Under the pieces are notes generated by a model that had not been told where the DNA came from, ran no database searches, and saw nothing but the letters and a program-made list of their open reading frames with translations. Of a stretch of DNA of 64,000 nucleotides, positions 1 through 64,000 are shown one piece after another. Each line of letters begins with the position of its first letter. The stretch's first letter is position 1. The stretch comes from Pirellulales bacterium (GTDB lineage: Bacteria > Planctomycetota > Planctomycetia > Pirellulales > PALSA-1355), in NCBI GenBank assembly GCA_963733035.1, contig CAVTBU010000005.1, positions 2,400,001 to 2,464,000 on the forward strand. The letters run 5' to 3'. The position numbers and the translations under genes were made by a program.

Positions 1-102
1 GAAAATGTCGGGATGGTCGGCCGACGCCTGCGAGGCGCCAATGCAGAGCAGCGAGCCCAGCACAAAGGCGGCCAGCGCAGCGCGCATCAGGGTACGTACC
101 AT
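1..102 (-). CDS. N-terminus of a secreted protein (partial, runs off the window)
   Basis: Minus strand reads MVRTLMRAALAAFVLGSLLCIGASQASADHPDIF..., a signal peptide with an A-S-A cleavage site. A strong AAGGAGG Shine-Dalgarno lies upstream. Confidence 0.75.
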   Translation of the reverse strand, partial: MVRTLMRAALAAFVLGSLLCIGASQASADHPDIF

Positions 103-530
103 TGCCGTATTCCTCCTTGAACGGAATGATGGGGACGGGGTTCTATCGCCCGCCGCACGTCAGCCAGACCGGCCGCTGCCGGTGGCCGCCAGGGGGGCAC
201 GCTTGGGATGTGATTCGTAGGTGCCGGGGGCGGGTGGCGGCCAGGAATCTGGCCGCCGAATCCCCCACAAAGAATCTCGGCCGGGGCGGCTTCTGCGAGT
301 GAGCCTTTGTGTGTCGATTGTGGCAATTACGCCTGTTCTGCGGCAGTTTTCGCCCGACTGCGGCTGACTGAACGGGGTATAATCGGTATATTCGGCACAG
401 GCGGAATTCCCTTCCGCGCCGTCGACACGGATGGTCGAGTCCCCTCGCCTGCCTATGGAGTGCGCCGCGGGCTCTCCCCTCCGTTTTATGCCTCCCGCAA
501 GCTATACCACCTTTGACTACTTATATATAG

Positions 531-2663
531 ATGGCCAAGCAACCCAGCAAAGCCGGCAAGCGCCCCCGCAAAGCTCCCCCCAAAAGCAAGCGCCAGGTGG
601 CCGAGACCGCTAGCGACGTCGTCGAGCACGAAACGGCCGAGGCCAGCGAGAATATCGCCGCGACAAACGGCCACAAGTCGCGTCGCCGGGCCACCGCCCA
701 GAGCATGGCTGCCAGTCAGCGCGATATCTCGGTCAGCGAGTTCTTCGCCAAGAATCGCCACCTGCTCGGCTTCGATAACCTGCGAAAGGCCCTGCTCACG
801 ACGATCAAGGAAGCGGTCGACAATTCGCTCGACGCATGTGAAGAGGCCGGCATCTTGCCAGAAATCTGGGTGCACGTCGAACAAACTGGCACGAACCGCT
901 ACAAGGTGGGCGTGCAGGACAACGGCCCGGGAATTCTCAAGAAACAGATTCCGCTGATCTTTGGCAAGCTGCTCTACGGCTCGAAGTTTCATCGCCTGCG
1001 AATGAGCCGCGGGCAGCAGGGCATCGGCATCAGCGCGGCCGGCATGTACGGCGTGCTAACCACCGGAAAACCGGTGAAAATCGTCTCGAAGACGTCGCCC
1101 CGCAAACCGGCGCACTACTACGAAATCAAAATCGACACCAAGCGCAACCTGCCGGAAATCCTCAACGGCCGCGGTGAAGGCGAAGACATTCCGCCGGGGG
1201 CCGCCGGCACCACCTACATCGAAAAGCACGGCATCGAGTGGATCGAGGTCGATCACGGCACGCGCGTAACGATCGAGCTCGAGGGCAAGTACGTGCGCGG
1301 AAAGGGAAGCGTCGACGAATACCTCGAACAGACGGCGATCGCCAACCCGCATGTCACGATCCATTATCTCGACCCCGAAGTCGGGGCGGGGCAGGGGGAA
1401 GAAAAACTCTACGAGCGCTCGACCGATTTGCTGCCGCGCGAACCGAAGGAAATCAAGCCGCACCCCTACGGCATCGAACTGGGCATGCTGGTCACCATGC
1501 TTTCCGACGCCCGCGGGCAGACGCTCTCGCAGTTTCTCACCTCGAGCTTCAGCAAAGTCAGCTCGGCGGTAGCTTCGCGCGTGTGCCAGACCGCCGGTGT
1601 TGGCACGCGCACCAGCACATCAAAAGTCGGCCGCAACGAAGCCGACAAACTGTTTCAGGCCTTGCGCGAGACGAGAATCGCCTCGCCCTCGACGGACTGC
1701 ATTTCGCCGATCGGCGAGGAGCTCTTGCTCAAGGGTTTGCATCACGTCGTGCCGGGGGAGTTTTACGTCGCCGCCACGCGGCCGCCGGCCGTTTATCGCG
1801 GTAATCCGTTTCAGATCGAAGTGGCCCTGGCCTATGGCGGCATGTCGAGTGCCAACCGCGTGCCATTCGACGTGTTGGAGCAACTGCTCAGCGAAACCGA
1901 CGCCCGCACGCTACGGCAGTTTTTAACGACCACGTTCTATGGCCTGGGGAGCGACGCGGCCGATCAGATCATCAAGGAGGCCGAGCTCAGCCCGCGTACT
2001 TCGGCTGGCAAGATGAAGCCCAAGGAGATCAAACGGCTGCACGAGGCCATGCGAAACGTCAATCTCGAAGCGGGCCAGACGATGAACGTGCTGCGGTATG
2101 CCAACCGCGTGCCGCTGCAGTTTCAGCCGGCCGCCTGTGCGATCACGCAAACCGTGATCGGCACCAACTGGCGAAGCTACGGGCTGAGCCAAACCCGGGG
2201 CGGCCTGCCAACCGGTCCGGTGACGATCATGGTGCACATGGCCAGCGTGTGGGTGCCGTTCACCAGCGAGTCAAAAGAGGCGATCGCCGGCTATCCGGAA
2301 ATTCAAAAGGAATTGCGGCTGGCGCTTCAATCGGCCGGACGGAAGCTGGGCATGTATCTGCGTCGCCGCCTGAAGGTCAAGCAGGAAGGAGAGCGCCGCA
2401 ACATCTTCCTCCGCTACCTGGGCGAAGTGGCCAACGCCGTGAGCGATATCAACAACGCCGACGCCAAAAAACTCTATGACCAACTATTGCTGGTCGCCAA
2501 GAAGAAGACCGCCACGGCCGACGCGAAGCTGGACGAGCGCGGCCGCATTATCGAAGAAACCGAAGAAGCCCTGGAAGCCGACCCCAGCGTGCTCATCGTC
2601 GAGAAACCGAGCGAAGTCGGCATCCGAGGAGCAGAGCAAACCAATGGCCAAACGAACTCGTAA
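531..2663 (+). CDS. top6B: DNA topoisomerase VI subunit B
   Basis: Motifs ISVSEFFAKNRHLLGF, EAVDNSLDA, VQDNGPG and SRGQQGIGISAA (GHKL ATPase); H2TH domain; transducer motifs RYANRVPL and VPFTSESKEAIA. Confidence 0.97.
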   Translation: MAKQPSKAGKRPRKAPPKSKRQVAETASDVVEHETAEASENIAATNGHKSRRRATAQSMAASQRDISVSEFFAKNRHLLGFDNLRKALLTTIKEAVDNSLDACEEAGILPEIWVHVEQTGTNRYKVGVQDNGPGILKKQIPLIFGKLLYGSKFHRLRMSRGQQGIGISAAGMYGVLTTGKPVKIVSKTSPRKPAHYYEIKIDTKRNLPEILNGRGEGEDIPPGAAGTTYIEKHGIEWIEVDHGTRVTIELEGKYVRGKGSVDEYLEQTAIANPHVTIHYLDPEVGAGQGEEKLYERSTDLLPREPKEIKPHPYGIELGMLVTMLSDARGQTLSQFLTSSFSKVSSAVASRVCQTAGVGTRTSTSKVGRNEADKLFQALRETRIASPSTDCISPIGEELLLKGLHHVVPGEFYVAATRPPAVYRGNPFQIEVALAYGGMSSANRVPFDVLEQLLSETDARTLRQFLTTTFYGLGSDAADQIIKEAELSPRTSAGKMKPKEIKRLHEAMRNVNLEAGQTMNVLRYANRVPLQFQPAACAITQTVIGTNWRSYGLSQTRGGLPTGPVTIMVHMASVWVPFTSESKEAIAGYPEIQKELRLALQSAGRKLGMYLRRRLKVKQEGERRNIFLRYLGEVANAVSDINNADAKKLYDQLLLVAKKKTATADAKLDERGRIIEETEEALEADPSVLIVEKPSEVGIRGAEQTNGQTNS

Positions 2664-3815
2664 AGCCGCCGCTCAGAACGGCAAGTCCGCCCCGGACAAG
2701 GAAAAGGTCGTCCTCAGCGATCGCGACAAGAAGACGCTCAAGGACCTGGTCGGGCTGGCGGATCGAATTGTCGTCGATGCCGAGAAGCGGCGCGATCCGT
2801 ACCTCGAGATTCCCACCCGCGCCTGTCGAACGTGCGCTACAACAAAGCCAAGCGGCGGATCGAAATGGGTTCGAACAAGAACCGCCGCCAACTATTCAAC
2901 CTCTCGCAAGCCAAGAGCTACATGCAGACGGTGCTGGTCGCCAGCGGCTGTAAACAACTGATCGAACAGGGCAAGACGCTCAGCTTGCGAGGTCTGTACT
3001 ACAAGCTCAAACACTCGGTCGAAGGTACCCGCGAGGAAACGTTCGAAGACCAGGACGAATGCGATCCGGTGATCGAGGACGTCGAAGTCGGCCTCAATAG
3101 CCTGCGCGAGGAGTTGCACCTGTATGCTTCGAACCGCGGTAATCTGGCCGGGCCGCTTACGCTATTCGATCACGCCACGGGCGACGAAATTGACTGCGCC
3201 CGGATGGGTTCGGCCGGGTACAGTATTCCGTCGATCGTCGAGAACGACGTGATCGAATTCAAGAAGTGCACGGCCAAGTTCATCCTGCACGTCGAAAAAG
3301 ACACCGTTTGGCGGCGGTTCTCGGAAGACAAGTTCTGGCAGAAGTACAACTGCATTCTCACGCACGGCAATGGCCAGCCTCCCCGCGGCGTGCGGCGAAT
3401 GCTCAGCAGACTGCACAACGAATACAAGCTGCCGGTCTACTGCCTGTTGGATAATGATCCGTGGGGATACTACATCTACAGCGTGATCAAACAGGGCTCC
3501 ATCAATCTGGCATTCGAATCCGCGCGGATGGCGATTCCCGAGGCCAAATTCCTGGGCCTGCGGTCCCGCGACTTCGAGCGCTGCGAACTCTCGCCCAGCG
3601 TGAAGATCAATCTCAGCGACACCGACATCAAGCGGGCCAGACAAATCGCCAACTATCCGTGGTTCGAGCACAAGAAGCCCTGGCAAAAGGAAATCGAGCA
3701 GATGCTCAAGAACGGCTTCAAGCTGGAAGTCGAATCGCTCATCTCCAAAGACATCAGCTACGTCACCGAGGTCTACACCCCCGAGCGGCTGGCGGAAGGC
3801 GATTGGCTGGATTGA
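2644..3815 (+). CDS. top6A: DNA topoisomerase VI subunit A (Spo11-like), with a 1-bp frameshift near 2821
   Basis: ATG 2644 (MAKRTRK...YLEIPTR) changes frame into LSNVRYNK. It carries SLRGLYY (catalytic Tyr region), EKDTVW and Toprim DNDPWG motifs, and overlaps top6B by 20 bp. Confidence 0.93.
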
Positions 3816-3884
3816 TTCATGCGGTGGCGCCGAGAACACGCGTCACCCAATTCCTCGAAATTCGGATGTGTCAGGGAAATCGCG

Positions 3885-5456
3885 ATGCCTGTTGACGGCC
3901 CGCCGCTGACGCACGCCAATCCCATCGCCGGCCTGCTGGATCGGGGTCTGGAAACCCGGCCCGATGAGCCCGCGCTCGTGTCCACCACGTCGCAACTGAG
4001 CTGGCGACAACTGGCCGATCTGAGCACTCGGCTCGCGGCAAGCTACCTGGCCCTGGGCCTTAAACCCGGCGATCGCGTGGCGTCGTTGATGCCTAATCGC
4101 CCGGCGCTCGTGGTACACTATTTGGCTTGCCTGAAGGCGGGCCTGGTGGCAACTCCGCTCAACTATCGCTACATGGCGCCGGAAATTGATCATGCTCTGG
4201 CGGTTAGCGGTGCCTCGTTGCTGCTGCACCACGCGGAGCGCGACGAGGACGTGGCCGCCACCCGGCTCGCGCGCCAACTGGCGCGCGGCGTCGTTCGCTA
4301 CGGGGCCGAAGACGGACACGGACGGCACTACGAAGATCTGATCACCCAACCGACGCCGAAGGTCGCGCTGCCAGCTCCCCATCTTGATGCGCCGGCGTTC
4401 ATCTACTTCACCTCCGGCAGCACCGGCAAGCCCAAGGGGGTCACGCATTCCCAGCGAACCTACGGCTGGATGATGGCCTCCACCATTCAAGGCATGGAGA
4501 TTTCGAGCGCCGACACGTTTTTGCCCGGCGCATCGTTTTCGCATATCGGCGGATCGCTGTTTGGGCTGTGCACGCTGGCCGCGGGCGCGCAATTGGTCAT
4601 TCCGCGCACAAGCGACAGCTCCGAAATCTTTCCGCTACTACGGGAACATCGGCCCACGGTGCTGTGGATGCTGCCGGCGGCGTTGATCAGCCTGGTTCGC
4701 GACCACGATGCCAATGCGGCCGACTTTTCGTCGATTCGGCTTTGCATGTCGGGCGGCGACAAGGTGGCCACGGAATTGGAGCTGGAGTTTACGTCCCTGG
4801 CCGGCTTTTCAATCGACGAAAGCTACGGGATGACCGAGATCGGACTGGCGACCATCAATCCGCCGTCGGGCGAAAACCGCGTGGGTTCGGTCGGCAAGCT
4901 CTGCCCCGGATACCAAATGTCGCTCCAGAACGACTCGGGCGGCGAAGTGCCGGTGGACAGTCCGGGGCGGTTGTGGATCCGCTCAATCACGAACATGACC
5001 GGTTATTGGAATAACGAACGCGCTACCGCCGAGACAATCAACGACGGCTGGCTCGACACGGGCGACGTGATGCGCGTCGACGCCGACGACTATCTCTGGT
5101 TCTGCGGCCGCAAGAAGCAGATCATCATTCACGACGGTTCGAACATCTGTCCGCAAGAGGTGGAAGAAGCCGTGGAGGAACATCCTGCAATCGCTGCGGC
5201 CGGCGTCGTCGGAGTCCACGACCTGGTTCACGGCGAAAACGTGCGCGCCTATGTCACACTCAAGCGCGGCGCGGCCCAACTCAACGCCGCCGAGGTCATC
5301 CGATTTGTGCGCCAGCGCATCGGATACAAAGCGCCGGAAGAAATCCTGGTCCTGCCCGAAATGCCGCTGACCGCCACGGGCAAACTCGATCGCGTGGCGC
5401 TCAAGCAACTGGCGGAAGAGCGTGTTGCCGGCAGCGCTGCGGGCAGGCAAATGTAG
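3885..5456 (+). CDS. AMP-binding enzyme / acyl-CoA synthetase
   Basis: Adenylation motifs YFTSGSTGKPKG, ESYGMTE, GWLDTGD and TGKLDR. Start taken at ATG 3885. Confidence 0.92.
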   Translation: MPVDGPPLTHANPIAGLLDRGLETRPDEPALVSTTSQLSWRQLADLSTRLAASYLALGLKPGDRVASLMPNRPALVVHYLACLKAGLVATPLNYRYMAPEIDHALAVSGASLLLHHAERDEDVAATRLARQLARGVVRYGAEDGHGRHYEDLITQPTPKVALPAPHLDAPAFIYFTSGSTGKPKGVTHSQRTYGWMMASTIQGMEISSADTFLPGASFSHIGGSLFGLCTLAAGAQLVIPRTSDSSEIFPLLREHRPTVLWMLPAALISLVRDHDANAADFSSIRLCMSGGDKVATELELEFTSLAGFSIDESYGMTEIGLATINPPSGENRVGSVGKLCPGYQMSLQNDSGGEVPVDSPGRLWIRSITNMTGYWNNERATAETINDGWLDTGDVMRVDADDYLWFCGRKKQIIIHDGSNICPQEVEEAVEEHPAIAAAGVVGVHDLVHGENVRAYVTLKRGAAQLNAAEVIRFVRQRIGYKAPEEILVLPEMPLTATGKLDRVALKQLAEERVAGSAAGRQM

Positions 5457-5477
5457 CCGACGCCGGATCGACAAAGA

Positions 5478-5601
5478 GCCGCAATGCGGCGAACGTTCGT
5501 AGCCCGCGGGCGTAAGCCCCTGGCGACGCGCGCCCGCATCGCGATCCCTCGCAATTCTCCCAGCGCCCGGGAGGGGCGACAGCGCTACCCCGTCGCCCCT
5601 C
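5478..5601. repeat. REP-like palindrome cluster / probable bidirectional terminator
   Basis: GCCGC-aat-GCGGC hairpin, a GTAG-led GC hairpin (5499-5523) and a perfect 10-bp inverted repeat GAGGGGCGAC (5571-5580) / GTCGCCCCTC (5592-5601), all between convergent genes. Confidence 0.55.
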
Positions 5602-5663
5602 TTTGTGTGACGAACCTGCGAACGTAAGCGAACCGCGAAGTCCTCTCGTGCCGCCAAAAGTTT

Positions 5664-6617
5664 TCACCCCCTCTCCAAATATCCCTCCAGCTTGTCGAAC
5701 GACCCAGTCCAGCCTTGGGCCATGCCGGCGCGGGCTTGGATAAAGGTGGCGAGCTCCTCGGGCGTGGTTTCGCCGTGGGGCTGCCAGGTGACGGTGACGC
5801 GGGTTTGCTCCGAGCCCTCGGGCGTTAGCTTGACCACGGTCAACATCGTGGCGGGCCAGGTGGGCGCCATCGGATGACGCGCGAGATTCTCTTGCTCGTC
5901 GCAAAACTGTTGCGTGTAGACAATGCAGTCAGGCTTGTCGATGCGCAGATAATCGACTCGCCCGTACATGCTGACGCCGGCGTCGTTGAACATCCGATAG
6001 TGGGCGCTGCCGCCGGGCTGGACGTCGCCCCGCAGGAACTCCATTTCGAATCCAGTGGGCGGCATCCATTTGGAAAGGTGCTCCGGATTCGTCCACATCT
6101 CGAACATCACGTCGAGGGGGGCGTCGAACGTGCGGTTGATCACGAACTCCTCTTTGCCGGATGACTCCTTTTCGAGGTATTCGGCCAGACGATCCCAGGT
6201 CGAATCGCCGCCGGCCCGCTTGATGAACTTGCGCGCTTCCGCGGCGGCCTCGGGCGTGGGCCACGCCATGGTCATGTCCATCTGAGTCTGGCCATCGACC
6301 TCGTTGAATTGCACCGTCACGTGGAACATCGCTGGACGATCGTCGTTGCCGCCGTGGTCGTAGACGAGCTTCGCACACTCTTCAACTTCGTGATAGACGT
6401 GCTTGTTCGGGTAATCCGTGCCGTCAGGGCCGTGCATCGTGTAGACCCAGGTGCCGCCGGGGCGTAGGTCCTTGCTGTGCGTGGTGAGGGTGAAACCGCG
6501 CGGGCCCCACCATTTGGCAACCTGCTCGGGATCGGTCCAGGCATCCCAGACGGCTGCGACGGGTGCATCGTAGACCCGCGTGATCGTGAGCTCATTGGAC
6601 TTATTTTTTGCGGGCAT
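5664..6617 (-). CDS. Tandem SRPBCC/AHSA1 (START-like) domain protein
   Basis: Two repeats of the ITRxxDAP...WTxPE...W and DxRPGG AHSA1 motifs. Confidence 0.92.
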   Translation of the reverse strand: MPAKNKSNELTITRVYDAPVAAVWDAWTDPEQVAKWWGPRGFTLTTHSKDLRPGGTWVYTMHGPDGTDYPNKHVYHEVEECAKLVYDHGGNDDRPAMFHVTVQFNEVDGQTQMDMTMAWPTPEAAAEARKFIKRAGGDSTWDRLAEYLEKESSGKEEFVINRTFDAPLDVMFEMWTNPEHLSKWMPPTGFEMEFLRGDVQPGGSAHYRMFNDAGVSMYGRVDYLRIDKPDCIVYTQQFCDEQENLARHPMAPTWPATMLTVVKLTPEGSEQTRVTVTWQPHGETTPEELATFIQARAGMAQGWTGSFDKLEGYLERG

Positions 6618-6966
6618 GTTTCTTTCCTTGCGAGGACTTTTTGGCGGTAACCGTTTTCAAATACGCTTCGAGGCGGTCGAAGCTCTCTTCCCAGAATTGG
6701 CGATACTGCTCCATCCAATCGGCCGCGTCCTTGAGTCCGTGGCCGTTGAGCTTGCAGGGGCGCCACTGTGCCTGCCGCGACTTGGTGATCAGCCCGGCCT
6801 TTTCCAAGACCTTCAGATGCTTGGTGACGGCCGGCAGGCTCATCTCCTTGCGAAACGGCCGAGCCAGGTCGGAAACACTGGCCTCCCCCTTGGACAGCCG
6901 CGCGAGCATGGCCCGGCGCGTCGGATCGGCGAGGGCGGCAAACGTTTGGCTGAGCGTGTCTGGCAT
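6601..6966 (-). CDS. ArsR/SmtB family transcriptional regulator
   Basis: FAALADPTRRAML...SLPAVTKHLKVLEKAGLI; typical ArsR-SRPBCC pair. Confidence 0.95.
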   Translation of the reverse strand: MPDTLSQTFAALADPTRRAMLARLSKGEASVSDLARPFRKEMSLPAVTKHLKVLEKAGLITKSRQAQWRPCKLNGHGLKDAADWMEQYRQFWEESFDRLEAYLKTVTAKKSSQGKKHARKK

Positions 6967-6972
6967 CGAATT

Positions 6973-7031
6973 ACACCGTGTGGTTAATTAACTTAATGGT
7001 TAAATATAGAGCCTCGACGCCGGGCTGTCAA
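6973..7031 (-). promoter_or_regulatory. sigma70 promoter plus tandem operator of the ArsR-SRPBCC operon
   Basis: Minus-strand TTGACA(7031-7026)-N17-TATATT(7008-7003). Two TAACC-N4-GGTTA-like imperfect palindromes lie at 6989-7002 and 6973-6986. Confidence 0.65.
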
Positions 7032-7148
7032 CTGGAACCTCGCCTCGACAAGAAATCGACGCGCCGCGATTGCCCTGGGAAGCTGTGCGCGGTTCGAAGT
7101 AGACTGATTGCAACTCGAGATCGCGGGCCCTGGGGAAAGTGACGGCCG

Positions 7149-8375
7149 GTGAATTCACCCATTTTGAATAGTTGCCTGGTAATCGGCACCACGGTCGCTG
7201 CGCTGATCGGCGTGTTTCACCCGCGGATGGTGAATTCCGTTACCTGGCGGGCCACGGTGACGCCGCTGGCCTCGATCATTGGCAGCGGCTTTTTGGTGCT
7301 GGCGCCGATTCTCAAGCACAGCTTCGGGCCCTGGGGCATTGCCGTGATGCTGGCGCTGTGCGTCGGCGCCTATTGGATTGGGGGAGCGATCCGCTTCAAT
7401 ATTGCCCGCTACAGCTATTATGGGCGGCAGGGGCTGGCGGTGCCGCGTCTCGTGTCGCGGCTGGAAGTAGTCGCGTCGTACCTGTTGGTGGCGGCCTACG
7501 GGATTTCTATCACTTACTACCTGAATCTTTTCGGGGCATTCTCGGTCAGTTTGACGACCGCCAACGATCAACTGCACGCGCGGCTCGTGACGACAGGAGC
7601 CATCGTGTTAATTGCGATGATCGGTTGGGTGCGAGGTTTCGCCGGCCTGGAGCGGGCCGAAGAAGGCACCGTCGGGCTGAAGCTGGGAATCATCGCCGGA
7701 CTGTTGGTCGGCCTGTTGGCTTTTTCCGTCGAGCAATGGGGTGCAATCGATGGCTCGTATTTCGCAAGCTCACAGCCGCTCAACTGGCAATCCATCACGG
7801 TGGCAATGGGGCTGATGGTCACCGTGCAGGGCTTCGAAACATCGCGCTATCTGGGCGACGAATTCGACGTGGCCACGCGCATTCGCACGATGCGTATCGC
7901 GCAGTGGATCTCATCGGCGATCTATTTGCTGTACATCGCCATCACGACATTCTGCTTTACCGAGCTGCAAGTGGGCAAAAGCGAGACGGCGATCGTCGGC
8001 ATGACCGAGTTGGTCGCACCCGTACTGCCAGTGATGTTGGTGGCGGCGGCCCTTGCCGCGCAGTTTAGCGCGGCCGTGGCCGATACGGCCGGCTGCGGAG
8101 GGCTGGCCTCCGAGACAACACATCACAAACTAAACGCACGGGTCACTTACGTGCTGGTTGGCGTGTTTGGAATCGGTCTCACCTGGTGGGCCAATATTTA
8201 TGCGATCATCGCGATTGCTTCGCGGGCCTTTGCCGCCTACTACGCGATTCAATGCGCCATTGCCGCGGTCTTCGAAGCACGGTCGGAAGCGAGCAATCGA
8301 CTTCGGGTGGCCGGCTACCTCGTACTGGCCACCGTGGCGGCCCTGATCGTTGTGTTTGGCCGCGCGGTGGAATAG
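7149..8375 (+). CDS. Multi-pass membrane protein, APC-superfamily-like permease
   Basis: About 11-12 hydrophobic segments; LASIIGSGF (TM1) and QGFETS (TM6) resemble APC signature regions. Confidence 0.75.
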   Translation: MNSPILNSCLVIGTTVAALIGVFHPRMVNSVTWRATVTPLASIIGSGFLVLAPILKHSFGPWGIAVMLALCVGAYWIGGAIRFNIARYSYYGRQGLAVPRLVSRLEVVASYLLVAAYGISITYYLNLFGAFSVSLTTANDQLHARLVTTGAIVLIAMIGWVRGFAGLERAEEGTVGLKLGIIAGLLVGLLAFSVEQWGAIDGSYFASSQPLNWQSITVAMGLMVTVQGFETSRYLGDEFDVATRIRTMRIAQWISSAIYLLYIAITTFCFTELQVGKSETAIVGMTELVAPVLPVMLVAAALAAQFSAAVADTAGCGGLASETTHHKLNARVTYVLVGVFGIGLTWWANIYAIIAIASRAFAAYYAIQCAIAAVFEARSEASNRLRVAGYLVLATVAALIVVFGRAVE

Positions 8376-8587
8376 GTTCCGGCAGTTTGATCGAGTCGGC
8401 TTGCGAATTCCTGTCGAACTGGCGGCATGGGTGGTGCTTCCGCGATGAGCGTCGCGAAAGTCGCTGCTTTGCGCGAAGGATCTGTGATCTGCCACGCGGG
8501 TTTGCTAGGATCAATCCCCTGAATCACCGTTAGTAACCGCAGCAAGCGGCGGCGGTGCGTTCAGTTCGGCAAGCAGCATAACGAGCG

Positions 8588-9174
8588 ATGACGCCAAAGC
8601 TCCTTCTTGAAATCGCGCTTCGAGTTATGGGGCTCTGGTTCTTCTTTAATTCGATTATCACTCTCGTGTCGACCGTCGCGGCCCTTTTCTCGCTCCCCGG
8701 TCAGCACAGCTATCTTTTGGGAGCCGTCGCGATAGGGATCGCGCAGTTCTTTCTTGGCGGACTGCTCGCATTCGGGCGCCTGCCGTAGCGACTTGGTTCT
8801 ACCCTCAGGTCGCCGAGCGCGAAGGGGATCGCGTTAGCGTCGGTCCGGGCGACGTCTATCGCACGGCCTGTTTCGTGCTCGGTGTCTGGTTGCTGATAGC
8901 CATAGTCGAGCCAGCTGAACGTTTGGTGACTGCCGGACTGAGCAGAAACCAATCCGGTCGATTCGCCGCCGATTCAGTGACGCTCATTGTTTATGCTGCC
9001 AGCGGTCTACTCCTCGTCTTTGGGTCGCGCCGCATCGCCGAATTGCTTTCAAACCTCCGCTACGATCCGGATACGATTCCCAAACAGCAGGTCAGTCTCG
9101 CAATGCTGCTGACCTTGATCGTGGTAGTCGCTATTGTCCTGGCAGCATTCCGGATGATCTCCCTCGCTTCTTAA
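8588..9174 (+). CDS. Hypothetical membrane protein, frameshifted near 8775
   Basis: ORFs 8588-8788 and 8875-9174 join (…LLAFG/APAVATWFYPQ…ACFVLGVW…) if one G is restored in the GGG at about 8774. Confidence 0.6.
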
Positions 9175-9355
9175 AGTTGGCTCGCAACCAGCGCCACACG
9201 ACATCCCGCGCCTTCGCCAGCAGAACCTGCGGAATTTGCGCGGTTGGAATGAACTATAGTTGTGAAGGCGCGGCGCATTTCACCATGGTTTGCCGCAATT
9301 GCTTGCGTCGCCCCAGCCAGGATGACACCAATCGCTCACTCACACCGTAACTAGT

Positions 9356-10924
9356 TTGCAGGTCCCCATGATGCATTCCGCGTTAAGAACCGCTCTGTGC
9401 ACGCTGTTGTCGTGCTTGTTGATCGGGATGGCCAACGCCCCCCAGGCGAAGGGCGACGGCAACGTTGCGCCCGAGCAAGTTCGATCGGCGGTTGCAGAAT
9501 TAGAGAAGCTGATCGAGCAGACGCTCAAGAGCACCAGCGTGCCTGGCATCGCGGTGGCGGTGGTCCATCGCGACCAGGTGGTGTACAAGCGCGGCTTTGG
9601 TGTCCGCGAGGCGGGCAAGGCGGACCCCATCGACCCGGATACGGTGTTTCAGGTGGCCTCGATGTCCAAGCCGATCGCGTCGACCGTGTTGGCGGCGCTG
9701 GTGGGCGAGGGTCTGATCGGCTGGGATGATCGCGTGATCGATCACGACCCGGACTTCCGCATGTATCATCCGTTCGTCACGCGCGAGCTGCGGCTGCGGG
9801 ACTTGCTCTGCCATCGCAGCGGCCTGCCCGATCACTCCGGCGATCTGCTGGAAGACATCGGCTACGACGCACCGGAGATTCTGCGGCGGTTGCGATTTCA
9901 GCCGCCGGATAGTAGCTTTCGCACGCAGTTTGCCTACAACAACTTTGGCTATAGCGAGGCGGGCTACGCGGCGGCCAAGGCCATCGGCACGACGTGGAAT
10001 GAATTGGCGGCGAAGAAACTATTTGTGCCGCTGGGGATGACTTCGTCGAGCTATCGCTTTGCCGACTACGAGCAGGCGCAGAACCGGGCGATGCTTCATG
10101 TGCGCGTCGACGGAAAGTGGGCCGCGGCGAACATTCGCCAGCCCGATGCCCAGGCTCCGGCCGGCGGCGCCAGCTCGACGCTGAACGACTTGGTGCGCTG
10201 GATGCAACTGCAATTGAACGAAGGCAAGTGGAACGGCCAGCAACTTGTTGCGGCCGAGGCCTTGGCCGAAACGCATACGCCGCAGATCGTGACGAACTTT
10301 AGTGCCGAACAAGGGCGCGTCGGTTCCTATGGGCTGGGATGGAACGTGAGCGTGGAGCGCGGCGGCCGGGCGTTCTTCCGGCACTCAGGCGCCTTCTCGC
10401 TGGGCATGCGCACGGAGATTTCCATGCTGCCGTCGGAAGAGCTGGCCATCACGGTGCTGTCGAACGCCGCGCCCACCGGCGTGCCCGAAGGCCTGACCGA
10501 GAGCTTCTTCGACCTGGTGCTCGACGGCAAGCTCCAGCGCGACTGGGTGGAGTTCGCCAACCGCATGTTCGACGAAGAACTCAAACGCGAGCTGGGAAGC
10601 GAACGAGACTACAGCCACGCGCCCGCAAAGCCCACGCCGGCGCTCGCACTCTCGGCTTACACAGGCACGTATAAGAATGATTTCTTCGGCCCGATTGAGC
10701 TGGCCGAGCAGCAGGGAACGCTCGTGCTACGGATGGGACCCAGGCTGCGAGAGTTTCCGCTCCGGCACTGGGATCGCGACACGTTCATCTACCAACCCAC
10801 CGGCGAATCGGCCGGCGGCCCCAGCGGCGTCGTGTTCACCGTCGCCCCCGACGGCAAGGCCGACCGCATCCTCATCGAAAACCTGAACATCCACGGGCAG
10901 GGGGCGTTTTCGCGTGTGGAGTAG
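9356..10924 (+). CDS. Serine hydrolase (beta-lactamase class C/PBP fold) with a C-terminal DUF3471-like domain, secreted
   Basis: SxxK in FQVASMSKP, YNN (YxN) and HSG motifs, LLCHRSGL, signal peptide. The true start is probably ATG 9368/9371. Confidence 0.92.
   Translation: MQVPMMHSALRTALCTLLSCLLIGMANAPQAKGDGNVAPEQVRSAVAELEKLIEQTLKSTSVPGIAVAVVHRDQVVYKRGFGVREAGKADPIDPDTVFQVASMSKPIASTVLAALVGEGLIGWDDRVIDHDPDFRMYHPFVTRELRLRDLLCHRSGLPDHSGDLLEDIGYDAPEILRRLRFQPPDSSFRTQFAYNNFGYSEAGYAAAKAIGTTWNELAAKKLFVPLGMTSSSYRFADYEQAQNRAMLHVRVDGKWAAANIRQPDAQAPAGGASSTLNDLVRWMQLQLNEGKWNGQQLVAAEALAETHTPQIVTNFSAEQGRVGSYGLGWNVSVERGGRAFFRHSGAFSLGMRTEISMLPSEELAITVLSNAAPTGVPEGLTESFFDLVLDGKLQRDWVEFANRMFDEELKRELGSERDYSHAPAKPTPALALSAYTGTYKNDFFGPIELAEQQGTLVLRMGPRLREFPLRHWDRDTFIYQPTGESAGGPSGVVFTVAPDGKADRILIENLNIHGQGAFSRVE
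10820..10914 (+). repeat. Direct repeat copy 1 (95 bp; 3' end of the serine hydrolase gene)
   Basis: Identical by eye to 15674-15768 (CCCAGCGGCGTC...TTTTCGCG). Confidence 0.95.
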
Positions 10925-11049
10925 GTGGTGGGAATCGCAGTCGGCAAGTGGGTCGCTTCGACGCATGCGATTCGGCCTCGCAATGTCGCTGCGCGACCAG
11001 ACATTTGCGCCGAATGCATGCATCATTTCGTCGGATGAAGGTCCAGACC

Positions 11050-14000
11050 CTATCGAAGCTTGGCGCTAAGGAGCTGTTCAATCTCCTGCCACGCGTTCGC
11101 CGAACCGACTAGCTTGCCGTCAGGACCAATCAGATAGTACGCCGGAACCGAGCTGATCCCCAATTGATGCATCATGTCGGAGTCGTCACCGAGATAGTTC
11201 TGGGCCCAATTCCAGCCGCCGTCTCGCGCGAGCGACTTGGCCGCGGCAGGGTCTTTATCGACGTTTAAGCCGACGACCGTCAGTGGGCTATTGGAACGTT
11301 GTAGCACGGTCGACATCACTTGGGGCATGGCTGCCAGGCACGGTTTACACCAGCTGGCCCACACGTGAAAGAGTACATAGCGGTCCGTCATTTCGTTGAC
11401 TAACCGCACGCGCCCCTCGGAATCGGTAAATTTGTATGCGCGCATATCGGAGCCGACTCGTGGACCGCGCCGGCAGGGGACATCGATTTCGCCGAGCGAC
11501 ACTTCGCCTGACTGCTGATTTTCCGCGATTGTGATTGGAATGACCTTCGCACCAATGCTCTCGACAAGACAGCCGGCGGGTTGTTCGTAGAGCTGAATGA
11601 CCAGATCATATGAGCCTGGACGAACTCCCTGGATCCGCATGCGACCATCCTCAGTAAGCTTCACGAAGTGGTTCTCCCGCGTCGCCACCCAGGCCGAAAA
11701 ACCAGGCTCCCGCAGCCAGGCTGTATCCAAGGGGCCATTGGGATCAAAACTCAAGGGTTCCGCGTCGCGTGGATACGCAACTCCGGGGCTACGGCTGACC
11801 AGATAGTTGAGCGACCAGCGCTTACTGAGCGAGTCGTTGTCGCCGCCGGTCGCCACGACGCGGCCGGTCACCGTCGCCCCGTCGCCGCCGAGCAATAGCT
11901 CAACCTGGTCCCCCGCCTTCAAATCAAGCGGCACCGACTCGCCCGAGGTCAGCACCGAGTCCTCCCAGGGGCCCAGCGCGGGTCGCACCGATGCGCGCAT
12001 CGGCGGCAGCCGTTCGAACCGAAAGTTGCCGTCGAGATCGGTCTTGGTCGAGAATCCATCCTGAAACCGCGCTTCCGTCAGCGCGCGTTGGGCCAGCGGC
12101 AAAAGGTAAATCCCCGTGTTGGCAACCGGCTTGTCGTCTTGCACAAGGCGTCCAGATACGGAAGCCCACGGCCGAAGCGTAATGGTTTCAATCGGTTCAT
12201 CCCGTTCGCGATACACTTCGGCAAACCCCGTCTTGTTGAACGCCCGAATCCGCTGCGGCTCGAACGTCGCCGGCAGGTCAAAGGTGTTCTTGCCGACGAC
12301 CGGGAAGGTGATTCCAAATTCCGCCTCATGCCGATCGACGCTAAAGTGCGGCGAGGTGGTCGGCGTTCCGACCGCAACGGTGAACTTGTTGACCGGCGCA
12401 CCGCTGACGTCGACAACCGTGCTCCGCAGCGCGGGCACCTTTTCGAGCGCGAAGTTCTCCTCGAGCGGCGGATCCCCGTCCCCAAGCGACTTCTCGCCGA
12501 GCGCCGTGCGATATCCGTCGGCTTCAATCCGCACACGATACCGATTGCCCGTCGGTCCATAGGTATCGAATTCGATCTTGTAGTCGCCGTCTTTTCCCTC
12601 GGCCACACTCCCGTCTTGAAAATCGGTCGAGTAAAAGTCGGGGCGGAACGCTTTGACCGGAATCACGCGAAACTGCTCAATCAGCTTGCCACTCTCGGCA
12701 TCGGTGACGCGTCCAAAGATCGTGACCGGCGATGATAGCACTACGGTGTGCGGCTCGGCTTTGGCGACGAGCGTCAACTCTTTCATCGCATACCCAACCG
12801 CGCCGATGCGGTAGCCCACCCCGTCCGTGGGAGCCCAGGCCCAGCGATAAATCCCGTCCTTGTCTGCCTTGCGCGGGATTCTGGAATCCGGAACGTTCGG
12901 ATGGTCCTGGTTGAAGATCGCTTCGGTTCCTCGCCACTCGCCAATCTGCACACTGGCTTCCGGAATCGGCTGGCCCTGCTGGTTGACAATCTTGATTGTG
13001 ATCGAATGGCCCGGCTGGAGCTTGAAATCCACCGCCTTGAGCGCCGCGTTCACCCGAATCTTTCGCTGCTCCGGCGCGAAACCAGGCGCCAGCACCGTGA
13101 TCGGATACTCGCCCGGCGCGAGCCGCAAGGTCTCGTATTTGCCCGAGGCGTCGATCTGAGTTTCATTCACTGCTTGTCCCCAGTACGGTCGATCGTTCCA
13201 GACAACGAGCCCTTCGGTCACCGGATGACCGTCCGGCCCGGTGATCGATCCGGTTACCGCGACTCCGCGATCCAGCGTCAACCGGGCCGTACCCGCCCGT
13301 AGCTCTTCGGTCGTGATCCCCTGCTGCGTCTGCAACTCGCCGTACTTCGTGTCGCCCGCAAAGTCTCGATGCGTAACCATCAACTGGAAACGGTAGTCGG
13401 ACTTTTCGCGCGGCGCCGGCGCGTTAACGATCTCCCATCGGCCGTCCTTGTCGGTAACCGCTGCCCCCTCATCTTCGGCAAGCCAGGTGCTCACGATCGG
13501 CTGGGGATTCGCACCCCAGTATTCGTAGTCGGATACTACCTTCACTTGAACCCGAGCGTCGGACACCGGCGTCCCCTCCTCATCTACAATCACCCCGCTC
13601 AGACGCGTGCCCGGTTGCAGCCGAAACTCATACGTCTCGGGCAGCAAGCGGCCATCCTCGTGCGTTCCCTCGGCAAAATTCACAAACTGCGGCACATAGC
13701 CGGCCTTCGAAGGCCACAGTCGAAGGATCCGCAGCCGCTGTGAAATCTCGACCTGCACCTCCCCCCGCTCGTTTGCCGTGTAGTTGCGGTTCGGCGGTCG
13801 CTTCGACCCCGGATCAACCGCCCAGATGCTCGCATAGACGTTCGCCTCGGGTATTGGCTTTCCCGCCTCGTCGAGCACGCGGATCACCATCGTCCGCGAC
13901 GCGCTGGGATCTTCCGCCCCGGGCGTTTCTTCTGTATGCGGTTTCTCTGTTTGCGTCTTTTCTGCGTTCGACTTCGCCGTGGCCGGCTGCTTTACCGCGG

Positions 14001-15174
14001 CACTTTCCTGCTCCTCCGCACGCGAGGTCAATTGCAACGAACCAACGACGATCGAGATCGCAATCGCCGCAATTCCAACCACGCGGGCCACGGGCTTCGA
14101 CATCGATGCCCGGCGTCGCGTCGCGTCCAGGATCGCGCGGATCCGGCTTTCGACCTGCGCCGTGCGCGCCATCGCCACCGTGCCAACCCGCTGCCGACAG
14201 CGATACTCCTTCGCCACGTTCAACAGCGTCTCCGCATAACTACTGGGCCGGCTCGTGTGCGCGACCACCACGTCGTCGCAGGCAATCTCTCGCAACCGTT
14301 TCATCTCGGCCGCGCCCCACCAGGCCAGCGGATTGAACCAGTACACCGCACAGCACAGCCCCGCGATCGATTGCGTCAGCACGTCGCGGCGCTGCACGTG
14401 GGCCAGTTCATGTAGCAAGACCTGCCGCCGGCGGTCGATCGTCCATTTGTCGGCATCGCTCGGCAAAAGCACCACTGGGCGCCAGCAGCCAACTACCATC
14501 GGCGAAACGGCTCCGGAATGCGACCGCAGCGGAACAACCCGCCGCACGCCCAGTTGCCGTGCAACCGTGTCTCGCGATTGGCACCAGCTTTCGCTTTCGA
14601 CCTTCGCACAGTGGCGCACAGCGCGCGCCACGGCAACACCTTGCTGAAGGAATCTCGCAACCCCAATGGCCATTCCGGCGCACCATGCGACCAGCAACCA
14701 TGTCGCCGGCGAGGGCCATTCGATCGCCCTGCGGGCAGCCGTGGACAGTGCTTGAGCTCGCCGTTCCCGATTCTTCCGCGCCAACTCGATCGCAGGCGGA
14801 ATCTCCGCGAATGCAGGGGTTTGCGGCATGCGGCCCGCCTGAGAGGCGAAAGCGTCCGCGCGAGCAGTCTCTCGAATCGGAACGCTGGCAGTGGCCGTGG
14901 CTGCCGGTTGCGAATCCTGAGACGGCAGCAACGGCAACGCCACGTTGGGCAGCAGCAGCGTCACCATTGGGATCAGGAGACAACTGGCGAAACCAAGCGC
15001 CCAAATGTGGTGATTCACGGCGGCCGAGCGCCGTCGGCAGGCGCTCGCAACGCCGAGCGTAATGGCCAGCAGCAGAAACGAACGGACCGCGATATTCACC
15101 AGCGGAAGATGCTCGAAGAGTTGCGTGGCCATTTCGTCATTCCTTCGTGCGTGCGCGTCGGATTGCTCGTTCAA
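11050..15174 (-). CDS. BlaR1/MecR1-type M56 metallopeptidase fused to carboxypeptidase-regulatory-like (Ig/transthyretin) repeats and a C-terminal TlpA/thioredoxin domain
   Basis: HELAHVQRRD, YWFNPLAW and REIACDD (M56); repeated GxVxDxxGxPVxxA beta domains; C-terminal WASWCKPC. The start may be ATG 15132. Confidence 0.9.
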   Translation of the reverse strand: MNEQSDAHARRNDEMATQLFEHLPLVNIAVRSFLLLAITLGVASACRRRSAAVNHHIWALGFASCLLIPMVTLLLPNVALPLLPSQDSQPAATATASVPIRETARADAFASQAGRMPQTPAFAEIPPAIELARKNRERRAQALSTAARRAIEWPSPATWLLVAWCAGMAIGVARFLQQGVAVARAVRHCAKVESESWCQSRDTVARQLGVRRVVPLRSHSGAVSPMVVGCWRPVVLLPSDADKWTIDRRRQVLLHELAHVQRRDVLTQSIAGLCCAVYWFNPLAWWGAAEMKRLREIACDDVVVAHTSRPSSYAETLLNVAKEYRCRQRVGTVAMARTAQVESRIRAILDATRRRASMSKPVARVVGIAAIAISIVVGSLQLTSRAEEQESAAVKQPATAKSNAEKTQTEKPHTEETPGAEDPSASRTMVIRVLDEAGKPIPEANVYASIWAVDPGSKRPPNRNYTANERGEVQVEISQRLRILRLWPSKAGYVPQFVNFAEGTHEDGRLLPETYEFRLQPGTRLSGVIVDEEGTPVSDARVQVKVVSDYEYWGANPQPIVSTWLAEDEGAAVTDKDGRWEIVNAPAPREKSDYRFQLMVTHRDFAGDTKYGELQTQQGITTEELRAGTARLTLDRGVAVTGSITGPDGHPVTEGLVVWNDRPYWGQAVNETQIDASGKYETLRLAPGEYPITVLAPGFAPEQRKIRVNAALKAVDFKLQPGHSITIKIVNQQGQPIPEASVQIGEWRGTEAIFNQDHPNVPDSRIPRKADKDGIYRWAWAPTDGVGYRIGAVGYAMKELTLVAKAEPHTVVLSSPVTIFGRVTDAESGKLIEQFRVIPVKAFRPDFYSTDFQDGSVAEGKDGDYKIEFDTYGPTGNRYRVRIEADGYRTALGEKSLGDGDPPLEENFALEKVPALRSTVVDVSGAPVNKFTVAVGTPTTSPHFSVDRHEAEFGITFPVVGKNTFDLPATFEPQRIRAFNKTGFAEVYRERDEPIETITLRPWASVSGRLVQDDKPVANTGIYLLPLAQRALTEARFQDGFSTKTDLDGNFRFERLPPMRASVRPALGPWEDSVLTSGESVPLDLKAGDQVELLLGGDGATVTGRVVATGGDNDSLSKRWSLNYLVSRSPGVAYPRDAEPLSFDPNGPLDTAWLREPGFSAWVATRENHFVKLTEDGRMRIQGVRPGSYDLVIQLYEQPAGCLVESIGAKVIPITIAENQQSGEVSLGEIDVPCRRGPRVGSDMRAYKFTDSEGRVRLVNEMTDRYVLFHVWASWCKPCLAAMPQVMSTVLQRSNSPLTVVGLNVDKDPAAAKSLARDGGWNWAQNYLGDDSDMMHQLGISSVPAYYLIGPDGKLVGSANAWQEIEQLLSAKLR

Positions 15175-15529
15175 GCCGCTCGATATCGTCGTCGGAAAGC
15201 TTCTTGGCAGAGTCGTCGATCAACGCTGCCAAAGCATCGCCCGGTGAATTGGGAAAGAACGTCTCAATCAGCCGATGAAAGGCGGACAGGCCGGCAACCT
15301 TCTGCGGCTTCACCGCTTGATAGAAATGCGTCACGTCAGTACGGTCACGTCGCAGATAGCCCTTCCGCTCAAGCTGTCCCAGCATGGTGCGGACCGCGGA
15401 ATAGCTAGGCGCGTCGGCGAGATGATCGCGGACCTCGGCCACCGAGGCTTTGCCCAGGCGATAAACAACACTCATGATCTGCTCCTCGCGAGGAGCTAGC
15501 TTCCGCGAAATCTTCTTTTTGGGAACCAT
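15137..15529 (-). CDS. BlaI/MecI/CopY family repressor
   Basis: LAPREEQIMSVVY...SYSAVRTMLGQLERKGYL; overlaps the M56 gene. Start taken at ATG 15529 (the track gives 15565). Confidence 0.93.
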   Translation of the reverse strand: MVPKKKISRKLAPREEQIMSVVYRLGKASVAEVRDHLADAPSYSAVRTMLGQLERKGYLRRDRTDVTHFYQAVKPQKVAGLSAFHRLIETFFPNSPGDALAALIDDSAKKLSDDDIERLERAIRRARTKE

Positions 15530-15561
15530 TCGAACGACTTCCACAAATCTGAGTCGCTGAT

Positions 15562-15617
15562 ACATGTCAATTTATTAGCACATGTCATTGTATTGACACA
15601 TAACGTGGTGTCAATAC
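15562..15617 (-). promoter_or_regulatory. Promoter/operator of the first BlaI-BlaR1 module
   Basis: Minus-strand TTGACA(15614-15609)-N16-TACAAT(15592-15587), overlapped by a perfect 10-bp inverted repeat GTATTGACAC(15590-15599) / GTGTCAATAC(15608-15617). ACATGTCA occurs twice (15562 and 15580). Confidence 0.7.
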
Positions 15618-15673
15618 GGAGTCGACAGACTTGGAAAAACCAAGAACGCCTGGATTGCGCAGTAGACGATTTG

Positions 15674-15778
15674 CCCAGCGGCGTCGTGTTCACCGTCGCC
15701 CCCGACGGCAAGGCCGACCGCATCCTCATCGAAAACCTGAACATCCACGGGCAGGGGGCGTTTTCGCGGATCCGGTAG
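15674..15778 (+). repeat. Direct repeat copy 2: orphan 3' fragment of the serine hydrolase gene, including its stop codon
   Basis: 95 bp identical to 10820-10914, then reads R-I-R-stop instead of R-V-E-stop, with TAG at the equivalent position. Confidence 0.93.
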
Positions 15779-15845
15779 GGCAGTGACCGGATGAAGTTCC
15801 TGGACAAATCGCGACGAGCGCAAGGCAAACCGATTCGCGGTGCAT

Positions 15846-17408
15846 TCATTCATGCCGCAAGGCAGCAACAGGGTCGATTTGCGCTGCGCGCCTGGCCGGA
15901 TAAACGGCGGCCAGCGTCGTAACCACGATGGCAAACGCGAGCACGGCAGTCACGAGCCACACCGGAAACACGAACAGCGAATCTTCAAGCTCGTAGGGAT
16001 ATTTTCCGGCGACCATTCCGCGGATCCAGGCCTCGCCAGGATAAGATGCTCCCCAAGCGGCAATGAGTCCCAGAGTTCCCCCAACCAGGCCGATCAGCGC
16101 GCCTTCGATCAAGAACACGCAGATAAGTTGCCCCGGAGCGGCACCGACGGCCTTCATAATGCCGATTTCCCTGGTTCGTTCCAACACACCCATCAGCATA
16201 GTGTTGGCGATTCCCAGGGCCGACACCAGCAGGGCCACGGCCGCGACGCAAGTCATGCCGCCGAAGATCAGCAGGTACGTCAACCGCTGGCGATCGATCT
16301 CGTCCAAAGGCGCGAATACAGATAGCCCCGTTTCCTTGATGCGGTCGTAAACGGCGCGCGTGTGCTCCTCATCATCGACGATCACGATCACCTGACCGAT
16401 ATCCCATTTCTCTGGTCCGAATGCATCGTCGGCCAAATTCATCGCCGTTTCGTACGGGACGATGCAATCGTTCCTGACCGCCAAGGGCTCCCACAGCCCA
16501 CGTTGGTCGTCGTCGGTCGGCATCCGCACCACGCCGACGATGGGCAATTCCGCCGCGTAAACAAATGGGGGTGCGGCCTCCTGACTGATTGCTTTGTTCA
16601 GGAGCTCGATCTCCGCCGCAGTCAAATCGAGCTGGTCGAGCACGCCGGGAAGATTCTTCGTCACCTTGTCCAGCGCCGTTTGTTCCGCGCGCGTCGCGAA
16701 ACTGTCGTCGGATTTGACCAGGTGCACGACCAACCCTGGATGGGGCGCTTGGATGCGAAACTCGATTCGAAGATACCGCCCCACGGCCCGGGCCACGTCG
16801 TCGTCGTCCGCAATGCCGAGTTGATACAACAGAAACTCGCTCACTACGACCGCCGATTCGTCCGCGGCATGGAACATTCGGCCGGCGACCAATCGCCGCG
16901 TGCAGGCCTCGTCGTCGGGGCGAGCCGTAGCGAGACCGGTCCGCTCGTCTCTACCGTCGAGGATCGCTTGACCGCCGAGTTGAAGCAGCGGCACCGCCAC
17001 GGCCACGTGAGCGAATGCCTGCAGCTCGGCCAAACGGCTTCGAGTGAGCGGCTCGACCGTATTCTGATAATTGTATCGCCGCTCGTGTTCTGCGAGGGCT
17101 TGTCGAATGCGCTGCCGTTTGGCCTCGCTCATGTCGCCCGACACAGGCATGCTGTTGACTTTCGACTCGGCCGGCCGCCACTCTGGCGAAACGACGATCG
17201 TTCGCAGCATGTCGCTACGGCGTGAGATGGCGTCAATCGTGTCCTGCACTCCCTGGCCAATCGACAAGCTGGCAGCCAGCACGAAGCTGCCGAATACGAC
17301 TCCGAGCGTAGTCAGCAACGTTCGCGACTTCTGCTGCCATAAGGCAATCAAAGGCAACGAGAGCTGGTCGCCGAGGCGGATGGACTGCCGTGGGGTCGTT
17401 GCGTTCAT
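15846..17408 (-). CDS. ABC transporter permease, MacB/FtsX type
   Basis: RTLLTTLGVVFG and GIANTMLMGVLERTREIGIMKAVGA motifs, ending in IDPVAALRHE. ATG 17408 overlaps the ATPase stop (ATGA). Confidence 0.93.
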   Translation of the reverse strand: MNATTPRQSIRLGDQLSLPLIALWQQKSRTLLTTLGVVFGSFVLAASLSIGQGVQDTIDAISRRSDMLRTIVVSPEWRPAESKVNSMPVSGDMSEAKRQRIRQALAEHERRYNYQNTVEPLTRSRLAELQAFAHVAVAVPLLQLGGQAILDGRDERTGLATARPDDEACTRRLVAGRMFHAADESAVVVSEFLLYQLGIADDDDVARAVGRYLRIEFRIQAPHPGLVVHLVKSDDSFATRAEQTALDKVTKNLPGVLDQLDLTAAEIELLNKAISQEAAPPFVYAAELPIVGVVRMPTDDDQRGLWEPLAVRNDCIVPYETAMNLADDAFGPEKWDIGQVIVIVDDEEHTRAVYDRIKETGLSVFAPLDEIDRQRLTYLLIFGGMTCVAAVALLVSALGIANTMLMGVLERTREIGIMKAVGAAPGQLICVFLIEGALIGLVGGTLGLIAAWGASYPGEAWIRGMVAGKYPYELEDSLFVFPVWLVTAVLAFAIVVTTLAAVYPARRAAQIDPVAALRHE

Positions 17409-18169
17409 GCGTTCAATCGCCCGTCTTGAATCTGCAAAATGCGATCCGTGCATTGGCCGGCCAGCTCCGCGTCATGCGTAATCAGAATCAACGTGGCGTC
17501 GCGACGGCGGACATATTCGAGCACTAACCCGATCACATCAGCGGCCGTCTGACTATCGAGATTTCCCGTGGGTTCGTCGGCCAACACCACGGTTGGCCGA
17601 TTGACCAGGGCCCTGGCGATCGCTACTCGCTGACACTCGCCGCCGCTCAATTGCGAGGGGAGATGCCGCATCCGATCGGCAAGCCCGACAGCCGCCAACG
17701 ATTCGCCCGCGATCGCGCGCCGCTCAGCGGGTGGCAGGCCTGCGAAGATCATCGGCAGCTCGACATTCTCCAGCGCGGTGCGTGATGGAATGAGATTGAA
17801 CGATTGAAAGATCATGCCGACGCTGGAAGTGCGAAAGCGGGCCATCTCGCGGGCAGTCAGGCGACCGAGATCGTGGCCTGCCACCTCCAATTGCCCCGAA
17901 GTCGGATGATCGAGCCCGCCGAGCAGGTTCAACAGCGTCGATTTTCCAGAACCGGACTTACCCAGAATCGCCACCCGCTGGCCGCACTCCAGCGTTAGCG
18001 AAACTCCGCGCAACGCATGCACCGGCGCGTCGTCCGCGCCATAGACCTTCGTCACCTTGACCGCGCGAACTGCCGGAATGTCAGCTGACAACGCGGGCGA
18101 TACAGTAATCGAATGCACGGGCTCTATTCCGGAAAGTGAGACTGACCTGTCGCCGCGCACAGAGGCCAA
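17405..18169 (-). CDS. ABC transporter ATP-binding protein, LolD/MacB type
   Basis: GKSGSGKST, LSGGECQRVAIARAL and LADEPTGNLD motifs. The start is uncertain and probably lies downstream. Confidence 0.94.
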   Translation of the reverse strand: MASVRGDRSVSLSGIEPVHSITVSPALSADIPAVRAVKVTKVYGADDAPVHALRGVSLTLECGQRVAILGKSGSGKSTLLNLLGGLDHPTSGQLEVAGHDLGRLTAREMARFRTSSVGMIFQSFNLIPSRTALENVELPMIFAGLPPAERRAIAGESLAAVGLADRMRHLPSQLSGGECQRVAIARALVNRPTVVLADEPTGNLDSQTAADVIGLVLEYVRRRDATLILITHDAELAGQCTDRILQIQDGRLNA

Positions 18170-18219
18170 CTATCAATCTACCAGCCGCGTCGCGCGGCCG
18201 AAAGATAAATCGGTGTTGG

Positions 18220-19401
18220 TCAGAAACCCTGAACCAATTGCACGATCGTTTCATGGCCACGCGCGACGGCAATTTCCAGGGGCGTCTTTCCGTCGCCATC
18301 GCGGACATCTGGATTTGCACCATTCTCTAACAACAGTCGCACCACCTGCGAATGGCCACCGCGCCCCGCCTCGTGAAGCGGGCTGGTGTGACTGTCGACG
18401 GCGTTGGCCAGCTGCGGATCGTCGGCGAGCAGCCGCCGCACGATGAAGTCAAAACCCCAGCTCGCGGCAACGGCAACACCAAACGCTCGCGGCGTGCAAT
18501 GCAGCGTTGCATCGCGCGCCGTGGGATCGGCGCCGGCCTCGAGCAGTTGTCCGATCACCTCTCGCGAGCCGCCGAAATACGCCCAGTGCAACGCGGTGGC
18601 TCCCAGGTACGACCTGAATGACAAGTCCGGCTGCTTTTCGAGCAGATAGCGCACCACTTGAGCGTGGCCGTTGCGGCAGGCCATCGAGAGCGCGTCGGCC
18701 ACCTGCTCCCCCGCGGTCGCCGGTGGAGACGGGAGCCGCGATCCGTCGGCTGCAAATCGGCTGCTGCCGCTGCGCGATTCGCGAATCAACCTGCCTGCCG
18801 AATCGAAGCAAGCGTCCACTTCCTCAAGTGCGCCGAGTCCCGCGGCGCAAAACAAATCGGGCTCGGCTCCGAGCTTGACCAGCGCGCAGGCGCAATCCAG
18901 CGCGCTACAGGTGACCGCCCACGAGAGGGCCGTATGACTTGACTGTCCGAACCTGGCTTCGACGTCGGCTCCATAGGCGACGAGCACCGCGGCAATGTTC
19001 TCGTCGTTGTATCGGGCCGCCAAATGCAGCGGCGTTTGGCCATCCGCCGCCCGCGCAACTGCGAGCGCGGGTCTCTGTGCCACGAGGTTCGCGACCGTCT
19101 GCGCCTGGCCGGCGGCGATCGCAACGAGCAAGGCCGCGAAATCAGGATCGTCAGGAGCGACGACCTCGCCAGCGGCCCGGCTGCGCACGTCGAGCGGTAC
19201 CAGCGCGTCGAGTTTTTCGCGCTGTTTGTCGACGTGTACTTTGAGTTTCTGCCAGCTGGGAAACCCGAACTCGCGTGCTACCGCCAATTGCGCAGCGCTG
19301 AGACGTGCGGTGGGACGTTCGATTCGCAGCTCGTCGAGTCGCTGTTTGCAGAGCTTCTTGAGCCACTCGAGACTGACGCGTAGCGGAAGCGGGCGAGGCA
19401 T
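18220..19401 (-). CDS. Ankyrin-repeat protein with an N-terminal helical 'LEWLKK...AQLAVAREFGFPSW' domain
   Basis: Several G-x-T-P/A-L-H repeats. ATG 19401 is preceded by an AAGAAGG RBS. Confidence 0.88.
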   Translation of the reverse strand: MPRPLPLRVSLEWLKKLCKQRLDELRIERPTARLSAAQLAVAREFGFPSWQKLKVHVDKQREKLDALVPLDVRSRAAGEVVAPDDPDFAALLVAIAAGQAQTVANLVAQRPALAVARAADGQTPLHLAARYNDENIAAVLVAYGADVEARFGQSSHTALSWAVTCSALDCACALVKLGAEPDLFCAAGLGALEEVDACFDSAGRLIRESRSGSSRFAADGSRLPSPPATAGEQVADALSMACRNGHAQVVRYLLEKQPDLSFRSYLGATALHWAYFGGSREVIGQLLEAGADPTARDATLHCTPRAFGVAVAASWGFDFIVRRLLADDPQLANAVDSHTSPLHEAGRGGHSQVVRLLLENGANPDVRDGDGKTPLEIAVARGHETIVQLVQGF

Positions 19402-19404
19402 CAA

Positions 19405-19527
19405 TACACCTTCTTTCAACAGGCCCGGCGTCCGCATCTCACGGGCAGAAAGAAGGTCATCAAAACAGGAGACGTTGACGAGTGGGTTCAACCCTCCACG
19501 CGGACCGTCGGCCGCCCGTCACGGCCA
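19405..19527 (-). promoter_or_regulatory. Candidate structured 5' leader RNA (predicted pseudoknot) of the ankyrin gene
   Basis: Four complementary segment pairs were identified by eye (see findings). A TTGCTC-N17-TAGATT promoter-like element lies at 19562-19534. Confidence 0.45.
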
Positions 19528-19637
19528 CGCGATAATCTATAGCACGCGCGCAAGGCGAGCAAGGTGCAGGCGATCGGGTCTGTCGGCTTGGGATGGCTGG
19601 GTCGATTTCACGCGTGACGGCCAACAAAGTCGCCCCG

Positions 19638-20993
19638 CTAGAACGGCGCCGACGCTGGCTGCGGAACCTCGCGGGTGCTGGCGTATTGATCGCGATTGGC
19701 GTCCCACCACTTGCGCCATTTTTCGTAGGCGCTCTCGCAACTTGCCCACGGCTGAGATTGCCAGGCCACGGGTTGAATCCCCTGATTGCGACCGGTGAGC
19801 CGCTCGAGTCCCCGCGCGGCATGGAACCGCACGTCGGCGCCAGCGTCGGTCAATAGCGCGATCAGGTCGGCAATCCAGCGCGGTTGCGCCACGTCGGCCA
19901 CGATCCGCGCCGCGGTGGCTCGTTGGGGAGTGTTCGGCGTGGCGCGGGTCGACTCCAAATAAGCCAATAGCGGCGGCACGGCGCTATCGCCCAGCCGGCG
20001 GAGTTCGTCTTCGTAAAGCAGCGACAACTTCGCCGCGCCGACATTGGCCAACAACCGATCGACGCGCTCGACCAGCTCCGGATTCTTCGAGCCGCGCAGC
20101 GCCAGCACACCGTTGACCCAAGCCGTTTCCAAGAGTGCGTCGCGCGGCTGCGGATCGGCTTCAACTTTTCCACGGACAATGCGCACCTGTTTGCCGGCGC
20201 CGACCTCCACCGACTCACTGCCGGCCTCGACATTCACCGCGCCGCCGATGACGATCAGGCGTACCGCTGGCGGCTGACATTCGAGAGCCACTTCGGCTGC
20301 CTGTTTCGCCACGATCGTGCAGCCGGCCGTCGGAAATTCGAGACCGCTCGGGCCAGGTTGAATGCGAGACCAGAGACGTCCTTGTTTGACTTCGACCACT
20401 TTAGGCCTGCGGAGCGTGACTTCGGTATTGCGGTCGAGCCGCAGCGCGTTGCCGCCTGCCAGCGCGATTTCGCATTGTGCGGTCGGACCGGTGCGGATCA
20501 CCGAATCGCGCTGGATCGGTGTGGCCGGCTGACAGGTAAACGCGGGAATTTGACTGGCCGCCCGCACCTCGACCGGCGCCGACGCGACGGCCAGACGCGC
20601 AATCGGTTCGAATGCGGCTGACCGTGCCGGGACAAGGGTCTTGGATTGCCAGGGGCGAAGCAAAGCGACCGCCAGCAAAAACCCCGCGGCCGTGGCCAAC
20701 AATATCTGCCCCCAGGCCGGGCGCGCGGCCGGAGGTGCGGGCAGAGCACGCGACACGGGAATGTCACTCGAGGCGCGCACCATGGCCACGGCACGCTTGG
20801 CCATCCGCTCGGCCGCCTCGCGCCGCGGGACAAACGCGCACCGCAGTTCGACGTCGATGGTTCGCAGGCCCTCGGCCGCCTCGCGGCACTGCCAGCATGC
20901 GGCCAGATGCGCATTGAGCCCGGCTTCGGCCTCGGCGGAAAGTTCACCGTCGTTGCGGGCGTTGAGTTGGTTCAGAAATTCTTCGCAGTGCAT
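19638..20993 (-). CDS. Anti-sigma factor: zf-HC2 (ZAS) + TM + FecR-like + HEAT repeats
   Basis: HLAACWQC (HxxxCxxC), one TM segment, FecR-like IRTG...LRLDRNTEV and HEAT LIALLTD...VRFHAARGL. It lies directly downstream of an ECF sigma gene. Confidence 0.85.
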   Translation of the reverse strand: MHCEEFLNQLNARNDGELSAEAEAGLNAHLAACWQCREAAEGLRTIDVELRCAFVPRREAAERMAKRAVAMVRASSDIPVSRALPAPPAARPAWGQILLATAAGFLLAVALLRPWQSKTLVPARSAAFEPIARLAVASAPVEVRAASQIPAFTCQPATPIQRDSVIRTGPTAQCEIALAGGNALRLDRNTEVTLRRPKVVEVKQGRLWSRIQPGPSGLEFPTAGCTIVAKQAAEVALECQPPAVRLIVIGGAVNVEAGSESVEVGAGKQVRIVRGKVEADPQPRDALLETAWVNGVLALRGSKNPELVERVDRLLANVGAAKLSLLYEDELRRLGDSAVPPLLAYLESTRATPNTPQRATAARIVADVAQPRWIADLIALLTDAGADVRFHAARGLERLTGRNQGIQPVAWQSQPWASCESAYEKWRKWWDANRDQYASTREVPQPASAPF

Positions 20994-20999
20994 GGGGTT

Positions 21000-21556
21000 T
21001 TACCTCTGCATCCCGCTAAGCCGCTCTCGGAGCATGGCCCGGGCTTTGGTCAGGCGCGCGTTGATCGTCGCGGCCGAAACGCCCAGCGCGGTTGCCAGGT
21101 CCTGGTAGGTAACGTCATCGTAATAGTACATGAGGATCACTTCGCGAAATGGTTCCGGCAGCGTGGCGACTTCCGCCAGCAGCCGTCGCTCGTCGTCGGC
21201 CTGCGCCGCCGCCTCATCGGGCGTTGGGCCGTGGCGCGCAACCCACTGGTCGGCACGTCCATCGGTGAGTGCATCGAGCGATACTTGCTGGGCCTGGCCG
21301 CATTTCAGTCGGTCGAGGCAGACGCGCGAGGCAATGCCGCACAGCCAGGGACCGAACTTGGCGGGATCTTCCAGCGTGGCAATCGAGCGCAATCCGCGCA
21401 GCAGGGCCTCTTCGCGCATTCTTCGGCGGTGTGCGACGAGCGAGCGCGGGCATGGCAGATCGCCAGCACGCGCGCCGACCAGCGGCGCACCAGTGTCTCG
21501 TACGCAGCCAGTTGGCCCCCCTGCACCAGGCAGACCAGGTCGCTGTCTGACGACAT
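21000..21556 (-). CDS. ECF sigma factor, frameshifted near 21415-21420
   Basis: MSSDSDLVCLVQGGQLAAYETLVRRW joins EALLRGL...FGPWLCGIA...TYQDLATALGVSAATINARLTKAR (regions 2 and 4). Confidence 0.88.
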
Positions 21557-21754
21557 CCGCTTTGCTCCAGGTTGTCGCGGCCCGGTTCCGTGCCGCGCTC
21601 TCTTGATTGTAATGACGAGCGACCGGCGCACGTTATTAGTCGCGCCCGAAAAAAACTCGCGGGCCGCCATATTAACTCGTGCCGCCAACGCTACGAAATG
21701 GTGGGCGACACTCGTTGCATGGCACTCGATGAATTTGACACGGAGTTAATAACC

Positions 21755-23053
21755 ATGAACCGGAAAACGCGGACGATTTGGGCCAGTGCACTTGCCGCCG
21801 GATGCCTGGTGGTCTCCGTCAGCTTGCTACCTGGTTTGCTACAGGGGGGCGACTCGCGAAATGCTCTGCCGACACAAAAGACATTGCCCTCGGATAAGCT
21901 GGTCGTACACGAATGGGGCACCTTTACCAGCTTCTCCGGCAGCGACGGCGTCAACCTCGACTTCCGCCCGCTGGTGACGAGCGATCTGCCGCCGTTCGTC
22001 GAAAGACCGTCTTCGTGGCTGGCGAAGGATCGGGTTGTTGCCCAGCAGCGGATGGAGACGCCGGTCACGTACTTCTACACGGACGTACCGCGGACGGTAA
22101 ACGTGCGCGTCGATTTTCCCCAGGGGCTGCTGACCGAATGGTATCCCAGGGCAAAGCGGTTCGACGCCAGCGGTCAGAACCCCTTGAGCCTAGGGGGGCG
22201 TGCGTTCGTGGATTGGGGTCCCGTGCGCCTGACGCCGCCCGGGCAATTTGCAGACGTGCGTGTCCGCCTTCCCAAAGGGCAGATCGCGCCGGCTTCGCTG
22301 CCGCCAGTCGACGCTGGACACCACTACGGGCGGGCCCGCGAAACGGACTCGGCGATCGTCGAGACGGTCGACTGGAATCACATCAGCCACTTCGAAAAGT
22401 TCCTGTTCTACCGGGGCGTGGGGAATTTTGAGCTGCCGATCAAGCTGGTCGCGCTGGGGGGCGATCGCTTTGAAGTGACAAACTCGGGGGCAGAGGCCAG
22501 CGGCTCGCTGTTTCTGATGCGCGTCGACGGGCGGCGCGTTCGCTTCGCAAGCATCGAGTCGGTTGGCCCGCGGTCCACCCTCGAAGTCGAGCTGCCAAGC
22601 GTCAATTCAACGGTGTATCAGCTCGCCGACGCGGTGACCGACGCACTGGTGGCCACGGGTCTTTTTGATAAGGAAGCCTTGGCAATGGTGAACACGTGGC
22701 GCGGCAGTTGGTTTGGAGAAAACGGCACGCGGCTGCTGTACCTCATATCGAGCAAGGAAACCGACAAGCTGCTGCCGCTTTCGATCGAACCTGTACCCGA
22801 CGAATGCCTGCGCGTGCTCGTGGGCCGCCTGGAAACGCTCACGCCGGACGATTGCCAGAGGCTGACGAACCAGCTGGTGGGCGTGGTCGGCAACCGACCT
22901 TCGGCCGAGGAAGTTCAAAAGCACCTGACATCGCTCGGCCGATTTGCCGAACCGGCGGTTGCGTTTATCGCCAGCCAAACTGGCGACACCGAGACGCGCA
23001 CCTCGCTGGATTCCATCCTGGCGAAGGTTCGCGGAAAAACCAATGCAAGGTAG
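21755..23053 (+). CDS. Conserved hypothetical exported protein ('HEWGTFTS' family)
   Basis: Signal/TM segment followed by LVVHEWGTFTS, METPVTYFY, GLLTEWYP and EKFLFYRG motifs; 433 codons. Confidence 0.75.
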   Translation: MNRKTRTIWASALAAGCLVVSVSLLPGLLQGGDSRNALPTQKTLPSDKLVVHEWGTFTSFSGSDGVNLDFRPLVTSDLPPFVERPSSWLAKDRVVAQQRMETPVTYFYTDVPRTVNVRVDFPQGLLTEWYPRAKRFDASGQNPLSLGGRAFVDWGPVRLTPPGQFADVRVRLPKGQIAPASLPPVDAGHHYGRARETDSAIVETVDWNHISHFEKFLFYRGVGNFELPIKLVALGGDRFEVTNSGAEASGSLFLMRVDGRRVRFASIESVGPRSTLEVELPSVNSTVYQLADAVTDALVATGLFDKEALAMVNTWRGSWFGENGTRLLYLISSKETDKLLPLSIEPVPDECLRVLVGRLETLTPDDCQRLTNQLVGVVGNRPSAEEVQKHLTSLGRFAEPAVAFIASQTGDTETRTSLDSILAKVRGKTNAR

Positions 23054-23231
23054 TCGGAGAGCAGACGGCCTACCAGTCGGCCGTTGTGCTGCGCCGCAAT
23101 AGAACGGGCCGCGGCAACCGACGACCTGCCTGAGGGCGCTGGCCTGCGCACGACTTGCTTGCCAAGTCGACGCAGGCGGCGCCTGGGCACGCCAAGCCAT
23201 GCAAACGTACCCGAAGTTCGCGCAGCGTGCC

Positions 23232-24014
23232 CTACGAATGCGCGCCCAGGACTTGCTGGTCGAAGTCGATGATCGCGCCGGTCATCAGTCCCGAGCGGTC
23301 GGACAACAGGAACGCGACGACTCGGGCGACTTCGGCTGGTTTGACCAGGCGACCCAACGGCTGGGCGCGTTCAGCTTCTTTTAGCCAGCCGGGCTCGGCT
23401 TGATGAAAGCGCTGCTGCACCGCATCTTCACCCGGCGTATCCATCCAGCCGAGGTTCAGGCCGTTGACGCGGATGTGATTGTCCAGCACCGAGTTGGCAA
23501 CGTTCTTCGTCAGCGTGACCAGCGCGCCCTTCGACATCGAATACGGCGTGAGGAACGGCTGGCCGCCGTGGCTTGACATGCTGAGGATATTGACGATCGA
23601 GCCGCAAATCTTTCGCTCGAGCATCAGCTTCAAGGCGCCTTGCATCAGAAAGAAAGGAGCCCGCACGTTCAGCGCCACGATGCGATCGAACAGTTCTGGC
23701 GAACTGTCCAGGATCGTCCCCCGTTCGCTGGTGGCCGCGCTGTTGACGAGGTAGTCGATGCGATCGAACGTCCGCCACGTGTGCTCAATCACGCGGCGGC
23801 AATCCTCGACTCGCATCAAATCGGCCGGCACGAACTCGGTGCGGCACCCCGGCGTCGTCAACTCTTCCGCCAGGCGACGCCCCCTGTCCTTGTTTCGGCC
23901 GCAAATCACCAGGCCGCTGACCATCTTCTCGGCGATCAGCTCTCGCGCAATGGCTTCACCAAGTCCCTGGGTGCTGCCGGTCACCACTGCGACTTTCTGG
24001 GGAAGTTCTGACAT
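23232..24014 (-). CDS. Short-chain dehydrogenase/reductase (SDR)
   Basis: VTGSTQGLG and YSMSK (YxxxK) motifs. Confidence 0.93.
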   Translation of the reverse strand: MSELPQKVAVVTGSTQGLGEAIARELIAEKMVSGLVICGRNKDRGRRLAEELTTPGCRTEFVPADLMRVEDCRRVIEHTWRTFDRIDYLVNSAATSERGTILDSSPELFDRIVALNVRAPFFLMQGALKLMLERKICGSIVNILSMSSHGGQPFLTPYSMSKGALVTLTKNVANSVLDNHIRVNGLNLGWMDTPGEDAVQQRFHQAEPGWLKEAERAQPLGRLVKPAEVARVVAFLLSDRSGLMTGAIIDFDQQVLGAHS

Positions 24015-24127
24015 CGAATCGAAACCTCAGACAAAAACTGGATCACCCAGGGAGTCATTCTAGCCGATTCCCTTCGCGAAGGCCCAACATGCCGTAGCGA
24101 TCCGGATGAATCGGTGTCGCTTCGGCG

Positions 24128-24757
24128 TCACCCCTGAAATGACTTGCCGAGATACACCGTTCCCGAAGTTGACGTGCCTGTGCGGGCAAGTTCGTGGAAT
24201 CCCAGTCGCTCGTAGAAGCCCAGGGCCGGGGTGTTGAGAACGCTGACCGCTAGGTGCGCGCCCGGGGAGTCTCGCTCACGGAGCCTGTCCATGAGTTGTT
24301 CCATCATCCGGCGGCCGATACCCTGGCCGCGGGCTCGTTCGAGCAAGTCGATGTGCATGTGCGACGGGTAAGACGCATACGGTTCGGGGCAGAAATACTC
24401 GGGATGATGATACTGATGATGGACGGCCTGCGCTCGCGTCCAAGTGGTCGGCTCGCCGGTCGGCCGTGGAAACTGCTCGCAAAGTTTTGGCCGCCACTCG
24501 TGTTCGTAGCGCGCATAGAACGCATGCGAGTCGAGCGCCGCCAGGGCATAGCCGCACACGCCTTGGTTGTCTTCCACCACCAGACTCAAGTCGGGCTCGA
24601 AGGCTAGATATGGGCCGACATAGATTCGACCCAACGCCTCGGGGTCGTCGCGATAAAAAGGTTCGCCATCGCGGCCATGGTCGCCGGTCTTGAGGCAGAC
24701 ATAGTAGGCCGCGGATTGATCCTCGGTCCGAGCGCGGCGAATGGTGAAGTCGGACAT
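24128..24757 (-). CDS. GNAT family N-acetyltransferase
   Basis: HIDLLERARGQGIGRRM acetyl-CoA motif and NTPALGFYERLGF. Start at ATG 24757. Confidence 0.9.
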   Translation of the reverse strand: MSDFTIRRARTEDQSAAYYVCLKTGDHGRDGEPFYRDDPEALGRIYVGPYLAFEPDLSLVVEDNQGVCGYALAALDSHAFYARYEHEWRPKLCEQFPRPTGEPTTWTRAQAVHHQYHHPEYFCPEPYASYPSHMHIDLLERARGQGIGRRMMEQLMDRLRERDSPGAHLAVSVLNTPALGFYERLGFHELARTGTSTSGTVYLGKSFQG

Positions 24758-24773
24758 GAAGTCGGTCGGTTCG

Positions 24774-26109
24774 CTACAACAATTCCAGAAGCGGCTCGCG
24801 GTCGTCAAGCACGAATTGCGGGCGGCCGTTGTAGTCGAGGATCGTTGTGGCCGGATCGATGCCCAACTGATGGTAGACCGTGGCCAGCACGCTCTTCATG
24901 CCAATCGGTTTGCCGATCACTTTTTCGCCCCGCGAATCGGTGGCGCCGACGATCTGTCCGGTACGCAGTCCGCCGCCGGCCAACCACAGGAAACCGGCCT
25001 CGGGCCAGTGGCCGCGGCCGTCGGGTGTCTGATCGCCAATGCGCGGCGTGCGACCGAATTCGCCTCCCATCACAATCAGCACGTCGTCGAGCAGGCCGCG
25101 CTCGTCCAAGTCCGTTATCAAGGCGTAAAGCGCCTGGTCCAGCGGCGGCAACATGGCGCGCAACGCGGAAAAATTGGAGGCGTGCGTGTCCCAGCCGTGC
25201 ACGCCGACGGTCACCACGGATACTCCCGCCTCGATCAGCCGCCGCGCAAGTAGCAGCGAGGGTCCCGGGTGCGGGCCGTGATGGTACTTGCCCTCGCCAT
25301 AGCGCGCGGACCTGCGGCGACTCCTTGGCGCTGTCGAACGCGTCGCGCACTTGCGTCGAGGCAATGATCTCAATCGCCCGGGCCCGGAAGCGGTCGACCT
25401 CGCGGGCCGCGCCAATTTCCAGCCGGCGGCGTACGTCGTCGAGCGCGGCCAACAGGGCGCGACGATCGGATAGACGTTCGATGGAAACGTTCTGGTTGCG
25501 GCCCATGTCGTCGACGGCCTCGGGCGGGCTCGCAGATCCGACGCGAAACGGCTCGTGTTCAACGCCAGCGTAATAGGCACGCTCCCAATCGTGGTGATTC
25601 TCGATGCTCACGTAGCGGGGCAAATCGTTGGTGCCGGGCCGCAACAAACTGACAACCGAACCAACGGCCGGCCGCTGGGCCTCGCCCGGCACCGAAGCGC
25701 GCGGCGACTCCTGCCACGGAAATCCACTGTAGAACATGTTGCCCGTGTGCAGGTTGGCCACTTGCACTCCGCGGAGAATGGCGAACTTGTCGGCCACCTT
25801 GGCTTGCAGCGGCATGAGCTCGCAGATCTCAATCCCCGGAACCATCGTTCGGATGGGGCGGAACTCGCCGCGATATTCGGCCGGCGCCAGCGGCTTCATG
25901 TCATACATGTCCAGGTGCGACGGCCCGCCGCTCAAATGGATCATGATGACCGACGTCGGTCGGCGCTGACTGGACGCCGCGGCAGCTCGCTGACGCAATA
26001 GCTCGGGCAGCGCGAGTCCGCCCAGCGCGAGCGTGCCAACGCGGAGAAAACAGCGACGGCTGACACCGTCGCGCGAGTCGTTGGCAACAGGATGCGTTAT
26101 CGTGAGCAT
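24774..26109 (-). CDS. DUF1501 family protein (Tat-type signal), frameshifted near 25305
   Basis: SRRCFL, GGPSHLDMYDMKP, LLARRLIEAGV, WDTH and GEFGRTPRI motifs, split over two frames at a CG dinucleotide run. Confidence 0.88.
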
Positions 26110-26338
26110 GGCTTCGCCTCGACAACATTTGTTCCGATGCAAACCAACCCGGACGGTGATTCTAAAGCCTGCGAATCGAAACCGTCAATCTTCGCGCCAT
26201 TCGGCGACACAGTGATCAGGCGTACTTGAAGTGACGTCGGTGCTGACCATTTCCTGTCCAGGCGAGAAAGCGTCTCACTGGCCTGAACTTGAGGCTGATT
26301 GCGCCGCAAAAACCATCTCGCGGCGACGCGCGAATTCC

Positions 26339-27331
26339 TTACGGCTTCAACACGATCTTGCCCGCTAGCGTGCCGGCTTTGTGGATGGTGTTTTCTTCTT
26401 GCAGGCGGTGGGCGGCGGCGGCTTCTTCGAGCGGCATCACGCGGTCAACGTTCGCCTTCAGCTTGCCGGCGGCGTGCCAGCGGTTAATGTCGTCGGCGGC
26501 GGCCTGCTGTTCCTGCGGCATCGCGTTGAACATCGCAAAGCCGTGCAGCGAGCAGCCCTTCACGTAAAAAGGTCCCACCGGAAACGGCGGCCGCGCATCA
26601 CGTCCGGCCATCAGCACCATCCGGCCCCGCTGCGCGAGCAATCCGATCGTGCGGTCGAACTCTGGCTCGCGCAAGGTTTCCCACCACAGGTTGATGCCTT
26701 GCGGGGCAAACTCCTTGATCCGCGCGTCGACGTCCTCTTCCTTGTAGTTAATCGCCAGATCGGCCCCCAATTCGCGGCAAAGGTTCACCTTCTCGGGCGT
26801 GCCGGCCGTGGTGACCACGCGGGCGCCGATGGCCTTTGCCATCTGCAACACGGCCGAACCAACGCCGCCGGACCCGCCGTTGACAAACACCGTTTCGCCG
26901 GCGGCAAGCCTGGCGTCGCGCACCAGGCCCAGGTGGGCCGTGATGCCGACCAGCGCCAGCGCCACGGCGGTTTCGCTGTTGACTTCCGGCGGCGTGGCAT
27001 AGAGCCATTGTTCCTCGACCAGCGCGTAGTCGGCGAACGTGCCTTGCCGGCCCAGCAGCCCCTGGTTCGAACCCCACACGCGGTCGCCCCGTTTGAACCG
27101 CGTGACCGCCGGGCCGGCGGCCTCGACCGTGCCGGCCACGTCGCAGCCGATGATGTACGGGATCGGCAGCGGCATTGTGACCATGCCGCTCCGCACGTAG
27201 GTATCGATGGGATTGACGTCGACCGCCTCGACGCGCACAAGCACTTGCGAATCCGTCGGTTTTGGCTGCGGCAATTCTTCGATGCGAATAACTTCCGGCG
27301 GACCGGTGTGTCTGATCACGGCGGCTCGCAT
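26339..27331 (-). CDS. NADPH:quinone reductase / zeta-crystallin-like MDR
   Basis: VNPIDTYVRSG, GCDVAG and NGGSGGVG motifs. Confidence 0.92.
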   Translation of the reverse strand: MRAAVIRHTGPPEVIRIEELPQPKPTDSQVLVRVEAVDVNPIDTYVRSGMVTMPLPIPYIIGCDVAGTVEAAGPAVTRFKRGDRVWGSNQGLLGRQGTFADYALVEEQWLYATPPEVNSETAVALALVGITAHLGLVRDARLAAGETVFVNGGSGGVGSAVLQMAKAIGARVVTTAGTPEKVNLCRELGADLAINYKEEDVDARIKEFAPQGINLWWETLREPEFDRTIGLLAQRGRMVLMAGRDARPPFPVGPFYVKGCSLHGFAMFNAMPQEQQAAADDINRWHAAGKLKANVDRVMPLEEAAAAHRLQEENTIHKAGTLAGKIVLKP

Positions 27332-27361
27332 GCATGAATCTCCTTTTGCTGAAGCGAAGCG

Positions 27362-27874
27362 TTAGCGCCGAGCCCGAGGACGGTTGAACAGCACGATGCC
27401 GGCGCAGCCCAGGGCGGCCACGCCAAGCGCGAGCACGATGCCCATGCCCCACAGCATCATTTGCCGGATTTTGAGGACGGCATGCAAGTCATTTCGATTG
27501 CCCAGGCGACCGGTAGCCGCCTCTTTGTGGATCAACATTAGCTCGCCGGGGGCCGCGGCATCGACGGCCACATTGAACTCCTCATTGGTCGGCTGCACGA
27601 TCTGGGCCGGTAGCGAAGCCCACAAATAGATCGCCACGCCCACGCAAGTCAGCGCGCCGAGCACGAGCAGAAATGCGACCCGGTGTCGATCGTCCCAACT
27701 CTCGGCTTTGGCATCGCCGGCAGTGGCCCGCTCAAGCGGCTCCAATTCTTGCAGCCCGCGCATCGTCGGCACTTGCAGTTCGTTGCCGCAAACGCAACGA
27801 ACCGTTTCGCCCGCCTGCGCGGTCGATACGATCGTATGTTCTCCGCACTCGCACGGCAGCAAATACTCAGGCAT
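27362..27874 (-). CDS. Hypothetical membrane protein with an N-terminal CxCG...CxCG zinc ribbon
   Basis: MPEYLLPCECG...VRCVCG followed by two TM helices. Start at ATG 27874. Confidence 0.75.
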   Translation of the reverse strand: MPEYLLPCECGEHTIVSTAQAGETVRCVCGNELQVPTMRGLQELEPLERATAGDAKAESWDDRHRVAFLLVLGALTCVGVAIYLWASLPAQIVQPTNEEFNVAVDAAAPGELMLIHKEAATGRLGNRNDLHAVLKIRQMMLWGMGIVLALGVAALGCAGIVLFNRPRARR

Positions 27875-27923
27875 TCGTTCGCTCAACTGATAATGTCTTG
27901 GGCCGCCGCCAGCGGGATCAGCG

Positions 27924-28730
27924 TCACTCGGGAACACCCGATCCGCGGCTGGCCCACCAAGGGAGCGTGATGCCGCCGTCGACCAACAGCGCGCTGCCGG
28001 TAATATAGTCGCTGGCCGGATCACAAAGGAACACGACGGCACGACCGATCTCAGCGGGGCGCGCCAGCCGCTTCCAAGGTAACTTGGCGGCGGCCCGGGC
28101 AATCGTTTCGTCGTCGGCAAATTTTCGTTCGCCCGGCGTGTCCGTCCAGCCGGGTGTCACGATGTTGACGCGAATCCGGTGCTCCACCAGTTCGATGGCC
28201 GCGGTGCGGGCCATCTGATCGACGGCCGCCTTCGACATGTTGTAGGCCATCGAGCGGGGGATCGCCGTGTAGGCGTGGGGCGAACCGATCACCACGATCG
28301 AGCCCCCAGGGGGAGCCCCCGACTCGGCCTGGCGGATCATCTGCCGGGCGGCGGCGCGGGCCAGGTAGAACGGTCCCCACATCGTCACATCCACCGTCCG
28401 GCGGAAAGCGTCCAGGTCGGCCTCATAAAATGGTTCGCGGTGGCTGAACGCCGCCGACGCAACGGCGATGTCCAGGCGGCCAAACGCCGAGACCGTTTCG
28501 GCGACCATCCGTTCGACGTCGTCCACCTCGGCAACGTCTCCCTGGATCAGCATGGCCTGGTGGCCAGCGGCTTGCAGGCGTTCGATCGCGCCCGAGGCCT
28601 CGTGGGGCTGGTCGTAGTAGTTAAAGGCAACCCTGGCACCGGCTTCGGCCAAAGCAATGCCAGCCGCCAGGCCAATCCCCCGACTGGCTCCGGTGACGAG
28701 TGCAACCTGGTTGCCAAGGGGTTTGGACAC
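27924..28730 (-). CDS. SDR oxidoreductase (glucose 1-dehydrogenase/FabG-like)
   Basis: VTGASRGIG, YNMSK and DYITGSALLVDGG motifs. GTG start at 28730. Confidence 0.92.
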   Translation of the reverse strand: MSKPLGNQVALVTGASRGIGLAAGIALAEAGARVAFNYYDQPHEASGAIERLQAAGHQAMLIQGDVAEVDDVERMVAETVSAFGRLDIAVASAAFSHREPFYEADLDAFRRTVDVTMWGPFYLARAAARQMIRQAESGAPPGGSIVVIGSPHAYTAIPRSMAYNMSKAAVDQMARTAAIELVEHRIRVNIVTPGWTDTPGERKFADDETIARAAAKLPWKRLARPAEIGRAVVFLCDPASDYITGSALLVDGGITLPWWASRGSGVPE

Positions 28731-29297
28731 CGTTTTCCTCTCCGCGCACTGTGCCAGCAAATCGCCAATTGGCTGTATGCTACCGGGCCCTCGCCGGGGT
28801 GACAACGCACGGCAGCGGATCGAACACACACGCCACGGATGCATTCTTGGTTGCGCATCGCGGCAAGACTGGACCGGCATTTTGGAGTGACTAGAATTCA
28901 ACGCTTCGGTTACCGCGCGAGCGTGGCAACTGCGTGCAGAAAAAGGTGCGAATAAGGTCGTATAGGTAATTTACGGTAAATGGGAAGGATGATTGAGCAA
29001 TCACCAGTCGTAATCTTTTGCCAAATGAATGCCGCGACCGGCGACTCAACAATCGGGTGATAGAATTTGTTGGATTTTCGCCACCTTTGAAGTGATAATG
29101 TTGGGGCTAGACCGGTGCTGAAACAATCAACGCCCGTGTTCGTTACACGCAGGAGCGCAGGGTGGGCCGGAGGTTTTGTGACCTCACCGTGCCTAAGCGC
29201 ACACCAAATGATTGAAGCATGTCCAGCCGGTCATTTCCGCCGACGTATTTAACGCTCGCGATACGCATTCACCAGTTACACCGTAGGGAGTGACGAC

Positions 29298-30866
29298 TTG
29301 TACGACGCAATTTTGGACGAATTGGAAGACGATCCGTCGCAGAATCCGGACGAAGCAAACGATTTGGCGGACAAATCGTCCGACGACCTGGATCTGGATG
29401 GCGAGATCGATGGTGCCGACGTCAATTCCGACGCGGACCTGGAGCTGGATCCGAAGTCCGAGGATCTACTGGCTGTTGCGGAAGAAGAGGCCGAGTCGTG
29501 GTCCGATGATCCCGTGCGGATGTATCTCACGCAGATGGGTGAGATTCCACTACTCACGCGCCAGGAGGAGATCTCTCTGGCCAAGCGGATTGAACTGACG
29601 CGCGCTCGCTTCCGTCATTCACTTCTCGAGTGCGATTACGTCATCCAGGTGGCCGTGAAGGTGCTCCGCCGGGTGCACAACGGGGAACTTCCGTTCGATC
29701 GGACGGTGCAGGTTTCGGTGACTGATCGGCTGGAGAAAGACCAGATTCTCGGCCGCTTCCCGCACAACCTGCGGACGATCGACACGCTGCTCAAGCAAAA
29801 CCGCGACGACTATCGAATGGCGACCAGCAAGTCGCAGAAAATGTCGCAACGCCGCGCTGCCTGGCAACGCCTGGGCCGCCGCCGCCGCCGCGCCGTCAAG
29901 CTCGTCGAAGAGCTCGGTCTGCGGACCCAGCGAATCGAACCGATGATTCGCGTGTTGGAAGACTTCAGCCGCCGCGTCGATATGCTCAAGGCGCAAATCG
30001 ACGCTCACAAGAAAGCACGTGGACCGCTCGCCGAGCGCAAGGCCTGGATCGTCGAGTACCGCAACATCCTGCGGGCCACGCAGGAGTCGCCCAAGAGCTT
30101 GCGGAATCGGGTGCAGAACCTGAAGGTTGTTTATTCGCTGTATCAACAGGCCAAGCGAGGGCTGTCCGAGGGCAATCTGCGATTGGTTGTCTCGATCGCC
30201 AAGAAGTACCGCAATCGCGGCCTGAGCTTCCTCGATTTGATTCAGGAAGGGAACGCCGGCCTGATGCGGGCGGTCGATAAGTTCGAGTATCGCCGCGGCT
30301 TCAAGTTCTGCACGTACGCCACATGGTGGATTCGTCAGGCGATTACCCGCGCGGTGGCCGATCAGAGTCGCACGATTCGGATTCCGGTGCACATGGTCGA
30401 AACCATGTCGCGCGTGCGCAACGTCTCGCGGCAACTGCTGCAAGAACTCGGCCGCGAGCCGACGATCGAGGAAACGGCCAAGCGGGCCGGCACGGCCGTC
30501 GACGAAGCCCGCCGGGTGCTGGCGATGAGCCGCTATCCGATCAGCCTCGACCGTCCGGTGGGCAACAGTGAGGATAGCCACTTTGGCGACTTGCTTCCCG
30601 ACTCGGGCGCCGAGAATCCCGCCATCGGCGCCGCCCAGGAAATGCTCCGCGGCCGGATTGCCAAGGTGCTCAAGACGCTCAGCTATCGCGAGCGCGAGAT
30701 CATCAAACTGCGTTACGGCCTGGGCGACGGCTACAGCTACACGCTGGAAGAAGTCGGCCACATTTTCAAAGTGACCCGTGAACGTATCCGCCAGATCGAA
30801 GCCAAAGCCGTCCGCAAGCTGCAGCAGCCAAGCCGCAGCCAGGAGCTGGCCGGGTTTTTGGACTAG
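29298..30866 (+). CDS. rpoD: RNA polymerase sigma-70 factor, RpoD/group 1-2 type
   Basis: DPVRMYL (region 1.2), [29 protein letters not shown] and [12 protein letters not shown] motifs; TTG start with GGGAG RBS. It could be an RpoD paralog. Confidence 0.9.
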
Positions 30867-30894
30867 CGGCGAGATGCAATTTTGCTGAGATACC

Positions 30895-30930
30895 AAGCGA
30901 GCCGGGCCGAGTGCCTGGCTCGCTTTTTTT
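30895..30930 (+). terminator. Rho-independent terminator after the sigma gene
   Basis: AAGCGAGCCGGGC-loop-GCCTGGCTCGCTT stem followed by a T run. Confidence 0.85.
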
Positions 30931-31032
30931 GCGATATGTCCCGTCGCGAAGCGAATACAATTGCGACGGTCGACGGGCAATCGACGAGGACAAACCAGCG
31001 CTGAACGTTCGACGGCAAAGGAGACCGGATCG

Positions 31033-31533
31033 ATGCAGACTCGCCACACCGTCATGAATCGAAAGAATACGGCAGCCGGAATGGCGATGCTGGCAACGCT
31101 GATGACCTGCTCTGCTATCTCGTCGGAGGCCAAAGCCGCTGATCCGCCGATGGTAAAGATCGAATTTGTCGGCGCCGATCCGGAACCGGCGCCAGGGTTG
31201 ACGAAGGTCACTCCTCCGGGCTCTCTGAAGCCGATCTATCTGCACCCGAAGCCCGAGCTCACCGGAGATGATGTCGCCAGCGCGAAAGTCACCCAAACCG
31301 AACGGGGCGATGCGGCGATTCACCTCGTCTTTTCCGGCGAGGGAAGCAAGAAGATGCAACAATTCACCCAGGCATTCCTGCTAAAACACATGGCGATCCT
31401 CGTCGACGGCAAGCTGCTGTGTGCCCCACGAATTGTTTCGACGATCAGTCATGAGGCACAGATCACCGGGAATTTCGACAGGGCCGAAGCGGAACGCATC
31501 GTGGCAGGTATTCGCGGGCAGAAGTCGCCATGA
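31033..31533 (+). CDS. Exported stand-alone SecDF P1 head-like domain protein
   Basis: Signal peptide, then LTGDDVASA...MAILVDGKLLCAPRI...AQITGNFDRAEA, resembling the SecD P1 head. Confidence 0.75.
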   Translation: MQTRHTVMNRKNTAAGMAMLATLMTCSAISSEAKAADPPMVKIEFVGADPEPAPGLTKVTPPGSLKPIYLHPKPELTGDDVASAKVTQTERGDAAIHLVFSGEGSKKMQQFTQAFLLKHMAILVDGKLLCAPRIVSTISHEAQITGNFDRAEAERIVAGIRGQKSP

Positions 31534-31739
31534 CCCAAACGCCCGCAGCCTTTCGATTCAGTCTGTGGCGGATGCTGCTGCTAATGACCGCCGTGGGTGC
31601 GTGCCTGGCCGGGCTGCGCGTGCTGCCGCTCCCATGGGCGTTGTGGCTCATCACGGCCGCATTCTATTTCAGCGTGGTGCTTTGCTTTTCGAGCGTCGAC
31701 CGGCAGGAGCAACCAGCGAGGGAGCAGGGGCCGCGCTAA
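31530..31739 (+). CDS. Small membrane protein with an FRFSL motif
   Basis: ATGA coupling to the upstream gene; FRFSLWRMLLLMT and two TM segments. Confidence 0.6.
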   Translation: MTQTPAAFRFSLWRMLLLMTAVGACLAGLRVLPLPWALWLITAAFYFSVVLCFSSVDRQEQPAREQGPR

Positions 31740-31757
31740 TTCTGTAACGAATTTCCG

Positions 31758-31806
31758 TTGACGCGTCCTGGGGAGCGCGGTACGATGTTGTTAATTCATT
31801 AACGAC
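31758..31806 (+). promoter_or_regulatory. Promoter/operator of the second BlaI-BlaR1 module
   Basis: TTGACG(31758)-N17-TACGAT(31781), followed by the palindrome GTTGTTAAT-TC-ATTAACGAC (31787-31806). Confidence 0.7.
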
Positions 31807-31831
31807 TTGCCGCCTGCTGGATATCCCTCAC

Positions 31832-32218
31832 ATGGCCCGACCGACCTCCGATCTGCTGACCGAACGCGAAACCCAATTGATGGACGTCCTCTGGGACCAG
31901 GGGCCGGCCACCGCCGAAGACGTCCGACAAGCACTACCGGATCAGCCGCACGATTCCACGGTGCGCACGCTGCTGCGCGTACTCAAACAAAAGGGCTACG
32001 TGCGAATTCGCGGCCGGCAACCGGCGCTGTACGAAGCCGCCGTGCCGCGCGAAAAAGTGCAAGGCCGGGCCGCCCAGAGCTTGCTCAAGCGGTTCTTCGG
32101 TGGTTCGGCAGAGCAGCTTGTCATGCGCTTGGTCGAGGACGAAAAGCTTTCCCCGGAAGAATTGGCCCGCCTGCGTAAGAACCTATCACGCGGCCGGCCG
32201 CGCGGGAGGAAACCATGA
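31832..32218 (+). CDS. BlaI/MecI/CopY family repressor
   Basis: LTERETQLMDVLW...STVRTLLRVLKQKGYV...RFFGGS. Confidence 0.95.
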   Translation: MARPTSDLLTERETQLMDVLWDQGPATAEDVRQALPDQPHDSTVRTLLRVLKQKGYVRIRGRQPALYEAAVPREKVQGRAAQSLLKRFFGGSAEQLVMRLVEDEKLSPEELARLRKNLSRGRPRGRKP

Positions 32219-35200
32219 ACGGATCTTTGATCGCATTGCTAGTGGTTGTTTCATTACTACTGACTGTCAGTCTGATCGCGGACGACTGCCTGTCACGGCG
32301 AAGGCCACTATTGATGTCCGCGCTGTGGAACGGCTCGTTGATTGCCCTACTGTTAGCACTGCCCACGGCGATGTTCATGCCGCGCTGGGAGATACCGCTG
32401 CTGCCGCCAGTCGAATCGCATGGCGAGATGGCAGCCACCAACGAACCCGTCGTGACGGATGACCTCGTCGAAGCTCAGCCGATATACGTTCCACCGACCT
32501 TCGACGTGCAGCCACTACCGGCAACAATCGCCGTGCCGACGGTTTCGAGACCATCGCCGATAGATTGGACTCGCATCATCAGGCGCGGCCTGACGGTCGC
32601 CTACGTGCTGGGGGCGGCCGTCTCGCTGGTGCGACTGGCAGCCAATCTGGTCGCCGTAACGAAATTACGAGACGCGGCACGCCATTTGGAACAAGCCACG
32701 TGGCGATCGCGCCTGGAGGTTTGGCGCGCGAAAACCGGCATCTGCGCCCGACCGGATTTGTTATTCAGCGAGCAAGTCTCCGTACCGATTACGCTCGGGT
32801 GGCGGCGTCCAGCGATCGTGATTCCTCAAGACTTGATCAACCGTGCTCGAGCGGAGGCGATCGATGCGATCCTGGTGCATGAGCTGGCACATGTGCGGCG
32901 CGCCGATTGCGCATGGCAATTCGTCGAGCATCTGGTGCACGTTTTTTATTGGTTCCATCCACTTGCCTGGCCAATCGGCCGCCGAATCGCAGCGGTGCGG
33001 GAAAGAGCTTGCGACGACTTTGCCATCTACCTGCTCGCCGATCGCCGGGCCTATGCCGAGACGTTGCTCGCCATGGCCACGCGTATGGCCTCGCGACACA
33101 GGCTCACCCTGGCGATGGCCGTGGTACGGACAACAAAGCTCGAAAGGCGATTGACCGCCATTGAATCGAGCCGCGGCGCAGCGCTGGTCCGCCTAGGCGG
33201 CTGCACGCGAGCCGCACTGACCTTGGGGCTTTCGGCTGTCGTTGCCGCCGGGCTGGTCGCGCGGCTGGTTCATGCCGAGGCTGAGCCGGCGCCGCCGCGC
33301 GGCGAAGCAATTGCGTCCGCTGAGTCGGACTCGGCCCCTCCAATGCAGCCCGAGGAGAAACAGCAACGCGAGAGGGATACTCCGCTTGCTGGAGAGAAAG
33401 AGTCTGCATCGGCGAAGGACTACACGTTCACCGACAACGTCGTAAACAAGCTTTCGCAGCGAAAACGCGACGCGGCAAGGCGTCTCTTCGTCGATCTCCT
33501 TAGGCAGCAGTACGACCAGGCCGTGGAGCTGTTTTCGCCGCAATTGCGCGAGACTCTTACCGGCGAGAGACTCGCGCGGCTCTTCGACAAGCTGGCCAAA
33601 CAATTTGGCAAGCTTCAGCCGCGGGCAGTGCTCTACCTCGGCCGGCTTGGCGACAAGGAACTTCCCGATCTAATGCTCATCTGGGGACAAAAGCATTTCC
33701 TCTCCGTGCGCCTGCTGTTCGATGATCAAGACAAGATCGCTGGCTTGTGGATCGGCAGCAACTCCTTGGCCGCCCAGCCCGATCAACCACCGATCAAGGT
33801 GGGCGAAGATGAACGTGAGTTCACTACCGCCAGCATGATTGCATTTGGCGAACCCATGATGGCGCTAGTCGCCAAAGCCAACCTTTCGCTTATCGTGGAG
33901 TGGTTCGATGCCAGCGGTAAGCAGTTGACATTTGGTGAGCCGCCCGGGGTTTTTGTCTCGTTCTTTCGCGCCATGCACGACGGCGAACCCGCTCAAGCAA
34001 GCGACTGGAACGACACCGTCGACCACATCCGCTGGCGACACATCGCCAACGAATCGCCGCTGGAGAATCGGGCGGAACACCTGGCGCCAGGGACCTACCG
34101 CGCGTTTTGGTCGCGCGTCAGGGACGCGGGTTATCAACTGAGCGACCCGATCACGCTCGACGGCTCGGTGCAAGCCACGGTCGTGAAGACGACGGAGCAG
34201 CCAGGTGCGAAAGTGATCGTTAAGCTCGTCGACGATCAGACTGGCAAGCCCATCCAAGGCGCCGACGTGCGCGTCACCAGCGACGACCCACGAATTCCGT
34301 CCTACCGCTACGGCAGCAGCGAGTTCCCGGAAGCAACGATCACGTTCGACGGCATGCTATCGGGCCGCCATCGCATCGATGCCCATCGACCGGCAAAGCA
34401 GCCCGGCGAGAACGACTACGAACAAGTCGAGACGCCTGTCTATGTCGAGCTTGAGCGCGGAAAAACCTCCGAAGTCACGATCAAGCTGCGTGGCAAGCCC
34501 GCGGCAGATCAAGGTCTCAATGCTCGCTTACGGTGGATCGCCACCGGTAAAGTCATCGATTTGGAGGGACGCCCCATCGCCGGCGCAATCGTGCGGGCGG
34601 CAACGGGCGAGGGCACGCTTCTCGGCGGAGGATCGACGACGACCGACGCCGACGGGCGCTTTCGTCTGCACTTCGGCGAGGGGATTTGGAGCGACAATCC
34701 CGTGAACTTGCAAGTGGCCGTGCTCTCTGCGTCCAAGCCCGGCTACTTCGAAACCAACCTGAACCGGCAGGGCGGCCTCGCCATGGCACGCAGCCAACCC
34801 GCTGAAGACGACCTGCGGCACTGGGGTGGTCAGAAAGTCGTCTTTCTGCCCGGCGAGCCGCGCGAGCTGAACTTCGAGCTGGCCCGGGCGGCGACCATTC
34901 GCGTGGAGTTGGTGGACGCAGCAGGAGAAGACCTGGCCGAGGCGAGCGTTTCGCTATCGGATCAGGCAAAGGAGTGGAACGGCGTGGCGTCGGGTGAAAC
35001 CAGTCGCGGCGGCGATTACACCTTTGAGAATGTGCCGGTCGGCAGAGCGTCGTGGATTGCCGCGACCGTGGACAAAAAGCTGAGTGCCCGGTCGCTGCCG
35101 TTCACCTTGCCGCGCGCGGAAAACTACCGCATGAAATTGAGATTTCGGCAGGACGAAGCCAACGATCTGAATCTGCTGGAGGTGCAATCGATCACCAGCG

Positions 35201-35925
35201 CAGCGGGCGAGGAAATCAAGGACAAGGTCCTGGGCGATGACCCCTTGGCGCGGCCGCCCGTCACCGATGCAGACCAGGCCGAAGCTCGCGACCTCCTCAA
35301 GAAACTACTGGACGCCAACTCCCCGTGGTGGTTTGCGCGGCCGCCAGCGGAAATCGCCAGCATTCGCTACGACTTCTGCTTCGCCAGCGGTGATCGCCGC
35401 AACTATGCGTTCGAGCAGGACCAGGAGAAGTTCGATCATTGGGTCGCGCATGGATTGTCGTATTCGTCGGCAACCGCCATGCTCTGCGCGAACCGCAACG
35501 CGGTGGCCTTCCGGCTGGTGGAGATTCAGCCCAACGTGGTTCGGCTGGCCTATACGACGACGACTCGCTGGGGATACTCCGTCGGCAACGGCGTGCAGGG
35601 AACATGGCGCGGCTTTCAATCGGGTGGCGTGCGCGATGGCATCCTCTCGATCGATCCGCGGCGGTGGGTCCCCTTGGAGCATAAGTTTGGCGATATGCGC
35701 GAAGTGTTTTCCGACTACGTCAAGCTGCCCTCCGGCCAGTGGGCGCCGCGGAGCGTGCAAATCATCGAGGGAGATCGCCCGAAGTTCGATTGGAAGTTCG
35801 ATCTCTACGAGCCGGGCGTCTGGCTGTTCTCTTCGAGTCGCGACACGCGGAACCCCGACGCACCGCCGATCGCCCGGCTGGAGAACGTAATGATCAACGG
35901 CGCTCCCGGAAAACTCATCAACTAG
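32215..35925 (+). CDS. BlaR1-type M56 metallopeptidase with a large periplasmic region (DUF3887-like and carboxypeptidase-regulatory-like domains)
   Basis: HELAHVRRAD, YWFHPLAW and RERACDD motifs; repeated GxVxDxxGxPIxGA domains; ATGA overlap with blaI. Confidence 0.9.
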   Translation: MNGSLIALLVVVSLLLTVSLIADDCLSRRRPLLMSALWNGSLIALLLALPTAMFMPRWEIPLLPPVESHGEMAATNEPVVTDDLVEAQPIYVPPTFDVQPLPATIAVPTVSRPSPIDWTRIIRRGLTVAYVLGAAVSLVRLAANLVAVTKLRDAARHLEQATWRSRLEVWRAKTGICARPDLLFSEQVSVPITLGWRRPAIVIPQDLINRARAEAIDAILVHELAHVRRADCAWQFVEHLVHVFYWFHPLAWPIGRRIAAVRERACDDFAIYLLADRRAYAETLLAMATRMASRHRLTLAMAVVRTTKLERRLTAIESSRGAALVRLGGCTRAALTLGLSAVVAAGLVARLVHAEAEPAPPRGEAIASAESDSAPPMQPEEKQQRERDTPLAGEKESASAKDYTFTDNVVNKLSQRKRDAARRLFVDLLRQQYDQAVELFSPQLRETLTGERLARLFDKLAKQFGKLQPRAVLYLGRLGDKELPDLMLIWGQKHFLSVRLLFDDQDKIAGLWIGSNSLAAQPDQPPIKVGEDEREFTTASMIAFGEPMMALVAKANLSLIVEWFDASGKQLTFGEPPGVFVSFFRAMHDGEPAQASDWNDTVDHIRWRHIANESPLENRAEHLAPGTYRAFWSRVRDAGYQLSDPITLDGSVQATVVKTTEQPGAKVIVKLVDDQTGKPIQGADVRVTSDDPRIPSYRYGSSEFPEATITFDGMLSGRHRIDAHRPAKQPGENDYEQVETPVYVELERGKTSEVTIKLRGKPAADQGLNARLRWIATGKVIDLEGRPIAGAIVRAATGEGTLLGGGSTTTDADGRFRLHFGEGIWSDNPVNLQVAVLSASKPGYFETNLNRQGGLAMARSQPAEDDLRHWGGQKVVFLPGEPRELNFELARAATIRVELVDAAGEDLAEASVSLSDQAKEWNGVASGETSRGGDYTFENVPVGRASWIAATVDKKLSARSLPFTLPRAENYRMKLRFRQDEANDLNLLEVQSITSAAGEEIKDKVLGDDPLARPPVTDADQAEARDLLKKLLDANSPWWFARPPAEIASIRYDFCFASGDRRNYAFEQDQEKFDHWVAHGLSYSSATAMLCANRNAVAFRLVEIQPNVVRLAYTTTTRWGYSVGNGVQGTWRGFQSGGVRDGILSIDPRRWVPLEHKFGDMREVFSDYVKLPSGQWAPRSVQIIEGDRPKFDWKFDLYEPGVWLFSSSRDTRNPDAPPIARLENVMINGAPGKLIN

Positions 35926-35964
35926 TTGACGAGCCGCGCGTTTGGCGGGCTGCGGCGAACTTGT

Positions 35965-35993
35965 TTGACAGTACCTGTCGACCCTGCTACAGT
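35965..35993 (+). promoter_or_regulatory. sigma70 promoter upstream of the cobalamin riboswitch
   Basis: TTGACA-N17-TACAGT. Confidence 0.65.
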
Positions 35994-36004
35994 ACCCCGC
36001 ATAG

Positions 36005-36212
36005 CGTGCGTTGGTGGTCGGCGTTTGCCTCTGAAACGTCGACAAAACAGGGAACTCCGGTGCAATTCCGGGACGGCCCCGCCGCTGTAACCGAGTGCTT
36101 AAGGAAGCTGTTTCTTAGCCATTGTTGAGCTGGCCGAAGTCGCAAGACTTTGCCCGCGTGCAACGAGAAGGCCAGTCTTCCCCAGCTCGGGAGTCAGAAG
36201 ACCTACCAACGC
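36005..36212 (+). promoter_or_regulatory. Cobalamin (B12) riboswitch
   Basis: Hallmarks AACAGGGAACTCCGGTGCAATTCCGG, CCCCGCCGCTGTAA, AGCCATTG...GAGAAGGC and the B12 box GAGTCAGAAGACCTACC. Confidence 0.95.
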
Positions 36213-36392
36213 TTGACTGACGGAAGTTTTCGCGAGGGACGAGAGCTTTCGACCGTTCGTAGGCCTCAATTAGGACGCCGCTAATCGTCGGCTTGTGCCT
36301 TGTAACCCAACGCGGTTTGGCCGTCTGACCGTACGCGCTTGCGCGCATCTGTCCGCCGTCCCCGCTCGTTGCCGTTGGCATGCGCCACGACG

Positions 36393-37271
36393 ATGCGCTC
36401 ATCGTTTGCCGTGACTCCGTCCGCAAGCAATCAACGTCGCCGAATCGCCGCCTTCACCCTGGTGGAGCTGTTGGTCGTGATCGCGATCGTCGGGCTGCTC
36501 GTGGCGCTGTTGCTGCCGGCGGTGCAGGCCTCACGCGAAGCCGCCCGGAGGACGAAGTGCCTGTCGAATCTGCGTCAACTCGGCGTGGCGCTGCAAACGT
36601 ATCACGACGTGTTTCACGTCTTCCCGCGGGGCGGGTGGCCGGCCGCAAGCGCCAACATCAGTTGGACCGCTTCGATCCTGCCCCACTTGGAAGAGCAATC
36701 GCTCTACGATCGTCTGAATCGCACCGTGCCGTATACCGACGTTACGAATCGCGACGCCGGCCAGACGCCCTTGGCCCTGGTGCTGTGCCCTTCGTCGCCC
36801 AAAGAGAGCATCTGGAAATCGTCGGCCGATTTACCGGCTTCCGCGTCGAATCGTTTTGCACGCACCGATTATGGAGCGATCAGCGGCGAACGCGGACTGC
36901 GGTCGCCCACGGCAAGCAATGTGCCAGAGCGCGGCGTCATGATTCTGGAGCGCAACATCTCCCTGTCGGGCATCCTCGACGGCGCTTCGCACACGATTCT
37001 CATTGGCGAGGCGCCCGAGGGAATCCATTCGCTGTGGATCAGCGTTCGCAATCTTTACGACCAGTCGGGACCGATCAACGCCCCGGCGACATATGCGCCC
37101 GCCTTCGTCTTCTTCGACTACGGTCAGGAACTGAGCAGCTATCACCCAGAGGGTGCGCAGGTGCTATTCGCCGATGGCTCCGCGCGGCTGCTCGACAAAG
37201 AGCTCGACGTGCGGACTCTGGCGGCGCTCTGCTCCCGCGACGGCGGCGAAGCGATCGACGGTGACTTTTGA
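36393..37271 (+). CDS. DUF1559 prepilin-type N-terminal cleavage/methylation protein
   Basis: AFTLVELLVVIAIVGLLVALLLPAVQASREAARR and a C-terminal H-X9-DG motif (HPEGAQVLFADG). The start is uncertain (36339-36393). Confidence 0.95.
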   Translation: MRSSFAVTPSASNQRRRIAAFTLVELLVVIAIVGLLVALLLPAVQASREAARRTKCLSNLRQLGVALQTYHDVFHVFPRGGWPAASANISWTASILPHLEEQSLYDRLNRTVPYTDVTNRDAGQTPLALVLCPSSPKESIWKSSADLPASASNRFARTDYGAISGERGLRSPTASNVPERGVMILERNISLSGILDGASHTILIGEAPEGIHSLWISVRNLYDQSGPINAPATYAPAFVFFDYGQELSSYHPEGAQVLFADGSARLLDKELDVRTLAALCSRDGGEAIDGDF

Positions 37272-37397
37272 TCGGGTGGCAACGATGTATTTCTCAATCT
37301 CCAACACACACACGATGAGGCAGGTGGCGCGTCACCTAGCTCGTATTGCTTGAACTTCATTGGCAACTTACTCACACCGCGCGGAGTGCACCGAAGC

Positions 37398-38312
37398 ATG
37401 AAAAAATTGATAAGAAACTATCTGAGGAGCGGACTGCTGTTGGCGTCGACGCTGGCGGCGCTCGGGCAGGCGGCACGGGGCGACATTGTGAACTTCGACG
37501 ATCTTCCACTGGGCCCCAACTCCCATTGGAGCGGGCCGGATCCGACCGGCGTGGATCAGCCCGACCCGTACGGCGGTCCGCTGCCGGTGAAAGTCGGCAG
37601 CTTCACCAGCGGCGGCGTAAAATTCGGCAACGAATACAATCCCAACTACGACAGTTGGGGCGGCTTCGCCTATTCCAACGATACCGACAACACGACGGTC
37701 GGTTACGGCAATCAGTTTGGAGTCTACGCCGGATCGGGAAATGATCCGGGCGGCGATAACTTCGGCGTGGCGTTTGGCTACGTCGACAACTTCAGCCCGT
37801 CGGACCCGAACCAGCTCGACCAACTGCCGTATCTCGAGTTTCCGCAGACGGCGAATCCCCAGTCCATTTACGTCACGAACATGACCTATGCCGCAACCAC
37901 GATGCGCGACGGAAACCCGTTTGCCAAACAATTCGGCGGAGCAAGCGGCAACGACCCCGATTGGTTCAAGCTGTCGATCTACGGAACCGATGCACAAGGG
38001 AGCCTGGTGCCTGGATCCGTCGAGTTCTATCTGGCCGACTATCGCTTTGCCGACAACGCCAGCGACTATATTCTCGACAGTTGGGCGCCCGTCGACCTAT
38101 CAGCGCTGGGGAGTGTGACGCGATTGTATTTCAATCTTTCGTCAAGTGACTCCGGGCCCTTCGGCATGAACACGCCGAGCACGTTTGCGATCGACGACTT
38201 GCAGTTCATACTCGTGCCGGAACCAGGCACAAGCGTCTTGGCCGGCCTGGGATTGTTGGCGCTGGCATGGGCCGGCAGCCGCGGGCGGCGACCCCGTCAT
38301 CCTGCCGCCTGA
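37398..38312 (+). CDS. DUF4465 domain protein with a PEP-CTERM sorting signal
   Basis: WGGFAYSN, YVTNMTYA, DWFKL, VEFYLADYR and GMNTPSTFAIDD (DUF4465-type); signal peptide; C-terminal VPEP-TM-RGRR. Confidence 0.88.
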   Translation: MKKLIRNYLRSGLLLASTLAALGQAARGDIVNFDDLPLGPNSHWSGPDPTGVDQPDPYGGPLPVKVGSFTSGGVKFGNEYNPNYDSWGGFAYSNDTDNTTVGYGNQFGVYAGSGNDPGGDNFGVAFGYVDNFSPSDPNQLDQLPYLEFPQTANPQSIYVTNMTYAATTMRDGNPFAKQFGGASGNDPDWFKLSIYGTDAQGSLVPGSVEFYLADYRFADNASDYILDSWAPVDLSALGSVTRLYFNLSSSDSGPFGMNTPSTFAIDDLQFILVPEPGTSVLAGLGLLALAWAGSRGRRPRHPAA

Positions 38313-38746
38313 CCTCTAACCAACAAGTCACCTGCCGCCTGGCAACGGCCACGACTTCCCGCGAGTTAATGGCCTGATTCTCAAGTTTGTTATTTTTCTA
38401 CTCACATCGATGTTAATGTTCTAACGGCCAAAATCATTGACTTCCCGCATCGGTGGGGGTAGTTTAAACGCGTGCGACATGAACCAAGGCCATGTATCAA
38501 GACGCCGATGAAGCAAGCCGGTGACAATCATCCATCGCGATGAGCTTGTCGACGGACTCTCTTTCGTAACTCCCGCCGGTCGCTACGGCCCGGTGAGCAG
38601 TTCCACCTGGTAGCATTTGGGCCATTTCTCTGCGCGGGCACGAATCGACGGCTTCGTGCGTCATTCTGGCCCGAATGATGCGCACGGAAAGAGAGTGGAT
38701 ATACCCATGCACCAGTTTGCTTTTGGCGGCGCAGGGACCGTTTGTC

Positions 38747-40770
38747 ATGAAAGAACATTTCATTCTCGCCGCTTTCGTTTTATCCCTTTTTGTCGGGCGC
38801 GGGCCCCGGCCGCGGACTACAACTGGAAATCGCCGGTCTCTGGCAGCGCCGGTACGGCGAGTAATTGGACGCCAACCGGCGTGCCAGGGCAGTCGGACAG
38901 GGCAATCTTCAACCTGGGTTCGGCCGGCTACACTGTTTCACCCGGAAACGCGTTCGTCGGTCAAGTCTACGTCAACAACGACACCGTGACTGTCACTCGT
39001 AGCCTCGTTGACGCTGTTGAGCCCAACCTGCCGGCCATTCAACTCGGCAACAACTCAGGTGACATGGCCAAGCTAACATTGACCGACAGCGTGACGTTGA
39101 TGGGAAACGAAATCTGGATCGGCGCCCAGGCGAACACGCAAGGCACGATTACCATCAACCAGGGCATGTTGTCGACATCGACGTTTCAACCCGGTAACTC
39201 GCCCGCGCAGATTGTCGTGGGCGCCGCTGGGACAGGAACGCTCTCCGTACTGACGGGCACCGTGCAGGAGATTGGTACGACAATCATCGCCAGAGACGCC
39301 CTGTCGCACGGAACTTTCAGCTTGGATGGCAGCGACTCGCTCTACTATTCACTGGGATCCGGATTGACCGTCGGGCAGGGGGGAGTCGGAACGTTCTCAC
39401 TCACGCAGGATTCAGTCGCCTATGTGGCGGGGAACCTAATGGTGGGAGAGGATGCCGGATCAAATGGCACGATCAACGTCGCAAGCCAATCGACGCTGAC
39501 CTCGGCTTTGGGAAGCTATGTCATGCAATCGGCCACGATCGGCGGGGCGGGAACCGGCGAGCTTGACGTTACGGGCGGGGGCAAAGCCTACCTGCTGGGT
39601 CCCCTGGTCGTGGGCCAGGCACAAGGTTCCGAAGGAACGGTCATCGTCGATGGATCGCAATCGACCCTCGCACCATTTAGCTCCGGTACGCTACCCAAAT
39701 TATCGCTTACCGTGGGTGATGCCGGTGCGGGAACGATGTCGGTACTAAACGGCGCACAAACCTCACTGGGCGGCACGATCACAATCGGTAATAGTGCCGG
39801 CAGCATGGGCCATTTCATCGTCGACGGCGCCGGCTCGCACGTGCAATCGGCACAATTCGGCAGCCAATCGGTCGACAAGATGATCGTGGGAGCGTCTGGC
39901 AACGGAACGCTCTCGGTGACGGGGGGAGGTGTCGTCGACCTCATCAATGCCAACGTTTATGTCGCGCAAAACGCCGGCTCCATGGGAACGATCGAGGTCG
40001 CCTCGGGCTCCCAGTTGATCGCCAACAACTTGGACATCGGCGCCGTGGGAACCGGCCTGGTTTCGATCGGCAACGGTAGTAAGGTCAGAGTCTGGACCGG
40101 GCCCGTGGAGAATCACGCCGGAGGTACGATCGACCTACAAGGCGGAACGCTCCAACAGTACTTTGACAACACGAACGTCGAAGTCCACAACTCCGGCACA
40201 CTCGACAACAACGGTACGGTGATCGGAAACGTCACCAATTTGCCAACAGGAATTGTGTCTGGTTCGGGCACGATCACCGGAACGCTATCCAACCAAGGGG
40301 GCATGCTCGCACCAGGCAACTCACCGGGAACGCTGTCCGCCGGTTCGCTCGATTTCCAATCCGGCACGCTGCAGATTGAAATGAACCGAGCAATGGAAGC
40401 CGCCGGCGGTCCCGCCGGTTGGGACCTGCTGAACATCCAAGGCACGGCGGCACTCGCTGGCCCCCTCCAAATCGAACTCGTTTCGTTGTCGCCAAACGAT
40501 CAGCCCGGAAACGTCTACGATTTCAACCCTTTGCAAGACTATCAATGGCTCTTCCTGAACGCCAGTGGAGGAATCACGGGCTTCGATGCCAGCAGTTTTG
40601 CGATCGACTTATCGCATTTCTCCAATGCCTATTCGGGCCAATTCTTTGTGACGGAAGTCGGTAACGCGCTTTTACTCAACTACAGCGTGCCAGAACCGGC
40701 GACGCTGGTGCTGGCCGGCGTCGGACTGGTGCTGTTCGCAGGGGCGGCCAGGCGCCGCCGACGGTCTTGA
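38747..40770 (+). CDS. PEP-CTERM surface protein with T5SS/PEP-CTERM-associated beta-helix repeats, frameshifted near 38790-38810
   Basis: Signal peptide MKEHFILAAFVLSL in one frame; the mature part (VGxxGxGTLSV repeats, LAPGNSPGTL, VPEP-TM-RRRR) is in another. Confidence 0.85.
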
Positions 40771-40899
40771 ACGCAAACCCGCTTCAGGTAAGCGGCTTTA
40801 CTTGGACAACCCAGTGCCAACAAATTACGCCAAGCCCAAATGCAGCCCCGGGCCGGCAGCCGATTGACAGCGCGCCATCGGCTCGGATTCAATCGAGTC

Positions 40900-41700
40900 A
40901 TGAGCTCTTCGCGAGACCACAATCGGCAAGCCTGGGACAAGCGCGCACGCGCCGGGGCACGCTTCACCAAGCCGGCAGCGGACGAAGAATTTCGCGATCC
41001 ATTGGCCGCAGTCGATCCCTCCGGCTGGCTCGGCAGCAGTATCACGGGCAAGCGCGTGTTGTGCCTGGCGGCCGGCGGCGGCCGGCAGAGCGCGCTGTAT
41101 GCCGCGGCCGGCAGTACGGTGACGGTGGTCGACATCAGCGGCGAAATGCTCGCCATCGATCGCGAAGTGGCAGCCGAGCGCGGCCTGTCGCTGCGAACCG
41201 TGGAAGCTTCGATGGACGATCTCTCGGCGCTCGCGCCGGCGAGCTTCGAGATCGTGATCCATCCGGTGAGCACGTGTTACGTACCTGACGTGCTCAAGGT
41301 CTTTCGCGAAGTGGCGCGGGTGCTGGTTTCCGGCGGCGTGTACGTGAGTCAGCACAAGCAACCGACGAGTTTGCAAACCTCGGTCGAGCCAACCGCACGA
41401 GGATACGAGGTCGCCGAGCCGTATTATCGCCGAGGTCCGCTGCCGCCGGTGGTGGGCAGCTCGCATCGCGAGGCGGGTACGCTCGAATTTTTGCATCGCT
41501 GGGAAGAACTCGTCGGCGGAATATGCCGCGCCGGCTTCGTGATCGAAGACCTCGTCGAACCGGTGCGCGCCGACGAAACCGCAGCCCCGGGAACGTTCGC
41601 GCATCGCAGCCAATACGTAGCCCCCTACGTGCGCATCAAGGCCCGCCGCCGCGGCGACGCGCAAGTGACCGCCGAGCCAGCCAAAGTCTGGTTGCCGTAA
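40900..41700 (+). CDS. Class I SAM-dependent methyltransferase
   Basis: VLCLAAGGG, VVDIS and RVLVSGG motifs. Confidence 0.9.
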   Translation: MSSSRDHNRQAWDKRARAGARFTKPAADEEFRDPLAAVDPSGWLGSSITGKRVLCLAAGGGRQSALYAAAGSTVTVVDISGEMLAIDREVAAERGLSLRTVEASMDDLSALAPASFEIVIHPVSTCYVPDVLKVFREVARVLVSGGVYVSQHKQPTSLQTSVEPTARGYEVAEPYYRRGPLPPVVGSSHREAGTLEFLHRWEELVGGICRAGFVIEDLVEPVRADETAAPGTFAHRSQYVAPYVRIKARRRGDAQVTAEPAKVWLP

Positions 41701-41871
41701 GGGGGCGTCAGCGATCCGGCGAATTCGCTTTCCACGCGAAATCCCAGAGGGAGATCACTCACGACAGGCATTTCCGCGTGCGGATTGTTGCGATCGGGGC
41801 TTGCGACAACTACGATACTGCGCGTGTGCGCACTTCGATTTATCGGCGATTTTCAATAGGTTGGGCAGCTC

Positions 41872-42531
41872 ATGAGAAACATTCTGGCCATGGTAGCAAT
41901 GGCGGCGGGGATTCTACTGGGAGTTTCAGACACGACGAACGCATCCAGTTTAGTGCTTGCGTCACAGCAATTAACCGTGGACAGCGACGGAGACGCCACG
42001 CCCGATTTATTCGACAATGCTCCAGGCACCGCAAACAACCAGGCGGACGCCGACGCGGACGGAATTGGCGACATCATCGATCCCACACCGAATGCCTCGA
42101 ACCCAAACTTGGGTGATCCTGGTTTCATTCTTGCTCCGGCCATGCCGATCGTGGCAGGTGCGAACGCGAACTTCGATTATCTTGTGTTGGTTACTCCGCC
42201 GGGAGGATGGGGCCGAATTGAACTCGATTTCGATCAGGACAACGTGGCCGACGCCGTCTTTTTCGGGCCGCTGACGGCCGTCATGGACACGATCAGCATC
42301 CCGGCCGGTTTATTCGTGGACCCCCTGTGGGATCTCTACACGCCAGGCACGTACACCGTTGCCATGAAGGCCTACGCTCCAGGCATGTCGTCTGCCAACT
42401 GGGCACACCCGTACGTGACGGTGTTGCCGGTTCCTGAGCCAAGCACTTTGCTTCTGGCAACCCTGGCCTACATCGTCACGATGTTCGGATGGACACGCCG
42501 TGCGTCGCCTTGCAGGGAATTTCACCGCTAA
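41872..42531 (+). CDS. PEP-CTERM protein with thrombospondin type-3-like Asp-rich repeats
   Basis: DSDGDATPD..DN..NQADADADGIGD; C-terminal VPEP-TM-RR. Confidence 0.82.
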   Translation: MRNILAMVAMAAGILLGVSDTTNASSLVLASQQLTVDSDGDATPDLFDNAPGTANNQADADADGIGDIIDPTPNASNPNLGDPGFILAPAMPIVAGANANFDYLVLVTPPGGWGRIELDFDQDNVADAVFFGPLTAVMDTISIPAGLFVDPLWDLYTPGTYTVAMKAYAPGMSSANWAHPYVTVLPVPEPSTLLLATLAYIVTMFGWTRRASPCREFHR

Positions 42532-42711
42532 TTCTCGTGCCTTGAAATCGGCAATCGACCGCCGCCAAACGTGGCAAAAATGACCGTTCTGCCCGCTGGG
42601 GCGAGCCAGCCATCCGGGCGTTGCATTCGCCTGGACGCTCGATCAAGATAGACAAGCCTCAGCGCTCGCCGTGCGAACTTTCCGTCAGAACCTGCCAAGG
42701 ATTCCGCCCGC

Positions 42712-43559
42712 GTGACCCATCCTGCGATCCAAGAAATCGTGGCCGTGTTTGGCCAGCCCGTGGCCGGCAACCCCACCCAGTACATGATGGAAAAAGCGTT
42801 CGCCCAATTGGGGCTCGACTGGCGCTACCTGACGCTGGAAGTCGCGCCGAAAACCTCGGCGATGCCATTCGCGGCATGCGGGCGATGGGCTTTCGCGGCT
42901 GTAACCTGACGATTCCACACAAGGTCGAGGTGATCCAGTATCTCGACGGCACGAGCGAAGCCGCCACGCTGATGGGCGCCGTCAACTGCGTGAATCGCGT
43001 CGACGACAAGCTGATCGGCGAGAACACCGACGGCAAGGGCTTCGTGCAGTCGCTCAAGCAAGTTGCCGACCCCGACGGCAAGAACGTGGTGATCTTCGGC
43101 GCCGGCGGCGCGGCGCGGGCGATTGCCGTCGAGATTGGCCTGGCCGGCGCGGCGGCCATCACAATCGTCAATCGCAACGAAGCGCGGGGCCAGGAATTGG
43201 CCGCTCTGCTCAACGACAAAGTGAACGTGCCCACGACGTTTGTGCACTGGGAAGGCGACTACGAAGTGCCGCCCGAGACCGAGGTGTTCATCAACGCCAC
43301 GTCGATTGGCCTGAGCGACGCCGACGCGCGGATTCCGCTGGTCGTCGAAACGCTGGAGTCGGACATGATCGTGGCCGACGTGATGTTCAATCCGCCCGAG
43401 ACGCGGCTGATGCGCGACGCACAATCGCGCGGCTGCCAGACGCTCGACGGTTTGGGCATGCTGGTGAACCAGGCCGTGATCGGCTTTCACATCTGGACCG
43501 GCCGCGATGCCGATCCGCAGGTAATGCGCGAAGCGCTGGAAGAGTTTTTGGGGCTTTGA
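42712..43559 (+). CDS. aroE: Shikimate dehydrogenase, frameshifted near 42850
   Basis: GQPVAGNPT joins GCNLTIPHK, GENTDG, GAGGAARA, NATSIG and GLGMLVNQA. Confidence 0.9.
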
Positions 43560-43641
43560 GAAACAAGCAAGAAACACAACGATTGTTACCAAGCGCGCGC
43601 CGCCATCTGGCATCGTGCAGCTGAGAGAGGACAACCTAGTG

Positions 43642-46038
43642 ATGACCAACGTCTGGCGGATTTTTGGCATAGGCTGCGCGTGGGCCATCGGTGCAACATT
43701 GGCTATCGCGGAACCGGCTCCCACCGGAAACAAATTGCTGATGGCCGATTCGCTGGCCGGTTGGACGTACGGCGCCCAGCCGCCGGCACATTGGATCATC
43801 AGCGACGGCCGCTTGACCGGCAACGCCGAGTCGACGCCGCTCGTGTCGGGCTGGACCGTGGGCGACTTTGAGCTACGCCTCAATTGGTCGGTACGCGGCT
43901 CGGGCGCCTGGACGGTTGGTCTGCCCGATGTACCAGCCGGGAGCGGCCTGCAACTGACGCTTGCCGAAGGGGACGGCTGCGGGGCTGTGCGCGACGGGGA
44001 TCAAACGCTTTCCTCGGGAAGCAAACTCGAGGCGGCCAGCGCCGACGGCTTGCACTCAGCCGACATTCGACGCGCGGGCAGCCGATTGACGGTGATCGTC
44101 GACGGACGCGTGGTGAGCGAAGTGGAGATCGACCGCAATCGCCGCTTCGGACTGTCGCTGGCCGTGCCCAATGGAGAAGCTTCGCTCGAGGATCTGCGGC
44201 TGGAAGAGCCACGCGGTAATCCACTGTTCAACGGCCACGATCTGAACGGCTGGCACGTGAACAACAAGAAGGGCGATTGGAAAGTCGAGAACGGCGAGGT
44301 CATTCCCACGTTCCACACCGGCCTGCACTACCTGCGCACCGACCGCGAGTACGCGAACTTTACCTGGTCGTTCGAATACACGATCGACAAGGGAGGCAAC
44401 TCGGGCGTCGCCATTCGCACGGCCGAAGGAGGCTGGCCCTCGGGCGATGGCATGGAACTGCAAATCCTCGATCGCCCCGGCCTGGTCAAAGACAGCACGA
44501 TGGCCATCTACGGAAACTTGCCGCCGCTGGAGCGGGCCGACAAGACCGGCCAGTGGAATCGCGTGGTGATCAAAGCCGACGGGCGGATGATTTCCGCCTG
44601 GGTCAACGGCGAGCTCGTGCAGCAAGTCAACACCGCGCATCTGCCGGAGATCAAGCACCGGCATTTGAAAGGCTGGCTGGGCGTGCAGGACCACGGCGGC
44701 AATCCACACTTCCGCGAAATCTATCTGCACGAGGCTCCCGACGGCATGGGCCTCGACGCTTGGTACGCACCCCGCCAGGAAAGCGGCGCGTACCTGGTGC
44801 TCGATCGGCTGATGAACACCGAACGGCTGTCGCGCGTCGATGGTCTCACTTCCGGCGTTGTCAGCACGACCACTTCCAAGGGCGGAGAACAAGTGCTGGC
44901 CGAGTTGACTGGTCCCGGAGCGCTGGTCCGCTGCTGGCAGGAATTCCCAGGCGGACGCTTGAAGTTCTACTTCGACGGAGAAGAGACGCCGCGAATCGAC
45001 TGCGCCGCCGAACATCTGTTCGAGCACGTGCCGGGCGTCGCTCACGAACAGCAGCCCACCTTGATGTGTTTGCCGTATGCCAAAAGCCTGAAGGTCGTCG
45101 TCAGCGATCCGCTGGAAGTGCGATACCAATTGAACTACGTGAACTTTCCGGCCGACGTACCCGTGGAGAGCTATTCGGTCGAGCGGCCGGGTATTCCGCG
45201 CGGGATGCTCGAAGCCATTTCGTATCGGCATCAGGGCGTGCAGGGAGGCAAGCTTCGCGAAGCGGAGATTTACGACCGCGTGAGCGTCGAGCCGCGAACG
45301 ATCGAGCCCGGCACGACCGTCGAGTTGGCCAGGCTCGAAGGCGCCGGCCTGGTAAACTGGCTGCGATTGCATGCCAGTCGAGAAACGCTCGACGACGACA
45401 ACCTGTGGATCGAGGTGACCATTGACGGCGAGTCGCTGCCGGCAATTGCAGCGCCGGCCCGATTCGTCTTTCCGGCATTTGCCGGCGGCAGGTCGAACGA
45501 CTTCAACACGATGATCCAAACGCTGGAGGGCGGCTACGTGAACATGCTGGCCATGCCCTACGGCAATGGCCTCACCGTCGCGGCCCGCAATCGCGGCGAC
45601 AAGCCGATTGAGAAAGTCGGCTTTTCGATGTCGGTCGATCGGGCCACCGGCGGCAAGGCCGCCGACTATGCCGGGCGGATGCGCTTGCGGGGCGTTTACG
45701 AACCCGCCGGTCCGGCCACCAAGGAACTCGTCGAGCAACATGGCAAGGGACGCTGGGTGGCAATCGTTTACGAGCAGCCCAACGAAGCGACCACCGGCAT
45801 TACGGCGCTGGCCATCGACGGCCAGGAAGTGGACGGCTGGCGCATGGACGATCTCGATCCGCTGTGGGGACGACCGGGCGAAGGCGAGAATTATTACACG
45901 GCGCTGGCCGGCCATCGAGAGTCACTCGGCTGGCGTTACCTCGTCCTGGAACCGGTCAGTTTCGACCAGTCGCTCGTGCTCAAGCCGCGGGGCGAGAAAC
46001 TCGGCGGAAGGTTGGCGCTATTCTACCTGGCCGAGTAG
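43642..46038 (+). CDS. Exported protein with DUF1080 (3-keto-disaccharide hydrolase-like) domains fused to DUF2961 (GH172-like) domains
   Basis: LFNGHDLNGW, GNSGV, GQWNRV and GVQDHG (DUF1080); LAELTGPG..LKFYFDGEETPRID..PY and ARLEGAG..IDGE..MPY (DUF2961-like, twice). Confidence 0.78.
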   Translation: MTNVWRIFGIGCAWAIGATLAIAEPAPTGNKLLMADSLAGWTYGAQPPAHWIISDGRLTGNAESTPLVSGWTVGDFELRLNWSVRGSGAWTVGLPDVPAGSGLQLTLAEGDGCGAVRDGDQTLSSGSKLEAASADGLHSADIRRAGSRLTVIVDGRVVSEVEIDRNRRFGLSLAVPNGEASLEDLRLEEPRGNPLFNGHDLNGWHVNNKKGDWKVENGEVIPTFHTGLHYLRTDREYANFTWSFEYTIDKGGNSGVAIRTAEGGWPSGDGMELQILDRPGLVKDSTMAIYGNLPPLERADKTGQWNRVVIKADGRMISAWVNGELVQQVNTAHLPEIKHRHLKGWLGVQDHGGNPHFREIYLHEAPDGMGLDAWYAPRQESGAYLVLDRLMNTERLSRVDGLTSGVVSTTTSKGGEQVLAELTGPGALVRCWQEFPGGRLKFYFDGEETPRIDCAAEHLFEHVPGVAHEQQPTLMCLPYAKSLKVVVSDPLEVRYQLNYVNFPADVPVESYSVERPGIPRGMLEAISYRHQGVQGGKLREAEIYDRVSVEPRTIEPGTTVELARLEGAGLVNWLRLHASRETLDDDNLWIEVTIDGESLPAIAAPARFVFPAFAGGRSNDFNTMIQTLEGGYVNMLAMPYGNGLTVAARNRGDKPIEKVGFSMSVDRATGGKAADYAGRMRLRGVYEPAGPATKELVEQHGKGRWVAIVYEQPNEATTGITALAIDGQEVDGWRMDDLDPLWGRPGEGENYYTALAGHRESLGWRYLVLEPVSFDQSLVLKPRGEKLGGRLALFYLAE

Positions 46039-46066
46039 CGCTGGCACGAAAACCGAAACAACGGGA

Positions 46067-47127
46067 CTAGACCGGCTGCTGCTGCGTGATGCAGTGGAAG
46101 GCGCCGAGGCCCCATACCAGATCGACTGCTTCCATGCCGCGAATTTGCCGGCCGGGGAACAATTGGGCTAGCGTTTCAATGGCCACGGCGTCGGCCGGGT
46201 CGTTGAACGCCGGTACGATCACCACGCCGTTGGCGATGTAGAAATTCATGTAGCAGGCCGGCAGACGCTGGTCGTCGTAGTAGAGTGGGCGCGGCATGGG
46301 AATGGGAACCACTTCCAGCGGCCGGCCCTCGGCATCGCACAGCATTTGCAGCCGGCGATAATTCTCTTGCAGCGGCGCGTAGTTCGCATCCCGCGGATCG
46401 TTCTCCAGGGCGCACACCACCGTGGTCGGACCGACGAAGCGGGCCAGTTCATCGATGTGGCTGTCGGTGTCGTCTCCTTCGACGCTGCCGGCGATCCAGA
46501 GAATCTTGCTCGCGCAGGCATAGTCGATCAAATAACGTTCGATCTCTTCACGCGACAGCGCGGGGTTCCGGTTCGGGTTAAGAAGACAGGGCTCGGTGGT
46601 CAGAATCGTGCCGGCGCCGTTGCCTTCGATGGCGCCCCCTTCCATGACGATGCCCGGCGAAAAGACACGTCGCTTGGTGAGCCGCGCGACTTGCGCGGGC
46701 ACGGCATTGTCCAAGTCAAACGGCGGATACTTGCCACCCCAGGCGTTGTACTCCCAATCCACCAGTGCCGGCTCCAACCCGGTAGGCCCCGAGAGAAACA
46801 TGGGACCGTGGTCGCGCGCCCAGACGTCGTTGGTGCGAATATCGTGCAGCGTGACGTTCGGAACGTCGCCGACCAACTCGCGAGCCTGGGCCATCACGGC
46901 CTCGCCGCCAGCGCAGAGATGCACCGGTTCGAATTCGGCCAGCGTTTTCACGAGTGCTTGCCAGACGGCCGGAATCGGCTCGAACTTGCCGGGCCAGGTC
47001 TCGGGCTTGTGCGGCCAGGCGAGCCACGTGGCCGCATGCGGCTCCCATTCGGCGGGCCAGCGATATCCAAGCGCCTTCGGTGTGGATTCGGACATGCTTG
47101 CAAGATCCGCCTCTGCCGTGCGCGGGT

Positions 47128-47131
<4 letters not shown>
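46067..47131 (-). CDS. aguA: Agmatine deiminase
   Basis: PAEWEPH, WARDHGP, EGGAIE, DDTDSHID and GAFHCITQQQP motifs. Confidence 0.95.
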
Positions 47132-49671
<2,540 letters not shown>

Positions 49672-49734
49672 GATTGCTACAATGGGCGATGTCGTTTTCA
49701 TCGCCTGAACTTTCCAACCAAGAGGATCGCCGCC

Positions 49735-50242
49735 ATGAATCGACTCTTTGGCTTGATGTTCGCGTGCCTATTGCTCGTTTACTCGTCTCTTGCGCGCCGA
49801 CGACGACGCACCGAGCAAACCGGCCGAGCCATCGCAAGAGGAACTGGAACAAGCGTTGGCCGAAAAGCTGTCCGGAGCCACGCTGGTGGGGCAATTCACG
49901 GTGAGCGACATGAACGACGGCAAGCCGCTCGCGCAAGATCGCTACACGCTCGGCAAAGTTCACAAGCTCCCCAACGGACTGTGGTCGTTCGAAGCGCGAA
50001 TTCAATATGGCGACCACGACGTCAAGTTGCCGCTGGCACTGCCGGTGAAATGGGCTGGGGACACTCCCGTCATCACGGTCACGAAAATCGCCTTTCCGGG
50101 CTTGGGAACCTATTCGGCCCGCGTGTTGTTCTACGGCGATTCGTACGCCGGCACTTGGAACGGCAGCAACCATGGCGGCGAAATGTGGGGCAAGATCGAA
50201 AAGGCCGACGCCGCGGACAAAACGGACAAGTCCAACGAGTAG
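49735..50242 (+). CDS. Conserved hypothetical exported protein, frameshifted near 49790
   Basis: Signal peptide MNRLFGLMFACLLLVYSSL joins RADDDAP...VKWAGDTPVI...YAGTW in the next frame. Confidence 0.7.
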
Positions 50243-50270
50243 TCGTTGGTCGCCAGCGGAAAGGGTAAAG

Positions 50271-50510
50271 ATGTATTACCTCTACGGCGCGAAAACCGGC
50301 GGCCCGAAAAAGCTCGTTGCCACGTTCGACTCCGAACAGCAATTGTTGGCCTATGTCCGTTGGGCAACGCTCTCGGAAAAGGAAGGCATTTGCAAGTTCG
50401 AGCAAGGAAGCTCGCTGGTCGGCAGCCAGGCTTGGAGTTATTCGACCGAGCCCGAAACCGACGACGACGCGCAAACGGTCGATCACAATCCGACGCCCAG
50501 CATGCTCTGA
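50271..50510 (+). CDS. Small hypothetical protein
   Basis: 79-aa ORF (MYYLYGAKTGG...) with a GGAAAGGG RBS, co-oriented with its neighbours. Confidence 0.65.
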   Translation: MYYLYGAKTGGPKKLVATFDSEQQLLAYVRWATLSEKEGICKFEQGSSLVGSQAWSYSTEPETDDDAQTVDHNPTPSML

Positions 50511-50535
50511 CGGCGAATCGTGATGACCGCTGACG

Positions 50536-51234
50536 TCACGCCAGCGCAATTGCCGAGACGACCGCCAGTGCCGCGGTCTCAACTCGTAGAATGCGCGAAC
50601 CCAAGCCGACAGCGGTCCAGCCGTGGCGATTCGCCTGGCTCCGTTCGTCGTCCGTAAAACCCCCTTCGGGTCCGACAGCGATCACGATTCGTGGCGGCAG
50701 CTCCGCAGGCAGGGCGATCGGTTGGGCGCCCGGATCGGCGAACACTCGAAGTGCGGCGGTTTCGCCGGCCAGAAATTCCGCGGCCGCCGCTGGAGCCGTG
50801 ATTTCCATCAGTCGATTTCGACCACACTGCTTGCTCGCCTCGATGACCGCGCGGCGGAGTCGTTCGAGCGCCGCCGGCGATTCGCGATGGTTGCTTCGCT
50901 CGGTCATCAGTGGCATCAGGCGGGCAACGCCCAGCTCGGTCGCTTTTTCAACGAGCCAGCGCTGCCGATCCCCTTTTGGCAAGGCAACTCCCAATGCGAT
51001 CGAAACCGATAGCTCCCGATCGACCTGCTCGCGGGCGAGTATCTCGAGGTCGATCTCCGCGCGGCCAACACGCGTGACCGACGCGGCGAACTCGGCGCCA
51101 GTGCCGTCAAACAACGTGACCTGCTGGCCGGCTTTGGCGCGCATGACGTGCGCCAGATGATGCGCCTCCTGGCCGACGAGTTGGGCGGTGAAACCGGCGA
51201 CGGGCGTGTCGACGAAATAGCGGTCGGCCATCAT
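50536..51234 (-). CDS. rsmE: 16S rRNA m3U1498 methyltransferase
   Basis: HLAHVMR, EKATELGV, EASKQCGR, VGPEGG and LGSRILRVETA motifs. Confidence 0.95.
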   Translation of the reverse strand: MMADRYFVDTPVAGFTAQLVGQEAHHLAHVMRAKAGQQVTLFDGTGAEFAASVTRVGRAEIDLEILAREQVDRELSVSIALGVALPKGDRQRWLVEKATELGVARLMPLMTERSNHRESPAALERLRRAVIEASKQCGRNRLMEITAPAAAAEFLAGETAALRVFADPGAQPIALPAELPPRIVIAVGPEGGFTDDERSQANRHGWTAVGLGSRILRVETAALAVVSAIALA

Positions 51235-51377
51235 TGCCAGCAAGTGGTGCCAGTGCCGCGGACGAGCGCGACAAGGTGTTTATCTCAAGCGGTTGCAGCC
51301 ATTCTACCGAAGATGATAACGGTGCGGAACCAACCTGCGCACGTGCTAGCTTGCGCTTAACCTGAGCGAACGGTCGT

Positions 51378-52205
51378 ATGTATCAAGCTTACTGGGGTCT
51401 GTCCAAGAGTCCGTTTCGTGGGCATCTCGATCCGCGCAGTTTCTACCAGGGACCGTCGCAGGACGAGGCTCTGGCCCGGCTCCACTTTCTGGTGGAAGAG
51501 CGCCGGACGCTGGGCCTGCTGCTGGGCGCGGGAGGCAGCGGAAAGTCACTGCTGTTGGAAGTCTTCGCCAAGGAATTGGGCATCGTCCATCGCGAGCACG
51601 CGCTGATTAGCCTGCTGGCAATCAACCGCGGTGAGCTGCGGTGGCTCTTGGCCGGACAGCTCGGCGCTGAGTCGCTCAGCGCCAAGCGAGACTCGCAGCT
51701 CTGCCGCGTCATCGACGACCACATCCTGGCCAATCGTTTTCAGCAGATCTCCACCGTGCTTCTGCTCGACGACGCCGACGAAGCGCAAGCCGACGTGCTC
51801 GACGAGGTCGTGCGGCTGGCCCAGTTCAATCAGGCTCACGACGCCGGGCTGACGCTGGTGCTCACCGCGCGGGCCGAGCGCTTGCACCGGCTCGGCACGC
51901 GAATCCTGGAGCTGGCGGAGCTTCGCGTCGACCTGGAAGGTTGGGACGTGGACGATACGGCCGCGTTTATCAAGCAGGCGCTAACCGAAGCCGGCCGATC
52001 GACGCCGATCTTCACCCCGCCAGCCCTGCGGCGATTGCACGAGCTATCGGGCGGCATTCCGCGGCGCGTCAAACAACTGGCCGACTTGGCGCTGGCAGGG
52101 GGCGCGGGCTCCAATCTGGCCACGGTCGAACCCGACCTGATCGAAGCGGCCTACCAGGAGCTGGGCGTCGACACCGGGACGGTCGTGACCACTGGGACGC
52201 ACTAG
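51378..52205 (+). CDS. ExeA/GspA-like AAA+ ATPase
   Basis: MYQAYWGL..PF, GAGGSGKS and SGGIPR motifs. Confidence 0.85.
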   Translation: MYQAYWGLSKSPFRGHLDPRSFYQGPSQDEALARLHFLVEERRTLGLLLGAGGSGKSLLLEVFAKELGIVHREHALISLLAINRGELRWLLAGQLGAESLSAKRDSQLCRVIDDHILANRFQQISTVLLLDDADEAQADVLDEVVRLAQFNQAHDAGLTLVLTARAERLHRLGTRILELAELRVDLEGWDVDDTAAFIKQALTEAGRSTPIFTPPALRRLHELSGGIPRRVKQLADLALAGGAGSNLATVEPDLIEAAYQELGVDTGTVVTTGTH

Positions 52206-52374
52206 GGGCGCCCGCGGAAGCTACCACGCAAGTGGTCGATAAATCGTGGTGCGAACGGCGGTTTTCCGCTCGGTTCAGCCGATCTGGCCACGCCGAGCGG
52301 GGGCGTCTAGAATAGGTCCGTCGTTCGATGCCCCTCGTCTCCCCTCGGGGGCCGCTGCTCACGGAGATTGCAAC

Positions 52375-52929
52375 GTGTCCAAAGCTACCTTCGCCGCTCC
52401 GTCTTCCGCGCCGCTTGCGGAAGACGTGGTCGACCTAAAAGACCCGATCGTCGCCGTGGTTTTGGCCTGGCTCATCCCGGGGCTTGGCCATCTCTATCAG
52501 CGGCGCACGGCCAAGGGTTTGCTGTTCATGATCTGCATCTTGAGCACGTTCATCTTTGGACTGTTCTGCAGCAGCGGACATGCGGTGTATGCCTCGTGGA
52601 CCGATTGGGACCGCCGCCTGCCCTATCTGTGCCAGGTGGGCGTGGGCTTGCCGGCGCTTCCGGCGCTGATGCAAAACTACCTGGTGCGCAGCGGCAAGGC
52701 GCCGCTGTTCGACGGCGCGATGGCGCCGCCTGCCACGCCGCAGGAACTGAACGACTGGTACCGCAAGCTCAACAAGTACTTCGAACTCGGCACGGTCTAT
52801 ACGATGATCGCCGGGCTGTTAAATGTGCTGGCGATCTACGATGCCTGGGGCGGTCCGGTACAGATGGTCGAGTCCGACGATCGAAAGAAGAAGCCGGATG
52901 ACAATCCTGAAACGCCTCCCAGCAGTTAG
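52375..52929 (+). CDS. Conserved membrane protein (DUF6677/TM2-like)
   Basis: LAWLIPGLGHLYQ and ELGTVYTMIAGLLNVLAIYDA motifs; GTG start after GGAG. Confidence 0.75.
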   Translation: MSKATFAAPSSAPLAEDVVDLKDPIVAVVLAWLIPGLGHLYQRRTAKGLLFMICILSTFIFGLFCSSGHAVYASWTDWDRRLPYLCQVGVGLPALPALMQNYLVRSGKAPLFDGAMAPPATPQELNDWYRKLNKYFELGTVYTMIAGLLNVLAIYDAWGGPVQMVESDDRKKKPDDNPETPPSS

Positions 52930-52944
52930 CGCCGGAGAATAACG

Positions 52945-53151
52945 ATGTTTGCACTTCAGCTACCGCTGGCCGAGATCGACATGATGTGGTACGCGGTCCC
53001 ACTGATCCTGGTGATTAGCCTGGTGTACGCCGCCACGCATCACGAGGCGATGGGCGCAATTCTGCAACATGCGGCGAGGCTGGCGCTGATGATCAGCGGT
53101 TTCATGCTGGCCATCATGGTCGTGCTGGCGATCGTCTCCTGGCAGCTTTAA
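52945..53151 (+). CDS. Small membrane protein
   Basis: GGAG RBS, two TM segments and an SLVYAATHHE motif. Confidence 0.7.
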   Translation: MFALQLPLAEIDMMWYAVPLILVISLVYAATHHEAMGAILQHAARLALMISGFMLAIMVVLAIVSWQL

Positions 53152-53310
53152 ACCCGCGCCGCGGCCAACCGAGCCTCTTCGACGGGACCCGACTGCCGCC
53201 ATTCGGGGCGCGCGTCCTGCGTGGCCTATAATTCCCTCGCGGACGTTTGACTCCCCGCGCTGCGAATTGACGGATTGCCCGTGGCATCGCATCCGAAAGG
53301 ATCACGAGAT

Positions 53311-53580
53311 ATGGGAATCGCCGAATTCTTTGCTTGGATCGGGTTCGGATTGATTGTCGGCATGATCGCCCGGTTCCTCTGGCCGGGTCGGCAGCCGGTG
53401 GGTTGCCTGGGCACGGTGCTGTTGGGCGTGTCCGGCTCGATTGTGGGAGGCGCGATAACATACGCGCTAACCGGCGGACCAGCGCGCGACTATCACCCTG
53501 CCAGTTGGCTGATGTCGATTGTCGGCGCCATCCTGGTGCTGTGGGTTTTCGGTGCGACACGCGGGCGAGATGCTCCCTAG
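53311..53580 (+). CDS. GlsB/YeaQ/YmgE (transglycosylase-associated) membrane protein
   Basis: WIGFGLIVGMIARFLWPG...SIVGAILVL. Confidence 0.88.
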   Translation: MGIAEFFAWIGFGLIVGMIARFLWPGRQPVGCLGTVLLGVSGSIVGGAITYALTGGPARDYHPASWLMSIVGAILVLWVFGATRGRDAP

Positions 53581-53822
53581 CGCAGGTGCCAAAAGGGCGC
53601 CTTTTCCCGCACGCCGGTGTGCTCGCCGGGCTGTGACAGGTGCCCCGATCGGGCCGGTTTTGCCGGCGGTTTTCGCAACAGACGCGTGCGTAAATCCTTG
53701 CAATCGACGGACCCGCGCGCGACAATGAGTTTTGGAGCGGCGCAGCACCGGTTGGCCGGGCCACGAGGGCCAAAGCCGGGCGGAACAGAGTCCATTTTAA
53801 ATTTTGTCGTTCGGTGGCAAGC

Positions 53823-54860
53823 ATGTCGAGCGCTCTAGTTGCGCCTGAAGAGGCCGAACCCGCGGTGACCGAGCAGATGCTCGAGTTCCTGCCCTCTTGG
53901 CTGGTCTCGCTGGTGGTGCATTTGACGCTGGTGCTCTTGCTGGCGCTGCTCACGGTATTTGGTGAGGGCGGCTTTCATCGCAACACCATCGTGCTCGATT
54001 GCGAGACGGCGGGCCCCGACGGCACGGCCGACGACGAGCTCCTCGCCGCATCCCTCGAGATGCCCAGCGAGTTGGCAGCTCCCGAAGAAATCGAACTTGA
54101 GCCTCAGGAAGTTGCCGACCTGGCGGCCATTTCGCCCGACACGCTGTCTCCGATCGAACTGGTGAGTCCCACGGCCGGCCAGACTAGCGCCGCGCCCAAG
54201 GAAGTAGCCCCCGAAGGCAAAGGGGCCGCGCCGGCACAAACGGCTATCTTTGGCTTGGCGGGCGAGGGCTCCGACTTTGTTTACGTGTTCGACCGCTCGC
54301 AGAGCATGAACTCCACGCTCTCATTTCAGAGCGAGGGCGAAACGGTCTTTACCGTCACGCCTCTACAGGCCGCCAAGGCCGAGTTGCTACGCAGCCTCGG
54401 AGACCTGGGTCCGGAAAACCGCTTTCATATTCTCTTCTACAACCATGAAATGTGGATGTTCGACCCGGGCCGCAGCGCGCATCGGGGGCTGATCGTCGCC
54501 ACGCCCGAGAACAAACACCGCGCCACGGCGTTCATCCGCAGCGTCTACGGCGACGGGCAAACGCGGCACGTGCCGCCGCTGGAAGCAGCCATTCGCATGC
54601 GGCCAGACGTCATCTTTTTGCTGACCGACGGCGAGGACAAGGACGACCCCACGCCGGCCGAACTGGCGCGGCTTCGAAAACTGAACGGCGGGCGATCGAA
54701 GATCAACGTCGTGCAGTTCTGCTATGAGCCGCGGACCGACGGAGCCCTGGTGACGCTGGCCAATGAAAACGGCGGGCGGCACATTTTCATGAACATCGCG
54801 CAGATGGGCCCCAGCCTGGCCGGCATGGCACAGGCCAAACCTCCGGCACCAAATCCTTAG
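53823..54860 (+). CDS. Membrane-anchored von Willebrand factor A domain protein
   Basis: PSWLVSLVVH TM segment; MIDAS VFDRSQSM and FLLTDG. Confidence 0.82.
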   Translation: MSSALVAPEEAEPAVTEQMLEFLPSWLVSLVVHLTLVLLLALLTVFGEGGFHRNTIVLDCETAGPDGTADDELLAASLEMPSELAAPEEIELEPQEVADLAAISPDTLSPIELVSPTAGQTSAAPKEVAPEGKGAAPAQTAIFGLAGEGSDFVYVFDRSQSMNSTLSFQSEGETVFTVTPLQAAKAELLRSLGDLGPENRFHILFYNHEMWMFDPGRSAHRGLIVATPENKHRATAFIRSVYGDGQTRHVPPLEAAIRMRPDVIFLLTDGEDKDDPTPAELARLRKLNGGRSKINVVQFCYEPRTDGALVTLANENGGRHIFMNIAQMGPSLAGMAQAKPPAPNP

Positions 54861-55042
54861 CCCGCGCGGCGCCTGGCTGCCGAACCCAAGGACGGCGGCG
54901 AGCGTCTTGTGGCGGCTTGCCGCATATTCGCTCGGCCCGCGCGTGATGCTTCGAACGGCGCTTGAGCTCCGTTTGCAAACCGCCCGCCGTTGGGCTATAT
55001 CTGGCAGTTTGCCTTTCATTCGGTCTTCGAGAGTATGGATCC

Positions 55043-56728
55043 ATGGCGCTTAACAAGTACAGCTCGCGCATCACGCAACCCAAATCGCAAGGCGCCAGCC
55101 AGGCCATGCTCTATGGCACGGGCCTGACGCGCGAGGACATGGACAAGCCGCAAGTCGGCATCGCCAGCGTCTGGTATGAGGGCAATACCTGCAACATGCA
55201 CTTGAACGACCTGGCCGCCAAGGTCAAGGAAGGGGTCAAGGCGGCTGGCATGGTCGGCATGCGATTCAATACCATCGGCGTTAGCGACGGGATCTCGATG
55301 GGTACCGAGGGAATGTGCTACTCGCTGCAATCGCGCGACTTGATCGCCGACTCGATCGAAACCGTGATGGGCGCCCAGTGGTACGACGCCAACATCTCGA
55401 TTCCTGGTTGCGACAAGAACATGCCCGGCTGCCTGATCGCCATGGGCCGGCTCAATCGTCCCTCGCTGATGGTCTACGGCGGCACGATCAAGCCGGGCCA
55501 TCGCATGCACGACGGCCAGGACGAAAAGCTCGACGTCGTCTCGGCGTTCCAATGCTACGGCGAGTACCTGGCCGGCACGCTCGACGAAAAAGGGCGCGAG
55601 GAAGTCGTGGCCAAAGCCTGCCCGGCGCGGGCGCCTGTGGCGGCATGTACACGGCCAATACCATGGCCTCGGCCATCGAAGCGATGGGCATGGCGCTGCC
55701 CTATAGCTCGTCGATCCCGGCTGTCGATCCGGCCAAGATCGACGAATGCCACCGGGCCGGGGCCGCCATTCGCGTTTGCCTCGAAAAAGACATTAAACCG
55801 CGCGACGTCATGACCCGAGCGGCATTCGAGAACGCGATGATCGTGGTGATGGCTCTGGGCGGTTCGACCAACGCGGTGTTGCATTTGATTGCCATGGCGC
55901 GCGCCGTGGACGTGCCGTTGACGATCGACGATTTCCAGAAGGTGAGCGATCGAATTCCGTTCCTGGCCGATCTGAAACCCAGTGGCAAGTACGTGCAGGA
56001 AGACCTGCACAACGTCGGCGGCACGCCGGCGGTGATGAAGTACTTGTTGGAAAAAGGGTTGCTCGACGGCAGTTGCCTCACGGTAACCGGCAAGACCATC
56101 GCCGAAAACCTGGCCGATCTGCCCGGATTCAAGGCCGGCCAAGACGTGTTCCACACGCTCGAAGACCCGATCAAGCCGACCGGTCACATTCAAATTCTGC
56201 GCGGCAATTTGGCGCCCGACCGGCGCCGTGGCCAAGATCACCGGCAAGGAGGGCCTGCGGTTCAGCGGGCCGGCCAAGGTCTACGACGGCGAGGAAGATA
56301 TGCTGCACGCCCTGGAGCGCAAGGAAATCGTCAAAGGGGACGTGGTGATCATTCGCTATGAGGGTCCCAAGGGGGGCCCCGGCATGCCGGAAATGCTGAC
56401 GCCGACCTCCGCCATCATGGGCGCCGGCCTGGGCAAGGACGTCGCCCTGATCACCGACGGACGATTTTCCGGCGGCTCGCACGGCTTCATCGTCGGGCAC
56501 GTGACGCCCGAGGCTCAAGAAGGTGGCCCGATCGGGCTGGTCAAAAGCGGCGACATTGTGACGCTCGATGCGACGAAGAACGAGATTTCGGTCGCCGTAT
56601 CGGACGAGGAGATGGCCCGCCGCCGCGAGAAATGGCAGACGCCCCCCTTCAAGTTTACCCGCGGCACGCTCTACAAATACATCAAGAACGTGAAGAGCGC
56701 TTCGGAAGGCTGCGTGACGGACGAATAG
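55043..56728 (+). CDS. ilvD: Dihydroxy-acid dehydratase, with two frameshifts (about 55622 and 56220)
   Basis: [44 protein letters not shown] and TDGRFSG motifs, spread over three ORFs. Confidence 0.93.
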
Positions 56729-57067
56729 CTCGTCGGTCACGTTTTCGAAGTGTGCGCAACTCGATCGTCGACTTCCGATTTTGCGCTCGCGATTGTTGCG
56801 CTGTTGGGCGCCTTCGCCGCTTGGCGCAGTTGTCGCAGGAGAGAACTTTCACGCTCTCGGGGCGCTTTTGGACGGAACTCACCTTGACGCGCTTCGGGAA
56901 GAACGGTTCAATTCGCGAACTTAGGTGAGACGAAGAGGCGCCGCCTCCGGCGCTTTTTGCGACGCGAGTGTTTGCTCGCTTCGCTTATGGCGGATTTCCC
57001 TGCCCGGGTGCCCACGGGGAAACGCATACTAAGAAGTCCGGGTACCCCTAATCGAGGAGCCACGGAA

Positions 57068-57208
57068 ATGGCAACCAAGAAGTCGACGAAGAAGGCCACC
57101 AAGACTCCGGCGAAGAAGGCGGCCAAGAAGACCGCCACCCGTTCGCCGAAGAAGAAGGCGGCCGCCAAGAAGACGGTCAAGAAAGCCGCCAAGGGCAAGA
57201 AGAAGTAA
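57068..57208 (+). CDS. Small Lys/Ala-rich histone H1/Hc-like basic protein (46 aa)
   Basis: GAGGAG RBS; MATKKSTKKATKTPAKKAAKK...KGKKK; followed by its own terminator. Confidence 0.8.
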   Translation: MATKKSTKKATKTPAKKAAKKTATRSPKKKAAAKKTVKKAAKGKKK

Positions 57209-57241
57209 ATCGCTTCTTGTGCAACGGAATACCGACGAGAA

Positions 57242-57282
57242 AGGCCGGCTCCCTGGTCGATCAGGGAGCCGGCCTATGTTTT
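57242..57282 (+). terminator. Intrinsic terminator
   Basis: Perfect 14-bp stem AGGCCGGCTCCCTG / CAGGGAGCCGGCCT followed by ATGTTTT. Confidence 0.8.
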
Positions 57283-57554
57283 GCGCGTCAAGCAACACGA
57301 ACTCCGGCACGACCGCTTCGACCGGCGTGGGCGCCACGCCCCCGATACCATGCGTTGCCGGCTTTTGGCCCATTTCAGCCCTTTTCAGTCGAAACCGACG
57401 GGGGCGAGCGGCGTCCAGCGCAAACGGGGCGCGGTTGACGAAAACCTTGTTGGCCGCTAGAGTTAGAGTATCAAAGTGGATCGCAATATCCCCTCCCGGT
57501 TGCGGACTGGCTGCGACCGATCGTTCTCCTCCGCCAGTTGTGTTGGTAGTTGCG

Positions 57555-58865
57555 TTGCAAAGTAGCACGAAAGAGAAAACCCCGCCCGCAAGCTCTTCTT
57601 CCGGATTTGATGGCCTGTCGCTTTCCGAAACCATGATGGTGGCTTTGGGGAAAGCCGGCTATCTCGAACCCACGCCGATCCAAGCCGGGTTGATCCCGCG
57701 CGCCATGGAGAGTGTCGACGTATTGGGCCAGGCTCGCACCGGCACCGGCAAGACCGCGGCGTTCGTCATTCCGATCCTTGAGAAAGTTCAAAACGGCAAG
57801 AAGTCGCAAGGGCCCCAGGCGTTGATCCTGGTGCCCACCCGCGAATTGGCCGTCCAGGTTCGCGAGGAAGTGGTGAAGCTGGCTCACGGCCGCAAGATTC
57901 ACTCGGTGGCCGTGTACGGCGGCAAGCCGATCCGTGGCCAGATCGAAAAGCTCTCGCGAGGTGCCGAGGTCGTCATTGGCACGCCCGGCCGCGTGCTCGA
58001 TCACATGGGCCGCGGCACGCTCCGGCTCGACGATCTGCAAATCGTCGTGCTCGACGAAGCCGACCGGATGCTCGATATTGGCTTTCGCCCGGACATCGAA
58101 AAGATCTTGCGCCGTTGTCCTCGCTCGCGGCAAACGCTGCTGCTGAGTGCCACGGTGCCGCCGCCGGTCGAGCGGCTGGCCAAATCGTACATGCACGATC
58201 CCGAGACGCTCAACTTCTCGCCCAGCGACATTTCGGTGCACACGATCGAGCAGTTCTATTGCACGGTCGATGGCGATCGGAAGTTCGACCTACTGGAGCA
58301 TCTGCTCAAGCGCGAACAGCCGCAGCAGGCGATCGTGTTCTGCCGCACCAAACGGGGCACCGACAAGGTCGAGCGGCGGCTTACGAAGCGCTTCGAGGGC
58401 GTGGCCTGCATCCACGGCGATCTGGCGCAGAGTCGGCGCGATCGGGCCATGGCCGCCTTTCGCGAAGGGAAGGTCAAGATCCTCGTGGCCACCGACGTGG
58501 TCGGCCGGGGCATCGACGTCACCGGCATTTCACACATCTTCAATTACGACATCCCCCAGTTCTGCGACGACTACGTGCATCGCGTCGGTCGTACCGGCCG
58601 AATGGGTCGCGAGGGCGTGGCCTACACGTTCGTCACACCCGAAGAAGGCAACGAACTGACGCGGATCGAAATGCGGATCGACAAACTGCTGGTCCGCGAC
58701 GAAGTGCCCGGTTTCGCCACGGTCAGGGTCGAAGCCAACGCCGGCCGCCCCGTAGCCACCGAAGACGGCACTGCTCCGGCACCCGAGCCCGAACCGCCCA
58801 AGAAGCCCGCCCCGCTGCTCGGCCGCGGTGGCCGCCCGCCCAAGCGTTTTCGCCGGGCTCTGTAA
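57555..58865 (+). CDS. DEAD-box RNA helicase
   Basis: Q motif PTPIQ, ARTGTGKT, PTRELA, DEAD, SAT and HRVGRTGR. The start is inferred (TTG 57555). Confidence 0.95.
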   Translation: MQSSTKEKTPPASSSSGFDGLSLSETMMVALGKAGYLEPTPIQAGLIPRAMESVDVLGQARTGTGKTAAFVIPILEKVQNGKKSQGPQALILVPTRELAVQVREEVVKLAHGRKIHSVAVYGGKPIRGQIEKLSRGAEVVIGTPGRVLDHMGRGTLRLDDLQIVVLDEADRMLDIGFRPDIEKILRRCPRSRQTLLLSATVPPPVERLAKSYMHDPETLNFSPSDISVHTIEQFYCTVDGDRKFDLLEHLLKREQPQQAIVFCRTKRGTDKVERRLTKRFEGVACIHGDLAQSRRDRAMAAFREGKVKILVATDVVGRGIDVTGISHIFNYDIPQFCDDYVHRVGRTGRMGREGVAYTFVTPEEGNELTRIEMRIDKLLVRDEVPGFATVRVEANAGRPVATEDGTAPAPEPEPPKKPAPLLGRGGRPPKRFRRAL

Positions 58866-58967
58866 TTCGCCGCGCGGAATGCACGGGGCACGAGCCGGCG
58901 TGAATTACAATGGACTTGTGCGACCGCTCCCCGCGCCGCCCACGTTCTCCTCTGGCAATTGCTGGCC

Positions 58968-60242
58968 ATGACACGACGGCTAAAACCGCTGATCGCGCTG
59001 CTCGGGCTTGCCCTGGTGCTGTCGTCGTCGGTCGCAGGCGCGGCCGATCCACCGGGATTGCGCACGCTCTCGTCCCAGCACCTGACGCTCGTCACCGATC
59101 TACCGTCGGATGCCGAACTCGACGCGCTGCCGGGGTACTTCGATCAGGCGTTTACCCAGTGGTGCGAGTACTTTGGGGTCGATTCCGCGGCTCATGCCGA
59201 CTGGCACGCGAAGGGCCACCTAATGCAATCACGCGAGCGGTTCCAGGCCGCGGGCCTGTTGCCGGCGGAGCTGCCCGAGTTCACGACTGGGTATTCGTTC
59301 AACGACACGTTCTGGATCTACGACCAAACCAGTGTGTACTATCGTCGCCAGTTGCTCCTGCACGAGGGGACTCACTCGTTCATGAATGTCCTGCTCGGCG
59401 GCACCGGTCCCCCGTGGTATGCCGAGGGAACCGCGGAGCTTCTCAGCACGCATCGCCTGGCTGACGGCCAGATCCAACTCAATGTCATACCTCGCGACCG
59501 CGAGGAAGTGCCCAAGTGGGGGCGCATCGAAGTGGTGCAAAACGATTTTGCCCAGAGGCACGCGCTGACATTGGCCAAGGTCTTTAATCTCTCGGGCACG
59601 GTGCACGGCACCATCGAGAACTACGGTTGGTGCTGGGCGGCTGCGGCGTTTCTCGAACACCACCCGCGCTATCACGACCGCTTCCGACAATTGCACGTCC
59701 ATCTGCGTCAGCCCGACTTTGCCGAGCGGGTGGATGCAACCTTTGCCGACGACCGGGCGCGGCTTGACGAAGACTGGCAGATCTTCGTGGCCGACATCGA
59801 CTACGGCTACGATTTCTCCCGCGCCGAAGTGTCTTATGCCGCGGGCAAGCCGCTTGCCACTCGGCAAGCGAACCTGACCGTGGCCGCGGATCGTGGTTGG
59901 CAGGCGAGTGGGATTGCTCTGGAAGCGGGCCGGAAATATCGCCTCCGGGCCTCGGGCCGCTATCAAGTGGTCGGCGGAGAATCACCCTGGATGAGCGAGC
60001 CCGGCGGCGTCACGCTGCGCTACGTGCGGGGCAAGCCGTTGGGGTGCTTGCTATACGCCTTGCGTCCGGACGATCCGGCCGCCAAACGTCCGAGCGGATT
60101 GATCCGACCGCTGGTCGCGGGACTCGAAACCACGTTGACCTCATCGCAAAGCGGAACACTCTATTTCCGTATCAACGACTCAGCCGGCGAGCTGTCCGAT
60201 AATGCCGGCGCGGCCGAAGTGGAGATCACGGCGCTGCCGTGA
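58968..60242 (+). CDS. Exported zinc-metallopeptidase-like protein (DUF1570-like) with a C-terminal beta-sandwich
   Basis: Signal peptide; HEGTH and PWYAEGTAE (HExxH...E). Confidence 0.72.
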   Translation: MTRRLKPLIALLGLALVLSSSVAGAADPPGLRTLSSQHLTLVTDLPSDAELDALPGYFDQAFTQWCEYFGVDSAAHADWHAKGHLMQSRERFQAAGLLPAELPEFTTGYSFNDTFWIYDQTSVYYRRQLLLHEGTHSFMNVLLGGTGPPWYAEGTAELLSTHRLADGQIQLNVIPRDREEVPKWGRIEVVQNDFAQRHALTLAKVFNLSGTVHGTIENYGWCWAAAAFLEHHPRYHDRFRQLHVHLRQPDFAERVDATFADDRARLDEDWQIFVADIDYGYDFSRAEVSYAAGKPLATRQANLTVAADRGWQASGIALEAGRKYRLRASGRYQVVGGESPWMSEPGGVTLRYVRGKPLGCLLYALRPDDPAAKRPSGLIRPLVAGLETTLTSSQSGTLYFRINDSAGELSDNAGAAEVEITALP

Positions 60243-60442
60243 TCAGCGACTTCCGCGCGGCGTTCGGCCTCGCTCGATAACGACGCCTGGCCCGCATCGG
60301 CGCGCCGTCCCCCGGACTCGGCCTATGCTATTTAGGATGGACTGCCGGCGGGATAGACGCCAATTGACGATTCGCGGCATGTGCCCGACAATGTGACATC
60401 CTGATCTGCTTTGTCCGCTCTCCTGGGGGGAATTTCCGTCCC

Positions 60443-61711
60443 ATGAATTTTATTCTCGAAGAAGACCCCGAGGTCTGGACTGCCATTGCCGAGGAAATTG
60501 ATCGGCAGCAGGACGGCCTGGAAATGATCGCCAGCGAAAACTACACGAGCCCCGCCGTAATGCAGGCCGTGGGCAGCGTGCTGACGAATAAATATGCCGA
60601 GGGCTATCCGGGCCGCCGCTATTACGGCGGTTGCGAGCACGTCGACGTGATCGAAAATCTGGCGCGTGACAGGGCCAAGAAGCTGTTCGGTGCCGAACAC
60701 GCCAACGTGCAACCCCACTCGGGCAGCCAGGCGAACTTTGCCGTCTACATGACCGCCCTCCAGCCCGGCGACACCGTGCTGGGGCTCGATCTGGCACACG
60801 GCGGCCACCTGACGCACGGAATGAAGCTGAACATCTCGGGCATCCTCTATCACTTCGTTAGTTACGGCGTGAAGTCGGACGACCATCGCATCGACTTCGA
60901 CCAGGTGGCCCGGCTGGCCCGCGAGCACAAACCGAAAATGATCGTGGCCGGCGCCAGTGCTTACCCGCGCGAGATTCCCCACGGCAAGTTTGCCGAGATT
61001 GCTCGCGAAGTTGGCGCCAAGCTATTCGTCGACATGGCACACTACGCGGGCCTGGTCGCCGCCGGACTGCATGACAACCCGGTGCCCGTGGCCGACTTTG
61101 TCACCACCACCACGCACAAAACGCTCCGCGGACCTCGCGCCGGTTTGTCGATGTGCAAGGCCGAGTACGCCAAGGATCTCGATCGTTCCGTCTTTCCGGG
61201 TATCCAGGGCGGGCCGCTGATGCACGTGATTGCCGGCAAGGCAATTTGTTTCGGCGAGGCTCTGCGCCCCGACTTCAAACAATACGGGCAGGCGATCATC
61301 GACAATGCCAAGACGCTGGCCGAAGAGCTGATGGCCGGCGGCCTGCGACTCGTCAGCGACGGCACCGACAACCATCTCTTGCTGATCGACGTCACCGCCG
61401 TCGGTTTGGGCGGCAAGCAGGCCGAAGCCGTGCTCGACACCGTGGGAATTACCGTCAATAAGAACATGATTCCCTACGACGAGCGCAAACCAATGGACCC
61501 CTCGGGCATTCGTGTCGGCACACCGGCGCTCACCACGCGCGGCATGGGGCCCGACGAAATGAAGAAAATTGCCGGCTGGATGTTCGCGGCGCTCAAGTCT
61601 CCAGACGACGCAAAGTTGCACACCGAGATTCGCGGAGACGTGTTCGACCTGTGCGAGAGCTTTCCCGTGCCCGCCGCGCGGCTGTCCGAGGTCGATGCCG
61701 ACGAAGTCTGA
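60443..61711 (+). CDS. glyA: Serine hydroxymethyltransferase
   Basis: [28 protein letters not shown] and [11 protein letters not shown] motifs. Confidence 0.98.
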
Positions 61712-61887
61712 GCGCATCGGCGCTACGTTGGCCGATAGGCCTCCAAGGGCTGCGCGACCAGCGACCGCCCCCTGGGCGCCGGTGGCACTGCGCCCCAGGC
61801 AGGCTCGATCGCTTGACCGCAACATAAACGCAGCGGTCTTCTCCGGATAGGAAGGCCGCGACTACGCCGGACGGATTTGACGCGTTT

Positions 61888-61902
61888 TGGCATAAGGCTT
61901 GC
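61888..61902 (+). promoter_or_regulatory. Candidate sigma54 (-24/-12) promoter
   Basis: TGGCATAAGGCTTGC fits TGGCAC-N5-TTGC with exact GG-N10-GC spacing. Confidence 0.6.
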
Positions 61903-61913
61903 CCATCGTACAC

Positions 61914-62064
61914 ATTCGCAAGGGCAGCACTTCTGCCGGCCAAAGAGTGGTTCTTTACCTGTCGTCCGTCGTACTGCGATGCGATCGGATGTGGGAAGAA
62001 AAGCACTTCTTGGAAACTTCGGTTCGTTCGAATCGAAGCAGAGGTGGCTGTCCTTGCGTTTTTT
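61914..62064 (+). ncRNA. Candidate ~150-nt structured small RNA
   Basis: The 5' and 3' ends pair over about 20 bp and enclose a long imperfect hairpin and a side hairpin. It ends in T6 and starts at the predicted sigma54 +1. Confidence 0.55.
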
Positions 62065-62186
62065 CTTGCGCCGCCAGCATGGCATCCGCGCGCTTGCGAA
62101 CTCCCATTCTCCCGGCACGCCGCGAGCCCTATAATCGGACAGTTGAACTTGCAGCTTGAAGTTGATCTGTCAGCCACGGAAGTGCC

Positions 62187-62645
62187 ATGCCTGAAACGTC
62201 CCCCAAGAGCCGGATCCTGATTGCCGACGACAACGGTCCCAACGTCGAACTGCTGGAGGCGTATCTCAGCGGGCTCGACGTCGAGGTGGCCGTGGCCGTC
62301 GACGGGCGGGATACCTTGGAAAAGGTCGCCTCTTTTCAGCCCGATCTGATCCTGCTCGACGTGATGATGCCAAAGCTCAGCGGCTTCGAGGTCTGCGAGA
62401 AACTGAAGTCCGACCCCGCGACCAGCGGCATTATGATTCTGATGGTCACGGCGCTAAACGAACTGGGTGACATCGAGCGGGCCGTGGAAGTTGGCACCGA
62501 CGATTTCCTGAGCAAGCCGGTCAACAAGCTCGAACTGCTCAAGCGCGTGGAGAACATGCTCAAGCTGCACCATGTAACCGACGAAGTGGAACGGCTGCGC
62601 CAGTACATCGCCCAGATGGAAGACGCCACGGGTCCGAGGTGCTAG
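62187..62645 (+). CDS. Single-domain response regulator (receiver plus short coiled coil)
   Basis: ILIADD, DLILLDVMMP and DDFLSKP motifs. Confidence 0.93.
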   Translation: MPETSPKSRILIADDNGPNVELLEAYLSGLDVEVAVAVDGRDTLEKVASFQPDLILLDVMMPKLSGFEVCEKLKSDPATSGIMILMVTALNELGDIERAVEVGTDDFLSKPVNKLELLKRVENMLKLHHVTDEVERLRQYIAQMEDATGPRC

Positions 62646-62777
62646 CAGCGCACGTCGCCAATGCGTGACTGGTCTTGCTCCGACTCCCGCAACTGGGTAT
62701 ACGAATCGTCCACCAAGAGTCGGGCAGCTAGCGGCGGATTGCTTTCTTTTTGAGCCTTTGAGACAAGGACGTCTCCC

Positions 62778-63620
62778 ATGTCGCGCGCGATCGTGGTCGT
62801 GCCGTGTTACAACGAAGCTCGCCGGCTGAACATGCGGGCCATTCAGGATTTTGGCCGCCGCACCGAGTCGGCCGAGTTGCTGTTCGTCAACGACGGAAGC
62901 CGCGACGAAACCCTGGAATTGCTCGAACATCTCAATACCACGAATCCACGCCGGTTCAGCTTCTTGCACCTGGCCGCCAACCGCGGGAAGGCCGAAGCCG
63001 TGCGGCAAGGCATGCTGATGGCCATTCGCGCGGGCGCCGACTACGTGGGCTTTTGGGACGCCGACCTGGCGACGCCGCTGCTGGACATCGAGCCGTTCTG
63101 CCAAATACTCGATGGCAAACCGCAAATTGACGTAGTCGTTGGCACCCGCATGCGTCTGCTTGGCCACGCCATCGATCGCCGCCCGCTCCGCTATCTGCTG
63201 GGACGCGTGTTTGCCAATACCGCATCGCTGGCCCTGGGGGTCAAGCTCTTCGATACGCAGTGCGGGGCCAAGCTATTTCGGGTGACTCCTTCGCTGGCGG
63301 CCGTTTTGGAACGTCCCTTCTCGACGCGCTGGATCTTCGACGTGGAGATCTTCGCCCGCCTGAAGCAATCGCGGCGTGCCGCGCGATTGCCGCTACTCAA
63401 CGAGGCGATTTACGAGTTTCCGCTCGACGCTTGGCGCGACGTCGCCGGGTCGAACGTCAAGGGGCGCGACTTTGTCAAAGCCTCTTGGGAGCTGGCCCGC
63501 ATCTACTGGACCTACCTTCGCCCCGGCGCACCACCCGCCGTGGCGCTGCCCAAAACCGCCGGTGGCGTGGCAGCACCCGCTGTCCCGCGGGAGTCGCGCG
63601 GCGATCAAAAGGCGGCGTAG
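62778..63620 (+). CDS. Glycosyltransferase family 2 (dolichyl-phosphate glucosyltransferase-like)
   Basis: VPCYNE, VNDGSRD, NRGKAEA, DADL and DTQCGAKLF motifs. Confidence 0.92.
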   Translation: MSRAIVVVPCYNEARRLNMRAIQDFGRRTESAELLFVNDGSRDETLELLEHLNTTNPRRFSFLHLAANRGKAEAVRQGMLMAIRAGADYVGFWDADLATPLLDIEPFCQILDGKPQIDVVVGTRMRLLGHAIDRRPLRYLLGRVFANTASLALGVKLFDTQCGAKLFRVTPSLAAVLERPFSTRWIFDVEIFARLKQSRRAARLPLLNEAIYEFPLDAWRDVAGSNVKGRDFVKASWELARIYWTYLRPGAPPAVALPKTAGGVAAPAVPRESRGDQKAA

Positions 63621-64000
63621 TCGTCATCCGCCAGCTGCGAGGGAGCCGGATCGAAGCCGAATTGCTGGGGGCTGGTAAGAAACTTGGGGGCCTCGCTGGT
63701 TTTGCCTTCGGCACTATGCCAACCAATGTCGAGGCGGTGAACCATGTCGACCGCCTGGCGGAGCCGAAACTTCTCGAACGCCTGCCGCGACACAATCTGG
63801 AATCCGCGCCGCGCTTCGCTCGCCTTCGGCTTCCAGGCCAAAAGCTTCTCCATCCAGGGCTGCTCGGCGATCGGGGGCAGCGCATCCTGACGGCTGAGTC
63901 TCCACTGCGTATCGCGCAGTTGCCACAACGTCCGCAGATCGTCCGGGTCCAGGCAGTAGTCCTCGTCGCTCACGAGGATGACTTCGCCGTGCGTGTGGTC
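63605..64000 (-). CDS. C-terminal part of a hypothetical protein (partial)
   Basis: The frame is open from the window edge to the stop at 63605 and overlaps the GT2 gene convergently. Confidence 0.55.
   Translation of the reverse strand, partial: DHTHGEVILVSDEDYCLDPDDLRTLWQLRDTQWRLSRQDALPPIAEQPWMEKLLAWKPKASEARRGFQIVSRQAFEKFRLRQAVDMVHRLDIGWHSAEGKTSEAPKFLTSPQQFGFDPAPSQLADDDYAAF

Follow-up and report, generated by a model that had tools for sequence, protein, structure and literature searches.

A cobalamin riboswitch, a pilin-like DUF1559 gene and a DUF4465 gene with a PEP-CTERM tail follow one another on the + strand of a 64,000-nucleotide stretch of a Pirellulales genome (hereafter the window). 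The elements themselves and the order in which they stand were established directly, as were the repeated occurrence of this layout in other species and the B12 dependence of the genome. We regard it as quite probable that the operon serves B12 acquisition. That it is a B12-repressed corrinoid-acquisition operon working by the full mechanism proposed below is somewhat favoured, and a specific action of the pilin-like protein in uptake across the outer envelope is plausible but on balance doubtful. The new part is the pairing of a riboswitch-linked DUF4465 protein with a pilin-like DUF1559 protein, the riboswitch and DUF4465 halves being ordinary when taken alone.

A consensus scan revealed a sigma-70-like site at 35965..35993 (+ strand; TTGACA-17 nt-TACAGT, 10/12 matches), extended by a TG before the second hexamer, and we treat it as a candidate promoter, with both hexamers conserved in the two nearest relatives (loci L003 and L017) and two promoter-like sites found in 3 kb against 0.9 expected. 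The riboswitch aptamer (RF00174; 35995..36224, + strand) starts 2 nt after this site, ends 168 nt before the ATG at 36393 on the same strand as the genes, and matched the whole model (1-189 of 189) with 86.9 bits and an E value of 4.6e-20, well over the gathering score of 31.5 bits; it is the sole Rfam match within the 64-kb window and the only place in the whole genome matched by RF00174. The sequence-only reading had named a promoter, a cobalamin riboswitch, a DUF1559 gene and a DUF4465 gene in that order, and all four elements were borne out on the + strand, the riboswitch call included. Between aptamer and first gene lies a leader and candidate expression platform (36225..36392, + strand) with sequence blocks conserved in L003 and L017, and the predicted fold of the 216-nt leader was not more stable than that of shuffled sequences (z +1.35).

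The first gene (36393..37271, + strand) encodes a DUF1559 prepilin-type protein of 292 aa, a length identical to that of the public gene call P0001; ATG 36393 is the likely start rather than the alternative TTG 36339. A spacer of 126 nt (37272..37397, + strand) separates it from the DUF4465 gene (37398..38312, + strand; 304 aa), whose likely start is ATG 37398 (MKKLIRNYL...) with GGAG 11 nt upstream; our DUF4465 analyses used the 301-aa form from 37407, such that residue numbers given for it here are 3 lower than in the 304-aa form. Site scans found no promoter-like and no + strand terminator-like site in the spacer, and no + strand terminator-like site after the aptamer or after the second gene. 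The two genes of the putative operon would be co-transcribed and repressed by B12. None of the eight sequencing runs listed is recorded as RNA, and the best DNA run shared 0.48 of sampled words.

Further downstream, a class I SAM methyltransferase (40840..41700, + strand; Methyltransf_11 2.1e-16) is a conserved neighbour whose membership in the module is uncertain: in L017 and L003 a homologue stands directly after DUF4465, and homologues are also present downstream in loci L009, L030 and L033, whereas in the window it is separated from DUF4465 by a 717-aa PEP-CTERM gene (38617-40770) that has no homologue in the other loci. Pfam scans of the 41 window ORFs agreed with the earlier statement that btuB, btuFCD and metE are absent from the window.

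Evaluating the genome (92% complete) for its need of B12 revealed full-length MetH, methylmalonyl-CoA mutase with MeaB, and a B12-radical-SAM enzyme, with no MetE found. Only two TP_methylase matches occur, which implies that there is no corrin pathway, and these gene contents indicate an organism that depends on imported B12. The transporters expected for such import were not evident, with no FecCD/BtuC match and no BtuB equivalent found in the genome, although at 92% completeness their absence is not proven. The genome has a single TonB-dependent receptor gene, which is split, of TOL_0244 type and located next to YfiR and GGDEF genes; it is not BtuB (TIGR01779 105 bits against 599.7). The locus resembles the BtuB-BtuFCD system of E. 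coli in having a B12-sensing riboswitch upstream of putative B12-acquisition genes and differs from it in that none of the protein components of that system were found in the window or genome. The genome does encode other envelope machinery, with Secretin matches in at least four genes, Peptidase_A24 (prepilin peptidase) at two places and two exosortases.

The DUF4465 protein (PF14717 178.1 bits against a cut-off of 25, E 2.8e-52) is BtuJ-like and carries a Sec signal peptide and a PEP-CTERM tail (...VPEPGTSVLAGLGLLALAWAGSRGRRPRH; PF07589 22.3 bits against a cut-off of 20.7) made up of the PEP motif, a hydrophobic span and a basic end; together with the two Exosortase_EpsH genes, this tail suggests a surface location. 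Its closest solved relative is 9hmu, the B12-bound D5EK51 (E 8.8e-27, residues 26-263), followed by the BtuJ structures 9fct (BtuJ1; 1.5e-16) and 9i2l (1.7e-10). The statement in the sequence-only reading that DUF4465 lipoproteins of Bacteroidota B12-uptake loci bind cobalamin has support in print, as BtuJ1 and BtuJ2 of Bacteroides thetaiotaomicron are reported to bind B12 (PMC12751083), as are six further members, among them one from the planctomycete Mucisphaera calidilacus and two from Verrucomicrobia (PMC13398666), such that the binding reported in these two sources covers 8/8 tested members, one of them planctomycete. As DUF4465 is a published B12-binding fold, this half of the operon adds one more protein to a class already described. 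Like D5EK51 of Coraliomargarita akajimensis (9HMU) and 'Pan' of Mucisphaera calidilacus, both demonstrated B12 binders (PMC13398666), it is a DUF4465 protein of the PVC superphylum.

Its binding loop departs from the family pattern at one position. The loop reads MNTPST in the window protein against MNTPSY in BtuJ1, with Tyr245 of BtuJ1 replaced by Thr, so that the affinity for B12 may differ or be lost. The Tyr that closes the MNTP(S/A)Y loop is called 'universally present' in PMC12751083 and given as retained in 97% of homologues in PMC13398666; among our 87 aligned domains, it is missing from 14 (Y 73, F 9, T 2, S 1, L 1, C 1). At this position F, F, S and L stand in the nearest relatives. 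Pairwise alignment showed that equivalents of Tyr97 and Tyr146 of BtuJ1 are kept (in TTVGY and VTNMTY), so that of three halo tyrosines two are present; the roles of Tyr97 and Tyr146 are described in PMC12751083. Because the hallmark residue is missing, we file the protein as a family homologue that may well bind cobalamin, with binding not assured.

The loss of this tyrosine in the window's DUF4465 sub-clade would also suit an operon that responds to B12 for some purpose other than uptake, either adhesion or another surface change, or the sequestration of corrinoids from competitors. PEP-CTERM proteins and pilins are typical of surfaces and adhesion, and BtuJ is described as a reservoir and vesicle cargo in Bacteroides (PMC12751083). 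Set against this are the dependence on imported B12 of an organism for which this locus is the only riboswitch-controlled one, and the presence of DUF6580, a putative membrane transporter, in related riboswitch-controlled operons, and we judge a non-uptake function very unlikely.

Compared with the btu loci of Bacteroides thetaiotaomicron (BtuJ1/BtuJ2, PDB 9FCT, 9I2L), the window likewise places a secreted DUF4465 protein under a cobalamin riboswitch, the protein shares domain family, MNTP loop and two of three halo tyrosines with BtuJ1/BtuJ2, and the organism is likewise a B12 auxotroph. The differences lie in anchoring and in partners. Bacteroides BtuJ proteins are lipoproteins working with BtuB, BtuG and BtuFCD, whereas the window protein has a PEP-CTERM tail and no lipobox in a genome where no BtuB or BtuC was found, and its only operon partner is the pilin-like gene. 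DUF4465 neighbours named in PMC13398666 are TonB-dependent barrels, ABC transporters and beta-propellers, and its main text nowhere uses the terms pilin, DUF1559, PEP-CTERM or Planctomyc.

The partner is recognised as a DUF1559 protein by PF07596 (146.9 bits against a cut-off of 23.3, E 1.6e-42) and by the H-X9-DG motif (TIGR04294 29.5 bits against 19), and as prepilin-type by N_methyl (25.8 bits against 21.2) and TIGR02532 (18.4 against 16.3). DUF1559 ranks with the most strongly expanded families in Planctomycetota, with 30 copies in this genome, and to our knowledge it has no assigned function; our literature searches found no publication tying DUF1559 to cobalamin, nothing relevant on H-X9-DG or prepilin among the publications listed, and nothing related by title on Planctomycetes and cobalamin riboswitches. 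The leader ends ...RRIAA and is followed by FTLVELL with Glu at +5, and this Glu of FTLVE (E25) is nearly invariant across 134 relatives. The residue before a prepilin cleavage site is usually Gly; position -1 is Ala here, and both Gly and Ala occur among orthologues in a 20-sequence alignment.

An AlphaFold model built with 134 aligned sequences reached a pLDDT of 93.7 and superseded a poor 20-sequence model (55.3). In a structural comparison of this model, pilins or pseudopilins made up 17 of the 19 best VIA rows, at Z scores of only 2.2-4.8, and Foldseek against the PDB gave no match at E <= 0.001, the helix alone being matched. Like GspG/PulG pseudopilins and type IV pilins, the protein has a prepilin-type leader, FTLVE with Glu5 and, in its predicted model, a long N-terminal helix followed by an alpha/beta head; unlike known pilins, it has a head about twice the size, an H-X9-DG motif and a structural Z of at most 4.8, and, unlike pilus and secretion systems, its gene has no assembly genes nearby.

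The N-terminus resembles GspG/PulG pseudopilins (TIGR01710 2.8e-09; 5wda E 5.7e-05; structural Z 4.2 for EpsG and 3.5 for PulG), which, with the secretins and prepilin peptidases encoded in the genome, is what one would expect if the protein were a pseudopilin dedicated to a single cargo, in a machine akin to type II secretion that exports the DUF4465 binder, B12 itself entering by an unrelated route. Three other DUF1559 paralogs in the genome adjoin secreted proteins, of which one has a Pfam PEP-CTERM match and two bear modules for carbohydrate binding (CBM96 or NPCBM), and this fits one pseudopilin per cargo. The binder's own Sec signal peptide and PEP-CTERM tail, in a genome with exosortases to sort it, speak against such export, as does the pairing of DUF4465 in other phyla with a TonB-dependent receptor, an importer, and not with secretion genes, seen both in our loci and in PMC13398666, and we hold this explanation to be unlikely.

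The globular part of the DUF1559 protein, about 220 residues beyond the helix, is strongly conserved within its clade, with W91, N119, C132, Y160, G165, E206, W215, H251 and D261 among the invariant positions. Such conservation could reflect corrinoid binding by the DUF1559 protein itself, as a membrane-anchored, BtuF-like periplasmic protein that relays corrinoid from the surface binder to an inner-membrane transporter with no filament involved. The naming of the family points the same way (Pfam identifier SBP_bac_10 for PF07596; 'DUF1559 family PulG-like putative transporter' at NCBI), and a BtuF-type partner is not otherwise evident because no FecCD gene was found. Its structural matches are pilins and not periplasmic binding proteins, and we consider this relay improbable. 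A periplasmic-binding-protein fold, prompted by the SBP_bac_10 identifier, was likewise rejected on these structural rows. A complex prediction of the DUF1559 head (47-292, 134 rows) with the DUF4465 domain (24-268, 46 rows) scored 0.00 and, being run without controls, is evidence neither way. Longer DUF4465 proteins numbered 175, and the 120 of them that were listed include none with a DUF1559 or N_methyl domain.

Among 79 DUF4465 loci from other species, the synteny that the sequence-only reading had proposed looking for does recur, with riboswitch, DUF1559 and DUF4465 in this order at 19 further loci and riboswitch, DUF4465 and another prepilin-type gene at 14. Cultured carriers include Aeoliella sp. 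SH292, Tautonia sociabilis GM2012, Rhodopirellula sallentina SM41 and Novipirellula sp. SH528. In 33/33 loci where DUF4465 adjoins a pilin-like gene, RF00174 scored over its gathering score. The window's DUF1559 protein and the 19 linked ones lie on one side of a branch with SH-aLRT 96, and the 23 own-genome paralogs and one unlinked DUF1559 protein in the same tree fall outside; against the window protein, linked orthologues scored 169-405 bits and the best own paralog 136. The riboswitch-linked proteins therefore appear to belong to a clade dedicated to this operon. Plug domains occur in 11 of the 79 loci, only one of which (L065) also has a pilin-like gene, a pattern that suggests complementarity with TonB-dependent receptors, and 11 of the 19 genomes carrying the DUF1559-first order lack any Plug match, including the complete Aeoliella sp. 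SH292 chromosome, the remaining 8 having 1-3 Plug-domain proteins each.

The module is rare in the phylum and does not represent a B12 route common to planctomycetes. Sampling 401 genomes of the phylum revealed DUF4465 in only 6, such that most relatives manage without it. A count of DUF1559 orthologues in 4/401 genomes was set aside as an undercount, as scoring was limited to six candidates in each genome, where up to ~200 paralogs may exist.

Taking these observations together, we propose that scarce cobalamin would leave both genes expressed through the riboswitch, and that the DUF4465 protein would be exported by Sec, sorted by exosortase via its PEP-CTERM tail, and capture corrinoids on the outside of the cell in the manner of BtuJ-type DUF4465 proteins. 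The DUF1559 protein would be cut by prepilin peptidase and serve this pathway as a component of pilin or pseudopilin type, taking the place held by the TonB-dependent BtuB in other phyla; most likely, it would help corrinoid, or the loaded binder, to cross the outer envelope through a secretin-type machine. Every step involving the pilin-like protein is one that we infer, and what suggests a pilin adaptor, or pilus-linked uptake, is the conserved operon structure and co-regulation. Several observations weigh against the proposal: the Thr in the binding loop, the Ala at position -1 of the prepilin leader, the weak match to the pilin fold, the lack of fusions among the longer DUF4465 proteins listed, the rarity of DUF4465 in the phylum, the Plug-domain proteins of 8 carriers, and the failure of the scans to reveal a terminator or a clear expression platform. 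DNA-uptake pili, with their ligand-binding minor pilin ComP, offer a precedent for a pilus bringing a ligand through a secretin, and the uptake role suggested here would be analogous. Passage to the cytoplasm would fall to a transporter encoded elsewhere, for which a DUF6580/DUF4430 gene pair is a candidate. PDB sequence searches gave no match for DUF6580 (single sequence and 6-row profile), nor for an unnamed partner family and the DUF4430 protein, and a literature search on DUF6580 found nothing.

Extended to the family, DUF1559 proteins might be substrate-specific pilins of a secretin-based uptake machine, with one surface binder per paralog, that replaces TonB-dependent transport in many Planctomycetota, the riboswitch-linked clade being the first with a defined ligand, cobalamin, and taking B12 from a DUF4465 protein anchored by its PEP-CTERM tail towards the inner membrane, where DUF6580/DUF4430 would form the route; we offer this as speculation that is clearly more likely wrong than right. 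Hints in its direction are the Plug-free carriers, the three paralogs beside secreted proteins and the DUF6580 genes in riboswitch operons.

The value of the locus lies in the combination of riboswitch, DUF4465 and pilin-like gene together with the missing classical transporters, which bears on how a 1.3-kDa cofactor passes the outer membrane in bacteria with few or no TonB-dependent receptors. With one of its clades linked both to an RNA switch for a particular ligand and to a family for which B12 binding is published, DUF1559 gains a first concrete, testable context.

All elements that the sequence-only reading had recognized at window positions 35965-38312 were confirmed in order and on the + strand, beginning with a promoter-like site (TTGACA and TACAGT spaced by 17 nt, 10 of 12 consensus matches) that ends 2 bases upstream of a full-length cobalamin riboswitch (35995-36224, +) and is followed by a DUF1559 prepilin-type gene and a DUF4465/PEP-CTERM gene. 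The riboswitch scored 86.9 bits against the Rfam covariance model RF00174 (gathering score 31.5) and is the sole Rfam family matched in the 64-kb window, and both promoter-like hexamers are kept in the two nearest related loci. The product of the first gene (+, likely start ATG 36393, 292 aa, in agreement with the public gene call) matches the DUF1559 profile (1.6e-42) and also those for H-X9-DG and for prepilin-type N-terminal methylation. That of the second (+, likely start ATG 37398, 304 aa) begins with a signal peptide of the Sec type that has no lipobox cysteine, continues with DUF4465 (2.8e-52) and ends in a PEP-CTERM tail. The 126-nt spacer between the two genes held no promoter-like site and no + strand terminator-like site, and we infer that they are co-transcribed and that the operon responds to B12.

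Several neighbours accompany this module. Directly upstream of the riboswitch promoter, and preceded by a BlaI-type repressor gene, lies one of two very long BlaR1/M56-type sensor genes in the window (31832-35925, +, and 11050-15174, -; 1236 and 1374 aa), both with carboxypeptidase-regulatory-like domains; an M56 protein occupies the equivalent position in the related locus L017. Downstream, a class I SAM methyltransferase (40840-41700, +) is a conserved neighbour, with homologues that immediately follow DUF4465 in L017 and L003 and lie downstream in L009, L030 and L033 (related loci of other species), and it matched a corrinoid-protein-associated methyltransferase model weakly (32.7 bits, cut-off 180). 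Inserted between it and the DUF4465 gene is a 717-aa PEP-CTERM repeat protein (38617-40770) that had no homologue in the other loci. Elsewhere in the window, adjacent genes encode topoisomerase VI subunits B and A (531-3815, +).

DUF4465 now has a published function, and cobalamin binding by such proteins, as put forward in the sequence-only reading, is borne out in print: BtuJ1 and BtuJ2 of Bacteroides thetaiotaomicron are described in PMC12751083, and PMC13398666 demonstrates B12 binding for six further members, among them a protein of the planctomycete Mucisphaera calidilacus and two verrucomicrobial ones, and provides the B12-bound structure 9HMU. This structure is the best solved relative of the window protein (E 8.8e-27), followed by BtuJ1 (1.5e-16). 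The loop motif reads MNTPST in the window protein vs MNTPSY in BtuJ1, placing threonine where these papers describe a hallmark tyrosine, retained in 97% of homologues. Across 87 aligned DUF4465 domains, drawn from 79 related loci and the window, this position held Y in 73, F in 9, T in 2 and S, L and C in one each, and in the nearest relatives of the window protein it is F, F, S and L; the remaining two halo tyrosines are conserved. The loop substitution argues against transferring the function of BtuJ-type binders to this protein without reservation.

The predicted recurrence of the gene order was found in a DUF4465 protein scan (one genome per species), where riboswitch, DUF1559 and DUF4465 follow one another in 19 other loci among the best 79 of 515 confirmed relatives (some of the 19 have an additional gene interposed or placed in front), all labelled Planctomycetota or subgroups (Tautonia sociabilis, Aeoliella sp. 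SH292, Rhodopirellula sallentina and Novipirellula sp. SH528 among them); one further such locus, L032, is incomplete at its 5' end and stands outside the 19. A second arrangement, present in 14 of the same best 79, places DUF4465 first and a different prepilin-type gene (266-320 aa) after it, and RF00174 exceeded the gathering score on the correct strand in 19/19 and 14/14 loci, respectively. No fusion of DUF4465 to DUF1559 or to the N_methyl motif occurred among the 120 listed of 175 longer DUF4465 proteins. DUF4465 was present in 6/401 genomes of an even phylum sample (6/244 among high-quality ones), and the module is accessory, not a general B12 solution of the phylum. An unnamed family of ~250 aa lies beside DUF4465 (L003:5086-5952, L009:7082-7909 and L041:3874-4764, among others) or fused to it (L028:1281-3098, also L058) in 51/80 loci of several phyla; it had no Pfam match except a PEP-CTERM tail in many members, no solved relative by sequence, and no HMM match in the window or its genome.

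The DUF1559 partner appears dedicated to this setting. A quick maximum-likelihood tree was built from 44 proteins. One of its branches (SH-aLRT 96) separates the 19 linked proteins and that of the window from one unlinked paralog of L008 and all 23 paralogs of the window's genome long enough for inclusion; 7 short matches from this genome and the pilin-like genes of the second arrangement, with <150 residues aligned, were omitted. Bit scores agree with the tree (best paralog of this genome 136, linked orthologues 169-405), and no fewer than 119 additional clusters at 90% identity reached at least 292 bits.

Turning to the host genome (92% complete, 10 contigs), RF00174 and DUF4465 each matched once, at the window locus. 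Among its genes are those for MetH (five domains), for methylmalonyl-CoA mutase along with the B12-binding subunit of this enzyme and MeaB, and for an enzyme of the B12-radical-SAM type. Genome searches found neither MetE nor a FecCD permease; corrin synthesis is judged missing because the two TP_methylase matches are too few. Within the window, Pfam scans of 41 ORFs found no btuB, btuFCD or metE. The sole TonB-dependent receptor belongs to the TOL_0244 family and not to BtuB (105 bits against the BtuB model, cut-off about 600); it lies at C3:78222-80373 (L083:4223-6374) beside YfiR-like, CHASE8 sensor kinase and GGDEF genes and is divided between two ORFs that overlap, one of 489 aa with the Plug and one of 251 aa with the barrel; the split may stem from a frameshift or an assembly error, or mark a pseudogene. 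From this gene content, the organism appears to depend on imported B12 while missing the textbook importer, and we regard a surface or sequestration role of the operon without uptake as highly improbable.

Whole-genome searches of the 19 carriers of the DUF1559-first arrangement, most of which may be incomplete, found no Plug domain in 11, including the complete chromosome of Aeoliella sp. SH292, and 1-3 Plug proteins in the other 8. Within the 79 loci, Plug was searched (E ≤ 1e-10) in the N-terminal 400 residues of the 117 ORFs that reach 430 aa, a scan that gives a lower bound for receptors; at least 11 loci matched, labelled Bacteroidota, Proteobacteria, Verrucomicrobiota, Pontiella or Lentisphaerales, and only one of these 11, L065, also holds a pilin-like gene. 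This Lentisphaerales locus, the sole one of the 79 found with both, carries two cobalamin riboswitches in tandem operons (L065:2060-9035), one heading the TonB-dependent receptor and the other a protein of 1071 aa that combines two DUF4465 domains with the unnamed partner domain, followed after 2 nt by the prepilin-type gene. For the inner membrane, the small membrane protein DUF6580, automatically labelled 'putative transport protein', occurs in five related riboswitch operons (L006, L028, L034, L038, L046), and its sole gene in the window's genome adjoins the sole gene for DUF4430 (C5:1122851-1124089, L084:4851-6089, - strand), a domain found at the transcobalamin C-terminus (PMC4350170); the pair is a candidate inner-membrane B12 route. 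Thirteen of the 19 carriers have DUF6580 and no more than weak FecCD matches, five have strong FecCD (E ≤ 1e-85) without DUF6580, and one has neither; this complementarity may represent a single evolutionary event, because the five strong-FecCD carriers group together on the DUF1559 tree. In operons of the second arrangement the pilin-like gene and DUF6580 flank a gene for a Dph6-like ATP pyrophosphatase of PF01902 (L028:3951-4643, L034:5404-6096, L038:5481-6173, L046:8613-9257).

The prepilin leader of the DUF1559 protein ends in ...RRIAA ahead of FTLVELL, and the conserved Glu occupies +5. In the confident AlphaFold model of the protein (pLDDT 93.7, pTM 0.86; alignment with 134 relatives) a long helix spans residues 23-74 near the N-terminus, and the head is of the alpha/beta type. 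A Foldseek match was limited to the helix, and in an independent structural search pilins and pseudopilins filled 17 of the top 19 rows, every Z being below 5 (PilA4 4.8, EpsG 4.2, PulG 3.5). We take the protein to be pilin-like, its head being far larger than in pilins. Pseudopilins among these rows fit a cargo-specific secretion pseudopilin, which we nonetheless consider rather unlikely. We do not read it as a periplasmic binding protein, the structural rows being mostly pilins and pseudopilins, and a membrane-anchored B12-binding protein in the periplasm seems quite doubtful. Three other DUF1559 paralogs of this genome share a strand with secreted-protein genes (L094:538-3478, L095:1667-4383, L096:321-2644), two with carbohydrate-binding modules (CBM96, NPCBM) and PEP-CTERM-like tails judged by eye only and one with a Pfam PEP-CTERM match; the L094 cluster additionally encodes a DUF3386/DUF4198 protein. 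These pairs hint at a general pattern of pilin-like protein plus surface binder. Secretin genes are present in the genome too, along with a pair each of prepilin peptidase and exosortase genes.

Overall, the evidence best supports a capture operon repressed by B12, and a role in B12 acquisition is probable. The riboswitch would sense B12 and repress the operon when it is abundant, the DUF4465 protein would be sorted to the surface by exosortase and bind corrinoids there, and the dedicated pilin-like protein would act in the same pathway, at the step served by BtuB in other phyla; its participation in outer-envelope uptake we propose only tentatively. No paper linking DUF1559 to cobalamin was found, and pilin, DUF1559 and PEP-CTERM are absent from the main text of PMC13398666, although supplements, including that paper's and bioRxiv ones, could list such neighbours. 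The riboswitch and the DUF4465 binder are of known kinds; what is novel in this B12 scavenging locus is that the binder is paired with a pilin-like protein and anchored through PEP-CTERM, and that classical transporters are absent.

Follow-up and report, generated by a model that had tools for sequence, protein, structure and literature searches.

A conserved Y-shaped RNA element behind a sigma54-type promoter box, between glyA and a receiver-domain regulator gene in one family of Pirellulales, is a candidate small-RNA gene

What occupies the 475-nt spacer between glyA and a response regulator gene of a Pirellulales bacterium, where a sigma54-type box stands in front of a stretch of DNA that is almost fully self-complementary? 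The spacer is part of the 64,000-nt stretch of DNA analysed here (hereafter the window; GCA_963733035.1 CAVTBU010000005.1:2400001-2464000, genome G000). A first-pass annotation, prepared from the sequence alone, had read positions 61888-62064 as an unannotated small RNA with a three-way junction, loosely reminiscent of 6S RNA, or else as a leader or attenuator of the downstream regulator. Comparative analysis points most likely to a new, family-restricted and sigma54-dependent small-RNA gene, the element itself being real, conserved and structured. The features on which the argument turns are the following.

60443..61711, + strand: glyA (serine hydroxymethyltransferase), an open reading frame with a Pfam SHMT match (E 5.9e-162); upstream flank
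61888..61902, + strand: sigma54-type promoter TGGCATaaggcTTGC, TGGCAT-N5-TTGC (-24 GG / -12 GC), composed of TGGCAT (61888-61893), N5, aaggc (61894-61898), and TTGC (61899-61902)
61914..62064, + strand: predicted small-RNA transcript of ~151 nt, with +1 placed from the -12 element and the 3' end from the U tract
61917..61936, + strand: 5' strand of helix P1, CGCAAGGGCAGCACTTCTGC, opening with the conserved GCAAGGRC
61940..62013, + strand: P2 in the predicted fold, a long 74-nt arm with small internal loops and a UGCG-containing cap loop
62014..62017, + strand: junction J2/3 in the predicted fold, A-rich, 4 nt (AAAC)
62018..62037, + strand: P3 in the predicted fold, a short 20-nt hairpin, CUUCGGUU/AAUCGAAG
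62038-62058, + strand: 3' strand of P1, GCAGAGGTGGCTGTCCTTGCG, ending in GUCCUUGC
62059-62064, + strand: T6 (U6 in the RNA), which with the P1 3' strand forms a terminator-like 3' end
62103..62135, + strand: the regulator's own promoter-like element, CCCATTCTCC-N17-TATAAT (TATAAT at 62130-62135), a conserved block
62187..62645, + strand: stand-alone receiver-domain response regulator, 152 aa, with a Pfam Response_reg match only; downstream flank

The regulator is a bare receiver in which Pfam finds neither an AAA+ nor a DNA-binding part, and it has one ortholog in 31 of the 33 genomes of its family, at 70-93% amino acid identity. A family-2 glycosyltransferase gene follows it.

The first-pass annotation had placed TGGCATaaggcTTGC, both P1 strands and the T6 tract correctly to the base, and all of the helices that it listed are present in the RNAfold structure of 61914-62064(+). 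P1 comprises 20 pairs and one bulge (61917-61936 with 62038-62058), while the helices of P2 include CCAAAGAGUG/CACUUCUUGG, CGUCCG/CGGAUG and UCGUA/UGCGA. The minimum free energy of this structure is -73.0 kcal/mol, compared with -45.4 +/- 3.9 for dinucleotide shuffles (z -7.1; 0/200 as stable), and the minimum free energy and centroid structures are identical. The sequence and the fold described for this locus are therefore confirmed as real. The G-U pairs had also been taken to favour a plus-strand RNA, an expectation that holds at the locus itself, where the reverse strand folds to only -48.7 kcal/mol (z -3.6), and less uniformly across the homologues described below, of which just 9 of 12 have the plus strand as the more stable one. 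The promoter and the U tract are therefore better guides to the strand than folding energy is.

Sigma54 promoters follow the consensus TGGCAC-N5-TTGC, with GG at -24 and GC at -12. If the GC element has its C at -12, the predicted start lies at about 61914, where it had been expected. The genome encodes a single copy of rpoN (PF04552, 1 match, 214 bits) and contains 19 matches to the sigma54-activator AAA+ domain PF00158, 11 of them near full length. A lone box nevertheless proves little, since many are expected by chance: GGCAY-N5-TTGC occurs 221 times in the genome, versus 124 times for the reversed control. The argument for a promoter thus rests on conservation and a fixed register. A (T/C)GGCA(C/T)-N5-TTGC box is present in 14/14 homologues at a fixed 13-16 nt 5' of P1, and it is kept although the surrounding sequence diverges; if transcription begins 12 nt past the GC element, the 5' overhang would measure 1-5 nt.

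A site for an activator was sought further upstream. The best enhancer k-mers shared across 11 upstream regions were not above shuffles, and a comparison with the regions upstream of the genome's 220 further GGCAY-N5-TTGC boxes showed no enrichment (388 matches vs 401 for the control). Just 5' of the box, GGAAGGCCGCGACTA (61850-61864) has an exact 15-nt inverted copy 2.7 kb downstream (G000:C5:2464557-2464571), which sits ~195 nt before another GGCAC-N5-TTGC box; this pair was rejected as an activator site because it is not conserved in relatives, and it is probably a chance occurrence. A palindrome around GTGGCAC (~61780-61805) was set aside as well, being conserved only between G000 and G002/G003.

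How widely the element occurs was established with several kinds of search. The 191-nt stretch occurs once in the 6.6-Mb genome, and a BLAST-type DNA search of 61 relatives recovered only two genomes, both of the same genus, with 72% identity over the 3' half and the order glyA, element, regulator retained in each. In an alignment of the spacers, conservation peaks at the GGCA...TTGC box, the RNA, and the blocks TTCCCATTCTCC and CCTATAAT. A covariance model built from three sequences (R1) found 7 of the 33 family genomes, and each of its four new matches carries a sigma54-type box ~14-16 nt before P1 begins and a U run after it ends. Five further carriers missed by R1 were later revealed by synteny, through the upstream regions of the regulator, whose protein served as an anchor. 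The recurring module can be described as a (T/C)GGCA(C/T)-N5-TTGC box, a spacer of 13-16 nt, an RNA of 131-152 nt and a U tract.

A composite pattern (box, N12-18, RCRAGG, N108-136, CCTYGYNTTT), with the reversed pattern as control, matched 12 of 401 Pirellulales genomes, once in each, while the control matched none. All 12 carriers belong to a single Pirellulales family, f1 (12/33 genomes including G000), distributed over genera g1 (4/4), g3 (6/10), g4 (1/3) and g12 (1/1), and in every one of them the RNA lies between glyA and the regulator. A scan of 185,579 species genomes with the composite pattern returned 64 loci, including 11 syntenic ones, all from this family; the remaining 53, scattered over unrelated phyla, are taken as chance matches. 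A metagenome collection gave 97 loci, two of them syntenic. Homologues between glyA and the regulator, the place in which the first-pass annotation had suggested looking, were thereby found in 12 of the 33 family genomes and on two metagenome contigs, which together make up the set of 14 sequences used below. A second covariance model built from 12 sequences (R2), run over 151 genomes of the order, recovered only the family carriers and one 31-nt hairpin in G120. A shorter pattern, the box plus RCRAGGRC, was abandoned as too loose (89/401 genomes, many reversed-control matches, and 0/30 fetched loci syntenic). As far as these searches extend, the RNA family appears confined to one family of Pirellulales. 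The first-pass annotation had also feared a dispersed, MITE-like palindromic repeat, which can be dismissed given one copy per carrier, always in the spacer between glyA and the regulator.

The pattern of substitutions indicates that the fold is maintained by selection. In a MAFFT alignment of 12 sequences, the 22 pairs of P1 and P3 show 81.6% of cells paired versus 74.3% in shuffled alignments, with compensatory changes in 11/22 pairs (score 0.308 vs 0.189, reached by 0/500 shuffles), and sliding the partner strand by 1-3 columns lowers pairing to 33-49%. Fitting all 14 sequences to the model, an alignment that is biased towards structure because it is structure-fitted, gives 83.9% vs 76.2% paired and 33 compensatory cells vs 13.4 (0/500). 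Compensatory changes fall in 9 of the 18 P1 pairs and in P3 too, so that both helices covary beyond shuffles (0/500), as the first-pass annotation had anticipated for a genuine RNA. Within genus g1, RNAalifold on five sequences yields 43 pairs, 11 of which are compensatory, some of these in P2 and P3.

Between genera the sequence of P2 can no longer be aligned, and the architecture is retained all the same. When each sequence was refolded on its own, 12 of 14 gave a P1 of 15-20 bp with two branches, the first 64-82 nt long and the second 10-22 nt; the exceptions to this Y fold are G032, an unbranched rod, and G014, which has three branches. A U tail of 5-9 residues follows P1 in 14/14, and the nine homologues from outside g1 have fold z scores of -3.8 to -7.1. 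Invariant letters are found only in the P1 strands (5' GCAAGGRC, 3' GYCCUUGC). The arms are capped mostly by stable small loops (UGCG, GAAA, UUCG and similar), and the unpaired stretches of the homologues are short and predominantly A-rich, with loops and junctions that vary; no conserved unpaired sequence that would hint at a seed, target or partner was found among the 14 sequences. Compensatory change, together with an architecture kept despite an unalignable P2, argues for selection on the RNA fold. With promoter, spacing, architecture and U tract all kept in 14 sequences, and with covariation in addition, the unannotated plus-strand small RNA with a three-way junction that had been proposed stands as a well-founded prediction. 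A small protein gene was considered and rejected, as the open reading frames closed within the transcript encode 0-35 aa and are unrelated among the 14 sequences.

These observations also bear on whether the element is a structural or genomic by-product, such as a terminator or insulator of glyA or the remnant of a palindromic insertion, next to a sigma54-like box that is fortuitous or non-productive. The spacer is indeed variable, the element is present in some members of g3 and g4 and absent from others, G023 carries an unrelated inverted repeat at the same site, and the genome-wide counts of 221 against 124 imply that many such boxes are chance occurrences. A by-product would not, however, be expected to combine a box held in register in 14/14 sequences amid diverged surroundings with compensatory changes and a persistent architecture, nor to occur once per genome and nowhere else; in addition, neither a target-site duplication nor terminal repeats beyond P1 accompany it. 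We therefore regard this explanation as improbable.

A comparison of filled and empty sites underlies the last of these points: it revealed no target-site duplication and no terminal repeats beyond P1. In 15 family genomes glyA adjoins the regulator without the RNA, across spacers of 22-353 nt, and the RNA is thus dispensable or labile. Carriers and non-carriers are intermixed, both states occurring within genera g3 and g4, and carrier G006 has as its sister G024, whose site is empty (support 99/97). We conclude that the module is accessory and that it was lost or gained repeatedly. A glyA plus regulator tree, with 25 rows for 31 loci, is poorly resolved (6/22 branches well supported) and shows only that presence is patchy; it omits L053, L068, L069 and L070 (glyA not adjacent, or not enough DNA) as well as L075 and L076 (fragmented glyA matches). 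The repeat in the G023 spacer (L054) is a perfect inverted repeat of ~25 bp (ccacactaacccgacgcgccagcgaggg...), and the glyA-regulator spacer seems prone to insertions.

Is the RNA a gene in its own right, or does the sigma54 promoter serve the regulator? All carriers have a CCATT(C/T)TC-N17-TATAAT block 3' of the U tract, ~50-60 nt before the regulator start codon, and the same promoter-like block directly follows glyA in the 15 RNA-less genomes. Because the regulator keeps its own promoter with and without the RNA, it can do without the module. The sigma54 box stands at a variable distance from the regulator start (290-464 nt), which, taken together with that promoter, favours a separate transcription unit over a leader.

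The leader or attenuator offered as an alternative by the first-pass annotation is for this reason the weaker reading. It would have the sigma54 promoter drive the regulator, and the glycosyltransferase gene behind it, with the Y RNA as a 5' leader whose P1 and U tract act as a conditional terminator, opened if the 5' strand of P1 were held during ~130 nt of transcription. Its appeal lies in the arrangement, the RNA being directly upstream of the regulator and in the same orientation in 14/14 sequences, and in a non-canonical terminator that might leak. CheY-like receivers are, moreover, enriched among the sigma54 targets predicted for Planctomycetia in the accessible part of an in-silico survey (PMC12316311). 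Set against this are the CCATTCTC-N17-TATAAT block 3' of the U tract, kept in the 15 RNA-less genomes, and the inconstant distance between box and regulator start. Nor are the junction and loop nucleotides conserved, unlike those of leaders that sense a ligand or protein, and there is no evident antiterminator pairing, the 5' overhang being only ~1-5 nt. Invariance limited to the P1 strands, and a regulator that exists without the RNA in 15 genomes, likewise do not fit a riboswitch or other sensing leader. We consider a role as leader unlikely. Pairing of GCACUUC, which occurs twice in the RNA, with the ribosome-binding region of the regulator in G000 was examined and discarded, since it is absent in G003.

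On this evidence the locus is probably an independent, enhancer-dependent (sigma54) small-RNA gene. Conservation of the regulator's block itself, CCCATTCTCC-N17-TATAAT, across genera exceeds what an ordinary -35/-10 pair would call for, and the block lacks a TTGACA-like -35. The combination of CATTCTC with an exact TATAAT is unique in the genome, where CATTCTC alone occurs 665 times versus 124 for its reverse. In G012 (L068), which is without the RNA, cGGCACcagcgTTGC abuts the regulator TATAAT, 101 nt before the regulator start, possibly as a direct sigma54 input or by chance.

The 3' end resembles an intrinsic terminator in part. In all 14 sequences a G+C-rich stem, P1, is followed by U5-9, but the simple short loop (3-8 nt) of such terminators is replaced by ~100 nt and two branches. 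A simple terminator scanner reported 0 terminators in 61600-62300, and misses P1 and the U tract because the stem encloses so much sequence. Given this non-canonical form, partial read-through into the regulator gene is possible.

Does the RNA belong to a known family? A search of 61600-62300 against Rfam 15, on both strands at E<=10, gave nothing credible; SMAD5-AS1_3, Cyano-2 (minus strand, 16.8 bits vs a gathering score of 40) and v-snoRNA-1 are chance matches at that threshold. No family, 6S included, matches the RNA, in agreement with its description as unannotated. The whole window contains only one match at gathering score, a cobalamin riboswitch (RF00174) at 35995-36224 (+), 86.9 bits. 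The Rhodopirellula-1 motif (Weinberg et al. 2010) appears in the accessible part of its source without an Rfam number and so lies outside this negative result (PMC2864571).

The loose resemblance to 6S RNA noted at first does not withstand comparison. An RNA polymerase-binding 6S-like RNA, or a CsrA-sequestering RNA of the CsrB/RsmZ type, would be compatible with the rod-like overall shape and the paired ends, and RF00013 finds no 6S RNA in G000 or its genus. The fold, however, has no central bubble and no RF00013 similarity at E<=10, and carriers G027, G028 and G032 have RF00013 matches in addition to the RNA. For CsrA, the genome offers 14 paralogues and no detectable Hfq, yet GGA motifs number 39 in the 14 RNAs versus 37.3 expected, and only 4/39 are mostly unpaired. 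Identity with either type is very improbable. Across the family, RF00013 matches 11 of 33 genomes and none in g1 (G000-G003), where 6S RNA either has diverged beyond the reach of the model or is absent.

How might such a gene work? An active enhancer-binding protein would allow sigma54-RNA polymerase to start at ~61914, a few bases before P1, and the nascent RNA would fold P2 first and then P3. The 3' strand of P1 would next pair with the 5' end and, with the U tract, end transcription ~40 nt before the regulator's promoter. The product would be a compact, Y-shaped RNA of ~150 nt that acts in trans; with both ends locked in a ~20-bp helix, it is probably stable. Conservation is seen in architecture, in the base of P1, in the U tail, in stable loops and in A-rich junctions, but in no single-stranded seed, which suggests recognition by shape. 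From these comparisons we think that the RNA is a protein-binding or decoy RNA rather than a conserved antisense RNA, with base pairing through lineage-specific loops as the second option. An Hfq-dependent base-pairing small RNA was rejected, as no Hfq gene was found (no PF17209 match in the 92%-complete genome) and no single-stranded seed is conserved.

Small RNAs dependent on sigma54 are well known in Proteobacteria, and the principle is not new. GlmY folds into three stem-loops in a row and serves as a decoy for RapZ; its activator gene is adjacent and the activator sites are defined. The accessible part of one source describes this RNA of Enterobacteriaceae as having a sigma54 promoter and GlrR as activator (PMC3045617). 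The Y RNA would likewise come from a stand-alone sigma54 small-RNA gene with a structured product and its own, here predicted, terminator, and the mode of action of GlmY, protein binding without a seed, is the one proposed here. It differs from GlmY in having no sequence or Rfam similarity, in a Y closed by its own ends, and in that neither activator nor enhancer was found at this locus.

The Qrr RNAs depend on Hfq and on a highly conserved single-stranded seed; they are small, end in an intrinsic terminator, and their activator is phosphorylated. These Vibrio RNAs use sigma54 with LuxO according to the accessible parts of two sources (PMC10162802, PMC3730234). The resemblance lies in a small enhancer-dependent gene with a terminator (here predicted), and the difference in the lack of a detected Hfq gene and of any conserved unpaired stretch in the Y RNA. 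CrcZ of Pseudomonas and Pxr of Myxococcus have sigma54-type promoters and lie beside NtrC-like regulator genes, and CrcZ sequesters a protein through A-rich motifs. Our candidate also neighbours a two-component gene and, like CrcZ, has A-rich unpaired stretches; unlike either, its neighbour is a bare receiver, it shares no sequence similarity with them, and it is much smaller than CrcZ. With 6S RNA it shares a length of ~150-190 nt, paired 5' and 3' ends and an extended shape, but it is branched, lacks the central bubble and an RF00013 match, and coexists with 6S matches.

A genome scan for sigma54 boxes with a strongly folding stretch and then a T run behind them gave further RNA candidates. 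At G000:C7:549226-549380 (+) (L261 527-680), the box TGGCATTCCGCTTGC precedes a structured RNA of ~135 nt whose 3' domain combines a closing helix, two arms, one long and one short, and a U tail, and which is conserved in 22/33 family genomes at 81-93% identity. At G000:C6:370496-370690 (+) (L262 497-690), TGGCACGGTGATTGC precedes a structured RNA of ~175 nt with a terminator, and the 3' ~90 nt share 91-98% identity in 29/33 family genomes, unusually high for non-coding DNA. For each of the two, an upstream sigma54 box was present in 11/11 relatives' loci examined; neither has an Rfam match. At G000:C5:2178052 (+) (L263), the ~80 nt behind TGGCATCGACTTTGC end in a strong hairpin and U5.

The Y RNA and the two other conserved loci suggest that enhancer-binding proteins of these bacteria commonly act through small RNAs. 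A more specific picture is possible but tentative: at least three structured sigma54 small RNAs in a family without detectable Hfq and with 14 CsrA paralogues, among which the Y RNA would be a protein-binding or decoy RNA recognised by shape, its closing helix serving as terminator. Regulatory RNAs are almost unexplored in Planctomycetota, and we found no paper on a sigma54-dependent or other characterised small RNA in this phylum. In surveys based on promoter scans, boxes of this kind may be credited to the protein gene that follows, in this case a CheY-like receiver. In the accessible part of the 2025 sigma54 survey, CsrA and CheY-like receivers are among the predicted targets in Planctomycetia and small RNAs have 0 occurrences (PMC12316311). 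The locus offers a precisely delimited candidate, with a box, a start predicted to within a few bases, a covarying Y fold and an end at a U tract, and the RNA-less relatives provide natural 'knock-outs'. If the more specific picture of several such RNAs is true, sigma54 would control a post-transcriptional layer that has so far gone undescribed in Planctomycetota, and the repeated gain or loss at a single spacer would be the sign of an accessory regulatory module in which close relatives differ.

Elsewhere in the window, a further sigma54-type box, cGGCACgccgaTTGCA (48740-48785, +), lies ~28 nt 5' of a GAGGA ribosome-binding site and a frame with a GTG start, an arrangement that probably represents a sigma54-dependent protein gene.
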